Assembly (NCBI RefSeq): GCF_963921235.1 | Contig: NC_086108.1 | Span: 28,150,001-28,214,000 of the forward strand | Reading direction: 5' to 3' | DNA from: Mobula hypostoma | Taxonomy: Eukaryota | Length of the DNA stretch: 64,000 nt | Part shown: one piece after another, positions 1 to 64,000 of the stretch | Layout of the letters: each line of letters opens with the position of its first letter | Numbering within the stretch: position 1 is the first letter of the stretch | The notes under the pieces: generated by a model | Told to the model about the DNA's origin: nothing | The model's input: only the letters and a program-made list of their open reading frames with translations | Database searches by the model: none | Position numbers and translations under genes: made by a program

Positions 1-392
1 TAGAGGGGAACTGATTAGGTCTGGAATCCAAAAAGAAGCGTAGAGCTTTGAGACCTTCCTGATGGGGGATGGAAGTATATAAGGACTGGCCATCCATGGT
101 GAAAATAAAGCGGTGGGGGCTAGGGAACTTAAAATCATCGAAAAGTTTAAGAGTGTGAGAAGTGTTACGAACATAGGTTGGAAGGGATTGAACAAGGGGT
201 GATAAAACGGTGTCGAAGTATGCAGAAACGAGTTCGGTGGGGCAGGAGCAAGCTGAGACAATAGGTCGGCCAGGACAGGCAGGTTTGTGGATCTTGGGTA
301 GGAGGTAGAAACGGGAAGTGCAGGGTGTGGGAACTATAAGGTTGGTAGCAGTGGATGGGAGATCCCCTGAGCGGATAAAGTCGGTGATGGCC
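1..392 (-). mobile_element. Penelope-like element reverse transcriptase fragment
   Basis: Minus strand translates IHKPACPGRPIVSACSCPTELVSAYFDTVLSPLVQSLPTYV...FIFTMDGQSLYTSIPHQEGLKAL, the PLE RT motifs (RPIVS; D..SLYTSIP). Confidence 0.85.
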
Positions 393-619
393 AAGAAGTT
401 TATCACTATCATCCTTGTTGTGGTGAATGCTCTACCCTTAATCAATGTCAGACAGGCACTAGAGGAGCTGAACACCATTCAAGATTCAAGATTCAAAAAA
501 ACTTTATTGTCATTCTAACCGTACATCAGCTCTGCAGGGCAGAATGAGACAGCATTTCCCAGGAGCAGTGCAATCATAACATAACAAATGCAACACTAAA
601 TAATAAACACAATAATAAA

Positions 620-2030
620 TAGCAATCACGAAACAGCATACTCTGATGCCTTCTTGATTATTGTGGGGTATTTCAAGGGGTCAGCTTGAAGAATTCTCTG
701 ACCAATTAACACCAACAAGTCAGGTGGAGCCAACACACTTGACCACTGTTACACTGCCATCAGGAGTGCCTACCATGCCATTCCATGCCCGCACTTTGGC
801 AAGTCCATTCACCTGATGTCTATTCCCAGCGTACAAGCAGAGTCTGAGGACTACAGCACCAGTGGTGAGGACCATGAAACTATGGTCAAGGGAAGCAGAG
901 GAACACCTACAGGAAGCTTTGAATCAATGGACTGGAAAATACTCAGGGATTCATCTTCAAATCTGATCGCAGTTTTCGCAGTTGAAAGGGAAGATAAAGA
1001 TACCCCTGTGCGATTGCCTGCAACGTCTGGTAGCGCTGTGATCTCTGTCTCAGAGGCTGACATCTTTCCAGAGGGTGAGCCCTCACGAGGCATCAGGCCG
1101 CGATGGTGTAGGGCTTTGAAAACATATGCCAACCCGTTGTTAAGAGTGTTCAAGGACATCTTCAGTCTCTCACTGCTGTAGTTAGAGATTCCTACCTGCT
1201 TCAAAAGAGCACCAATCATACCATGCCCAAGAAGAGCAGGGTCAGCTGCCTCAGTGGCTATCACCCAGTTGTACTTGTATCTACTGTGACCAAGGTTGGT
1301 CATGGTTAGAATCAACTCCTACCTCAGCAAGGACCTGAACCTGCTGCAATTTGCCTATCACCACAATAGGTCTACAGCGGATATCTTCACACTACCTTGG
1401 ACCACATGGACAATAGCAGTGTCTATATCAGGCTGCTCTTTATTGATTACAGCTCTGTTTCAATGCCATCAACCCTTCCATACTCATCAACAAGCATCAA
1501 ATCCTGGGGACTTCTGTACTTCCCTCTGCAACTGGATCATTAGGAGTTTGAGGACAATTGGTATGCCTCCAAAGGCCCTAACAAATTTCGACACACGGAG
1601 AGAATTCTAACTGTTTGGGTCACTGTCTGGTATGGAGGGGCCACTGCTCGGCCAGCTACGTCATGGGCAATAGCCTCCATAGCATCGAGGGCATCTTCAA
1701 AATGCGATACCTGAAAAAGGCAGCATCCATCATTGAAGACCCCCATCACCCAGGATATGTCCTCTTCTTATTACTGCTGTCAAAGAGGAGATACAGGAGC
1801 CTGAAGATGTACACTCAACATTTTGGGAACAGCTTCTCCCCCTCTACCATCAGATTTCTGATTGAACAATGAACACTACCTCACTATTATTGCTCTCTTT
1901 TTGCACTACTCGTTAAGTTTTGTTCATATATATTTCTTATTGTAATTTATAGTATTTATGCATCACACTGTGTGGCTGTCTCAAGACAAATTTCACCCAG
2001 TACTCTATCTGTCAGTGATATCTGAGCCTG
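620..2030 (+). mobile_element. Degenerate Rex1/Babar-like LINE with internal deletions
   Basis: Endonuclease-end motif TLDHCYTAIRSAYHAIPCPHFGKS near 735-810, RT remnants, and the C-terminal DPHHPG..LF.LL.S.RRYRSL motif (ORF 1615-1872), followed by an AT-rich 3' UTR. Confidence 0.75.
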
Positions 2031-2739
2031 ACAGTAAGGCAACCAGATATGCTGTACATAGCAACTGTCGGCTCAATGAACTTGTGGGATCCTTACTAAA
2101 ACTGTCACCTTCAAAAATTTTTTTAATCATTCAGCTATTATGAACACTGCTAACACACTTCACTGAAAAGTTATTCTAGCCGTTTACTGGTTGGTTATTC
2201 AAATCTTTTGATTGATTTCTGCCTGCTTTTTAGCAAGTTCCCACCAGGTATAGGACATCCCTGGCTAATGATCAACCCAAAATATAATTAAATACAAAAA
2301 CTGTTGTACTGTATGTATCTACATTCATTTCTGTAAATGGCAGAACTAGTTTCCTCCTCTTAGTATAGTTCTTTCTTGTCAATCTTGTGTGTTTTTGATG
2401 ACATTCATTGCAGTATTATCGGAGATGACTTTTATGTATTTTCTGATTTATGGACAAAATCAGTTTATGGATGTCTATGAAAACATAACCTATTTGTTAC
2501 CCTGGGACATCTTGTACTGGAGAAGTCTAAAACCTGAATTTGTTCATTTGTGGCAGAAATATTCCACTCAGGTTTCATGTTGATAGCTCTTTCACACCAA
2601 GCAGGCAAACTCTTGGCTTCTTCTACAAACAAATGGAGTTATAAATCCAAAGGATAAGGCTTTGCACACGATGGATGACTGTCAGTGGGTGCTCAGTGTC
2701 ATGCTCGGAGCCAAAAGGGACTAATGGGTGCTGTACAAC

Positions 2740-2919
2740 AACAGGAATTCTGCAGATGCTGGAAATTCAAGCAACACACATCAAAGTTGCTGGTGAACGC
2801 AGCAGGCCAGGCAGCATCTATAGGAAGAGGCGCAGTCGACGTTTCAGGCCGAGACCCTTCGTCAGGATGAAGATGCTGCCTGGCCTTCTGCGTTCACCAG
2901 CAACTTTGATGTGTGTTGC
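2740..2919 (-). mobile_element. Penelope-derived fold-back mini-element enclosing a hammerhead motif
   Basis: 49-bp inverted repeat (2771-2819 vs 2871-2919, 1 mismatch) around the minus-strand CTGACGA-AGGGTCTCGGCCT-GAAACGTC motif. The left arm carries an extra ~30-nt pLTR tail. Confidence 0.85.
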
Positions 2920-5609
2920 TGTAATGGGTGCTGTAGATAGTTCCTGAAATAATGTCTGCCACACCTTAAATGCATTTAAACCACTGAAAGCAAAACAATT
3001 TATTTTCTTCCTCACTCAGCAGATATCAGTTCTGCTCCTAATCTGCTATGCTAAACAAAGAAACAGTACACACTTGATGTGGAGCAGGGAATCAAAAGCT
3101 GGGCCACATGAAGTGCAGCATTAGGTGTGAGGCAAGACAGGTCAGAAGAGGTTCTACAGTCAGGTAGTATGGGAGCCGAGCAAAGAAAGAGAAAGAAGGA
3201 AATTAGAATTACTGTAAAGTAAAATGCAGAATATTTCAAAGTCTTTTAAGTGTTGTAGTGTAGGTGACACGGCATGGATATAAATTCTTGCAGGAAAGTT
3301 GATTTGACAGAAATATTGCCAGATGTTAACAGACTTGTAAGTCACAGCTTGTTATGAACCTCACTGTTTTAGCTGTTAACGGTTAATTCAGAGTGAAGAC
3401 TCTGGAAGCTTCTGTCTCCTATTAACCACCAAACAAGAGCCTGTGCAACACATTGCTGTCCTCATTTCACTGCCCACGGATGTAATGCTTATGGGAGAAT
3501 TTGTATCACAAAAGAAAAGTGATTCAGAACCAAAGGTTTTTCTAACTGTGTATACAGCATCAACATCAAGCAGAACATAACGATATGGACCCCGGGATGG
3601 CACTTTTTTTACATCAAAAATATTTTGGGCATCAAAGGATAAGGAGAGAAGATAAGAGAATGGGGTTGAGAGGGATAATAAATCAGCCATGATGATTTGG
3701 TGGAGCAGACTTAATGGGCTGAATGGCCCAATTCTGCTCCTATGTCTTATGGTCTTAATTTTTTCATAAAATCTGTGATTGTACATAATATGGAACATTC
3801 ATGTATTGTCACTTCTGGGCAACTTGTATCACTCTTCCTGCATTATGTTAGCATGACATCAGTTCTTTGGACTACTTTCCTTAAGTAAATAATCCAAGGG
3901 GATTGTGTATAAATTCACATTATGTACAAGGTTAACTGCCTTGAACTGAAGCAGCTCTGCTTATTTATCAATAGAAAACTTCTCTGCTCCGATCTTCAGA
4001 GAGGGATATCGTGAAATGTTCAAGGTCAGAATCGATTGGTTTAGAGTAGGAAGCCATGGAGATGTATTTCTACTGCGGGGCTATTTTACAGACTGCCAGT
4101 TAGTGGGAAAGTTATTAAGGAGCAAACCTGCAGGAACGTCATGCATGTGAAAACTGTAAAGTAATGGTAAAGAGGTCTTCAACTCTCCAATTGAGCCTAG
4201 AATTGTATATAATACAAAATGTTCATGCATCACCATTTGCAGGACAGCTTGTGTCACCCACATTATATAACTTTTCATTTACATACCTCAGTTAAACTGT
4301 CAAAAGGGATTTGGTGCAGGTTCCACATGGCATGATACTTATTTATTATTATTATTTCTTCTTTTTCTGTTTGCACAGTTTGTTGTCTTCTGCAGTCTGT
4401 TGTACGGCCTAGTTAGGCAGTCTTTCATTGATTCTGTTATGGTTATTATTCTATAGATTTAGAGTCCACAAAAATGAATCTCAGGCTTGTATATGGTGTT
4501 ATGTATGTAGTTTGGTATTAAATTGACTTTGAACTTTAGTATACAAGGTTCACTGGCGTTGATTGCCACTCTGTCTCTTTTTTTAAAATTCAGTTGTTCT
4601 GAGCGTTCGTAGTCAGCTTGTTTCCACTTGCATCAATAACCTGCTGCCTATTACATGATTCTCTTCTGCTCTGATCTTTTTTTTGGTCGCCAAGTTCTAA
4701 TGTTATTTTCTTTACCATGCTCTGCATAAGAATCATCTTATCACATACCACCACAACTCCTCGATATTTCATTCTGTATATCTCTAGGCTATATTGAATC
4801 TAGAAGTATTGAAGATCACCCTTTCCCCTCTCTTAAGCCAAGTCTTTGTCTTAACACAACATAGTGATCCTGTGCAGCTCAGTAACCTTGTTTAATGTAC
4901 TTCATTCAGATTAAGCACGAAAAATTCAGCGTCTGTTCAGTTCCATATCTTCTATTCAAGGCTTTATCATTTCCCTGCCTCTACTTAGATGTGATCCTAA
5001 TTGATGGTGGCAGTGGATGTGTGAAACTGTTGAGGGCATCAGTCTCTCATTGCTCTGAAGAAGAAGGAATCTAATAGGAAGAAAACAGTCGACCATGGAA
5101 GAAAGAGAGGGACGAAGGGAAGCAGAGGGAGATGATAACTGGGTGATTAGAAGTGAGAGAGAGAGAGAGAGAGAGAATGAATAACCATTCTCAAGGACAA
5201 CTTCTAGCCTACTATCACACAGTTGAATGGTTCCCTTGTACACTTGATGTCACAATCAAGGTAGACTCTTGACTTCAGAACCTATTTCATTCTAATCTTA
5301 CACATTATTGCCTACCTGCCCTGCACTTTCTCTGTAGCTGTTGCACTTTTATTCTGTATTCTGCTACTGTTTTCTCTTGTACTACCTCATTGCACTGTGT
5401 AATGATTTAAACTTCATGAACAGTATGCAAGACAAGCTTTTCAATGAACCTCAGTACATGTGACAATAATAAAACCAATTCCAATTCCAGAATATATATT
5501 TCAGCAGTTACAAAACTATAGTAAAGTGCATGTGAACAAATAAGGTGCAAGGGACATAGCAGATGGATTGGGAGATTAAGAGTTCATCTTTTAGTGTATT
5601 AAAGACTTG

Positions 5610-6152
5610 TTGAAGTCATATGAATGGAAAATCTTACAAGAAGTAGTGGATACAGCCCATTTCATCACAGGTAAATCCCGCCCCACCATTGAGCACATCT
5701 ACATCAAGCACTGTCATAGGACAGCAGCATCCATTATCAGGGACCCCCACCATCCAGGCCATGCTCTCTTCTTACTGCTGCCACAAGGAAGAAGATGCAG
5801 GAGGTTCAGGACCCACATCGCTAGGTTCAGGATGGTTATTAACACTCAACCATCAGGCTCTTGAACCAGAGGGAGTATCTTCACTCGTCCCTTCACTGAA
5901 CTGTTCCCACAATCTATGGACTCACTTTCAAGGACTCTTCATCTCATATTCTTGATATTTATTGCCTTTTTTTTTTCTTTTATATTTGCACAGTTTACTG
6001 TCTTTTGCACATTATTTGTTTTTCCATCTTGTTGGGTATGGTATTTCATTGATTCTATTGTGTATCTTGGATTTACTGTGTATGCCTGCAAGAAAACAAA
6101 TTGCAGGGTTGTATATGGTGACATATATGTACTTTAAGAATAAATATACTTA
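5610..6152 (+). mobile_element. Rex1/Babar-like LINE 3' fragment
   Basis: ORF 5607-5864 contains AASIIRDPHHPGHALFLLLPQGRR; the T-rich 3' UTR ends in AATAAA plus a short tail. Confidence 0.75.
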
Positions 6153-6487
6153 ACATCAACAAGATAGTCTGGTGGTATGTGCTCTCAGGCTACTGCCCAA
6201 TGGGAGTGGAGAGAAGAAAGAATGACTGGGATAGGAGAGGTTCTTGATTTTCTTAATTCCTATAGATTCCCTGAAGAGTAGGCTATTTGTTGTAGAAACG
6301 AACCAGAAGGTCAATGACATGGGCCCATTGATCTATAAGTCCTTTCTCCCTTGACTCTCTGAAGTTAAGCCATGAAAGTTGAATAACAGGGCAGGTGGAA
6401 TCACTAAATGGCTTGCTGGCACCAGTAGGCGGCTCACAGGAGCAAAGGAAAACTATGCCTGCAAAACAGAAAAGACTACAGAAGATT

Positions 6488-8847
6488 AGACCATAAGACA
6501 AAGGAGCAGAAGTCGGCCATTCGGCCCCTCAAGCCTGCTCCGTCATTTTATCATGAGCTGATCCATTCTCCCATTTAGTCCCACTCCCCCGCCTTCTCAC
6601 CATAACCTTTGATGCCCTGGCTACTCAGATACCTATCAATCTCTGCCTTAAATACACCCAATGACTTGGCCTCCACTGCTGCCCGTGGCAACAAATTCCA
6701 TAGATTCACCACCCTCTGGCTAAAAAAATTTCTTCGCATTTCTCTTCTGAATGGGCGCCCTTCAATCCTAAAGTCATGCCCTCTCGTACTAGACTCCCCC
6801 ATCATGGGAAACAACTTTACCACATCCACTTTGTCCATGCCTTTCAACATTCAAAATGTTTCTATGAGGTCTCCCTCATTCTTCTAAACTCAAAGGAATA
6901 CAATCCAAGAGCGGACAAACGTTCCTCATATGTTAACCCTCTCATTCCCGGAATCATTCTAGTGAATCTTCTCTGTACCCTCTCCAATGTCAGCACATCC
7001 TTTCTTAAATAAGGAGACCAAAACTGCCCAAGTACTCCAAGTGAGGTCTCACCAGTGCCTCATAGAGCCTCAACATCACATCCCTGCTCCCATACTCTAT
7101 TCTTCTAGAAATGAATGCCAACATTGCATTCGCCTTCTTCACCACCGACTCAACCTGGAGGTTAACCTTAAGGGCATCCTGTACGATGACTCCCAAGTCC
7201 CGTTGCATCTCAGAACTTTGAATTCTTTCTCCATTTAAATAATAGTCTGCCCGTTTATTTTTTCTGCCAAAGTGCATAACCATACACTTTCCAACACTGT
7301 ATTTCATTTGCCACTTCTTTTCCCATTCTTCCAATCTATCCAAGTCTCTCTGCAGACTCTCTGTTTCCTCAGCACTAACGGCCCCTCCACCTATCTTCAT
7401 ATCGTCATAAAATTTAGCCACAAAGCCATCTATTCATAATCCAAGTCGTTGATGTACAATGTAAAAAGAAGCAGCCCCAACACGGACCCCTGTGGAACAT
7501 CACTGGTAACCAGCATCAACCAGAATAAGATCCTTTTATTCCCACTCTCTGTTTCCTGCCAATCAGCCAACGCTCTATCCACGTATGTAACTTTCCCGTA
7601 ATTCCATGGGCTCTTGCTAAGTAGCCTCATGTGTGGCACCTTGTCAAAGGCCTTCTGAAAATCCAAATATACAACATCCACTGCATCTCTCTTGTCTAGC
7701 CTACTTGTAATTTCCTCAAAAAATTGTGATAGGTTTGTCAGGCAGGATTTTCCTTTAAGGAATCCATGCTGAGTTCTGCCTATCTTGTCATATGCCTCCA
7801 GGTACTCTGTAACCTCATCCTTGACAATCGATTCCAAAAACTTCCCAACCACCAAAGTCAAACTAACAGGTCTATAATTTCCTTTTTGCTTCCTTGCCCC
7901 CTTCTTAAATAGTGGAGTGACATTTGCAATCTTCCAGTCCTCCGGAACCATGCCAGAATCTATTGACTTTTGAAAGATCATCGCTAATGCCTCCGCAATC
8001 TCCACAGCTACTTCCTTCAGAACACGAGGGTGCATTCCATCTGGTCTGGGAGATTTATCTACCTTTAGACTATTCAGCTTCCTGAGTACTTTCTCTGTCG
8101 TAATTGTGACTGCGCACACTTCTCTTCCCTGCCACCCTTGAGTGTCCGGTATACTGCTGATGTCTTCCTCAGTGAAGACTGATGCAAAATACTCGTTCAG
8201 TTCCTCTGCCATCTCCTTATCTCCCATTGCAATTTCTCCAGCATCATTTTCTATCGGTCCTATATCTACTCTCACCTGTCTTTTACTCTCTATATACTTG
8301 AAAAAGCTTTTAGTATCCTCTTTGGTATTATCTGCTAGCTTCCTTTCACGGTAAATATTTTCCCCCTTAATGACCTTCTTAGTTTCCTTTTGTAAGCTTT
8401 TAAAAACTTCCCAATCCTCTGTCTTCCCACTAATTTTTGCTTCCTTGTATGCCCTCTCCTTTGCTTTAACTTTGGCTTTGACTTCTCTAGTCAACCACGG
8501 TTACATCCTTTTTCCATTCGAAAAATTCTTCTTTTTTGGAATATACCTGTCTTGCACCTTCCTCACTTCTCGCATAAACTCCAGCCACTGCTGCTCTTCT
8601 GTCCTTCCCGCCAGTGTCCCCTTCCAGTCAACTTTGGCCAGTTCCTCTCTCATGCCACTGTAATTTCCTTTACTCCACTGAAATACTGACACATCGGATT
8701 TTGGCTTCTCTTTCTTAAATTTCACAGTGAACTCAATCATGTTATGATCACTGTCTCCTAAGGGTTCCTTCACCTCAATCTCTCTAATCATCTCCGGTTC
8801 ATTACACAATACCCAATCCAGTACAGCCGATCCCCTAGTGGGCTCAA
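6488..8847 (-). mobile_element. 5'-truncated CR1 LINE (ORF2 with frameshifts)
   Basis: ORFs 8501-8809, 7430-8494, 7005-7421 and 6575-6850 give the end of the APE domain (LGDSDH), the RT motifs ([32 protein letters not shown]) and the CR1 C-terminus (FFSQRVVNLWN). Confidence 0.95.
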
Positions 8848-9118
8848 TACCATTCTGGAAGATTCTGGAAGAACAAGCAAAATTCTGGAGGAACTCAGTG
8901 ACTGTAGCAGTATGTAATGAGGAAAATGGACATTGGATGTTTCAAGTTGAGACCCTTCATTGGGACCATGCCTAGGAATTTATTTAGCCTTGAAAGGAAG
9001 TGGAACCCCCTGAAATTCACACCTCGGCAGGAAGAATTGAGAAGGGGCACGAGACTGACAATTCTTCCCCTCCTCCCCCAACACAAATGTGGCTGAAGCC
9101 ACTGACTTCCTCCAGCAG

Positions 9119-9196
9119 ATGGTTATGTTGTGGAAGGATTGATGAGTTCCTCCCATTATGGTTATGTTGTGGAGGGATTGATCACTTCCTCCCACC
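9119..9196 (+). repeat. 39-bp tandem duplication (2 copies)
   Basis: atggttatgttgtggaaggattgatgagttcctccc is repeated as atggttatgttgtggagggattgatcacttcctccc. Confidence 0.85.
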
Positions 9197-9663
9197 ATCT
9201 ATGAACACTGGTTTCAATTGCTTACAAGCAGACATCTCCTGTAAAACAGTGGATGGCACAATATGAGAATGTATTGACAGTCTGATGACTGGTACAGTCC
9301 TGGATGTCATTGTTAAGATAAAAGTTTGAATTTCGGCCATACCTTCATGTGTGGATGTACAAACTTCAAAGCACAAACTCCATGATACTATGTTGGTAAA
9401 GAGAAGGAAGATAGATGCTCTTGGTTGCCAGTTATTTATCCCTTCAGTGAATATCACCAAAACCACTAGGTCATCAATAAAGTGCTTTTTATGTGATCTT
9501 GCTGTGTGCAAATTAGCTGGCATATTTCCTAAGTAAAATCAACAACTACATAAATTCTGAGTTACTAGTGAATTAATGTTGGACTTCATAGGTGTGGTAC
9601 TGCAGGTTCTTTTGTTGTTAACTCCGAGAAAAAAAAATCATTGCCTTAGTTCTGAGTGCAAAT

Positions 9664-10226
9664 GTGTGTTGTTCGTCCATCGTACGTCGCTGAGGACCTC
9701 GACACCATTATTGATGGTGTCGAGACTAGCGCGTGATTTGGATTTAAGTAAGGGAGAGTTGCGCAGCGTCAGCCTCACTCTCTCTTCCCAATTCCCATCT
9801 GGATCCAGTGGTGAGACAGAGTCGAGACGGCTGGAGATGGGACTAGGCGCAGTGGATGACCAGGGCGTCTTCTCTGTCTTGTCCTGCTCTACATGTTCCA
9901 CGACGCTTGCAGAGACTGCCTTCTTGACCATTGGATCTTCTATTGGTCTCGTCCGCTCCATCCACCGGAGTCTGTCTTCACATGCTGGGATAGACAACTC
10001 CCTATCTCACCGAGGGTTTGAGACCCGTCAGCTACCCTCACCTGGTTTAGCCGGCTTGTTGAAGCCGTTGCCTGGGTGTGGCCGCTGTCGCATGCAAACA
10101 GCTACAGGGAGCCACAGGTGAGAGCTGAGTGCCAGGTGGGGACCAAAGGTGGACTAACCGCCTGGAAAAGGACGCGACATGTTACCCCACCAGAGGTGCT
10201 ACCCCTCCCTGACACCCCATCCACCC
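9664..10226 (-). mobile_element. Non-autonomous retroposon (probably RTE-derived), copy 1
   Basis: 12-bp TSD ctgagtgcaaat (9652-9663 and 10227-10238); short (CAA)n 3' tail on the minus strand; about 93% identical by manual count to 31165-31731; no recognisable RT. Confidence 0.9.
10039..10218 (-). ncRNA. HDV-like ribozyme, degenerate copy
   Basis: Same fold as copy 2, but P1/P1.1 reads ACACCC-A-GGCAA (1-nt loss plus a substitution) and L3 reads UCCCUGU. Confidence 0.6.
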
Positions 10227-10633
10227 CTGAGTGCAAATAATGGCAGCATGTCAACAGACAAGAGGGAGGAGGAAGATAAAACTGCACAGAACCACAGAAT
10301 CCTTGACATTTTGACTAATTTCCACTAGTACTCTGGCAATGTCAAATCAAGGCACATGTTTCTCTGTATTTTTTTCTGAAGTAAAGTGTTATTCCAAGGT
10401 TGCACTGAGAGAGTGATATTCTCTAAATTTCGGAAATGACTTATTTAGACACTTCTGCCTGCAGCATTTTCAGATCTATTGATTGGAATGTTTTGAAGGC
10501 TATTACCTTTTACTGGGAGACTGGAGCTGTGGTAATATGTGACAGTCCCTGAAATTTCCCTCTTAAGTAACTTTTATCAGTGCGTTGGACTGCAAGACAC
10601 TACAGAGGACTGTAAAAACTGCCAAGAGGATCA

Positions 10634-11307
10634 ATGGCGGACAGAGTTGGCGAAAATAAAGCGGTAGGGGCCAAGGAACTTAAAATCATTGCCAGAGAAA
10701 GCAGGATCTCTCAGTGGCCACACATTTTAATTCCATGTCCCATTCCCATTCTGATATGTCTCTCCATGGCCTCCTCTACTGTAAAGATGAAGCCACACTC
10801 AGGTTGGAGGAACAACACCTTATATTCTATCTGGGTAGCCTCCAACCTGATGGCATGAACACTGACTTCTCAAACTTCTGCTAATGCCCCACCTCATCCA
10901 TTATTTATTTATTTATTTATATACACACAATTTTTTTTCTCTCTCTCTCCTTTTTCTCCCTCTGTCCCTCTCACTGTACTCCTTGCCCATCCTCTGGGCT
11001 TCCCCCCTGCCCCTTTCTTTCTCCCTAGGCCTCCCATCCCATGATCCTCTCATATCCCTTTTGCCAATCAACTGTCCAGCTCCTGGCTCCATCCCTCCCC
11101 CTCCTGTCTTCTCCTATCGTTTTGGATCTTCCCCTCCCCACTTTCAAATCCTTCACTATCTCTTCTTTCAGTTAGTCCTGACGAAGGGTCTCAGCCCGAA
11201 ACGTCGACTGTACCTCTTCCTAGAGATGCTGCCTGGCCTGCTGCGTTCACCAGCAACTTTTATGTGTGTTGCTTGAAATTCCAGCATCTGCAGATTTCCT
11301 CGTGTTC
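10634..11307 (+). mobile_element. Penelope-like element 3' fragment (GIY-YIG C-terminus plus pLTR), with a short inverted RT piece at 10651-10689, nested in a Rex1-like fragment (10585-11628)
   Basis: Nearly identical to 13376-13995. 10651-10689 matches the RT fragment at about 101-139. The flanks are consecutive Rex1-like pieces ending in an (ACTTGA)n tail. Confidence 0.85.
11174..11209 (+). ncRNA. Minimal type I hammerhead ribozyme (PLE pLTR)
   Basis: agtc-CTGACGA-a-ggg-tctcag-ccc-GAAA-cg-TC^-gact: stem I agtc/gact, intact core, stem II ggg/ccc, palindromic mini stem III. Confidence 0.85.
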
Positions 11308-12199
11308 CCATGATCTTTTGACCTACTACTGTCAGGAAGGAGGTAAAAAAGTGTCAGGGCTAGGACTGCCAGACTGGGTAACAGTTTCTTTCCTCAACTT
11401 GTGAGATTAATGAATACCCTGCGACCACTAAGGTCTCATCACTAGGACAGTGAGCTGTTTACTGAACTGTTTTCCTATGCTCTGCTTTACTACGTGCAAT
11501 TTGAATTATATTTTATTAACTTTGATTTATGTACTATGTGATATATATTGTGTGGGTGCACCATGGTACAAAGGAACGTTGTTTGGTTTTGTTGTACAGT
11601 CAGATGACAATAAACTTGAACTTGAACTAGTTCCAGCAGTAGTTCCTGTCAATCATTCTTGACCTGGTGGCTGTTTATCATGTAGGAAACTAAACAGTGA
11701 GAGGAGTGGACAGGCAGGCTGAGGAAGGGGGCTACACAGCCTTCTCCATGCTTCTGCCTGCTCTCCATCTCCATACATACTCCTTCCAGCAGAGTCAGAG
11801 GTTGATGGTCATAGGAAATTATAGTCAGGGAGAAAAGGCCCTTTGTCCCAATGGTGACTATCGACCATTCATTTACAATAACCCAACATTTTGCTTGTAC
11901 CAGGATGAGTACAAAAGGCTGCTGTTCCCTTTTAGTTATTAACACTCATTTTCTAATTCAGTCATCTGGCGAGCTTACAGTAAGAGAGGCTTGTGTGGCA
12001 ATTATTTTAGCGCACTTAAGAAAATTTTTAGTCAGGGTTTCTCTATGATGTCTGGGAAACAGTATATGAAACAAAAGTATGTCATTCTGTCCCGTATACC
12101 TGGTCCACTGTTCATGGCTAATCATCTTTGTCCACTTTCCTGCAAAAGTGCATTAACTTTCATTTTTCCATCATCCACACATGTGCCCATTCACTAAAT

Positions 12200-12425
12200 T
12201 GCCTAATGCAGTGACACAGCAGGTAAAGCTGCAGTGTTTCATCTCCAGCCACCCAGGTTTAATCCTGACCCTCAGTGCTCTCTGTTTGCCCATTCCTTCT
12301 GTGAGTGTGTGGGTTTCCTCTGGGTGCTCCAGTTTCTTCCCTCATTCCCAAAGCCATGCGGGTCAGTAGGTTAATTATCGGCTGAATTGCCACTAGTGTG
12401 TAGGTGGGTGGGAATTTGCAGACTG
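12200..12425 (+). mobile_element. V-SINE (HE1-like), degenerate
   Basis: V-domain-like gtgtgggtttcctctgggtgctccagtttcttccctcattcccaaag...taggttaatt. Similar copies lie at ~26195-26340(+), 29755-29995(-), 30600-30850(+), 35450-35770(-), 42105-42425(+) and 62745-62885(+). Confidence 0.75.
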
Positions 12426-13111
12426 GACCTGATAACATTACATACTTAGTAGCTGGAAGGCCAGTTTCCATTCTGCAAGACGCTGTGATTCTGTTATTCC
12501 CCAGAGGTTCTCTGCATTTCCCCAACAGCCCCACACTGCTGTGTTCTATCCTTTTGAAACATATTGCAGAAAGCATACAATCTGTGCTACAGATGGGGAC
12601 AACAGTTTGTACAATTCAGATTCCTCAAAGGTTTCTTTAAAGTTAAGTGAGCCTGATTATTCTAATGGGCATTGCCAATCCTTGGAAGGACATTGATTGA
12701 CACAAAATGCATGTTATAAGCAATTCATCTTTCTTCCAAATTGTTTCCATTTCTTTGTCTCCGAACATATTCAAGAATATTCCTCTTTAACAGTCTCAGT
12801 TATGTTCCACATCAAAATATCCCAGCCTTTTATGTAACACACGATTTAAAATCTTGATATTTGTCCTGTGTGGCAAATGAGATGGCTAGCTCCTTATCTC
12901 TTCTCAGTTCAATTGAAGCTGTAGTTGAGCAGGATGTCAGAAAAAGCTGAGCATGGTAATCCCTGGAATATGGGGTTGAAAGGGAATGCAGCATGACAGG
13001 GGTTCAGATCATCTCATATGAGAAGACTTCATACCTGGGCACGGGATTCAACTGGAGCCACCAGCTGCTGAGCACCAATGATGCAAAGGGAAAAGCCACA
13101 TTCTGTAGCCT

Positions 13112-13995
13112 TGTCCATTTGTCGCCCCCATCCCTCCCCAACGACCTCCCTCCTGGCACTTATCCTTGTAAGCGGAACAAGTGCTACACATGCCCTTACA
13201 CTTCCTCCCTCACTACCATTCAGGGCCCCAGACAGTCCTTCCAGGTGAGGCAATACTTCACCTGTGAGTCACCTGGGGTGATATACTGCGTCCGGTGCTC
13301 CCGATGCAGCCTTCTATATATTGGTGATACCCAACACAAGCTGGGAGACCGTTTCGCTGAACATCTATGCTCTGTCCGCCAGAGAAAGCAGGATCTCCCA
13401 GTGGCCACACATTTTAATTCCACGTCCTATTCCCATTGTGATATGTGTATCCACGGCCTCCTCTACTGTCAAGATGAAGCCACACTCAGGTTGGAGGAAC
13501 AACACCTTATATTCCATCTGGGTAGCCTCCAACCTGATGGCATGAACATTGACTTCTCTAGCTTCCATTAATGCCCCACCTCCCCCTCGTACCCCATCCG
13601 TTATTTATTTATATATGTATTCTTTTTCTCTCTCTCCTTTTTCTCCCTGTGTCCCTCTCACTATACTCCTTGCCCATCCTCTGGGCTTCCCCCCTCCTCC
13701 TTTCTTTCTCCCTAGGCCTCCCATTCATGATCTCTCATATCCCTTTTGCCAATCACCTGTTCAGCTCTTGGCTCCATCCCTCCCCCTCCTGTCTTCTCCT
13801 ATCACTTCAGATCTCCCCCTCCCCCTTCCACTTTCAAATATCTTACTAGCTCTTCTTTCAGTTAGTCCTGATGAAGGGTCTCGGCCCGAAACGTCGACTG
13901 TACCTCTTTCTAGAGATGCTGCCTGGCCTGCTGCGTTCACCAGCAACTTTTATGTGTGTTGCTTGAAATTTCAGCATCTGCAGATTTCCTCGTGT
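13112..13995 (+). mobile_element. Penelope-like element (Neptune-type) 3' part: Cys-rich linker, GIY-YIG endonuclease, pLTR
   Basis: PCKRNKCYTC linker, VIYCVRCSRCSLLYIG, RFAEH, PVATHFN and LQPDGMN motifs; 11-bp TSD ttctgtagcct (13101-13111 and 13996-14006). Confidence 0.92.
13864..13899 (+). ncRNA. Minimal type I hammerhead ribozyme (PLE pLTR)
   Basis: agtc-CTGATGA-a-ggg-tctcgg-ccc-GAAA-cg-TC^-gact; predicted cleavage between 13895 and 13896. Confidence 0.85.
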
Positions 13996-15048
13996 TTCTG
14001 TAGCCTAAGGCCACTTGTTCTATGTAGAAAGAAAATCATGAAGTAACTCCTTGGTGATTATACTTGAGACTGCACTGTGGTTAGTGACTAGGAGAGACAT
14101 AAATCGATTCTGCACTCAATATATTTTGCTGGAGAAATAATCCTGCTTTTATTGTGAAGCTTTTGCTGTGGTGTCCAGCATAAATCCTGCTTGCTAATGT
14201 TGCAAAGACCTTTTTAAAATCAGCCTCACTGCTGTGCATACTCCACAGCCCTGGTATTAGCAGCACGTAATACAGACAAAGAAGCATAATCAATCTTTAA
14301 CTGCCACCCCCCCCCCCGCATTATCCCACTCGCTGCATGACCACATCAACCCTAATCCTAGCCTATCACAGATAGTCAACTCATCCCATCCTTCCATTCC
14401 AGTTTTGTAATCTCTCTTTCTTAGTTCTTGGACTTGAAGTATTAAAGAAAAGCAGAAAATGCTGAAAATATCTCAGCAGCCCAGGGCACATCTGTGGGAA
14501 CAGAAACAGAGTCAATGTTTTAGGTTGGAAACACTTGTCAAAACCCAAGGCAAACTCTCCTTCTTTCCCCACAGAAGCAACCTGATTTGTTGAGTACTTC
14601 CAGCATTTTCTGTTTCTGTTTGAGTTGTCCCAACTGCAGTATTTTTGATTCTCTTTTTAAACAAATGGTTTGTTACGAGTCTTTAGCATGGCAGAGGTGT
14701 CAATAATTTAAAGTAAGTTTGTACACAGTGTTAAGACCACAAACGCATATTGTCAGTTGTGGGAAAAAAGAGACTGTGATAGTATGTTAAGTTGAAAAAC
14801 AATTATGTACACTCAAATTTACATTAATCGTCATAGCATGGTTGCGAGCAAACCTGGGATTTGAAATCTTATTCTAATCCCTGGGCACATTTAATGGTAG
14901 AACTCAAAATAACACACAGATTTTTTTTTCCTGCTACTTGATACACTTTTCTTAATAATTGCATCTTTTCTTGACACTTGATACAGATTCTCACAGCAAA
15001 CAAATATCAATGCAATAATATCAAGAAAATAGTTGAAAGATGCATAGA

Positions 15049-15135
15049 CACATCAAAGTTGCTGGTGAACGCAGCAGGCCAAGCAGCATCTATAGGAAGA
15101 GGCGCAGTCGACGTTTCAGGCCGAGACACTTCGTC
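15049..15135 (-). mobile_element. 87-bp Penelope pLTR/hammerhead micro-insertion
   Basis: Near-identical to 2777-2864; flanked by a 12-bp direct repeat aagatgcataga (15037-15048 and 15136-15147). Confidence 0.9.
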
Positions 15136-16699
15136 AAGATGCATAGATCTTTAATTCTATTTACCGTGTAAGTTTAAACACACATGAACCATACTCCGAC
15201 TCCTGCAGAGGTTAGAAGACTAAAAAAAAATCCTTAAAATAATGTCTGTAAACTCTTTCCCAGGAGACTTGGGATGATATTGTTAATAGAATTAATTGAG
15301 GGAATGAGGAGAGGAGATAATGGGCAAATAACAGGAGTTGGGGGTAGACACAGACGCTGGTAGAAGAGCTGTGTGGATCGCAGAACAGAAGCTGTCAACT
15401 AAGTAGAAAAGACATTTATTGGTGGGAAGGGGGCTTTCCAATACCCAAACGGAAGAATGACATTATAGCATCCAGGGATTTGAAGAAAAGTATCTGGTTG
15501 TATTAACAGGATACTAAATATTTAGGCTTCTACCACTCTGGTTACCATTCTGCTTGAGTAAATCAATGATAATTTATTAGTTGTTTTCAGAAATGAATAA
15601 GAAGTGTAATTTAATCCATTGTAAATACTTTGACAGAGGAAACAACTATTAAAGATCGAAGATTAAGTTTAAAGATTAGCTTTGTCACGTGTACTGTACA
15701 TCAAAACAGAGCAAAATGCATAGTTCTGCAATAAAACAAATCAGCGAGGATTGTCCCGGGCCATCTGAAGTTTCGCCCTTCTGGCATCAATATAGCGTGC
15801 CCACAACTCAATAATAACCTTAACTGCACATCTTTGAAGTGTGAGAGGAGTCCAGAGGAACCAGAAAGAAACCCACATGGTCACATGGACAATGTATGAG
15901 CTCCTTACAGACACTGGAAGGAATCAAACCCCATTCGTTCAGCTGGCACTTTATAGAGCCATTATGCTACCATGCCACATGTACCTAAGAAGTTCTTTTT
16001 CATTAGAAAGGTAGCACAGCTGGGAACCTGTAGTCTGACATTTCTGTACTATACGGGAACTTTAGGGTGTCCCAGCATAGTTGCAGCAAGCTTCCTCACA
16101 AATGGAGGTTGGAGTTTGGATGGAATTGGTTGGAAGTTTTGCTCAAACTAGTTGGATAGCTATGTCGAGAGGAGTTGATTAGCCTCTCTTATTTGAGATA
16201 ACAATAACCAAGCAGTAAGAGTTAAGTGAAGAAACATTGCTCAGAAAATTGACATTGTAACAGAACATGTTTATGTAACCCCCATCTCCCTGCTCCTCAG
16301 CCTTGAAAATCCAGTCCTCATGCTAAGCCAAGCATGAAAGTCTCTTTCAGTGGAACCAAAGAGCTGAGTATGTGTACAACTAAGCCACAATTAGAACAGC
16401 AGAAAGGCTTTGAATAAGGAGACTTACAAATTGCAGAAATGAGAGCAGCTGCTAGTCTATTTTTAAAACAGGAAGAAGTTTGGTTAGAAGTTAAAATTGC
16501 GAAGTAGTTAGGAATGGTATTTGTCGTGAAGGAAAATTCAGTTCTCATCTTATTTTTGGGTGGTTTAAAGTCCCAAAAATTGAAAAGCTGAGTTTTTTTC
16601 CTGCCCTGGTGCTTGTTACAAACATGTCCGAGGCCACTGATGTAGTTTACCGTCTACATTCAGTCTCCACGACTGAGACTTCATCTGTTTTGTTTTCCT

Positions 16700-17790
16700 T
16701 CATCGGAACTGGAAAGGAAGGAGGCAGAAGCCAGAAAAAGAATGTGTAGAGAGGGGAAGAAGTGCAAACAGGCAGGTGATAAGTGAGACCAGGTGGTAGG
16801 GGTGTGGGGGCGGGGGGGAACGCAGAATGAAGTCAGAAACTAGGTGGGGTAGGTGGAAGAGGTTGAAGAGGAATCTAAAAGGAGAGGACTGTGGACCATG
16901 GAAGAAAGGGAAAGAGGAGGGGAACTAGAAAGAGATGATGGACAGGTGAGGGAAAGACAAGGGGTGAGTGGGTAACTAGAATAGGGAATGGAAAAACAGA
17001 GGAGGAAGGGGGAGAAATTATTAGAAGTTAGAGAAATTGATGTACATACCATTTAGATCACAAGCTACCCAGACAGAATATGAGGTGTTAGGTCCTCCAA
17101 CCAGAGTTTTGCCTCAGCTTGGCAGTAAGGGAGACCACAGACATGTCAGAATGGGAATAGGAAGCTACATTGAAATGTGTAACCACCAGGAGATCCTATC
17201 CTTTAAAGCACACAGAGCATATGTGTGTGATGAAGTCGGTGGCCTCCTCTACTACCGCAAAGAGGCCAAACTTAAGTTGGAGGAGCAACACCTCATATTC
17301 TGTCTGGGTAGCTTACACTCTAGTTGCATAAGCATTGATTTCTCAAACTTCTGGTAATTACTCCCCCAACCCCATTTTCTGCTTTTTCATTCCCCGTTCA
17401 AGTTACCCTCTCTACCGTTCTTTTCTCCTTACCTGCCCATCACCTTCCTCTGGTTCCTTTCCTCCTTTCCTTTCTTCCATGGTCTACTGTCATCTCCTAT
17501 TAGATTCCTTCTTCAACCTCTTCTACCTATTCCCTCCCAGCTTCTCACTTTCTGCCACCACCAACCTTTTCTCACACCGGGACTCACCTATCACCTTCCA
17601 GTTTATACACCTTACCCAACTTTGTTCCAGCTTCTGCCCCCTTCCTTTCCAGTCCTGATGAAGAGTCTCAGTCCAAACCTTCAACTGTTTATTTCCTTCC
17701 AAGGATGCTGCATGACTTGCTGAGTTCCTCAAGCAATTTGTGTGTGTTGCCTCAAGTTTTCCAGTATCTGCAGAATCTCTTGTGTTTCTG
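16700..17790. mobile_element. Old Penelope-like element with inverted arrangement (minus arm ~16700-17220, plus arm ~17240-17790)
   Basis: LKLEEQHLIFCLGSL on the + strand, a purine-rich mirror arm on the left, and a decayed hammerhead agtcctgatgaagagtc at ~17651. Confidence 0.75.
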
Positions 17791-18950
17791 TCTTGTTTTA
17801 GGGAATTCCTCCACATTAAGAACTGGTTCCATTTCTAACCATGTCCATAAACCCATTTTGTCCATAATGTGAAAATTTAAAAAAAATCAATATGGTAACC
17901 ATACCTCTAAAGTATTGTAAGGAATAGTGTTGATAAGGCTAGTTAACATGAATAATTATTTATTGTCTTCTCCTGCCTCGTTACAATGGCACAGAATCAG
18001 GATGTGCCCCACACTCACTGGCTGGTTTTGATGGGTTTAAGTTTCAATGGATGTTACATTGTTTAACTAAGTATCAATAGAAACCAGTACCTGTCAATTT
18101 CCAAAACAACTCTGTAGAGTTACATCCTGTGGTGAAACTGGCAGCCTATCTACTTAAGAAACAATTATGCCTGAATACTGCAGGGTGATTACATGTGGAC
18201 AAATCTCTCCCCTCCAAGATAACTATTAGTTTTAATTTAATTTTAATAATATCTATGGGAACTTAATCATATATATAGGATGACTATGCGTTGGGTGGAG
18301 GTCCCATAAATTCTAACCCAAATATCAAGTGAAGGACAATCACTTGCACTGTACACTGTACACTGTCCAACAAACTCCTTAAAAGATGAACAGCTTTGAT
18401 TGGACATGGAGCATCCAAGCACATGGCTGTCCTCAGTAAGTTTATGGATTCCACATCAACACTCAAAAGAATGTTTCAGTTCCCAAGTACTTTCAGATAT
18501 CTTGAAGTGAAAAGGTATTCTACAAGTAAACTTTTCAACAGTTCCATATATATCAAGCATGAAAGGCTAACTGCTCATGTATGTTTATCTAGGCATCTGC
18601 AGTTTATTGGAGTGCTTTAATAAGTGCTTTTGCAATTCATTATGTTTGTTTTGGTCCTTTCAACCAATATTGAGCAGGTGGTTCAATCAATTATCAGTCA
18701 AATTATTTAACCACTACTTTCCCTAAAGGCTCAAGAGTTATGATTTCAGACCTGCGATTTTAAGGGTGACTGTGTATCTGCTTTATTCGTATTAAGAATT
18801 CAGATTAATTTCCGTTTCCTTTGGCAATTAATCAATTATCACATGAGTTGAATCAAAGTCAGAATCAGCCTGCCACCAACACACCATAGCATTAGTTTCA
18901 TTCACCTACCAAGTCATTATCTCTACTGTCAGTAAGGTGGCCCTCAAATT

Positions 18951-21360
18951 AGAGTCATAGAGCATTACAGCACAGAAACATGTCCTTTGGCCCATCTAAT
19001 CAATGCCAAACTATTATTCAGCCTAGTCCCATTGACCTCCACCCAGTTCATAGCTCTCCATACCCCTGCTATCCATGTATCTATCCGAATTTCTCTTAAA
19101 TGTTGAAATCAAACCTATATCCACCACTTCTGCTGGCAGCTAATTCCACACTCTCACCACCCATTGAGTGAAGAAGTTCCACCTCGTTCCTGTTAAACTG
19201 TTCACTTTTCAACCTTAACTCATGGACCTCTAGCTGTAGTCTCACCAACTTCAGTGGAAAAAGTCTGCTTGCATTTACCTTATCTATACACATCATAATT
19301 TTGTGTACTATATCAAATCTTCCCTCTTCCTCCTATGCTTAAGGAATAAAGTCCTAAACTATTCAACTTTTGTCTATACTCAAAACCTCAAGTCCTGGCA
19401 ACATCCTTGTAAATTTTCTTTGCACTCTGTCAATCTTATTGACATCCTTCCTGTAGGTAGGTGACCAAAATTGCGCACAATAATCCAAATTAGGCCTCAC
19501 CAACGTCTTGTACAACTTCAACATAATATCTCAACTCTTGTACTCAATACTTTGATTTATGGAGGACAATATGCCAAAATCTCTCCTTATGACCCTATCT
19601 ACCAGTGACTCCACTTTCACGGAATTATGGATCTGTATTCACAGATTCCTCTATTCACCATACTCCTCAGTGTACTGCTCACTGGTAAAGTCTTGCCCTG
19701 GTTTGCTCTCCCAAAATCCAACACTTTGCACAGCAGCATTAAATTTCACCTGCCATTTTTCAGCCCATTTCACCAACTGGTCCAGATCCCACTGGAAGCT
19801 TTGATAGTCTTCCTCACTGTCCAATACACCCCCATCTTAGTATCTTCTGCAAATTTGCTGATCCAGTTTACCACATTATCATTCCAGATCATTGATATAG
19901 ATGACAAACAACACAGATCCAGCACTAATTCCTGTGGCACACCACAAGTAACACACCTCCAGTCAGAGAGGCAACCACTACCACCACACTCTGGCTTCTG
20001 CTGCGAACCCTATATCTAATCCAATATACTATCTTGCTTCGAATGCCAAGCGACTGAATTTTCATGACCAACCTCCCATACATGACCTTGTCAAAGGGCG
20101 TGCTAAATTCCATGTAGACACCATCTACTGCCTTGTCTTCATCTGCTTTCTTGGTAACTTCCTCAGAACTCTATAATATTGGTTAGACACTACCTGCTAT
20201 GCACAAAGCCAGGTTGACTGTACCTAATCAGCCCCTGTCTATCTAAATACTTATATACCTGGATTATTAGAATACTTTTCAATAACTTACCCACTGCTGA
20301 AGTCAGGCTCTCTAGCCTATAATTTCCTGGTTTAATCAGAAGAAAATTAGCTAATCTCCAATCCTCTGGCACATCACCTGTGGTTAAAGACATTTAAAAT
20401 ATTTCTGCTAGGGTCCCTGAAATTTCTGCACTAGCCTCCCACAGGAACTGAGGGAAGAACTCATCAGACTTCGAAGATTTATCCAGCCTAATGTGCCTCA
20501 AGACAGCAAACACCTCCTCCTCTGTAATTGTATGTGGTCCATGACCTCACTGCTGCTTTGCCTCACTTCTATAGACTCTGTCTGTCTCCAGAGTAAATAC
20601 AGATGCAAAAAATTCATTTATGATCTGCCCTATCTCTTTTGTCTCCATGCATAGTTGACCACTCCGATCTTCCAGAGGACCAATTTTGTCCCTTGGTATC
20701 CTTTTCCTCTTAATATAGGAACTTGTAGAAACACTTGGGATTCTCCCTCACCTTGTCTGCCTCAGCAATCTCGTGCCTTCTTTTAGCCCACCTGATTTCC
20801 TTTTTAAGTGATCTCCTGCATCTCTAATACTCCACAAATATCTCATTTGCTCCTTCCTGCCTATAACTGCTATGCACATCTTTCTTCTTCTTAACCAGGG
20901 CCTCAATATCTCTTGAAAACCAACTTTCACGAAACCTGTTATCCTTGCCTTTTATTCTGACAATTATGATCATTAGGTGCAAAGAGTTCCCCCGCACAAA
21001 CTTCTGTCACCTGCCCTCCCTCATTCCCTAATAGGAGGTCTAGAATCACACTCTCTCCAGTTACAACTTCCGTATACTGATTAAGGAAACTTTCCTGAAC
21101 GACTGTAATAAACTCTATCCCATCCAGCTTTTTTACAATTTGGGACTCTCAGTCATATGTGGAAAGCTAAAATCATCTACTGTCACAACTTTATGTTTCT
21201 TGTAAAAATCTGCGATCTCTCTGAACATTTCCTCTGCTAAATCCCATGGACTGCTGGGTGGTCTATAATGCAATTCCATTAAAATGGTCATCCTTTTCTT
21301 ATTCCCCAGTTCCACCATATAGCTTCAGTAGATGAGCTCTCCAGTCTGACCTGTCTGAAC
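18951..21360 (-). mobile_element. Old, internally deleted CR1 LINE
   Basis: Fragmentary ORFs YRPPSS (APE), VPEDWR, GNYR..SLTSAVGK and FDKV; CR1 3' UTR at the left end. Confidence 0.85.
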
Positions 21361-22488
21361 ATAATTGTCAGGGTTATTTCAGTTAGGTTGAATGAGAAAC
21401 AAGGAGAATTTCTGTCTGAGAAGTACTTATTTTGCTGGGCTTTTTTTTAGTGTCAGATACAATAATGTTTCAGTTTGTGCAATGGTTATTGGAGATAAAA
21501 TCTAAACTGTACTGTCTTCAGTCATCTGTACTTGTATTGTAAAGGCACTGATATGCTCAGTGGGAATGAGTGATTAAACCAAGTTAAAATGTCACACATC
21601 CAGGCCAATGCATCTAAAACAACCAAGCAATTAAAGACAGAGAGTCACTGATTTCAAAGTTTAAATTTTATAAAAAGGGATTGAGGAATTAAGGCTTTAC
21701 TTAACTTCAGCATGACTCCAATAGACTGAGTAGAATTAATGTTAGATGCAGATTATTCTAGTGGCTAATGCCTCATTGTCACGTTGCATCTTGTCATTGT
21801 AACTGATGGGTGTTTCTGAGTCACGTTCCATGTTGCAATGCAATGCATCCACAAACAAATGATTTATTAATTCTTGTAAGTTCCCTTTTGTTGACCTAAG
21901 CATGCCTCGGATTTGTTGACAATTCTATTTTTAAACAGCTGGAAGACGTTTTATTACTTTTCCTGTTAATCACTTGATAAAAGTTGTACAGATAGCATGT
22001 TTGTAATTGAAGATAGAAAGAAGGCTGGGTGATGTCAGCAAGACTTCTGTCACATCATGTTTATAAGGCAGCTTCAGGAAATGGCCAGACCCACTGGGCT
22101 AGAAACAATAAGGAGGGAAATTGGGATTAGAGTGATTATGATAAACCCTGGAAATAATGCAATTTTTTTCCTGTTGCTTTCCTATTTTTATTTTAAGTCC
22201 ATAATTAATTTGTTTATTTTATTTGCAGATTTGCTCAATGCCTTTCTTGCATTTTATTTTTGCTTTAGTTCTTTCTGAATTTTGGTTTCATTGGAATATT
22301 CAAGACTGATCGCATGGTGACCAGGTTACCAGACTCATAGTCGTAGATCTAGATCCCCTGAGCTGGAAACTGAAGTTGAACTACAACATCACAACTGGGG
22401 AATTTGTTCATAAACTTTCCTGTCATACGTGTATTTTCTGATATCTATCAGGAAATCTGTTATAATCAGGCTTATTATCGTTGACATA

Positions 22489-23007
22489 TACCCAGTGGCC
22501 ATGTTATTAGGAACCTCCTGTACCAAATAAAGTGACCATTGAGCGCATGTTCATGGTCTTCTGCTGCCGTAGTCCATCCACTTCAAGGTTCAACATGTTG
22601 TGCATTCAGAGATGCTCTTCTGTACACCACTGTTGGAACATGTGATTATTTGAATTACTGTCACCTTCCAATCAGCTTGAACCAGTCTGACCTCTCTCAT
22701 TAACAAGGCATTTTTCTCACAAAACTGCAGCTCACTGGATGTTTTTTTCCCTGTTTTTTTGCATCATTTTTTGTAAACTATAGGAATTGATGTGTATGAA
22801 AATCCCAGCGGTTTCTGAGTTACTTAAACCACCCATTCTGTCACCAACAATCATTCCACGGTTAAAGTCACTTAGATCTCATTTCTGATGTTTGGTCTGA
22901 ACACCAAGTGAACCTCTTGACCATGTCTACATGCTCTTGTGCATTGAGTTGCGGCCACGATTGGCCGGTTAGATGTTTGCATTAATGAACAGGTGTACAG
23001 GCGTACC
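22489..23007 (-). mobile_element. Tc1-derived non-autonomous transposon, one TIR lost
   Basis: Starts with TIR-like cccagtggccatgttattagg; homologous to 45593-46130. Confidence 0.8.
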
Positions 23008-23229
23008 ATGACATTCCACTGTATGCATGTCATGAAAGTTGTTGTTTTTTCGTCAGTAGTACAGTGCAAGACAAAAGATTCTGTAAGTTACTAATTCTAA
23101 AGTAGTGCAGAAGCGGAATAGTGAGGTAACTAACATTCATAGAGCATTCAGAAATCTGATAGCACAAAAGAGGAAACAGATCCTAAAACATTGAGTGTGG
23201 GTCTTCGTGTACCAATATTTTAGACTCTT

Positions 23230-24110
23230 AGGACACAAGAGATTCTTCAGATGCTGGAAAAGTAGACCAACACACACAAACTGCTGGAGCAATTCAGCAA
23301 GTTAGGCAGCTTCAATGGAGGGTCAAAACTTTTCATCAGGACTGGAAAGGAAGGGGACAAAAGCCAAAAAAAGAAATGAAGGAGGGGAAGGAGTACAGAT
23401 TAGTAGGTGAAACCAGTTGAGGAGTAAAGGTGGGTGGATGAGAGAGGGGGAATGATGTGAGAAGCTGTAAGGTGATCGGTGGAAGAGGTAAAGGGCTAAA
23501 GAAGAGGGAACCTGATAGGAGAGGACAGTGGACCATGAAACAAAGAGAGGAAGATGGAGAACCAGAGTGAGGTGATGAGCAGGTGAGTCGAAGAGAATGG
23601 GTGAGAGGGGTATGAAAAATGAGAGAAGGAGAGAGGGGAAGAAATTACTGGAAGTTAGATTGGAGGCCACTCAGATGGAAAAGGAGATTTTGCACCTCCA
23701 TCCTGAGTTTGATCTCATCTTGGCAGTAGAAGAGGCCATAAACAGACATGACAGAATGGGAATGGTAGGTCAAATTGAATTGTGTAACCACCAGGAGGGC
23801 CTGACTTTTGTAGTCAACAGAGTGGAGGTGCTGAACAAGGCCATCCTCTAATCTGCATCTGTTTTATCGATGTAGAAGAGGTCATATTAGGAACATACAT
23901 ACAATAGATGACACTGACAGATTTACAGGTGAGGAGTCACCTCAGTGGGAAGAGTTGTTTGGGGTCCAGAATGCTGGTGAGGGGCAGATGGAGCACTTTT
24001 GATGTGTGAGGAGGGAGTTGAATGGGGAGGGATAAGTGGACATGGAAAGCCGAGGGTTAGGGACAGGGAAGGATGTACTTAGTGGTAGGATCCTGATGGA
24101 GATAGCAGAA
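23230..24110 (-). mobile_element. Old Penelope-like element 3' part
   Basis: pLTR start (acacaagagattcttcagatgctgg), a purine-rich tract, and a decayed endonuclease region homologous to 13112-13995. Confidence 0.75.
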
Positions 24111-24869
24111 ATTACGGAGCATTTTGTTTGTGTTAGACTGTCAGGAAATGTCTTTCTTATCTGCCCTCTCTATTAATGGAGCAATTAACAATGGCTGCTC
24201 AATGCTGATACACGAAACTAGATGCCTGAGTCTGGAACAAGACGGAGGAGCTCAGTGGGTCGAGGAGCATTTGTGTGGGAGGTAAGGAGTTACTGATGTC
24301 TTGGATTCCAATGCAAGGTTTAGACCTGAAACATTGACAATTCCTTTCTGCCCACAGACGCTGCTCGGCACGCTGAATTACTCCAGCAGAATTTTTGTTG
24401 CCTCAGCCTTTGCTGACTTTACCAGTAATGTCCGCATAATATGAGTGAATTATAAAATAACAAAATGTGCTGTCACGGCCAGAGTTTGGCACTTTCTTTT
24501 CAGAAAATAATGGGTTAGGTAGCTGGGTCACAACTGTGAAATTGGGTTTCAAACACATTTTGAAAGCTACTTAAAAATTAACCCAAAATATTGGCTGTGG
24601 TGTTGGTGTGAAGATCTAATAAAACCTCTCTATCATTACCTGTTCTGAACTAGCACAAGTAGTGGAATTTCTCACTGCAGCAGTAAGGATGGGTCCAATA
24701 TTGGTCTTTGAGCATGCGTGAAATTACCGCATAATTACAGCACAAGATGTGTACGATGCACTTTCGGTCAACATCTTCTAGATAGATCATGAAACCATAT
24801 ATTTCACTTCTTTTATGTCTTTTACATTTGGTTTTCATCTTGAATGTGATTCTGGAACTGTTGGAGCCT

Positions 24870-25602
24870 ATGATTTGCTGTTTGAAGATCGTTTGGGTAT
24901 TGCAGCGCTCTGTAGTCTCTGAAACGTTTCTGGGAGGTGGAAATGGCGATCAGAGGCAAACTGCTGGACATTATACGGGCATACTTTTTGACTCCATTTT
25001 GCCGAGGTAAATACAGAAGTTTGGACATCGTTTTGGTGTTTCAGTGCTCTGCAGTCTCTGCGAAGATTCCGGAAGGCAGAAATAGTGTACGTGAACCTCG
25101 TGGTGAGAAGAGAAGGCTGCAGGACGGGGCATGAGCTGTGTTCATGGCGATTTTGCTGATTAAAGCTTCCATTCTCCAATCAAAGCGACGAGGGAGAGGG
25201 AAGCATTGAGACAAATGTGGAAGGTGAGCGCCGATCACTGGGGATTGCACTGTGACTTGAGAGGGGACAGCTTGCCACTATGCCCAGAGAATGTTACCCA
25301 GGTTTTCTGTATTTTAGATATGGACTTGGAATATAAACTTTTTTTCAGTTTTTTTTTATATTACGTGTTTTTCACTGAATCTTTCAAGTTTTTTTTGGGT
25401 GAGGTTTTGGGGGACTTGGGGGCTGATGTGCCTGTTTCATTTTTGCTCGTACTTTTCTGTGGGGAGGGGGGATTTGGGGGTTGATGGTCACGCTGCTGTT
25501 TTTTTTCTTTCTCGGTTTTGCAGCTATCTGGAGAAGAAGAATTTCAGAGTTGTACACTTCGATAATAAATGAACCTTTGAACGTTTGAATCTTGAACCTT
25601 TG
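24870..25602 (+). mobile_element. Non-coding retroposon with Rex1-like 3' tail
   Basis: Ends gataataaatgaacctttgaacgtttgaatcttgaacctttga; diverged internal repeat (~24881-24946 vs ~25021-25086). The 5' boundary is uncertain. Confidence 0.55.
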
Positions 25603-26387
25603 AGCCATATTCTTGTTCATCATAATTCAATCTTCTCAAAAAGTGTGATGTTATCACTGTAATATTGTCTTGATGATTGTGTTATAAGTATTACAGTGAT
25701 AACATCATACTTCTTGAAAAGATTGAAAAATAGACTGTTAAGAAATAGGATTCTATTTTATATTTGAATTCCTTGATCATTTGAGTAGTTTTGGACATTT
25801 CCTCTAGTCTAAATGGTGGTGCCCAAACCTTGCAGAGACTCTGTCCCAGTACAGTGCCCTTCCCACTGTGGTAGCTTTGCTGAGAGAGTGAATCCACTGA
25901 CTTCCCTTTTGTTGAAAGCCTTTCTATTGAAGTAGATTTGATCGCAGACAGCGGTTTCATTTCCTTCAGATAAACCCAGCTGATTCTTCTCAGAAGTTTG
26001 TTAATGGTCTTTCTGTTCACTGAGTTTAAAGGAAGGGTGGTAATTTTCGAGCCATGGACTCAGCAAGACAGAGACAAGGAACTGGCATTTCTGAGGTTGC
26101 GAAAAGAGTAGTTTTCTCAGGATAAAATGTTATCCATATAAGGAGCAAAAGGCCAATTGCACAGATTAAAATCAGTAATAGTAGTGCAGTTCATAGACAG
26201 CTCCGTTGACCCAGGTTTGATCCCAACGCTGTGTGTGTAGTTTGCATGTTCTCCTTGTGATCATGTGGATTTCCTCTGGCTACTCTGGTTTCCTCCCACA
26301 CGCCGAAAATGTGCATACGATAGATTAATTGACCCCTCATGTTAGAGCTGTATTTTTCGAGAACCTGGTGGGAACTGAACCTCCTGG

Positions 26388-27068
26388 GAGGGGGAGAAGA
26401 TGGTGGCGCGATGGCAGCGCATGCAGCCACTTCGGTAGTGATGTCTGTTATCTGTCACGTAGGGGACCGTGCACAATTCTGATTTGATGGAGATAGACGT
26501 GAGAACACGGAGAAACATCTGGAAAATTTCTGAAATGCCCGCTTTGCTGCCGCTGCTACTTTGTGGTAACCGGAATCTCCGGAGCTGAAGGCCTTGAAAT
26601 CCTCAGCGTTTCAGCGGCCGGGGAGAGGTCGAAGGCGCTCAGCAGAGGATGGCGCTCGGGAGGCTTTATCGGAGAGGCTGGTCGTAAGCTCGTAGTTTTC
26701 AGACGGGTGGACTCAGCGTCAGCTGTGGTCGGGTGCTTCCAAGGTATCGGCAAGATGATGGTACCTGGAGGTTTATGACAGGGAGTTCTCCCTTTTGCCG
26801 CCTGCTATCGGGGACTCGGGAGTCGATCAACTTGGGACTTTGAGACTTTTTTTTACTGTGTCTATGATCTGTTCTTCATCAAATTATGGTATTGTTTTGC
26901 GCTGCTGTAACTATATGTTATAATTATGTGGTTCTGTCAGTGTTAGTCTTTGGTCTGTCCTGTTTTCTGTGATATTACTCCGGAGAAACATTATATCATT
27001 TCTTAATGCATGTATGCATTTCTAAATGACAATAAAAGAGTTCTGAGTGTTCTCATAATCTAAATAAA
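26388..27068 (+). mobile_element. Non-coding CpG-rich retroposon with Rex1-like 3' end, interrupting a V-SINE
   Basis: Starts gaagatggtggcgcg; GC-rich body; T-rich 3' part ending atgacaataaaagag...taatctaaat. V-SINE sequence lies on both sides. Confidence 0.6.
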
Positions 27069-28331
27069 AAACCGATTGAAATGGAGGGGGAAGCATAAAA
27101 TGGCTGAGCAGAGAGCATTAAAGTGTGTTAATGGTTGGCAGGAATTCAGTGAGCCTGTTTCTGTGACTCAGTGACTCAATGACAAGAGAGGGTGTGAACC
27201 TAACAAAAGGTAATTTTCACAAATAGATGCCAGAGATAAAGCAATGTTGGAGAAAGAGGCCCTGCACATCCCCTTTAGACCTCACACCTCTCACACTTCC
27301 CCTCATCTTAAAACAGTGCCATCTACTGTTTGACATTTCAACTCTTGGGAAAAAATAATGGCAGAATGCCTCTCAGAACTTTATAAACTTCTAGAGATTC
27401 TACTACCAACATGGCTCTAAACTTCTGTCAGGCCTCCCTCAGTTTCTGACACTCCAGAGAAAACAATCCCAGTTTGTCCAACATATCCTTATAGCTCATA
27501 CCCTCTAATCCAAGCAGCATCATGATAAACCTCTTCTGCCCACTCTCTAAAGCCTGCACATCCTTCTAGTAATGGGGTGACCAGAACGTTATGTGAAAAT
27601 AGTTTTCAGCTTAAAGGCAGAATTTGCCAAGAGATGCTTTTGAACTTTGAAAAGTGAAGGAGGCTTCTTCTGCAGTTGACATGGAAGATGAGTGGCTGGC
27701 AAAGTGGGTGAAATCACTGTGACAGAAATTGCTTTCAGGACCTAACCATTCCCACTTACTGCAGCCAAATTGGTTACTACAAAATAGGTTGATACCAGCT
27801 GACTGGCATGTGAAATCTTGATGCTTGATGGCAGAACTTTTCTCACTGTTTTGCAAACATGTTGAAGGGAGGGTGAACAACTAACCCCTTGAGAAAACAG
27901 CCAAAACACTTTGGCTAAGTGGTAAACCTCAGGTTAGGACACAGGATTATTGAGTGCTTTCAAATATTTCTGCTCTCAAAATCAATTGAAAATCAATGAA
28001 ATGAGCAAAATTATTATATCATCTTAAAGTTAATTAAACACTCAAAATTTTTAAATAATTGAAATATATAACGATTGAAAAAGTGAGTTAATGTCTCATA
28101 CTTAACATGGTTCACTGCAACCCCAATTCTCCACTGAAGTAAGTGGACTCCCTCTCCATGAGCCAGGTCTAAACTTGGCATTGGCCCAATCGGCAGACTC
28201 CCCAGCACAGGTGTTGTCAGTGAATCACCAGCGAAAAGCAGCTGAAAAGTTCAGGATTTCTGCTTCTTTGTGGGAATCTCAAGTTAAAGTAGAGAAACAT
28301 CAGCAGTGCTTGTGTGGAACCCATTGGCATT

Positions 28332-29116
28332 TTCAAAGATTCAAAGTACATTTATTATCAAAGGTATGTATGCAATATACAACCCTGAGATTCATCTTCC
28401 CACAGACAGCTATGAAACAAAGAAAAAAACATGTAATCCATTCAAAGAAAATCAAAACCCTCTTACATGCAAAGAACAAATTGTGTAAGTGGCACAGAAA
28501 AATGAGTGAGAAGCACAGCATATAAGACATCAAACCACAAGTCATTGAAACAGTTCAGCTGTTAAGTTCAATCCAGCACCATATCATTTGATGACTGCAG
28601 GCTGCAGTGCCAGGTCTCCTCAATCAAAACCGCACAAAATAGCAACACAAAGGAGTGGCCAGAAACAGGTGATAATCTAGAGTCCAATCCACAAACTTTG
28701 CCCAAGACCCAAGACTCTGGCAGCATCAAGTGAGAGGGACAGAGACCAGTCACCCACAGGCAGACAGCGCTAAACACCCGCCCACCTTCTACTCCTGTCC
28801 TCGTTGATTTCAGTCTTCCTTGATGCTTTAATTGGCGGGATCATCAGGAAGTGGAGTCGATCATGGGCTCACGCCTCATCACCAGGCACCTTGTCCTCAC
28901 GGCTGCACACCAATCAGAACATCGCCGAACTCCCTTGAAGACAGGAAAGCACGAGATCGCTCAATCGGCCCAAAAACACGCCATCAAAGTGTAGATCACA
29001 GGTTCCAGCAGTGGCAGAATCATATTTGAAAGAAGAAGAAGAAACAAAAGGAGTGAAAGAAGCAGTTTCATGAACAGCCTGTCACCCTTGGTCGTGTTTT
29101 TCACTGGCACCATCTA
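28332..29116 (-). mobile_element. Non-coding retroposon with Rex1-like 3' tail
   Basis: The minus strand starts agtagatggtgcc and ends tgataataaatgtactttgaatctttgaa. Confidence 0.55.
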
Positions 29117-31164
29117 CTCTGTTGCACCTTTGTTTGAATTCACATGCAGTTGCATTATATTCATGATTAGCTAGCAGTTCCTCCAGCATGAAATGATCTG
29201 GTACAGAAGATTGGTGACAGACATTGAGATAACAATAGAAAGTCTGGAGTGCCTTGGTTGAGACAGATCAAAGTAGCTAAGGCAAACTAGAAGCAGGCAA
29301 GGATACCTAGAGAATCGCAGATGCACCAGAAGCTGTGAAGAGGCCAGTATTCGTGACTTGAGATGATGTGGAATGTCTGTAACTTCAGCTGCCTGTACTT
29401 TTGGGTGGGGCTACTGGAGAATGTTACCTCAGTAAGTAACTGCAGTACATCGGCTACATCAGAAATGGCTGAAATCAGGATAATTGTCCATTCTAAAATG
29501 ATAAGAAGTGACTAAAGATTGAAGTTTACAAAGCCTGTGAACTTGATGGTTGGAAACCTTTCTTGGTGCTCATTCGTTGCAGTATGGCTTTCTAGAAAGT
29601 GGAAAGTTGACTCAATGTCAATAATATGAGCATCATCTATATTGGGAGCAAGTGTAACACCATGAATGATGCTCAGTCTCATCATCAGGACTGTTAAATG
29701 GTGGGAGGTGTTACCATTCTAAAAGGAATTGTATCAATATCTTATTCTTGTAGAGTCATGGAGTCAAACAGAGGTTAGAGATGGGCTGTTCAGCACACTG
29801 AGTCCACACCAACTGTCCACCAGCCATTTACACTAACCTTCTTGTATTCTTCCCACATTTCCGTCAGCTCACTGACACACCAGGACAATCACATTGGCTA
29901 GTTAACCTGCCTTGTCTTTAGGATGTGGGGAGATAACAGAGAAAGCTAAATTAGACACAGGGAGAACGAGCGAACTCCACACGGACAGTGCCACTTTCAG
30001 ATTTCAAGAATAACAGAGCATACTTTGTGTTGTTCTATTATCGCTCCCTAACTTGGTAAAGGCAACTGAGGATTGTTTTAGGCCCTGTAACTGACCTGTG
30101 TTCCCAGATCTGCTTAAGTTATGTTTTCTTTTCCCTTATGAATGTTGCTGATCTGATGCTATGTACCTGCGATGTTGCTGCATGTAAGCTTTTTACATTG
30201 CAGCTGTGCATACATCCAGTAGGCTTGTGCATATGATAATAAAGTCAAGTTTGAGAGGAAAATGAGATGTGTTGGAAGTCATTTCATGTCATAATGCCAA
30301 TGAGCAGAAGGACGGTGTGCTCTTGAAGATAGTTTTCGAACAGATGGTCCATTTCTGGGACACTCTGTGCTAGGCTGGTGCCTATACAGGTTACAGTAGT
30401 AAGTGCCCAACCTCTTTAAAAAAACACCTTGCTCAAATAGTCAGAGCTCAGCTCGAAATGACTGAGAACTCAATTTTTATCCATTATTAAGTTACTCAAC
30501 AACTAGTAGTGCTGGCAGGTCTCGGGAGGCAGTATGTGAAGTTTATGATGCAGGAACAGGCCAGTTGGTCCATGCCCATAGATATGCTCTACATAGAGTA
30601 GCAAAATTTAAAGAGCCATTACCTCACAGTACTAGAGACCCACAAAATCGAGCACTGTCTGTATAGAGTTTCTCGCAATGACTCAGGGTACTCTGAGTTC
30701 CTCCTACATTCCAAGGACATGTAAATTGTTTGGTTAGAATTGGCAACTGTAATTAATCTTAGTGTGTAGGAGTTAGTAAAAGTGGGTGGTTAATGTTAAG
30801 CATGAACTCAGTGAGGCAAAGCCCCTACTTCCAAGTTATCTCTCTCCATGGCTCTAACACTACCTCCCATTCTACCAGCTAGAATCCTGTCCACATAGTT
30901 TTCTTCCTTTCTCCCTCAAATGTTCGTAATTCCTCTTAAATATAACTTTGCCCTTTACCAGAACCTCTCTAGTGAGGATAGAAACTGGATAATTTGGCAA
31001 ATAAATACGTGGCCAAGAAGATTGTGCGGGGGGCAGGGCTTCAGGTTCTTGAATCATTGGGATCTCTTCTTTGGGAGATATGACTTGTTCAAAAGTACTG
31101 ATTGCACCTGAACCCGAGGGGGACCAATATTCTTGCGGACAATTTTGTTAGAGTTGTTTAAACT

Positions 31165-31731
31165 GTTGTTGTTGTTCGTCCATCGTACGTCGATGAGGAC
31201 CTCGACACCATTATTGATGGTGTCGAGACTAGCGCGTGACTTGGATTTCAGTGAGGGAGGGTTGCGCAGTGTCAACCTCACTCTCTCTTCCCAATTCCCA
31301 TCTGGATACAGTGGCAAGACAGAGTCGAGACGGCCGGAAATGGGACTAGGTGCAGTGGATTACCAGGACGTATTCTGTGTCTTGTCCTGCTCTACACGTT
31401 CCACGACACTTTCAGAGACCGCCTTCTTGACCGTTGGACCTTCCATTGGTCTCGTCCGCTCAATCCTCCGGAGTCTGTCTTCACATGCTGGGATAGACAA
31501 CTCCCCATCTCACCAAGGGTTTGAGACCCGTCGGCTACCCTCACCTGGTTTAGCCGGCTTGTCGAAGCCGTTGCCCGGGGTGTGGCCGCTGTCGCATGCA
31601 AACAGCTACGGGGAGCCACAGGTGAGAGCTGAGTGCCAGGAGGGGACCAAAGGTGGACTAACTGCCTTAAAAAGGACGCGACATGTTACCCCACCAGAGG
31701 TGCTACCCCTCCCTGACACCCCATACAGCCC
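31165..31731 (-). mobile_element. Non-autonomous retroposon (probably RTE-derived), copy 2
   Basis: 10-bp TSD tgtttaaact (31155-31164 and 31732-31741); (CAA)n tail; removing it restores continuous CR1 sequence. Confidence 0.92.
31540..31722 (-). ncRNA. HDV-like (nested double pseudoknot) self-cleaving ribozyme, apparently intact
   Basis: Minus-strand RNA: P1 GGGGUGU (31722-31716) / ACACCCC (31583-31577); P2 CUCACCUG / CAGGUGAG; P3 GGC/GCC; L3 UCCCCGU plus an insert; P1.1 CC/GG followed by GCAA; P4 CGGCUU-cgac-AAGCCG; J4/2 GCUAA with the putative catalytic C at 31553. Confidence 0.8.
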
Positions 31732-32919
31732 TGTTTAAACTAATGTGGCGGGGGATGGGAACCAGAGTGAAGGGACTCAGGATAGGACGGAGGGTTAAAA
31801 AAAAAGCAAAGGTAGCATGCAGTCAGACTGTCAGGAAGGACAGGCAATTGATAGGAGAAAATTGCAGCCAGCAGGGTGAATATCAGTGTATTAAGGATGC
31901 AGAATCAAAAAGGGTAGCAAATCCAGTACTCAAAGTGTTTTATCTCAATGCACGGAATAGAAGAAATAAGGTGGATGACCTTGTACTTTTACAGATTGTC
32001 GGGTGTGATTCATCACTGAATCATAGCTGAAGGATGGTTGTGGTTGAGAGCAAAATGTCCGAGGTTTCATATTGTATTGGAGGGATAGGAAGATAGGCAG
32101 AGGGCGTGGCGTAGCTGTGCTGATAAAGAAAAGCATCAAATCATTCGAAAAATGTGACAGTATATGAATGATTTAAATGATGGAATAGATGGCTTTGTTG
32201 CCAAGTTTGCAGCTGATATGAAGATTGGTGGACGGGCAGGTAGGGTTGATGAAACAGGAAGGCTTCAGAAGGACTTAGACAGATTAGGAGAATGGGTGAG
32301 AATGGTAAATGAAATACAATGTCATTCACTTTGGTCGTAGAAATAAATGTTCAGATTTCTATACTGGGAGAAAATCCAAAAATCTGAGATGCAAAGGGAC
32401 TTTGGAGTACTTGTGCAGGACACGCTAAAGGTTAAATTGCAGGTTGAGTCGGTGGAGAGGAAGGCAAATGCCATGTTAGCACTCACTTCAAGAGGTCTAG
32501 TATACAAGAGCAGGGATGTGATGCTGAGGCTTTATAAGGCACTGGTGAGGCCTCACCTTGAGTATTCTGAACAGTTTTGGACTCCTTATCTAAGAAAAGA
32601 TGTGCTGGCATTGGAGAGGGTTCAGAGGAGGTTCCAGGAATTAAAGGGTTATCATATGAGGAACATTTGATGGCTCTGGGCCGATACCTGATGGAATTTA
32701 GATGGATGAGGGGGGTATCTCATTGAAACCTTTTGAATTTTGAAAGGCCTAGACAAAGTAGATGTGGAAAGGATGTGGGAGTCTAGGACAAGAGAGCAGT
32801 TTAAATGGCACTGGTGAGGCATGGCAACTTCTTATTGGTAGCATACAAAACAACGAAACTACTAACTACTTTACTAATCACACTTTTTCTCCAATACGGT
32901 TACTGCAATCAATAGCCTA

Positions 32920-33623
32920 TAACTTGAGATCTTGAAATACCTCAACAGCCTGGTATTTTTGTGGTTTGAACTGAAGCCTCAAAGGTGCAGGATGGTTGGG
33001 CGAAATTGAGACGGCAGGATCTAGACCCGAGAGTGGGAAATGTGCCAGTGTTTGGCTATTGCTGGAGCGGAATGGGAAGTGATTCAATGTGGCAGAACCG
33101 AGGCAATGCAGAGTCAAGGCTGGGGGCCCGGGCCTAGGCCTTGGCCTGAGAGCACAGAAAGATCAGAGGTTTGATTGATTTAAGCACTGGCCTGAATCGA
33201 AGTTTCGGGGCCCAGGCCCGAGAGCGTTTCAAAGCGGCAGACCCCGGTCTGAGAGCGATTATTGACCTGAGGTTAGGATAATTTCAGCACCAGGCCAGAT
33301 TGAAAAGGTCAGGGTGTCAGGGCTGGAGGCAAAGGGTGAGCTGGTTCACCTCACTGGTCTGTGAGATTTACTCATCTTTGTGCTGAATTGTTGCTGTGGC
33401 CTGCAACTATCGGGCTACAGAATCGACTGCAATGATGACTGGTATTGCTGCTACGGACTCAGTTTGCTTGCTTTTTTTTATTTGCACGGTTTGTGTTCTT
33501 TCTGCACGCTGGGTGTTTGGCAATCTTCTTTAATGGGTTCTATTTCTTTGTTTTCTGGCTGCCTGTAGGACGATGAATCTCGAGGTTGTAAATATAATAC
33601 ATAGTAAATGTACTTTGAACTTT
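32920..33623 (+). mobile_element. Non-coding retroposon with internal repeats and Rex1-like tail
   Basis: GC-rich body with recurring ggcccg/gagagc units; ends atagtaaatgtactttgaactttg. Confidence 0.5.
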
Positions 33624-33653
33624 GTTTCCTATCCTGCTCTCTGCCAGAAGAAG

Positions 33654-35230
33654 TGTTGTAATGTGAGCATTATTAAAAATAAGTTAATACTAATTAGGAT
33701 AATGGGGGGGGGGGGTTCACTTCTGTTCTTTTACTTCTGGTGTGCTTTTGTATGTAGTGTTCCTGCCGCGCCGTATGGGTTGTGAAAGCCTCTGTATATA
33801 TATCACGGGTATGACGTTCGAGATAAAGTTGTTTCTTTGGCATGAAGTTGTCAAGCGTGCCTTTTTCAAAGTAGAAGATACTACATATTTTTGGCGACGA
33901 GGTGAACTGGTTTTGTGGACGTGTCAGCACGTTTCGAATGGGAGCAGCAGCGCCAATAAGGGGTTCAGATGGCTACGTTTGGGACTATCGTTGAATTTGT
34001 GGAGTTAACGGAGGACTGGCCGGAGTATGAGGAAAGGTTGGGAAACTTTTTCTGTGGTAATGGAATTACTGAGGAGGTAAAGAAGCACTCTATTCTCCTG
34101 AGTGTGTGTGGGGCGAAGACTTACAAGCTAATAAGGAATTTAGCCACACCACGGAAACCGGGGGATATTCCTTATGACGAACTGGTCAAGCTCGTGGGGA
34201 ACCACTACAATCCGAAACCTTCTGAGATAGCCCAACGGTGTAAGTTTCACAGCCGTTTCAGGAAGACAAGTCAGTCTGTGGCCACTTTTGTGGCCGAGCT
34301 TCGGCAGTTGTTAGAGCATTATAGCATATAACCATATAACAATTACAGCACGGAAAGAGGCCATTTCAGCCCTTCTAGTCCATGCAGAGCTCTTACTTTC
34401 ACCTAGTCCCACCGATCTGCACTCAGCCCATAATCCTCCATTCCTTTCCTGTCCACGTATCTATCCAATTGTTAAGCTGACTGATGGGCGTGTTTTCCGC
34501 AGACATCAGGACCATGTGCGTCTGCGTCATGATACCGGCTCAGAGGCAGACAGTTCCATGGATTTTTCCATTTGTGAGACAGACTACGGTGGAAGCATGT
34601 CCACCAGTGACTTTGCCAGAGGGAAAGACACTGGCAGAGGGGTCGGGGTCCCCTGAAGAAGATGGACATTCTCACGCAGACACACAGACCCCTCTCAAGC
34701 CCCCAATACCAGACCCACCCAAAACACCATCACCAGCGGTGCCTGCTGGGTCACTGGGGGTAGTGCGCAGATCACAGCACACTCGTAAACCTCCTGACAG
34801 ACTGAATCTTTGACGAGACAGTTTTTTTTGTTGTTGTTGGATTGAATGTTGAATCTGTCATGCTTTCCAGATGTTTTGTATTGGTAAACTGTTGCTGAGA
34901 TACTAGTATAAGATTTCAGGGGTACACAAGTTAATAACACCACTGTTCTTATTTCCTAGTTTTTTACATTTCGGGAATGTTGGATTTTAAAGGGGGAGAA
35001 GTGTTGTAATGTGAGCACTATTAAAAGTAAGTTAATACTAATTAGGATAATGAGCGGGGTTTCTTTTCCGTTCTTTTACTTCCGGTGTGCTTTTGTATAT
35101 AGTGTTCCTGCCATGCCGTACGGGTTGTAAAAGCCTCTGTATATACATAACGGTTTTGACGTTCGAGATAAAGTTGTTTCTTTGGCACGAAGTTGTCGAG
35201 TGTTCCTTTTTCAAAGTAGAAGTTACTACA
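33654..35230 (+). mobile_element. Internally deleted Gypsy (Mag-clade-like) LTR retrotransposon
   Basis: LTRs 33654-33885 and 35002-35230 (TGTTGTA...TACTACA); 5-bp TSD AGAAG; PBS TGGCGACGAGG at 33892; PPT aaagggggagaag. Gag N-terminus at 33969-34323 (EDWPEYEERL...TYKLIRNL...HYNPKPSEI); pol C-terminus remnants (GRVFRRHQDHVR; RRSQHTRKPPDRLNL). Confidence 0.95.
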
Positions 35231-38200
35231 AGAAGCAATATCCTCTCTTTATAGGCTGTGTTGAAGTAACTTGAAAGGCCACAATTAGATCACCTGCTCA
35301 GTTTCTGCTTTCTGCAGAAAGGTGCCCCAGCCTAATTCTGGTTATTATCCTGCCACTCTCAAAAATCTATTTTGAACTTTTGTCGTCCATGTCATATAAC
35401 TCAGCACAAAAGGGGAATGTATTGATTCCTTTCCACCAGCATCCGTGAGTCATAGAAAGATGTGGCACGGAAAGAGGCCCTACAGCCCACTGAGTCCACA
35501 CTAATCTCAAACACTTATTGCACATTAAGTCCATTTTGTTTAATACTCCTCACATTCTCATCATCTACACCCCATGTCCTCAACCATGAATCTACATCTC
35601 ACCTTTACATGAGATGAAATTTACAGAGGTCAATTAAGCTACCAACCCGCATGTCTTTGGATGTGGAAGGGAACCAGAGACACTGAGAGGAAGCCCATGT
35701 GTCACATGGAGAACATGCAAATTCCACACAGATAGTGCCTGAGGGAAGGAGTAACTCGAGTCTCTAGTCCAGTGAGAGAGTGTTGGATATTCATTCCTTT
35801 GTTCTTTCAACGGTTCATAAAAATGGCCATAAGCAAAAAAGTTTTCTGCCTCGTTCTTGACTTCCAACGAACCTCAGATCAAAAACAGGAAGGGAATTGG
35901 GGAAGGGGAACAGCAGAAGTAGAGCCTAATAGTGTGGGAAATCAATGCTGAAAAAAGTCAACGAGCAAAGAATGAAGACAAAGATATTTAGTCAAAGTGG
36001 TCTGCTCTTCTTATACCAGTTTGCTAGCAGCAATAAATCCATTCAAATTCTCTTGCTTTTCTCAACCAATAAAATAGCCTCCATTCAAGCAACACATACA
36101 AAATGCTGAAAGAACTCAGCAGGCCAGGCAGCATCCATGGAAGAGAGTACAGTCAACATTTAGGGCCAAGACCCATTCAACAGAAACCCATTCAAATTCT
36201 GTTGCTTGACTCAACCAATAAAATTCAAATAATATATATTCATTCAAGTAATGTGATACTCACCTTTGAAACGAAGTAGTTACAGAACCAACTGAACAAT
36301 TAAATGTATATAGGTAATTATAGAAAAATAGAAGAAAGCATAAGAAGGTTAAGCTACAAGGAAACTAACAATTATACCGGCCAATGCAACAGCAATGTAT
36401 CCACAACCACCAATGAGCAACCCTTGGGTGAATGATGACTCTCAATTCCTGCAAGTGTTGTAATTCAGATTACAATTGGACATCACATTGGAAATGCATT
36501 TGGCAAAGGCAAAGGAAATAACTTGTTGAATCTGTTTTGTGGGGTATCTGCTCACCTCTGGGGAACAGCAACAAAGGGACAGTCTTTATCACTGCAGTAC
36601 TCTCCAGGCAGTTCTGGGTTTTTAACTGATGCAGATACCACCTTTCAGATGAAACGTTCAGCTGGCTACTCTCTCCATTGGGAATTTAACACCATTAGCT
36701 CAGGGAAGTTATCCCAATCAATATTCAACACCTAGGTCACTGTAGAAATGTACTTGCTGTGAAGTGCCTCGAGATATGATGTTGTGTTACATATACTCTA
36801 CCTATCTACTCTTTATCTTTTTCATTTGACAATTCGAAAGATCAAAGTCAAGTTTATTGTCTTATGTATGCACAGATGAAATGAAAGACTTACAGTAGTA
36901 TCACATATATGCATAGTAATGGAGAAGCAGAATTCACAAGGAAAACATCAGTTAAAGCAAAATTAAACACAATATTTACAGGAAAGAACACAATTCAAAC
37001 AAAAAAGTCTATTTTAGTGCAAAATGGTCATTTGAATGTTAAAGAAATGTTGTTACCCATCAGTTATTGATATTGGTTATTATTGTCACATATACCAAGA
37101 TACAGTGAAAAGCTTGTCTTGCATGTTGTTTGTACAGATCAGATAGTTGCACAGTGCTTTGAGTTAGAATACGATAAAACAATAATAATGCAGAATAAAG
37201 TGTGAAGGCTACCAAAAAAGTGCAGTTCAGATACACAATAAAGTGCAGATCAAATATAAGATCATGAGGAGAGAAATCGAGTTAATATTTCGGTTCAATT
37301 ACCACTCATCAACCACCATTGATCTGAGGCATCAACTGCCTCACTCTTTCTCCAGAGTGCTGCATGAACTTTTAGGTACTTTCAGCATTCTCGGCTTTGA
37401 CACAGAATTTCTGGCATCTGCAGTAACCTATTTGCTTCTTGATGAAAGTAATCTATTCCCTAGAGCACTTTTATTTTTATGCCAGGATATGGCTGTGATG
37501 TATATAACTCAATTCAGACAGTCACACAAGATCTGTAAAAACCCTACCTTTGCCGATTTGCTTAATATTTTGGTTTCAGATTTGATTTTTTTTTCTGAGA
37601 GATGTTCTGTTCTGTGGCAGAACATTTAGCAAGCGCCTGAACTCAACCTCATTCCATATTGGCAAGATGAGAGCTTCCTCTCTCTGTTGGCTGATAAAGT
37701 TCTGCACAATTAGAAATAAAAGCTGAAAATGCTGAGATACTGAATAGATCAAGCACCATATGCAGAAAGAGAAACAAAATTCATGATCCAGAACAAAGAC
37801 TCTTTATTTCAGATTTCGAGCATCTTAAGTTTATTTTTGGAATTCTGGAAAAGTTTGAGTTTGGGCTGGTTCCAGACCAATATCAAATAAGACACATAAA
37901 ATGCTGGAGGAACTCAACAGGTCAGGCAGCATCTATGCAAATTAATAGAGAGTCAACATTTCAGGACAGGTCCCTTCTTCTGGACTGGAAAGGAAGGAGG
38001 AAGATACCAGAATAAAAGCAGTGGGAGGAGGGGAAGGAGGATAGCTAGAAGGTGGCAGGTGAAGCCAGGTGGATAGGAAAGGTAAAGGGCTGGAGAGGAG
38101 AATTTCATGCAAGAAAGCACATCAAATAAGACATGTTGGAGGAGGAGAGAGGAAGTGATGTGTGGAATGTGGGCAAAAATATAAGGAGCTGGTGCACCTA

Positions 38201-39291
38201 TCAATTTATCAATATATCCACTTGGTCTATTGCTAACTGCAGCAATAAGGAAATTACTGTATTCCTATTTGTGATCCTTGATAATCAATGAATCTTATTT
38301 CAGTTTACCAAAGGGTTGTGGCTTGACTATCACTGCTTGCAGAGGCAAGCCATGAGTGGTCACATTTCTACAATTTTCTTCCTGGTGTCTCAGTTCACTT
38401 GGATGAAAATCTGAAAGAATGATGGGTTCTCAAAGAGATCTGCTCAGTAATTATTGAAAATGGCGAGAAACCTCAAGGAAGGTAACACACCTAAATGCAT
38501 AGGCTTTTAAACTTAAAGGGTTTTAATGTATTCCAATATTTTAAGTCATTTGTGTAAGTCAATTTTGCAATATTTTGAATAAGGAAGGAAATTCTTCCAT
38601 GTTACAAGAAGTGTTACTTGAACTACACTCAGCTGAATGTCCATAGAGATCTTTCCAATAAAAAACAGGGACGAGGTGTCTCTAGGGACGTTACGAACAG
38701 GGATCATAATGCTTTTTCTTCAGAGCACCCAAGACAGTAACACACAGAGGAACTTAGATGTACACAGCAGCATTTAATTCTATGAGTTTCATTGACATGA
38801 CAATGACGGGCACCTCAGAGCACAGGGAAGGCCTGTGTAGTGAGTGAAATTCAGTGTGTCACTAGTTCAAAGGCACCTTCCATTGCATTTGGGACCAGAA
38901 ACTTGCCTCAGGAAGGTTCTTTATGTCGATTATGGACCTCTCACTCCATTCTTCCCCAAGGCCTTCAGCATCTTACTAGCAGTCACAACTCAGACCCATA
39001 TGTGACTCCAATACACCCATTCACTCCCCAGCAACTGTTGGTAACCTGTACACTGAATCCTCAGCAGCCAATTGGATGCTGAGCCCCTAATTCTCTTTTG
39101 CTTTCTTTTGCCCCGCATACTCAATATTTGTTGGAAGTTGATAATTCTTATAGCAGTATATAACTGTAATTGCGAATATAATTTTGGTTATCCATATTCC
39201 AAAAAAGATTGAGAGACACTGGGGTAACTACATGAAAGATTGATAAGGATAAAACCAGAACTCATAAATTGCCAGAGGGCATTGAATAGAT

Positions 39292-39501
39292 AAGGGATCC
39301 CCAACCGTTTTTGCACTGCAGACCGGTTTAATATTGACAATATTCTTGCAGTCCAGCCGACGGGGGGAGTTCAAGTTCAACAGTGTGTGACAGGGAATGA
39401 GGAAAGGTGCAGCTGACTCATATTGTTTCATATTGCCAAATCATATCATTTCCTCGAGCCCGGTAGCACATGTTTTGCGGCCCAGTGGTTGGGGACCATT
39501 G
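39292..39501. mobile_element. hAT (Charlie-like) MITE
   Basis: Imperfect 15-bp TIRs aagggatccccaacc / ggttggggaccattg; 8-bp TSD gaatagat (39284-39291 and 39502-39509). Confidence 0.88.
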
Positions 39502-39544
39502 GAATAGATTAACAACTTTATTGCCATGAGTATAACACAGTTTC

Positions 39545-41345
39545 ATAGAATCAGAGTCAGGTTTTTTATCACTGACATATATCATGAAGTTTGTTGTTTT
39601 GTGGCAGCAGTACAGTGTAAGACATATACAAAGTACTATGAGTTACAATAAAATAATAAATAGTGCAAAAGAGGAATAGAGAGGTGGTGTGTTCATGAGT
39701 TCATGAAACGTTGAGAGATCTGAAAGTGATTGGGAAGAAGCTGTTCCTAAAATGTTGAGTGTGCGGCTTCAGGATCCTGTATCTCCAGCCCAAGGGTAGT
39801 AACGAGAAGAGGGCATGTCCCAGGGGGTGACCGCCCTTAGTTATGGATGTTACTTTCTTGAGACGCTGCTTTTGCAAGATGCCGATGTGGAGAGGCTTGT
39901 GCCAGTAATGGAACAGGCTGAGTCAACACATCTCTGCAGCCTCTTCCTATCTCGTGTATTGGGGCCTCGATACCAGACGGTGATGCAACCTGTCAGAACA
40001 TCTGTAGAAGCTTGCTAGAGTCGTTGGTGACATACCAAATCTCCTCAAACTCCTAATGAAGTATAACCACTAATGTGCCTTCTTTGTGATTATATCAATA
40101 TGTTGGGCCCAGGATAAATCTTAAGAAATGTTGACACCAAGGAACTTGGAGCTGCTCACCCTTTCCACTGCTCACCGCTCAATAAGAATTGGTGTGTGTT
40201 CTTCTGCCTCCCCCTTCTTGAAGTCCACAATCAATTTGTTTGAACATAGAACATACAATAGTACAGCACATTACAGGTCCTTCAGCCCACAATGTTGTCC
40301 TGACCCTCAAACCCTACCTCCCATATAACCCCCCACCTTAAATTCCTCCATATACCTGTCTAGTAGTCTCTTAAACTTCACTAGTGTATCTGCCTCCACC
40401 ACTGACTCAGGCAGTGCATTCCACGCACCAACCACTCTCTGAGTAAAAAACCTTCCTCTAATATCCCCCTTGAACTTCCCACCCCTTACCTTAAAGCCAT
40501 GTCCTCTTGTATTGAGCAGTGGTGCCCTGGGGAAGAGGCACTGGCTATCCACTCTATCTATTCCTCTTATTATCTTGTACACCTCTATCATGTCTCCTCT
40601 CATCCTCCTTCTCTCCAGAGAGTAAAGCCCTAGCTCCCTTAATCTCTGATCATAATCCATACTCTCTAAACCAGGCAGCATCCTGGTAAATCTCCTCTGT
40701 ACCCTTTCCAATGCTTCCACATCCTTCCTACAGTGAGGCGACCACAACTGGACACAGTACTCCAAGTGTGGCCTCACCAGATTTTTATAGAGCTGCATCA
40801 TTGCAACGCGTCTCTTAAACTCTATCCCTCGACTTATGAAAGCTAACACCACATAAGCTTTCTTAATTCCCCTATCTACCTGTGAGGTAACTTTCAGGGA
40901 TCTGTGGACATGTACCCCCAGATCCCTCTGCTCCTCCACACTACCAAGTATCCTGCCATTTACTTTGTACTCTGCCTTGGAGTTTGTTCTTCCAAAGTGT
41001 ACCACCTCACACTTCTCTGGGTTGTTTGTTCCTGCTGATGTTGTGTCCAAAGTTGTTGGGACACTGCTTAACCAGCTGATCTGTCTCACATCTGTACACC
41101 TCCTCACTGCCATCTGAGATTCTGCCAGCAGTGTTGTCAGTGGTGAATTTATAGGTTGCGTTTGAACTGTGCCTAGCCGCACAGTCATGACTGCAGAGGG
41201 GTTAGAGTAGTAGGCTAAGCACACATCCTTAAAGTGCACTTGTGTTGATTGTCAACAAAGAGAAAATATTGTTACCAATCTGTACTGATAAAAGATGAAG
41301 AAGTCGAGATCTAGAGGGAAGTGCAGATGCTCAGGTTTTGAGGAC
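39545..41345 (-). mobile_element. Old Rex1/Babar-like LINE interrupted by a CR1
   Basis: 3' tail (agaatcagagtcaggttttttatcactgac) at the left end; Rex1-like RT sequence resumes at ~41025 after the CR1 insert. Confidence 0.7.
40241..41024 (-). mobile_element. Relatively young 5'-truncated CR1
   Basis: Uninterrupted CR1 ORF2 C-terminus (NPEKCEVVHFG...RPHLEYCVQLWSP...FFTQRVVGAWN) plus 3' UTR and tail. Confidence 0.93.
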
Positions 41346-42949
41346 AGTGAGAGAAATTCTTTTTAGCTTTGTTTCAGCAATGCAGGAAATTATAAAACTA
41401 AAGGACAAGATGGACTTTAAAGGAAGAATCAGATAACACTAATTTAACTTTAATCTTCTTTAGAAATTTCCTTTAGATTGGAAGATTGTGCACCTTGTTT
41501 CTACTTGAGAGAAGGAAATTGGGGTATTATAGATCAATTCACCCTAACATCTCACAATATTTAAGAAGTAATTGTACATGCAAAGACATAGAAGGCTTCG
41601 TGCCAAATATTTACAGATGGGGTTGGTACAGATGTTTGCTTGATGGTTAGCATAGACAGAGTGGGCTGAATGGCCTTTGGCTGTGCGTGTTGTCCATAAC
41701 ACCTGTGGCCAGGAATATGCCAGATTGTTAAATTAAGGATGCATTAACCTAACACCTTGAAAATTCCCTGCTGATCAAAATAAAAAGCATGATTGCTCTT
41801 TTTGAAATCGTGGCTAGATGAATGTTTATGAGTGTTATTTATATGTACTTCCAGAAGACATTCCGTAAAATCACTTACATGAAACTGCTAGTTAAAATTG
41901 AACACAATGATGGAGCTGGTTATGAATCTGTCTAAAGTACAGAAGTCTGAGAGTAAGGATATTGAGCTAATACACTAGTTGGCAAAGTACAGTGTCATGA
42001 AGAATCTATATTAGAGCCACACTTGTAATTATTCATGGCTGAGGTGATGGAAGAGAAAGCCAGATATCCAAGTTTGCAAATGATAAATGATGCCCTGTAA
42101 TAGGGACCGCACAATGGTGCAACGAATCAAGCTGTTCTTTCAGGACCAAGGTTCAGTCCTGTCCTCCTGTGCTGACTATGTGCATTTTGCATATGGGTTT
42201 CCAGTTCTCTTCTACGTCCCAAAGGTGTGTGGGGAGTAGGTTAATTAGCTGCTGTATATTACCACTCATGTAGGTGGATGGTAGAAACTGAGGGAAATTG
42301 AGGAGAATGGGAAGAATTTAAAAATGGAGTTAATCTAATTTTTTATGTAATTGGGTGTTTGTTTGGTTGTTGGTGCTGACCCAACAGGCTAAAGAGCCTG
42401 TTTCCGTGCTATATGTCACCATGACTCAAAAAAGACACCATTGGTATGAGTATAGCAAATCAAAAATGGCAAAATAGGTAAAAGTGTGACAAAAGCAACT
42501 GGAGGATTTTGGACCTAAAAAGGAATCTGTTTTAAATTATGATGGAATCACTGAAGTCTCGAGAGATTTAGAGGTGCAGAAATATCCTGGACAAGTACAT
42601 AGTGTCATCAGAAACACAAATCAAATTCTATTTTTATACAAATAGGGCTAAAAAAAGGGATTTAGAAAATGCTTTGCACCTGGAACGCAGTGTTAAATCG
42701 CTGGTTTACTTAGCCATTTTTTTGAGAATGTGCTGCTGTAAATCTCTTTAAGGTGCAGGATACAAGGTGCCTTGTGTTACAGAAAGACTCTGAAAGACTT
42801 CTGCACTGAGGGTGGAGCGTGCAGTGAAGCCAAGTACTCAGTCACGGGCTGTGATCTGATGATGGAAAGTGGAGGATCGCATACTTGGGGTGGGAGTGGA
42901 ATGGGTCAAGAGGTGGGAGGGACATTGCTGCTTTAAGGAAATCCAATTG

Positions 42950-43720
42950 AAGGTGGGGGTAGGTGAGATGGTATGAAGCCAGGAGGTGACAGGTAGACAA
43001 GGTGAAGGTATCAAATAGGAGAGGACAGTGGACCATGGGAGAAAGGGAAGGAGCAGGGTAACCAGAGGGTGGTGACAGGCAGGTGAGGAGAAGATAAGGG
43101 GTGAGGATAACAAGAATGGAGAATGGAAAAGAGAGAAGGAGAGAGGGGTAGAAATTACCAGATGTTAGCGAAATCAAGGTTCCCACCATCAGGCTGGAGG
43201 CTACCCAGAATGAATATGAGATGTTGCTCCTCCAGCCTGAGTTTGGCTTCATCATGACAGCAGAGGACACCATAGAGAGATATGTCAGAATGGGAATGGG
43301 AATTTGAAATGAAATGGGTAGCCACAGGTGATCCTGCCTTTTGTAGTGGATAGCAGTGGTGTTTGGCAAGGCAGTCCTCTAAGCTGCGTCAGGTCTCACT
43401 GATGTAGAGGAGGCCACACCAAGAGCATTGGATTAAATAGATGACTCTGATAGCCTCACAGGTGAAGTGTCACCTCAGCTGGAAGGGCTGTTTGTGGCCC
43501 TGAATGGCAGTAAGGGAGGAGGTGTAGGGGCCATTGTAGCACTTGTCACACTTGCAGGGATAAGTGACAGGAGGAAGAAAAGTGGGGAGAGATGAGTAGA
43601 CAAAGGATTAATGTGTAGAGGGATGCCAATGGAAGGTGGAAAGGGGAGAAGGTGGGAATGATGTGCGTAGTAATAGGATTCCCATTGGAGAAGGCAAAGG
43701 TTAAAATGAATGATGTGCTG
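42950..43720 (-). mobile_element. Old Penelope-like element fragment (endonuclease plus pLTR)
   Basis: Homologous to 13112-13800; ORF 42842-43369 is an off-frame reading of the same sequence as 13321-13545. Confidence 0.75.
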
Positions 43721-44028
43721 GATATTTTTCCCTTTCAATTCTGAATCGCTTTTCTCCCCTCACTTTCCCTTCTGTTCTGAAGACAACTACTTCCATACAC
43801 CTCAACTGTCACACAGTATGCTCTTTGTTCTGAGTCACCTATTCAACTAAAATGATGGATATGTACTCTGGCACCTTAGTACATTAAAGTTGTTGACGAA
43901 GACAGAATGTATTGACTACGAAAGTATGTACAGAAATGGCCAGACAACAGAGAAGAGCTCCACCTTGTGGTACTTCTTTTATGTATATACACATACATAC
44001 ATACATATACACACACACTACATACACA

Positions 44029-44532
44029 CAGGTGTCCCCTGCTTTACGAATGTTCGCTTTACGCCACTTCGCTTTTACGTACATTAGTACCTGTTTTCAC
44101 TAACCAAAAGAAGATTTTCGCTTTTATGAAAAAGATGCCCATTTTAAACTTGTGTTTACCCCGAGAAAGACTACCATGACCGTGAAGCCTTGCGCGGGCC
44201 GGTGTGTGCGCATGCGTGTACGTGCCGATTTTTTTCTACGAAGCGGTTTTGGCTAAATCTTCCTGATTCTTGTAAGTGAAACCACTCTGTACGTACATTA
44301 TTTCTGCTTGATATAGGCTGTGTATTTATCATATTGTTCCTGCTTTCACTGTATGTAAGTGTTATTTTAGGTTTTATGTGTTATTTAGTATGATTTGGTA
44401 GGTTATTTTTTTGGTCTGGGGAACGCTCAGAATATTTTCCCATATAAATTAATGGTAATTGCTTTTTCGCTTTACGCCATTTTGGCTTATGAACCATTTC
44501 ATAGAAACGTTCTACCTTCAGATAGCGGGGGA
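44029..44532. mobile_element. pogo/Tigger-type MITE in TA/CA microsatellite
   Basis: Termini caggtgtcccctgctttacgaa / ttcagatagcggggga; subterminal repeat ttcgctttacgcca near both ends; TA-rich flanks. Confidence 0.7.
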
Positions 44533-44869
44533 TATATATATATATACTGTGCTTGAAGTTATCCATGGGATGATATCACTGAGCATTTGAGGTTGCGATT
44601 CAAACTGAATGGTAGCTATTCTTGAACGTTGCTGAGTGGGACTTCGAACTTCCATACTGCCAGGCTTCCTCCTGCCCAGTGATAGCTGCAAAAGATGACA
44701 TGGCCAATATGGTAGGGATTTTTGATGATAGATATTGTCTTGATAGGTGTGTTCCTGAGCAACGTAAGGAAATAGGGGAGAAAATAACTTGTGCAAAGAA
44801 ACAGACTATAAGGAGAGTCTAAGAGAGGGAAATGATGGAGGCCTTACAAACTCATTCGTAAGGCCAGTG

Positions 44870-45247
44870 ATGTTGTGGGGATGGAACTGGACTCTCTCAC
44901 GGTGGTGTCTGAAAAGAGGATGCTGTCCATCTTGGACAATGCCTCCCATCCACTACATAATGGACTGGTTGGGCACAGGAGTACATTCAGCCTGAAACTC
45001 ATTCCACCGAGATGCAACATTGAGCATCATAGGAAGTCATTCCTGCCTGTGGCCATCAAACTTTACAACTCCTCCCTTGGAGAGTCAGACATCCTGAGCC
45101 AACAGGCTGGTCCTGGATCTATTTCCTGGCATAATTTACATATTACTATTCAATTATTAATGGTTTTATTACTATTTAATTATTTATGGTGCAACTGTAA
45201 CGAAAACCAATTTCCCTCGGGATCAATAAAGTATGACTATGACTATG
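44870..45247 (+). mobile_element. Rex1/Babar-like LINE 3' fragment (second subfamily)
   Basis: SILDNASHPLH...PRCNIEHHRKSFLPVAIKLYN, then ggatcaataaag and a (tatgac)n tail. Confidence 0.75.
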
Positions 45248-45592
45248 TTTAGAAAGAGGGAACCAGTGCTTGGAGAATAGATTGGTGATGCCATGACTAT
45301 CACTAAATTAAATTCAGGGGTGCTCAAGAGACCAAAATTAAATAATATTTCAGGTAAGTGAAGATTATGGACATATGAGGAGACAGGGCCATTTGATAAT
45401 TTTAAAATTTTCATTCTTTTTCTATCAATGAGTTGTCTAACAGGAAGCCAGTGTAAGAAGGATCAGGAGAGCTGGGTAGATGAGATTTAGTCGGAGCTAG
45501 GGCACAAGCAGCAGTTGAGAAATCATAAACTGAGTGGACTTCAGCTTACAGATTGTGGGACAAGAAAGGCCAGTTAGGGTTGCATTGAAATA

Positions 45593-46130
45593 CCCTCAGT
45601 GGCCACATTATTAGGTACAGGAGAGGACCCGTGGCGTCTTCTGCAGCTGTACCCCATCCACTTCACGGTTCGATGTGTTGTGCATTCAGAAATGCTCTTC
45701 TGCACACCACTGTTGTTATGCTTGGTTATCTGAATTACTGTGGTCTTCCTGTCTGTTTGAACCAGTCTGGGCATCCTCCTCTGACTTCTCTTGTTAAAAG
45801 GGCATTTTGCCCATAAAACTGTCATTCACTGGATGGTATTTTTTGTTGTTTTTTTACACTGTTCTCTGTAAAATCTAGAGACTGTTGTGTGTGAAAACCC
45901 CAGATCAGCAGTTTGAGATCAGCAAGTCACCCCATCTAGCACCAACAATTATTCCATGGTCAAGGTCACTTTGATCGCATTTCTTCCCCATTCTGGTGTT
46001 TGTTCTGAGAAACAACTGAACCTCTTGTCCATGTCTGCATGCTTTTATGCATTGAGTTGGTGCCACATAACTAGCTGATATGATATCTCCATTAATGAAC
46101 AGGCGTGCCTAATAAAGTGGCCACTGAGTG
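45593..46130 (-). mobile_element. Tc1-derived non-autonomous transposon with both TIRs
   Basis: TA-ccctcagtggccacattattaggtac ... gtgcctaataaagtggccactgagtg-TA. Minus-strand transposase HTH remnant QRRMPRLVQTDRKTTVIQIT...ISECTTHRTVKWMGYSCRR. Confidence 0.9.
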
Positions 46131-47064
46131 TAGCTGAGTCTGGGGGAAACAAAGCCAGTGCACCTCCTCAAGAGTCTAAAGAAATTTGCCATGTCCTTTT
46201 GCACCATCACTAATTTTTATTGATGCACCACAGAAAGCATCCTACACTGATGCAATGTGACTTGGTATGACAAGTGCTCTCTGCCTGTGACCACAAGAAA
46301 CTGCAGAGTTATGGACACAGCTCAGCACATATGGAAACCAGCATCTTCTCCATGGACTTTGTCTACACTTTGTGCTGCAAATAAGGCAGCCAATACGACT
46401 AAAGACCCATCTAGACAATCTCTCCTACTCCCGCCATCAGGCGAAAGATCCAACAGCCTGAATACATGTGTCACTGGGCTCAGGATAGCATCTATCCCAT
46501 TGTTATAAGACGATTGAACAGTCCCCAAGTACAGTAAGATGAACTATCAACCTCACAATCTATCTCTATTATGCGTTTGCTCCTGACTGCAGTGTGCTTT
46601 CTGTAACACTTTGTTCGACATTCTGTTATTGTTTTCCTAGTACTACCTTGGTGCTGTGCTGTAATGAAATGATCTGTATGGATAGCATGCAGAACAAAGT
46701 TTTTCACTGTACCTCAATACATGTGACAATGACAAACCAATTTAAGTAAGATTCGTGATTTTCACCTGCATCATGCTGTGACTGGTCTGAAGATGCAAAT
46801 AATCAGACTCTGGGACACTGATGCATCACATCTTCTCTTCTGTCCTGTCATTCACGAAGAAGATGGTAAAAGATATTTAAAAAATCTCATGTCTGATGAC
46901 CTACTGAAATAAACTGTCAGGCATAAAAGTGCTATTAGCCATTTTACATGAGGAAGTAATGTACTGGTGAGATGGTAACAATGAAGTTAACTTGTGGAGA
47001 TAACCTGGGATTCATTGATGTTTGTTTTAACTTTGCTCTTACCGAAAATGTGCTTATTTTTTAG

Positions 47065-47165
47065 ATTGGAAGCCCGCACTGAGCCTAGCTGTGGTCCATT
47101 GTGCAAACCCAGTGAATAGCAAACTGTGCCGGAGATTTGAAGTGACATCCTACCCTACGATAAAG
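47065..47165 (+). CDS. QSOX1: QSOX (likely QSOX1) internal exon, equivalent to exon 2; C-terminal half of the first thioredoxin domain
   Basis: tttttttag|AT...AAG|gtacac; 101 nt, phase 1 to 0. Translates (x)WKPALSLAVVHCANPVNSKLCRRFEVTSYPTIK, matching recalled human QSOX1 WRPALYLAALDCAEETNSAVCRDFNIPGFPTVR. C-x8-C disulfide and cis-Pro (YPT) are kept. Confidence 0.93.
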
Positions 47166-49429
47166 GTACACTGTTTGAGTATTGCTTTGTGTGCTGGTAT
47201 TAATGACAAATAATAAAGAATACGCTTCTGTTAGTAACATGTGTTCAATTTGGATCCAAAGGTTCCTCAATTAAATTAAACTTGATGAAAGTGTCCCATA
47301 ATCCCAATTTAAAAACTGGTTCTAAATTATTGTTCGCTTTGGCCATCTGAGGAAGATTTGTACACAGATTCAATCTGCATTTCAATCCAGGATGTCTTTA
47401 TCATTGTATATTGTTTTTAAGTTATCCTTACAATGACACTCAAGGTGGCTTATTGGGCCCACATTGTCTCCCAGGATAGAATCCTATTAGTCCCATTTTC
47501 TCCTCTTTATTTCCCTTCAGCCCTGCAAATTTTTTCCCTCCCATGCCTGCAAACTACTTGTTGATTGATATTTTGTACCATTAACCCATACTAAGGGCTA
47601 GTTTATGTTTGCCAGTACCAGCTTTCCCCACATGGTCACAGGGAGAACACGTAATCTCTACACAAGGCAGCACCAGAAGAGAGGATTGACCTCAGAGGCA
47701 TATGAGCCGCCTTTGCTAGCAATAGTGGGCAGGCCTAAGCTGATCTACTGTACATAACCTGTAATAAAATGATGTTTAGATGGAGTTTGTGTAAGGATTG
47801 ATCACATGAAGTTCACATAGAATTAAAGATATATATATCAAGAAGAGCTATATCATTGCTGTGATGATTAAGGCTGTGCACAGCATGCCTACGAATGCCC
47901 ATCTCGATCTCCCGAAGTGCCAACAGAAGAGCTTTCAGATCAGCAAACACATGCCTCGCACACAACACAAAAGGCTCAGTAAGGCTCCTGAAATGCAGCC
48001 AACTTTCTATTTTCAGCTCAATAGGGAACAGCCTGTTAGAGTTGCACCAAACCATCACTGCTCAGCACAGCCTCTTGCAAGTCAAAATATTGCCCTCAGT
48101 TAACTCTGCTTTCAACCAACTCTTCACTGCTTTCCCTTTTAGTAACTTGGCCCTGGGATGAGATTATTCTGAAGAGTGACAAGTTTTCTTTTTTATTTAA
48201 ATCCAGCTGAGTACTGACCAACTGTCTTGAACAGTTACTACAGCATGCCCACAGTGAGCTGGAATCAAAACTTAGCTGCAGTTCTGGAAACTCACTGAGC
48301 TTGTCTGCTCTTCTGTGATCTATGAATTATATGTTTGCAGGCTTAGAGATTTCCGGAACAGGTTCACATCTGGAAATATAAAAAAATATTGCCAGTATAG
48401 TACTCACTATGAACTTGGTAAACAGAGAGTGGGTCTGGAAATTATGGGTACCTCAATTACCCAGTTTTAATTTGATTCTAATTTGATAAATCTCTTTATT
48501 GGACAAGTTGATGTAACCAACTACCCAAGTTTACTAATTCAGCTTTATTTTATGGTTTCACTTTATTCAGGTGTCCCCATTTTCTTCATAATGCTTTATA
48601 GTGTTTTCTCCGGAGGCTCATTCTTTTCATAGTCTAATCCATTAGCTATCTATTTGTTTGCTTGTAACTAATCAACATAAAGTCTATGTAGATCCATGGC
48701 TTAAGTTGATTGGACTGACCAACTAACCAACAGGAAGTCTAGATCTAAGGATCAAACTGATTGGACTAATTCTCATCTGTCGCTCTCCATCCTTACTGTT
48801 TTGGAGATTAAAAGTTTTGATTTGCCATACTCCTTCCACACCTTGTGTGGTTTTCAAGAAATTAAGAGACTCAGCAAGTGAGGTATTCCATGTGTTGCAA
48901 GGGCAGGTACCAACTTCAGTACGAAGCACAGTGTGTTGCAAAGAAGCCTGGTCTGTATGCTCCTCCTCAATGATTTGGATAACTAATTCCCCCAGTATTT
49001 GTTCCTTGCATGGGGTTCGTTGTACAACCTACATACTTCAAAAATGCCACTCAGGAGTTCAGCTGGACATTTTGCCCATTACCTGCAGAGCCAGTTGGCT
49101 GGGACAGTAATAGGTCTGGTCAGAAATATTAGAAGAAAACACCCAGTGCAGGCACTTCAAATATAGGATACATGACTGCCAATGTCACAAAGTACATCTG
49201 TGCTGGATTGCCAGCTATGAACAAAGCAGAGCTAATGTGTAAAACAGAGTATCAGCAGAGTTTGAGTGATGCCTTGAAATTCACCAATCCATTATGTTTG
49301 CATTCAGTTGGGTTCCAGGAAAATGATTATTCTCCTGTGCTGTACCTGTTTGTTACTGGTGTAATGTAACTGTCTTTTATTACTTCCAGTCACTGCCTTC
49401 ATAACAGTTTTATTTCATCTTTCCCTCAG

Positions 49430-49478
49430 CTGTTCAAAGCATTTTCAAGACCATTTGTCAGAGGAGAGCACTTTAGTG
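49430..49478 (+). CDS. QSOX1: QSOX internal exon, equivalent to exon 3
   Basis: catctttccctcag|CTG...AGTG|gttagt; 49 nt, phase 0 to 1. Translates LFKAFSRPFVRGEHFS(G), compared with recalled QSOX1 FFKAFTKNGSG and QSOX2 YFKAFTKEFTTGENFKG. In frame with both neighbouring exons. Confidence 0.9.
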
Positions 49479-49654
49479 GTTAGTACATTTATCTTGTTAT
49501 CCTGCTTTACTGTTTACTCCTGCTATTGTGCTAATGATCCTTTCATACATATGGTGCTAACTCTGCCTGTTCCCTTTCGGTTTTTTTTTGACAACTAATC
49601 AGAGGTCTGAGCCTGTTCACTCTGCCCTGCTGGGTAAAAAGCAAGTAATATATC

Positions 49655-51950
49655 ATAGAATAGAAGTGTCATAGAACATCACAGCATAGAAACAGGCCCT
49701 TTGGCCCATCTAGTCCATGCCAAACCATTAGTCTGCCAATACCCATCAACCGACACATGGACCATAACCCTCCATTCTCTTTCCAACAATGTACCTATCC
49801 AAAGTTCTCAAAACTGCACACAATACTCCAAATGTCCCACCAATGCCATTTTATGCAATTTTAATATAACATCCCAACTCCTGTACTCAATATATTAGTT
49901 TATAAAGGCCAATGTGCCAAAAGACTTTATGACCCTATCTGCCTGTGACGCCACTTTCAAGGAAGTATGGATTGTATTCCAATCCCTCTGTTTTACCATA
50001 TTCCTCGGTGCCCTACTGCTCACTGTGTGAGACCTGCCTCCTCCCAAAGTGCAACATCTCACACTTGTCTGCATTAGATTCCATCTGCTGTTTTTCCTGT
50101 CAAAGGCCTTGATAATGTAATCAACATCCATTGCCTTGGTTTGATCAACTTTCATAGTAACTTCCTCCAAAAATTCTATAAGGTTGGTTAGACATGACTT
50201 ACCATGCACAATCCATGTGGTCTATCCCTAATCAGTCCAATTCTATCCAAATATATAAGTATTCGGTCCCTTAGAAGACCTTCCAATAACTTTCCCACTA
50301 CAACGTCAGGCTCACTGGCCTATAATTTCCTGACTTATTGTTGGAGTCTTTCTTAAGCAACAGAACAATATTAGCTATCCTCTAATCCACTGGCACCTCA
50401 CCCATGGCTAAGGATTAGTCCAATATTAGTCCCCTAATCTGAGGAAAGACCTTCTTGCCATAGAGGGAGTACAAAGAAGGTTCACCAGATTGATTCCTGG
50501 GATGGCAGGAAAACAGATTATTATCTGAATGGTGGCCGATTAGGAAAAGGGGAGGTGCAACGAGACCTGGGTGTCATTATACACCAGTCATTGAAAGTGG
50601 GCATGCAGGTACAGCAGGCGGTGAAAAAGGCGAACGGTATGCTGGCATTTATAGCGAGAGGATTCGAGTACAGGAGCAGGGAGGTACTACTGCAGTTGTA
50701 CAAGGCCTTGGTGAGACCACACCTGGAGTATTGTGTGCAGTTTTGGTCCCCTAATCTGAGGAAAGACATCTTTGCCATAGAGGGAGTACAAAGAAGGTTC
50801 ACCAGATTGATTCCTGGGATGGCAGGTCTTTCATATGAAGAAAGACTGGATGAACTGGGCTTGTACTCGTTGGAATTTAGAAGATTGAGGGGGGATCTGA
50901 TTGAAACGTATAAGATCCTAAAGGGATTGGACAGGCTAGATGCAGGAAGATTATTCCCGATGTTGGGGAGGTCTAGAACGAGGGGTCACAGTTTGAGGAT
51001 AGAGGGGAAGCCTTTTAGGACCGAGGTTAGGAAAAACTTCTTCACACAGAGAGTGGTGAATCTGTGGAATTCTCTGCCACAGCAAACTGTTGAGGCCAGT
51101 TCATTAGCTATGTTTAAAAGGAAGTTAGATATGGCCCTTGTGGCTACAGGGGTCAGGGGGTATGGAGGGAAGGCTGGGTTCTGAGTTGGATGATCAGCCA
51201 TGATCATAATAAATGGCGGTGCAGGCTCGAAGGGCCGAATGGCCTACTCCTGCACCTATTTTCTATGTTTCTATGTTTCTATGAGATGAGGAAAAACTTC
51301 TTCACACAGAGAGTAGTGAATCTGTGGAATTCTCTGCCACAGGAAACAGTTGAGGCCAGTTCATTGGCTATATTTAAGAGGGAGTTAGATATGGCCCTTG
51401 TAGCTAGCAGGAGGTATGGAGAGAAGGCAGGTACAGGGTTCAGAGTTGGATGATCAGCCATGATCATACTGAATGGCGGTGCAGGCTCGAAGGGCCAAAT
51501 GGCCTACTCCTGCACCTATTTTCTATGTTTCTATGTTTCTATTTGTTATATAATGGCTACAATGTCGTAATTCCATGTGCTGATCCATGTCCTAAGTTCA
51601 TCTGCCTATTCTATGATATTCCTTGCACGGAAATATATGCAGCTCAGAACATTAGTCCCACCATGCACAACCTTTCAATTCCTGACTTTATATCTGGGCT
51701 TACATCTTTCTCCATAACCACTCCACTATTTGTTCTGGCACTCTGCTTCCCATTCCCCTGCAGCTCTAGTTTAAAACCCACCTCCCATCTCCCCCCATGG
51801 AGCACCAGGAAACCTTCCTGCTAGCATATTAGTACCCCTCCAGTTCTGGTGCAAATTATCCTTTCTGTACATGTCAAATTTTCCTAAGAAGAGAGCCCAA
51901 TGATCCAAAAATCTGAAGCACTCCCTCCTGCACCATCTCGTTAGCCACTT
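49655..51950 (-). mobile_element. Old minus-strand CR1 remnants (49655-50415 and 51545-51950) split by plus-strand CR1 inserts
   Basis: HGKSCLTNLIEFLEEVT...KAFD on the minus strand; ORF1/ORF2 junction-like sequence to the right of the insert. Confidence 0.7.
50429..51541 (+). mobile_element. Composite of two related CR1 3' fragments
   Basis: ORF 50555-51184 is an intact CR1 C-terminus; two (TTTCTATG)n tails end at ~51282 and ~51541; 50429-50509 repeats 50746-50826. Confidence 0.9.
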
Positions 51951-52666
51951 AATGTGGTTTAGAAATGGTGCTGTCTAAGATTCCATCAATTCTCCTGCAT
52001 CCAGCTGTTTTCCAGTTGAACTGCAAGACCATTCACCACTGCATCAAGTAGTCGTGTTAATTGCAGATCCTACAGAGTCAGGGGCTCCAGCCTTTAAAAA
52101 ACATCAGTGCAATTCTTGACATTTGTCAGGGTCCCAGAAATAATAGATCATCACATGGGTTTATACAGCCAGAAAAGGAGCTTTCTCTTAGGCCACAGAG
52201 TGGAGTTGCTAATAGAAACATAGAAAACCTGCAGCACAATACAGGCCCTTCAGCCCACAAAGCTGTGTCGAACATGTCCTTAGAAATTACCTAGAGTTAC
52301 CCATAGTCTTCTATTTTTCTGAGCTCTAAGTACCTGTCCAGCAGTCTCTTAAAAGACCCTATTGTATCTGCCTCCACCACCGTCGCTGGTAGCCCATTCC
52401 ACGCACTCACCACTCCCTGTGTAAAAAAACTTACCCCTGATATCTCCTCTGTACCTACGTCCAAACACCTTAAAACCGTGCCCTGTCGTGCAAGCCATTT
52501 CAGCCCTGGGAGAAAGCCTCTGACTCTCCACATGATCAATGCCTCTCATCATCTTATACACGTCCATCAGGTCACCTCTCATCCTCCATCGCTCCAAGGA
52601 AAAAGACCGAGTTCACTCAAGCTATTCTCATTAGGCATGCTCCCCAGTCCAGACAACATCCTTGTA

Positions 52667-53650
52667 ACACACACAAAATGCTGGTGGAACACAGCAGGCC
52701 AGGCGGCATCTATTGGAAGAGGTACAGTCGACGTTTTGGGCTGAGACCCTTCATCAGGACTAACTGAAAGAAGAGATAGTAAGAGATTTGAAAGTGGGAG
52801 GTGGAGGGGAAGATCCAAAATGATAGGAGAAGACAGGAGGGGGAGGGATGGAGCTAAGAGCTGGAAAGTGGATTGGCAAAAGGGATACGAGGCTGGAGAA
52901 GGGAGATATACTGCGTCCAGTGCTCCCGATGCAGCCTTCTATATATTGGCGAGACCTGACGCAGGCTGGGAGACCGTTTCGCTGAACACCTACGCTCTGT
53001 GCGCCAGAGAAAGCAGGATCTCCCAGTGGCCACACATTTTAATTCAACGTCCCATTCCCATTCTGATATGTCTATCCACGGCCTGATCTATTGTCAAGAT
53101 GAAGCCACACTCAGGTTGGAGGAACAACACCTTATATTCTGTCTGGGTAGCCTCCAACCTGATGGCATGAACATTGACTTCTCTAACTTCCGTTAATGCC
53201 CGTCCTCCCCTTCTTACCCCATCCCTTATTTATTTATTATTTTCCCCCCTTTTTTCTCTCTTTCTCTTTTCTCTCCCTCTGTCCCTCTCACTATAACTCC
53301 TTCCCTGCTCTCCATCTTCCTCTGGGCTCCCCTCCCCTTTTCTTTCTCCCTAGGCCTCGAATCCCATGATCCTCTCCCTTCTCCAGCCTTGTATCCCTTT
53401 TGCCAATCAACTTTCCAGCTCTTGGCTCCATCCCACCCCTTCCTGTCTTCTCCTATCATTTCGGAAATCCCCCTCCCCGCCACTTTCAAATCTCTTACTA
53501 TCTCTTCTTTCAGTTAGTCCTGACGAAGGGCCTCAGCCCGAAACGTCGACTGTACCTCTTCCTATAGATGCCACCTGGCCTGCTGTGTTCCTCCAGCATT
53601 TTGTGTGTATTGCTTGAATTTCCAGCATTTGCAGATTTCCTCGTGTCTGC
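52667..53650 (+). mobile_element. Penelope-like element with inverted 5' pLTR (52667-52905), endonuclease 3' part and 3' pLTR
   Basis: ~240-bp inverted repeat with 53375-53612. Hammerheads at 52726-52761 (-, GAAA mutated to AAAA) and 53516-53551 (+). Degenerate TSD-like aacatccttgtaa / aacatcgttttaa. Confidence 0.92.
53516..53551 (+). ncRNA. Minimal type I hammerhead ribozyme (PLE pLTR)
   Basis: agtc-CTGACGA-a-ggg-cctcag-ccc-GAAA-cg-TC^-gact. Confidence 0.85.
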
Positions 53651-56600
53651 ATTTTTAAACATCGTTTTAAATCTCCTCTGCACCCTTTCTATTGTTTCCA
53701 CATCCTTCCTATACTGAGGTGACCAGAATTGAGCACAGTATTCCAAGTGGGGTCGAGCCAGGGTCCTATATAGCTGCAGATTACCTCTTGGCTCCTAAAC
53801 TCAATCCCACGATTGATGAAGGCCAATGCACTGTATGCTATCTTAACCACAGAGTCAACCTGCGCAGCAGCTTTTGAGCGTCCTGTGGACTTAGACCCCA
53901 AGATCCCTCTGATCCTCCACACTGCCAAGAGTCTTATCATTAATACTATATTCTGTCATCATATTTGACCTTCCAAAATGAACCACCTCACACTTATCTG
54001 GGTTGAACTCCATCTGCCACTTCTCAGCCCAGTTTTGCATCCTGTCAATATCCTGCTGTAACTTCTGACAGCCCTCCACACTATCCACAACACCTCCAAC
54101 CTTTGTGTCATCAGCAGATTTACTAACTCATCCCTCCAGTTCCTCATCCAGGTCATTTATCAAAATCACAAAGAGTAGGGGTCCCAGAACAGATCCCTGA
54201 GGCACACCACTGGTGACCAACCTCCATGAAGAATATGACCCACCTTCAACCACTCTTTGCCTTCTGTGGGAAAGCCATTTCCAAATCCACAAAACAATGT
54301 CCCCTTGGATCCCATTCCTCCTTACTTTCTCAATAAGCCTTGCATAGGGTACCTTATCAAATGCCTTGCTAAAATCCATATACACTATATCTACTGCTCT
54401 ACCATCATCAATATGTTTAGTCACATCCTCAAAAAATTCAATCAGGCTCATAAGGCACAACCTGCCTTTCACAAAGCCATGCTGACTGTTCCTAATCATA
54501 CTATGCCTCTCCAAATGTTCATAAATCCTGGCTCTCAGGATCTTCTCCAACAGCTTACCAACCACTGAAGTAAGACTCACTGGTCTATAATTTCCTGGGC
54601 TATCTCTACTCCCCTTCTTGAATAAGAGAACAACATCCACAACACTCCAGTCCTCTGGAACCTCTCCCGTCCCCATTGATGATGCAAAGATCATTGCCAG
54701 AGGCTCAGAAATCTCCTTCTTCGCCTCCCACAGTAGCCTGCGGTACATCTTGTCCTGTCCCAGTGACTTATTCAACTTGATTCTTTCCAAAAACTCCAGC
54801 ACATCCTCTTTCTTAATATCTACATGCTCAAGCTTTTCAGTCCACTGTTAGTCATCCCTACAATCGCCAAGATCCTTTTACGTAGTGAACACTGAAGCAA
54901 AGTATTCATTAAGTAACTGTGCTATCTCCTCCGGTTCCATGCACACTTTTCCATAGTTACACCTGATTGGTCCTACTCTCTTACGTCTTATCCTCTTGCT
55001 CTTCACATACCTGTTCAATGCTTTGGGGTTTTCCTTAATCCTGTCCACCAAGGCCTTCTCATGGCCCCTTCTGGCTCTCCTAATTTCATTCTTAAGCTCC
55101 TTCTTGCTAACCTTATAATCTTCTAGATCGCAATCATTATCTAATTTTTTGAGCCTTTTGTAAGCTCTTCTTTTCTTCTTGACTAGATTTACAACAGCCT
55201 TTCTACACCATGGTTCCTGTACCCTACCATCTTTTCCCTGTCTCATTGGAACATACCTATGCAGAACTCCACGCAAACATTCTCTGAACATTTGCCACAT
55301 TTCTTCCATACATTTCCCTGAGAACATCTGTTCCCAATTTATGCTTCCAAGTTCCTGCCTGATAGCTTCATATTTCCCCTTACTCCAATTAGCTTTCCTA
55401 ACTTGTCTGTTCCTATCCCTCTCCAATGTGCCTGAGGATTGACTGAGGCAGGGAGTTCTAAGGTGGTTTTTAAGCATGAACAGCCAACTTGCTTGATGGC
55501 CTTAAACCCACCATTTGTTAAGACATCAGCATCCTTGTCCAACCATGACACAATCACATACAGAGTCTGGACATTGCCACTTCATCCCTAAAAGTGGGAA
55601 GATTACATGGTAGAATGTCTATTTATCTGGGGTGGCTGGTGAAAATCTACAGGAATCTGCTGGCTTGTAGATTTCAGGTAATAAGTGAAGGATAAAGTAG
55701 GGATCGGTTCTCCTAATCTTTCAAAAAATTCTTGGTAGATTAACATCAGACATTCGAGAGAAAAGTTTGAAGTTTCATGTTACTGATGTTGGGAAAATGA
55801 ACATTGTCGGCTGTTCAGAAATAACCCCAATTCTCTGAATTCAAGGGAATGTATGTCTCAAGTCTCTCTGTGGGATGAAGTTGAAAATAAAGACCTAACT
55901 TTAAAAGGAGAACACCAGGTTGATGACAGGAAGAAATTCCTGTACATAAGATCAGGGAAATCTGAAGTAGCCTTAACCCAACATCTTTGGACAGCTGGGA
56001 GTTAAATATTTCAAACTGTGATTTGATGGGTTGTTGATAGGTTTAATTGTTTACAGAACAAAAGCAGAGAACTACTAAGTCAATGGAAAACAGGCTCCAA
56101 TACTTCATAGCAACAAACACAAAATGCTGAAGGAACTCGGCAGGTCAGGTATTATCTAGAGAAATGAACAAACAGCAGAGGTTTTGGGCGGAGACCCTTC
56201 TTCAGGACTGGAAAGGAAGGGGGAAGACAGCAGAATACAAAGGTGGAGGAAGCGTAAGGAGGATAGTTAGAAGGTGATAGGTGAAGCCAGGTGTGTAGGG
56301 GAGGTAAAGGGCTGAAGGTGAAGGAATCTAATAGGAGAGGAGGGTGAATCATAGGAGATGTGTGGCTGTGGTAGTGATCTGCTGTTCCAGTAATTCACTT
56401 GTTTCATTGATCTTTTGTAAGACTTGTACAGTCTGTTTAGAGATTCCCCTTCTTTGCAAAATACAGAATATTTGCTCGTAAATTTGATATAGAATAGATG
56501 ACTAAATGTACAACATGGTCATATGAATCGTGGCTCAAAGTTCAATACTTAATCTGCAGCAAATAATCTGATTGGATGAAGCTGTAAATAAGATTATTCA

Positions 56601-57968
56601 CATATTTTGATTGAGAGCAAGGAGGTGAAATGGGAAAGTATTTACTTTTCATCACCCAGTAATCCTGTTGTAAAGTGCATGGTATGATCAGGATTGACGC
56701 TGAGTGTGATTGTTTCTCTTCAACCACTTCCCTCCCCTTCCTTTCCCAAACTTTGCTCCTACCACTGCTACCACTGTGCAGTCATAAAGATCTTCAATGC
56801 TAAACAAAGCTATTGCTTAATATTCAAACCTAAGGTTAAATGTCAAATCCTATGGAGCAGTTCAGAGCCACTGGTTAGAAAATGTGGACAAGGGGCTGTA
56901 AGTTGGAAGGTAGATTTTCTAAGTACGGAAGCTGTAGGAAATTGTAGATTTTGTAAGCAAGGAAATAATAGAATTTCAACTAATTGTAGAATTCTACCTC
57001 ATCCTTTACGTTAGAAGGTTGCGAGTTCAAATTGCACTTTAAGCAATGGAGTGCAAAGCTTTGGCTGTCATTATTGTGCAGTATTTTGAGAGACCTGCCT
57101 TCTCAGGTACAATACTCCATTAGGACTACACAGATAGGAAAGGAATGTAGGGGTTCATGGCGAGTAACTAGGTGCTAACCAAACCAAATAACCTGATCAC
57201 TTATCTTGGATCTTCATTCGTATCAATTGGATTCCACTTTTCCTGCGTCACAACAGTGCCTGTACTTCAGAAAGGAGCTCATGCATAGTAAAGCATCATG
57301 GAACATCTTGAGACTGTAACAAGTGTTGTGTACGTGTGATTTCTTTATCTTTAGTGAAATGAGAAGAAGTGAACTGTGATGGCTTTGGAAACTATATAGG
57401 TATTAACTTGGACTTGAAACGTGGTCAGGTTTTCATCATTGGAGCTCACATTGGAAGGCCACAAGGTAACTGCTAGGAAATGGTATCAGCACTTGATAGA
57501 CACAATTCTCAACATGGAATCAGAGGGCCAAATGGCCTGCTTCTGACCTGTATGGCTCTATAAGTTGGCCAGCTTTTCCTTGAAACCTGCTTAAGAGATG
57601 GCGAAAGTAGCTGGAAGCTTGCCGGATAACTGGGACAATCTTGAAACCTTGACTGAACCCACATCTTACAGACATTCAAGTACAGCCAAATATCCCAAGT
57701 TAAAGGGATAAGTCGTGAAACTATTGAAAGAGGATGGCTGCTCTGCTGGTTAGGTCAAGCTTTCCAATGATGTGTTCAATCAATTCATCTCCTCGTTGTG
57801 CAATTTGTTCGTGATATTATTGATGCAATGTTATTTACTCAGTGGAATATTCTAATTTGGAGGAATAATACGTTTATCTTGAAATGCTGCTGTTGGGACT
57901 CTCCTTAAAGCTTGCTGAGGGAGTGGTTCGACTATACCGATCCCTATTTGCTAAGTGAGCCAATCTCA

Positions 57969-58362
57969 TATGAAAATAAGAAATAGGAGCAGCAGTAGGC
58001 CATCTGGCCCATCAAGCCTGCTCTGCCTTTCAATAAGATCATGGCTGATCTGGCAATGGACTCATCTCCACTTACCTGCCGTTTCCCCATAACCTTTAAT
58101 TCCCCAACAATGCAAAATCTATCCAACCTTGTCTTAAATATATTTACTGAGGTAGCCTCCACTGCTTAAGTGGGCAGAGAACTCCACAGATTCACCATTC
58201 TCTGGGAAAAGCAGTCCCTCCTCATCTCCATCCTAAATCTACTCCCCTGAATCTTGAGTCTATGTCCTCTAGTTCTAGTCTCACCTACCAATGGAAACAA
58301 CCTTTCTGCCTCTATCTTATCCATCCCTTTCATAATTTTATATGTTTCTATAAGATCTCCTC
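57969..58362 (-). mobile_element. CR1 3' fragment
   Basis: Homologous to 6490-6870 (aggagcag..gtaggccat..ggccc; cacagattcacca). Confidence 0.8.
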
Positions 58363-59476
58363 AGTACTTCAGTCATTGTCAGGCCTTTGCATGGATGGTC
58401 TTCTTGATCCTGTGAGCTATACAGGGACCTCTCCCGGAATTGCAGATCTTTATTGTGATGGACTTATGCCTCCTCTGCAATAGACCACCTGTATCTCAAG
58501 CAAAGGGAAAATGATGGCAGATGATCGGGAAAGACCGGTCTCCTATTTCTTGAGGACATCCCGATCCGGCACTTGGTCTCATTGAATCTGCAAGGAGGAT
58601 AGGTCTCCATGCATTGTGGAGCTGCCAGGACATCCAGAGAGGGGGCTGTATTCACCTCTTAGCCATGCACACACTTTAAATGTCAAGTCAGTAAACATTA
58701 ACCAGCATCCCCACTTTTCTCCGACCCAGGGACATCTGAAGGACTTGCCATCTGAGCTAATCGTAGCGCAGTATAGAACCTCAAGACAAGCCCAAGGGGT
58801 ATTAGTCTGTCTTCTGAAGAAAGGATGGTTTATTGTTTTTAATGGGCTAGAATGCAATTTCCACTACAACGTAACACATGATTAATTAATCTTAAATCCT
58901 GCTTTTTTGTCCCTGAATCTTGCATGAAGTACATGTGAGCCAAGAATTTTTAGAATTCCACACTTCCAGACAAGGGATTAAGTTCATTAAAATGAAGTCT
59001 GCTTGATTTACTGTGGATGCAGCCCAGACCCTGGCATCAAAGGAATGCTGGCTCCGTTTATCTGGCAGTCAGATGTAACTTTGTTGTGCCCAAAAGCAGG
59101 GTCCTGGGGATCTACACAGGAAGAACCAGGGACCTGTTGGAAGGTTTTCTTCTTACCCCAGCATGCAACTACCAGCCCATTATCAGTATCAGAGTCAGGC
59201 TTATTATCACCCACATGTGTCATGAAATTTGTTAACTTAGCAGCAATGCAATACGCGATGATATGGAAAGAAAAAAGATAAATTAATTACAGTAAGTATA
59301 TATCAAATAGAGTAAAAATAGTGCAAAAACAAGTATTTATTTATATATATTTATATAGAAAGAAAGAAAAATAGATAGATAAAAAAGTGAGGTAGTGTTC
59401 ATGGGTGAAATGTCCACTTAGGAATCTTATGGAGGAGGGGAAGAAGCTGTTCCTGAATCGCTGAGTGTTCTAGTTA

Positions 59477-60088
59477 AGACCATAGGACGGTAATATGTAG
59501 GAGCAGAATTAGGCCATTTGGCCCATTGATACTGCTCTGCCATTTGATCATGGCTGCTTCACTTTCCCGCTCAACCCCATTCTTTTGCCTTCTCTCCATA
59601 ACCTTTGATGCCCTTACTAATTAAGTACATACCAACCTATGCTTTAAATATACCCAAATACTTAGGCAAAGAATTCACAGATTGACCACCTTCTGTCTAA
59701 CAAAATTCAGCTAATCTGCGTTCTAAAGGAACACAGATTCTGTGTTCTAATCTGTGCTCTCAGTTCCTAAACTCTCCCACTATAGGAAACATCTTCTCCT
59801 CGTCCACTCTATCTGGGCCTCTCAATATTCAGTACATTTCAATCAGATGCTACCTCATTCTTCCAAACTCCAGTGACTACAGGCCCAGACTCACCAAACA
59901 CTACTCGTACATTAACCATTTCATTCCTGGAATTATGCTTGTAAACCTCCTCTGGGCCTTCTCCCATGCCAGCACGTTCTTTCTTGAATATAGGGCCCAA
60001 AACTGCTCACAATTCTCCAAATATGGTCTGACAAATGCCTTATAAGACCTCAGTACTACACCTTTGCTTTTATATTCTAGTTCTCTTC
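59477..60088 (-). mobile_element. CR1 3' fragment, degenerate
   Basis: Collinear with 6490-7105. Confidence 0.8.
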
Positions 60089-60813
60089 AATTGTTTTGCC
60101 TTTGGTTCAGAGCTCTTGTTTCTCATCACCTGATTCAAGTGCGTCCAATGTAAAGGGAGAGACTGAGGGAAGCTCTTGCTTAAGTATTAAAGTGTGAACT
60201 GCGGACGATCTCTGCAGTTCTACACAGGAAACTATTTGACTGTGAATCTTCAGCATGCTTTATGGGATATAATCTTTGGGAACTAGCTAAATATAACACT
60301 GCAATGGGACATGGTGAAGTTCTAATTCTAACTGTGAGACTGCGGGTTGCAACCTCAGTAAGACTTGAAGAAGGGAGAAGTGGCACTGTCATGTACTTAG
60401 GTTTGTCCCTATACACTCAGTCTTTATCAATGGACACCCCCATGTTTGTATCAACAAATCCAATACTCTCTCTAGTATTGATACTCAAGTTCAGATAAAA
60501 CACCCATGCATGTCAGCCGAAAGGGGCAAGGGGGATATTGCTGTGGAAAATATCTGGAAAATTATTTCAAGCACAGTTCATTTTATTGAGCTCACTATGT
60601 TGGCATAGTTGAAGGAACTACAGGGCACACACTGGAAAATCCTAGCCAATCTTTGTTGAAGTAGATGCAAAACAAGAGAACCCATTTGTTTGTGAATCCA
60701 GCAGTTGTCCCATTCTTACAACCGTATTCCTTTGAAGTGCCTAGGTGACTGTCATTACCATGCCCTAGTGACCAATACTTGTCTGACTCCACTCTGTATC
60801 TGGTTCCCGACAG

Positions 60814-60919
60814 GCTCTGAGCGCAGTGTGTCAGCTCTGCGTCATTACTTTATTGATCACCTGGAGGCACATGACGAGAATGTGTGGCCCCCAGCATGTC
60901 CTCCATTAGAACCAGTCAG
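60814..60919 (+). CDS. QSOX1: QSOX internal exon, equivalent to exon 4; Trx1-Trx2 linker
   Basis: ttcccgacag|GC...TCAG|gtaagc; 106 nt, phase 1 to 2. Translates GSERSVSALRHYFIDHLEAHDENVWPPACPPLEPV; WPPACPPLEP is the QSOX1 signature. Confidence 0.93.
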
Positions 60920-61733
60920 GTAAGCACACTCTGAATTAAAGTTATGGGTTTGTTGTCACACCTTGCTCTCAGCGAAGGTCACCGGTTGGAAAAAAAACAG
61001 ATGGTTAGCTGCAGTGGCACGTTAGTGCAAAGGGTTTTACTTAGTGCTGAGTGAAAAAAAAATATTTACAAATAGACAAATGAAAACAAACATGTACAAA
61101 TATACAGAAGCCTTCTCTATGACACACTTTGATTTTAACTTTGCAATATAACTATTCACCAACCATCAAATCCAAGCTCCACACTCCTCAGCAAAGCCAA
61201 ACTGAGAGTTTAAATCTACCTCCATAGGGTGTAGTGCAACTGCTCCCACTAACCCAGGCATTATTTTAGGATGCCCCCAAACGGTCCCTTGGGTCTTTTG
61301 GGGCTGTTCTGCTGTTAAAAACTGATGTAGCAGTGTGAGAGAAGAGAAATGAAACAGTTTGGAATGCCTGTGTTTAGAATCCTTATGGTTATGAGTTATA
61401 AACCAGTAGAGCACATTAACTGAAGAGATTGTTTTGATTAGCCAAGCTGGCTATTGTTTACTTTTGGAGTGTGTAAATGGTGAACTCCCAAAAACTGAAG
61501 AACAGGAAGGCAAGGTGTGTGAACTACTGTTTAGTGATCATTACAGAATGTCTCTCTGATGCTTCCCGCTCTCTCCCCTCTCCCTCCCCCTTTTCCCAAT
61601 CATGATTCCCCTCTCCCTGCCTCTTCCCACTCTCAGTCCACAATACAGACCCATGTTAGACTCAGGTTTATCATCACTCACATGTTATGATTTTTTTTGC
61701 GGCAGCAGTACAGTACAATACATAAAATTACTA

Positions 61734-61800
61734 CAGTACCATGCAAAAGTCTTAGACACCATAGTCATATATATGTGTGTAAGAACTTTGCACAGTACTT
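61734..61800. mobile_element. Tiny Tc1-type palindromic MITE
   Basis: TA-cagtaccatgcaaaagtctta ... taagaactttgcacagtact; imperfect ~21-bp TIRs. Confidence 0.6.
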
Positions 61801-63292
61801 TATGCATCAGATACATTTGATAGTTTGCTCCCCTCTTATTTAATGGAACAAAGTTGTGGGGATCAATTTAATGCTCTACAAAAGAGCGTGATAACTTCGG
61901 GAAGTAATTAAGGATATACTGACACCCAGGCATCAAAGAAAGAAAGGAGGACCTATTTGAGGGAAGGTGAGGAGTTTACATGAGACTTGACGTATGGGAA
62001 GTTATTTTCAGAATGCTTGTGTATTCAATTTGATAAAGTTTATTTGTGACTTGTCTGGCCTCTGAGTCAAAGAAATATTAGTGATGTGAGCAACGGTGTG
62101 AGAGATGGCTGTTATGTTTAGAAAATGTGGTGAACAAAATGAGTTTCAATCTATCATTGTCCTAATAACGTCATAGCTTGAGAATTGAAAGTCAGCTACA
62201 GAACTCTGAAAGAAACTTTTGCTTGTCTGTGCTTTCATAGTGTTAAATGGTTTCATTGAATGAAGAAGCAGAGATTGATGTTTTAATAAATGGTGGTCAC
62301 CTCTTTAGGGTCAGAGTTCAGGAAAGTGTCAGATAGCAAATACATCTTCCTCAAGCATGGTTTGATGGTGGTTGTGTCACATATTAGAAATCCAGTAAAG
62401 CAGTTTCAGCTCTTTTATATCTGTTGGTTAGGGGAAGACAATGCACCCTCTCTTTGCCTAAGGACAGAACTTAAGAGAAGGAAGGTAATAGTAAAGGCAT
62501 GTCTGAATAATAGAGAAATGTTTGAACCTATGCCTTCCATGAACTAACATTGATTCTAGCCTATTGTCTGCTAAAACTGGGAAGTCTTTTTTGGAGCACG
62601 TGTGGTTGCTTTCTGATGGTACTGGGTATGTTGACTGTGAAGTTCTAAACTCAATCAAAGTTGATAAGCCCTATCCGCTACAGATAGCTATGAGTACCAT
62701 CACGAAAGGGAGGGTGTACTATAGCTACATATTTTTTGAAGACTAGTTCTGGTGTTTCAGTTTTCTCCACAGCCCAAAGACGTAGGTCAATTAGTAGGTC
62801 AATTGGTCATTGTAAATTGTTCTGTGATTAGATTAGGGTTCAACTGGGGGTTGTGAGGGCCTATTCTGCACTGTATCTCAATAAACAAAAAATAAATAAA
62901 ATACTTTGCTTCCCTGTTAATGGCAATTTTAGTGCCAAGCCCCACTATTTCAGTGGTATGTCCCTCCTCTCTGCCAAGGAGATACTTCCAGCCAACAAAG
63001 CAGTTTAAACACAGTTTATTTGTTTTTAGTGATACACATTTAAATTTAGATAAAATTCTTAAAACACATTTAAATCTCACAGAGGATTTCTATCTTATAA
63101 AAGATTCACAAATTTAAAATGATCTCTGAAACACAAATGATTTCCGAAACATGGGTACAATTTCTATAAGCCTAGAGGCATATGAATGAGTCATCTGTTA
63201 CAGAAATCAAAAGCAGAGGAATTGATTCCAGATCACCCCGTCTTTCTGTCATGCTTCATGTTGTTCTTGAACATTCCTAACAAGCCTGAATC

Positions 63293-63976
63293 CAGTCATC
63301 CCTCGGTATCCACAGGGGATTGGTTCCAAGACCCCCCCCCCCACCATGGATACCAAAATCCGCAGATGCTCAAGTCCCTTATCTAAAGTGGCGTAGTATT
63401 TGCATATAACCTACGAACATCCTCCCGTATACATTAAATCATCTCTAGATTACTTATAATACCTAATACAATGTAAATACTATGTAAATAGTTGTTATAC
63501 TGTATTGTTTAGAGAATAATGACAAGAAAAAGAAGTCTGTGTATGTTCAGTACAGTCGCAACCATCGTAGCCCTTCTGGGAACACTGATGCTGCCTCAGC
63601 GTCAGCCAATGCTGATTCTCCCGTGATCTTTAAGTTCTTGAGGCAGTAACACTTTACATCGCTAGCCAGCCATCCCTTAGAAGCCTTAAACTCCTTCCTC
63701 TCGCTCACAACACAAGTAGCGAATGAACGAGACACAAGGCGAACAATGCTCAAACAATGAGTGCTGGAGAGAGACTGAGGATCTATGAAATGGCAGGAGG
63801 CTACAGCAGGGTATGCCTACACGTCACTTCATTCGCGTGGATTCAGTGTGGTGCTCGGCGTGTGGCAAATTCAAATTTTGCTTTTTGGAACTTTCTGGAA
63901 TTTTTTCCTGAATATTTTCAATCCACTGTTGGTTGAATCCACGGATGTGGAACCCATGGATACAGAGGGCCGACTG
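63293..63976 (-). mobile_element. Internally deleted Tigger (pogo-family) transposon with MER2-like ends
   Basis: 24-bp imperfect TIRs cagtcatccctcggtatccacagg / cccatggatacagagggccgactg, followed by TA. Minus-strand transposase remnant EFKASKGWLAS..K.Y.LKNLKITGESALADAEAASVFPE (~63571-63708, end of the CENP-B-type HTH). Confidence 0.9.
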
Positions 63977-64000
63977 TACTCTCTTTTGCCAGGGATGACT

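Follow-up and report, generated by a model that had tools for sequence, protein, structure and literature searches.

Two copies of a non-coding non-LTR retroposon of about 560–565 nt, hereafter family A, lie in the 64,000-nt stretch of Mobula hypostoma DNA that was analysed (the window). The family is real, abundant and recently active, and the cap at its 5′ end is very probably an HDV-like ribozyme that stems from RTE-type LINEs. In the explanation that agrees best with the sequence comparisons, and that is regarded as probable, family A belongs to the non-autonomous retroposons, is young and has reached a high copy number; its ribozyme head of ~194 nt would have come down from an RTE-type LINE lineage that carried it at the 5′ end, and its RNA would be cut out of read-through transcripts and copied by a LINE. 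The unusual points of family A are a hairpin in the L3 loop and an orphan 3′ module.

The Family A Element in the Window

Both copies lie on the minus strand and share 94% identity (Table 1). A first-pass annotation of this DNA had described an element of ~560 bp that occurs twice, each time between its own flanking duplications (TSDs), and this is borne out by the duplications around both copies. In contigs of another species, the insert of copy 2 is skipped and the flanks are joined (31159→31735 and similar). Thus, the boundaries of copy 2 are confirmed, and the sequence that hosts it is an older repeat. The annotation had also given each copy a (CAA)n tail. In copy 2 the tail is indeed of the (CAA)n type, though short, whereas that of copy 1 is shorter still and degenerate (..GAACAACACAC).

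TSDs, a 3′ repeat tail and zero coding capacity, all hallmarks of retroposons, are present in family A. Pfam returned no match in any of the three long stop-free frames of the element, which agrees with the earlier statement that no protein is recognisable. A Pol III SINE of the classical kind, its small-RNA head having escaped recognition, would likewise be short, non-coding and high-copy, but this explanation is extremely improbable: ARAGORN found no tRNA gene in the element, Rfam gave no tRNA, 7SL or 5S match in the family A region (901 nt, E ≤ 10), a TTTT run at p58–61 argues against Pol III transcription, and the head has its homologues at the 5′ ends of LINEs. The description of the element as SINE-like, non-coding and free of a tRNA head therefore holds.

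Both window copies carry changes in the predicted ribozyme. In copy 2, P1 reads GGGCUGU (G4→C) in place of the family majority GGGGUGU, and the core of copy 1 shows U7G, C122U, G156A, G169A and the deletion of C152. For this reason, neither copy is suited as a template for a cleavage assay.

Table 1. Features of family A in the window. Element coordinates (p) equal 31732 minus the window coordinate and refer to copy 2.
Feature	Window position	p	Strand	Remarks
Family A, copy 1	9664–10226		−	damaged ribozyme core
Copy 1 TSD CTGAGTGCAAAT	9652–9663 and 10227–10238			plus-strand reading
Family A, copy 2	31165–31731		−	567 nt; bounded by TSDs and other-species contigs
Copy 2 TSD AGTTTAAACA, 5′ copy	31732–31741		−	
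Copy 2 TSD AGTTTAAACA, 3′ copy	31155–31164		−	
HDV-like head (predicted ribozyme)	31538–31731	1–194	−	from folds, descriptor, comparison with families B and C
P1, 5′ strand	31725–31731	1–7	−	majority GGGGUGU; G1 = predicted cleavage site, first element base
Second heptamer, P1 of the first-pass annotation	31716–31722		−	within the J1/2 rod, its foot in the MFE fold
J1/2 rod (P1.2)	31631–31721	11–101	−	MFE folds and six compensated pairs, A versus B
P2, 5′ strand	31619–31628	104–113	−	
P3, 5′ strand GGC	31615–31617	115–117	−	
L3	31587–31614	118–145	−	28 nt; begins UCCCCG; P1.1 = C119 + C120
L3 insert hairpin		126–130/140–144	−	5 bp; specific to family A
P3′ GCC, directly followed by P1′ ACACCCC	31577–31586	146–148, 149–155	−	
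P1.1, 3′ strand GG	31575–31576	156–157	−	same in families A, B and C
P4 hairpin	31555–31570	162–177	−	6 bp, loop CGAC
J4/2 GCUAAAC	31548–31554	178–184	−	candidate catalytic C 31553 (p179)
P2, 3′ strand	31538–31547	185–194	−	
3′ module	31165–31227		−	11-bp stem-loop, second stem-loop, GAAC(AAC)n tail

Architecture of the Predicted Ribozyme

The HDV topology proposed for the 5′ region was recovered, with every listed helix strand in its stated order. The nested double pseudoknot arrangement P1–P2–P3–L3–P3′–P1′–P1.1–P4–J4/2–P2′ is present in family A and also in two related families, B and C, which are introduced below. The position of the predicted cleavage site had to be revised. The first-pass annotation had placed G1 at 31722, within 9 nt of the 5′ end defined by the TSDs. 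Since the family majority begins GGGGTGTAT GGGGTGT and the TSD-defined 5′ end is the first G of the first heptamer, P1 corresponds most simply to nt 1–7 and G1 to 31731. The predicted cleavage site coincides with the 5′ end of the element.

The reading of L3 changed as well. The letters UCCCCGU are present, but the annotation had overlooked 21 nt between them and the P3′ strand GCC, so that L3 of family A comprises 28 nt and includes a 5-bp hairpin. It is longer than the 7–8 nt of the usual short loop; the conserved U...G and the two C are in place. To our knowledge, no HDV-like ribozyme carries a hairpin at this position of L3. P1 consists of seven Watson–Crick pairs. In the HDV and CPEB3 ribozymes G1 pairs with U, and this G·U wobble at the cleavage site is absent here, the first pair being G1–C in families A, B and C. 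Within family A, the pairs of P3 are kept in 46–48 of 48 copies and those of P1.1 in 45–48.

Comparative Support for the Fold

The fold was examined on majority sequences from 48 copies of family A, 13 of family B and 15 of family C, with coordinates specific to each family. The formal pair count covers P1, the J1/2 rod and P4, while P2, P3 and P1.1 were counted by script only, because MAFFT alignments of A against B shift P2/P3 by 2–3 columns. The pairs that differ between the families are given in Table 2.

Table 2. Majority base pairs of the predicted ribozyme that differ among the three families, and length of L3.
Pair or feature	Family A	Family B	Family C
P1, 6/150	G–C	A–U	G–C
P2, 111/187	C–G	G–C	G–C (G decayed at CpG, 9/15 copies)
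P2, 113/185	G–C	G–C	C–G (11/15 copies)
P3, middle pair	G–C	G–C	C–G (14/15 copies)
P4, 163/176	G–C	C–G	C–G
L3 length	28 nt	7 nt	7 nt

Across the three lineages, one compensated pair falls in P1, two in P2, one in P3, one in P4 and six in the J1/2 rod; with three paralogous lineages from a single genome, independent covariation events are few for each helix. The majorities of all three families agree in P1.1 (CC with GG), in the UCC..G of L3 and in J4/2 GCUAAAC, whose candidate catalytic C is kept in 14 of the 15 family C copies. Of 28 core pairs compared between A and B, 23 show no change, three are compensated, one is altered on one side only (U–A to U·G) and one loop-closing pair is lost. The J1/2 domains of A and B have little sequence in common, yet each forms a long rod (−43.1 kcal/mol in A and −38.3 kcal/mol in B), and RNAalifold, applied to six family A and seven family B heads, predicted P1 and the rod with its six compensated pairs. 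In the formal count of P1, rod and P4 (31 pairs), 96.5% of the cells are paired, against 88.6% in shuffles and 39–53% in slid controls. Nine of these pairs have changed on both sides, compared with one to three in the slid controls.

Compensatory change supports every predicted helix except the 2-bp P1.1. Conservation or covariation of P1, P1.1, P2 and P3 had been proposed as a check on the ribozyme; the outcome is positive for P1, P2 and P3, which covary, and is limited to conservation for P1.1, which is unchanged.

Chance Resemblance and Rfam Searches

A relaxed descriptor was used to ask how often such an arrangement arises by chance. It specifies a 7-bp P1 starting from G, a J1/2 of at most 150 nt, a P2 of at least 6 bp, a 3-bp P3 abutting P1′, an L3 of 6–40 nt, a 2-bp P1.1, a P4 hairpin and a J4/2 with C-N-R-A. 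The descriptor recovers the family A element. When the first 260 nt were dinucleotide-shuffled 20,000 times, no shuffle matched with a P1 start inside the initial 12 nt, and six matched if P1 was allowed anywhere. On both strands of 663,890 genomic bases, 53 matches were obtained, all in the sense orientation; BLAST had matched 53 element segments, nearly all of them one per copy, and the hits are confined to 35 of these, with none outside element copies. Chance resemblance to the HDV fold is excluded, although the descriptor was devised after the element had been seen, so that these figures bound chance and do not prove function.

The Rfam results count against the ribozyme reading. The search over 901 nt of the family A region gave nothing at E ≤ 10, and the sole match of the family A core is to RF02682, at 13.2 bits and E 1.8 (gathering score 44). 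None of the HDV-type families (RF00094, RF01787, RF01788, RF02682 and others) matches family A above its gathering score, and the head and core of family B and three family C heads gave zero HDV-type matches. The J1/2 domains of ~100 nt explain why current Rfam models fail to detect such heads.

The lack of Rfam membership for all three families would also fit a different view, namely that the likeness to HDV is fortuitous and that the heads are structured 5′ UTRs, for example protein-binding or translation elements of RTE LINEs, which cleave in none of the families. This is very unlikely. The descriptor statistics speak against chance, the helices specific to the pseudoknot (P1, P2 and P3) covary while the strands of the catalytic core stay unchanged, and the first base of P1 is exactly the 5′ end of the element. 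Moreover, HDV-like ribozymes of RTEs are already on record (PMC6765202).

Related Heads on RTE-Like LINEs

Relatives of the head were sought with an exclusion pattern consisting of J4/2 and P2′ followed by anything except family A. This pattern gave 1430 matches, against 64 in the control, and revealed family B. Fifteen family B loci were read: twelve are short (~466 nt, with an (AAG)n end) and three continue into a long element. The long element (L060 and L071) measures ~3.35 kb and carries Exo_endo_phos and RVT_1 domains in pieces of open reading frames; the copy that was read is frameshifted, and a stop codon lies ~45 nt ahead of its (GCAAG)n end. It is provisionally referred to as RTE-like, RTE-clade LINEs being known for a single open reading frame with AP-endonuclease and RT, a length of about 3.2 kb, a very short 3′ UTR and a microsatellite-like tail. 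The tail of the short form matches the final ~60 nt of the long element at 84%. To the short form, the long element contributes ~385 nt of 5′ sequence and ~75 nt of 3′ sequence, the latter shared with the autonomous LINE (L071). Owing to the shared 5′ head and the matching 3′ tail, family B-short can be understood as a derivative that arose from an RTE-like LINE by internal deletion. The 5′ ends of family B fall at p1–3 in three of seven copies and within 3 nt in all seven.

Searches with LINE proteins uncovered a second class of elements, with 60–70% identity in the reverse transcriptase (RT) and about 50–56% in the endonuclease. Upstream of one endonuclease of 55% identity lies the head of family C, which is 75% like that of family B; fifteen family C heads were read in all, the first and 14 more. 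Another candidate for the name family C, defined by matches to G[C/T]GAAACCAGGTGAGGGGG (L054–L058), was rejected as an unrelated repeat. L3 has the canonical 7 nt in both related families, reading UCCAAGC in B and UCCAAGU in C. The link between the cap and RTE-type LINEs that the first-pass annotation had drawn is thereby upheld, with homologous heads at the 5′ end of endonuclease- and RT-bearing LINEs of ~3.3 kb.

Abundance, Age and 5′ Ends of Family A

A 48-nt core, searched with at most three mismatches, gave 3171 matches in the 3.48-Gb assembly (200 contigs) and none in the reversed control. A first look had yielded 3391 candidates, of which the 40 that were scored are full length with 95–96% identity. 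Twenty exact core matches were retrieved; the element is present in all of them, and 18 begin no later than its ninth nucleotide. Across 48 copies, the median divergence from the majority amounts to 2.51%, falling to 1.65% once CpG sites are set aside, and this low value indicates that the family is young. Of the two families that were dated, A and B, it is the younger. Two subfamilies can be told apart, differing only at p44, 65, 405, 492, 517 and 545. As none of these positions is in the core, family A by itself gives no covariation.

Exact TSDs, 7 nt or longer, flank 36 of the 51 copies examined. The base that follows the TSD is p1 in nine of these 36 copies and p2 in eight (the G is ambiguous), so that 17 start at p1 or p2; it falls at p−2 to p0 in seven, at p3–10 in six and further upstream in the other six.

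Words resembling family A were encountered under ten organism labels in 13 studies, and contigs from four of these labels were compared at 80% likeness, leaving aside depth figures and the uncovered parts of runs X18–X20. One RNA-seq contig (X20) covers p55–223 of a relative; contigs of this kind cannot reveal RNA ends or transcription. The core changes listed from other species comprise C168U, A170G and C121A/C122A in loops and the G·U-compatible A173G and C144U, the last of which turns a G–C into a G·U pair within the L3 hairpin. In a noisy consensus from such contigs, C176G and G163C occur together and flip a pair of P4. Judged against the predicted fold, the listed changes are structure-neutral or lie in loops.

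These data bear on whether the head of family A still cleaves. It may be HDV-like by descent and yet dead or very slow on account of the 21-nt L3 insert, in which case the 5′ end would be set by a +1 Pol II promoter, as with Pr77 in L1Tc, or by other processing. The confinement of the insert to family A (an L3 of 28 nt, where B and C have 7 nt) and the missing Rfam match are in keeping with this idea, and a combined promoter and ribozyme at the 5′ end has a reported precedent in L1Tc/NARTc (PMC3383444). It is nevertheless unlikely. Family A has been very prolific and is the younger dated family, yet its majority keeps all core helices, P1.1 and J4/2. Its L3 hairpin tolerates the change from G–C to G·U in another species, and unusual L3 spacing has been reported for an R2 ribozyme that is active (PMC3774820).

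The literature searched contained no description of family A in cartilaginous fish; an earlier description of these families may exist. The first-pass annotation had known of none either.

The 3′ Module and the Search for a LINE Partner

The annotation had suggested looking for an autonomous RTE that shares both termini of family A. Neither BLAST nor the exclusion patterns brought up a match to the 3′ tail that would identify one. With the tail as BLAST query, about 332 kb of genomic sequence returned only family A copies, and three genome-wide exclusion patterns gave no LINE with the family A 3′ tail among the matches listed. The matches of the first pattern are mostly the palindromic stem-loop read in reverse. 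A search for stem-loop 2 without stem-loop 1 gave nine matches, all deletion variants of family A, and the 85 matches to p455–475 with a non-A upstream sequence are (AG)n-slipped or 5′-truncated family A copies, plus unrelated repeats. A locus that diverges after p319 (L048) was considered as a link to a LINE, and no LINE was found downstream. An RT of the 60–70% identity class (L072) was rejected as partner; its element ends in (ATAA)n, unlike the family A tail. BLASTP of a family A frame against the LINE C-terminus showed no similarity (E 3.6). Among the matches listed, the 3′ module was found on no LINE, and a rare or diverged partner may exist. An RTE may be what copies family A.

At the insertion sites of 34 family A copies, T occupies position −1 in 27 and A position 0 in 28; the corresponding counts for family B-short are seven of seven and six of seven. 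This common T|A boundary is compatible with related endonucleases, though it is unspecific. The reported insertion signature of RTEs includes a T stretch about 10 nt upstream (PMC6007223); in family A, T is raised only modestly at −16 to −13 (61/136), which does not decide the matter.

Proposed Mechanism

Having no Pol III head, family A would be transcribed by read-through from nearby Pol II promoters. In the RNA, P1 would form from nt 1–7, and the J1/2 rod of ~90 nt would pinch it against the 10-bp P2; P3 together with P1.1, and P4, would complete the fold, and J4/2 would supply the catalytic C. The head is then expected to cleave directly 5′ of G1. A LINE reverse transcriptase could then copy the freed RNA in a target-primed reaction that starts from the (CAA)n tail and the 3′ stem-loops. 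Cleavage at G1 combined with target-primed copying would make new copies begin at G1, with TSDs of 7–20 bp.

A more specific reading is tentative and somewhat doubtful: the HDV-like head may have served as a portable SINE head that was placed on a foreign 3′ module, acquired the L3 hairpin and still cleaves. If so, family A would be a recently active ribozyme-headed SINE of a vertebrate, with about 3,000 potential self-cleavage sites in host transcripts, and it would be a natural example of an L3/P3 junction that accommodates an additional helix.

Comparison with Known Systems

In the HDV genomic ribozyme, L3 begins with U-C-C-N-C-G, P1′ is followed by GG GCAA and J4/2 has the form C-N-R-A. 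Family A has the same order of helices, the same start of L3, the same GG GCAA after P1′ and the same J4/2. It differs in its G1–C first pair, its J1/2 of about 96 nt and the 21-nt insert in L3.

The closest parallels are found among retrotransposons. HDV-like ribozymes reportedly occupy the 5′ ends of RTE-clade LINEs, for example the drz-Agam-2 group of mosquitoes (Ruminski and colleagues, 2011). As described in the literature, this group resembles the heads described here in sitting at the extreme 5′ end of a promoter-less LINE with endonuclease and RT, in its 7-bp P1, its big structured J1/2 (P1.2) with short linkers and a P2 extended to 10 bp, and in a cleavage site, predicted in our case, at the first base of the element. 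Differences are the vertebrate-sized host genome and the absence of a sequence-level Rfam match here, and, for family A, its non-coding nature, its other 3′ module and its 28-nt L3. The peripheral P1.2 rod is reported to accelerate drz-Agam-2-1 (PMC4908430). Furthermore, RTEs are described as carrying HDV-like ribozymes that some non-autonomous SINEs also use (PMC6765202).

The R2 SIDEs of Drosophila are non-autonomous elements that keep the 5′ HDV-like ribozyme and the 3′ end of their LINE (PMC3414825), just as family B-short does. R2 and its SIDEs are described as site-specific in 28S rDNA and co-transcribed with rRNA, whereas the elements studied here are dispersed at a T|A boundary, and the 3′ module of family A, unlike the 3′ end of the SIDEs, matches no LINE found here. 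In trypanosomatids, NARTc, RIME and SIDER together with L1Tc present a comparable picture of short, non-autonomous, high-copy families that have a ribozyme hallmark at the 5′ end in common with a LINE (PMC3383444, PMC4035085). NARTc and RIME are reported to be internally deleted derivatives that retain the ribozyme (PMC4035085). The trypanosomatid ribozymes are reported to differ in being compact (77 nt) and in acting also as promoters, and their elements belong to the ingi/L1Tc clade and have poly(A) tails (PMC3383444, PMC4035085).

With family A and its LINE relatives, a large young vertebrate family joins the retrotransposons with HDV-like 5′ ends. Three diverged versions of one predicted ribozyme, one of them with a hairpin in L3, are now at hand for structure–function work. 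Should the heads prove active, host read-through transcripts could be cut by thousands of genomic copies. HDV-type capping of retrotransposons was already known from the systems compared above, and family A constitutes a further, well-supported example of it.

Related heads in other element families

The predicted HDV-like ribozyme head of family A, the ~565-nt non-coding retroposon, has homologues at the 5' ends of two further families in the same genome, both tied to RTE-like LINEs. On its sequence, family B is a ~3.35-kb RTE-like LINE headed by a predicted ribozyme. Its short form is an internally deleted derivative of the long element, with a 3' end of (AAG)n, and the short copies show a median difference of 4.9% from their own majority sequence. 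About 1430 matches were obtained with an exclusion pattern consisting of J4/2 plus P2' followed by non-family-A sequence. A third and older head lineage makes up family C: its copies are 78-84% like L075, and the endonuclease downstream of the head is only ~55% identical to that of family B. A reverse transcriptase of the matching 60-70% class was found at L072, with a 3' end of (ATAA)n.

Locations of head-bearing elements and of insert-bearing family A copies (L-numbers, loci fetched from the same assembly)
Feature	Loci	Detail
Family B long element	L060 + L071	G000:C12:47420678-47427200
Family B short forms	L051-L053, L061-L069	~466 nt
Family C heads	L075:186-372 and L076-L089	
Insert-bearing family A copies	L035, L040, L041, L045	example L041:6500-6700, minus strand

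An abundant repeat (L054-L058; repeat families D13 and D20 of the window) was rejected as a relative of the head. It is unrelated; it contains GAAACCAGGTGAGGGGG, a look-alike of J4/2 plus P2', and contaminated the pattern searches for the head.

Contig depth and genomic surroundings

In the contigs of another species, summed depth was 10,000-46,000 over the predicted ribozyme core (window 31532-31651, p81-200 in element coordinates) and 65-4,800 across the remainder of the element. This excess fits a head common to several families, with contig depth being a poor measure. The insertion site of copy 2 is itself another, much more abundant repeat (window 31100-31160 and 31750-31800), whose flanking sequence reaches a contig depth of 16,000-26,000 in another species, where numerous contigs run directly from one flank into the other and lack the insert. 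The neighbourhood is rich in repeats; open frames at 32347-32670 (+) and 33960-34331 (+) look, by eye, like a C-terminal piece of a LINE reverse transcriptase and like a Gag of a retroelement.

Variation among family A copies

The number of copies of the 5' nonamer GGGGTGTAT varies within family A, with three at L010 and two plus TAT at L005, and the 5' end of the L042 copy coincides with the start of the second heptamer, the foot of the J1/2 rod. Template slippage or alternative P1 use may account for both. At L034:6620-7770, two copies lie head to tail inside ~1.1 kb, the upstream one truncated at p523; at L048:7200-7511 (+), an unrelated reverse-transcriptase fragment adjoins, on the opposite strand, a copy ending at p319.

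In four of 20 randomly fetched copies, the first 3' stem-loop holds an insert of ~150 nt in its loop, at ~p517. ARAGORN and Rfam called no tRNA in this insert; a B-box-like word, GGTTCCCGAGTTCAAATCC, is present. Because the normal family A tail follows downstream of the insert, the composite subfamily has itself been mobile.
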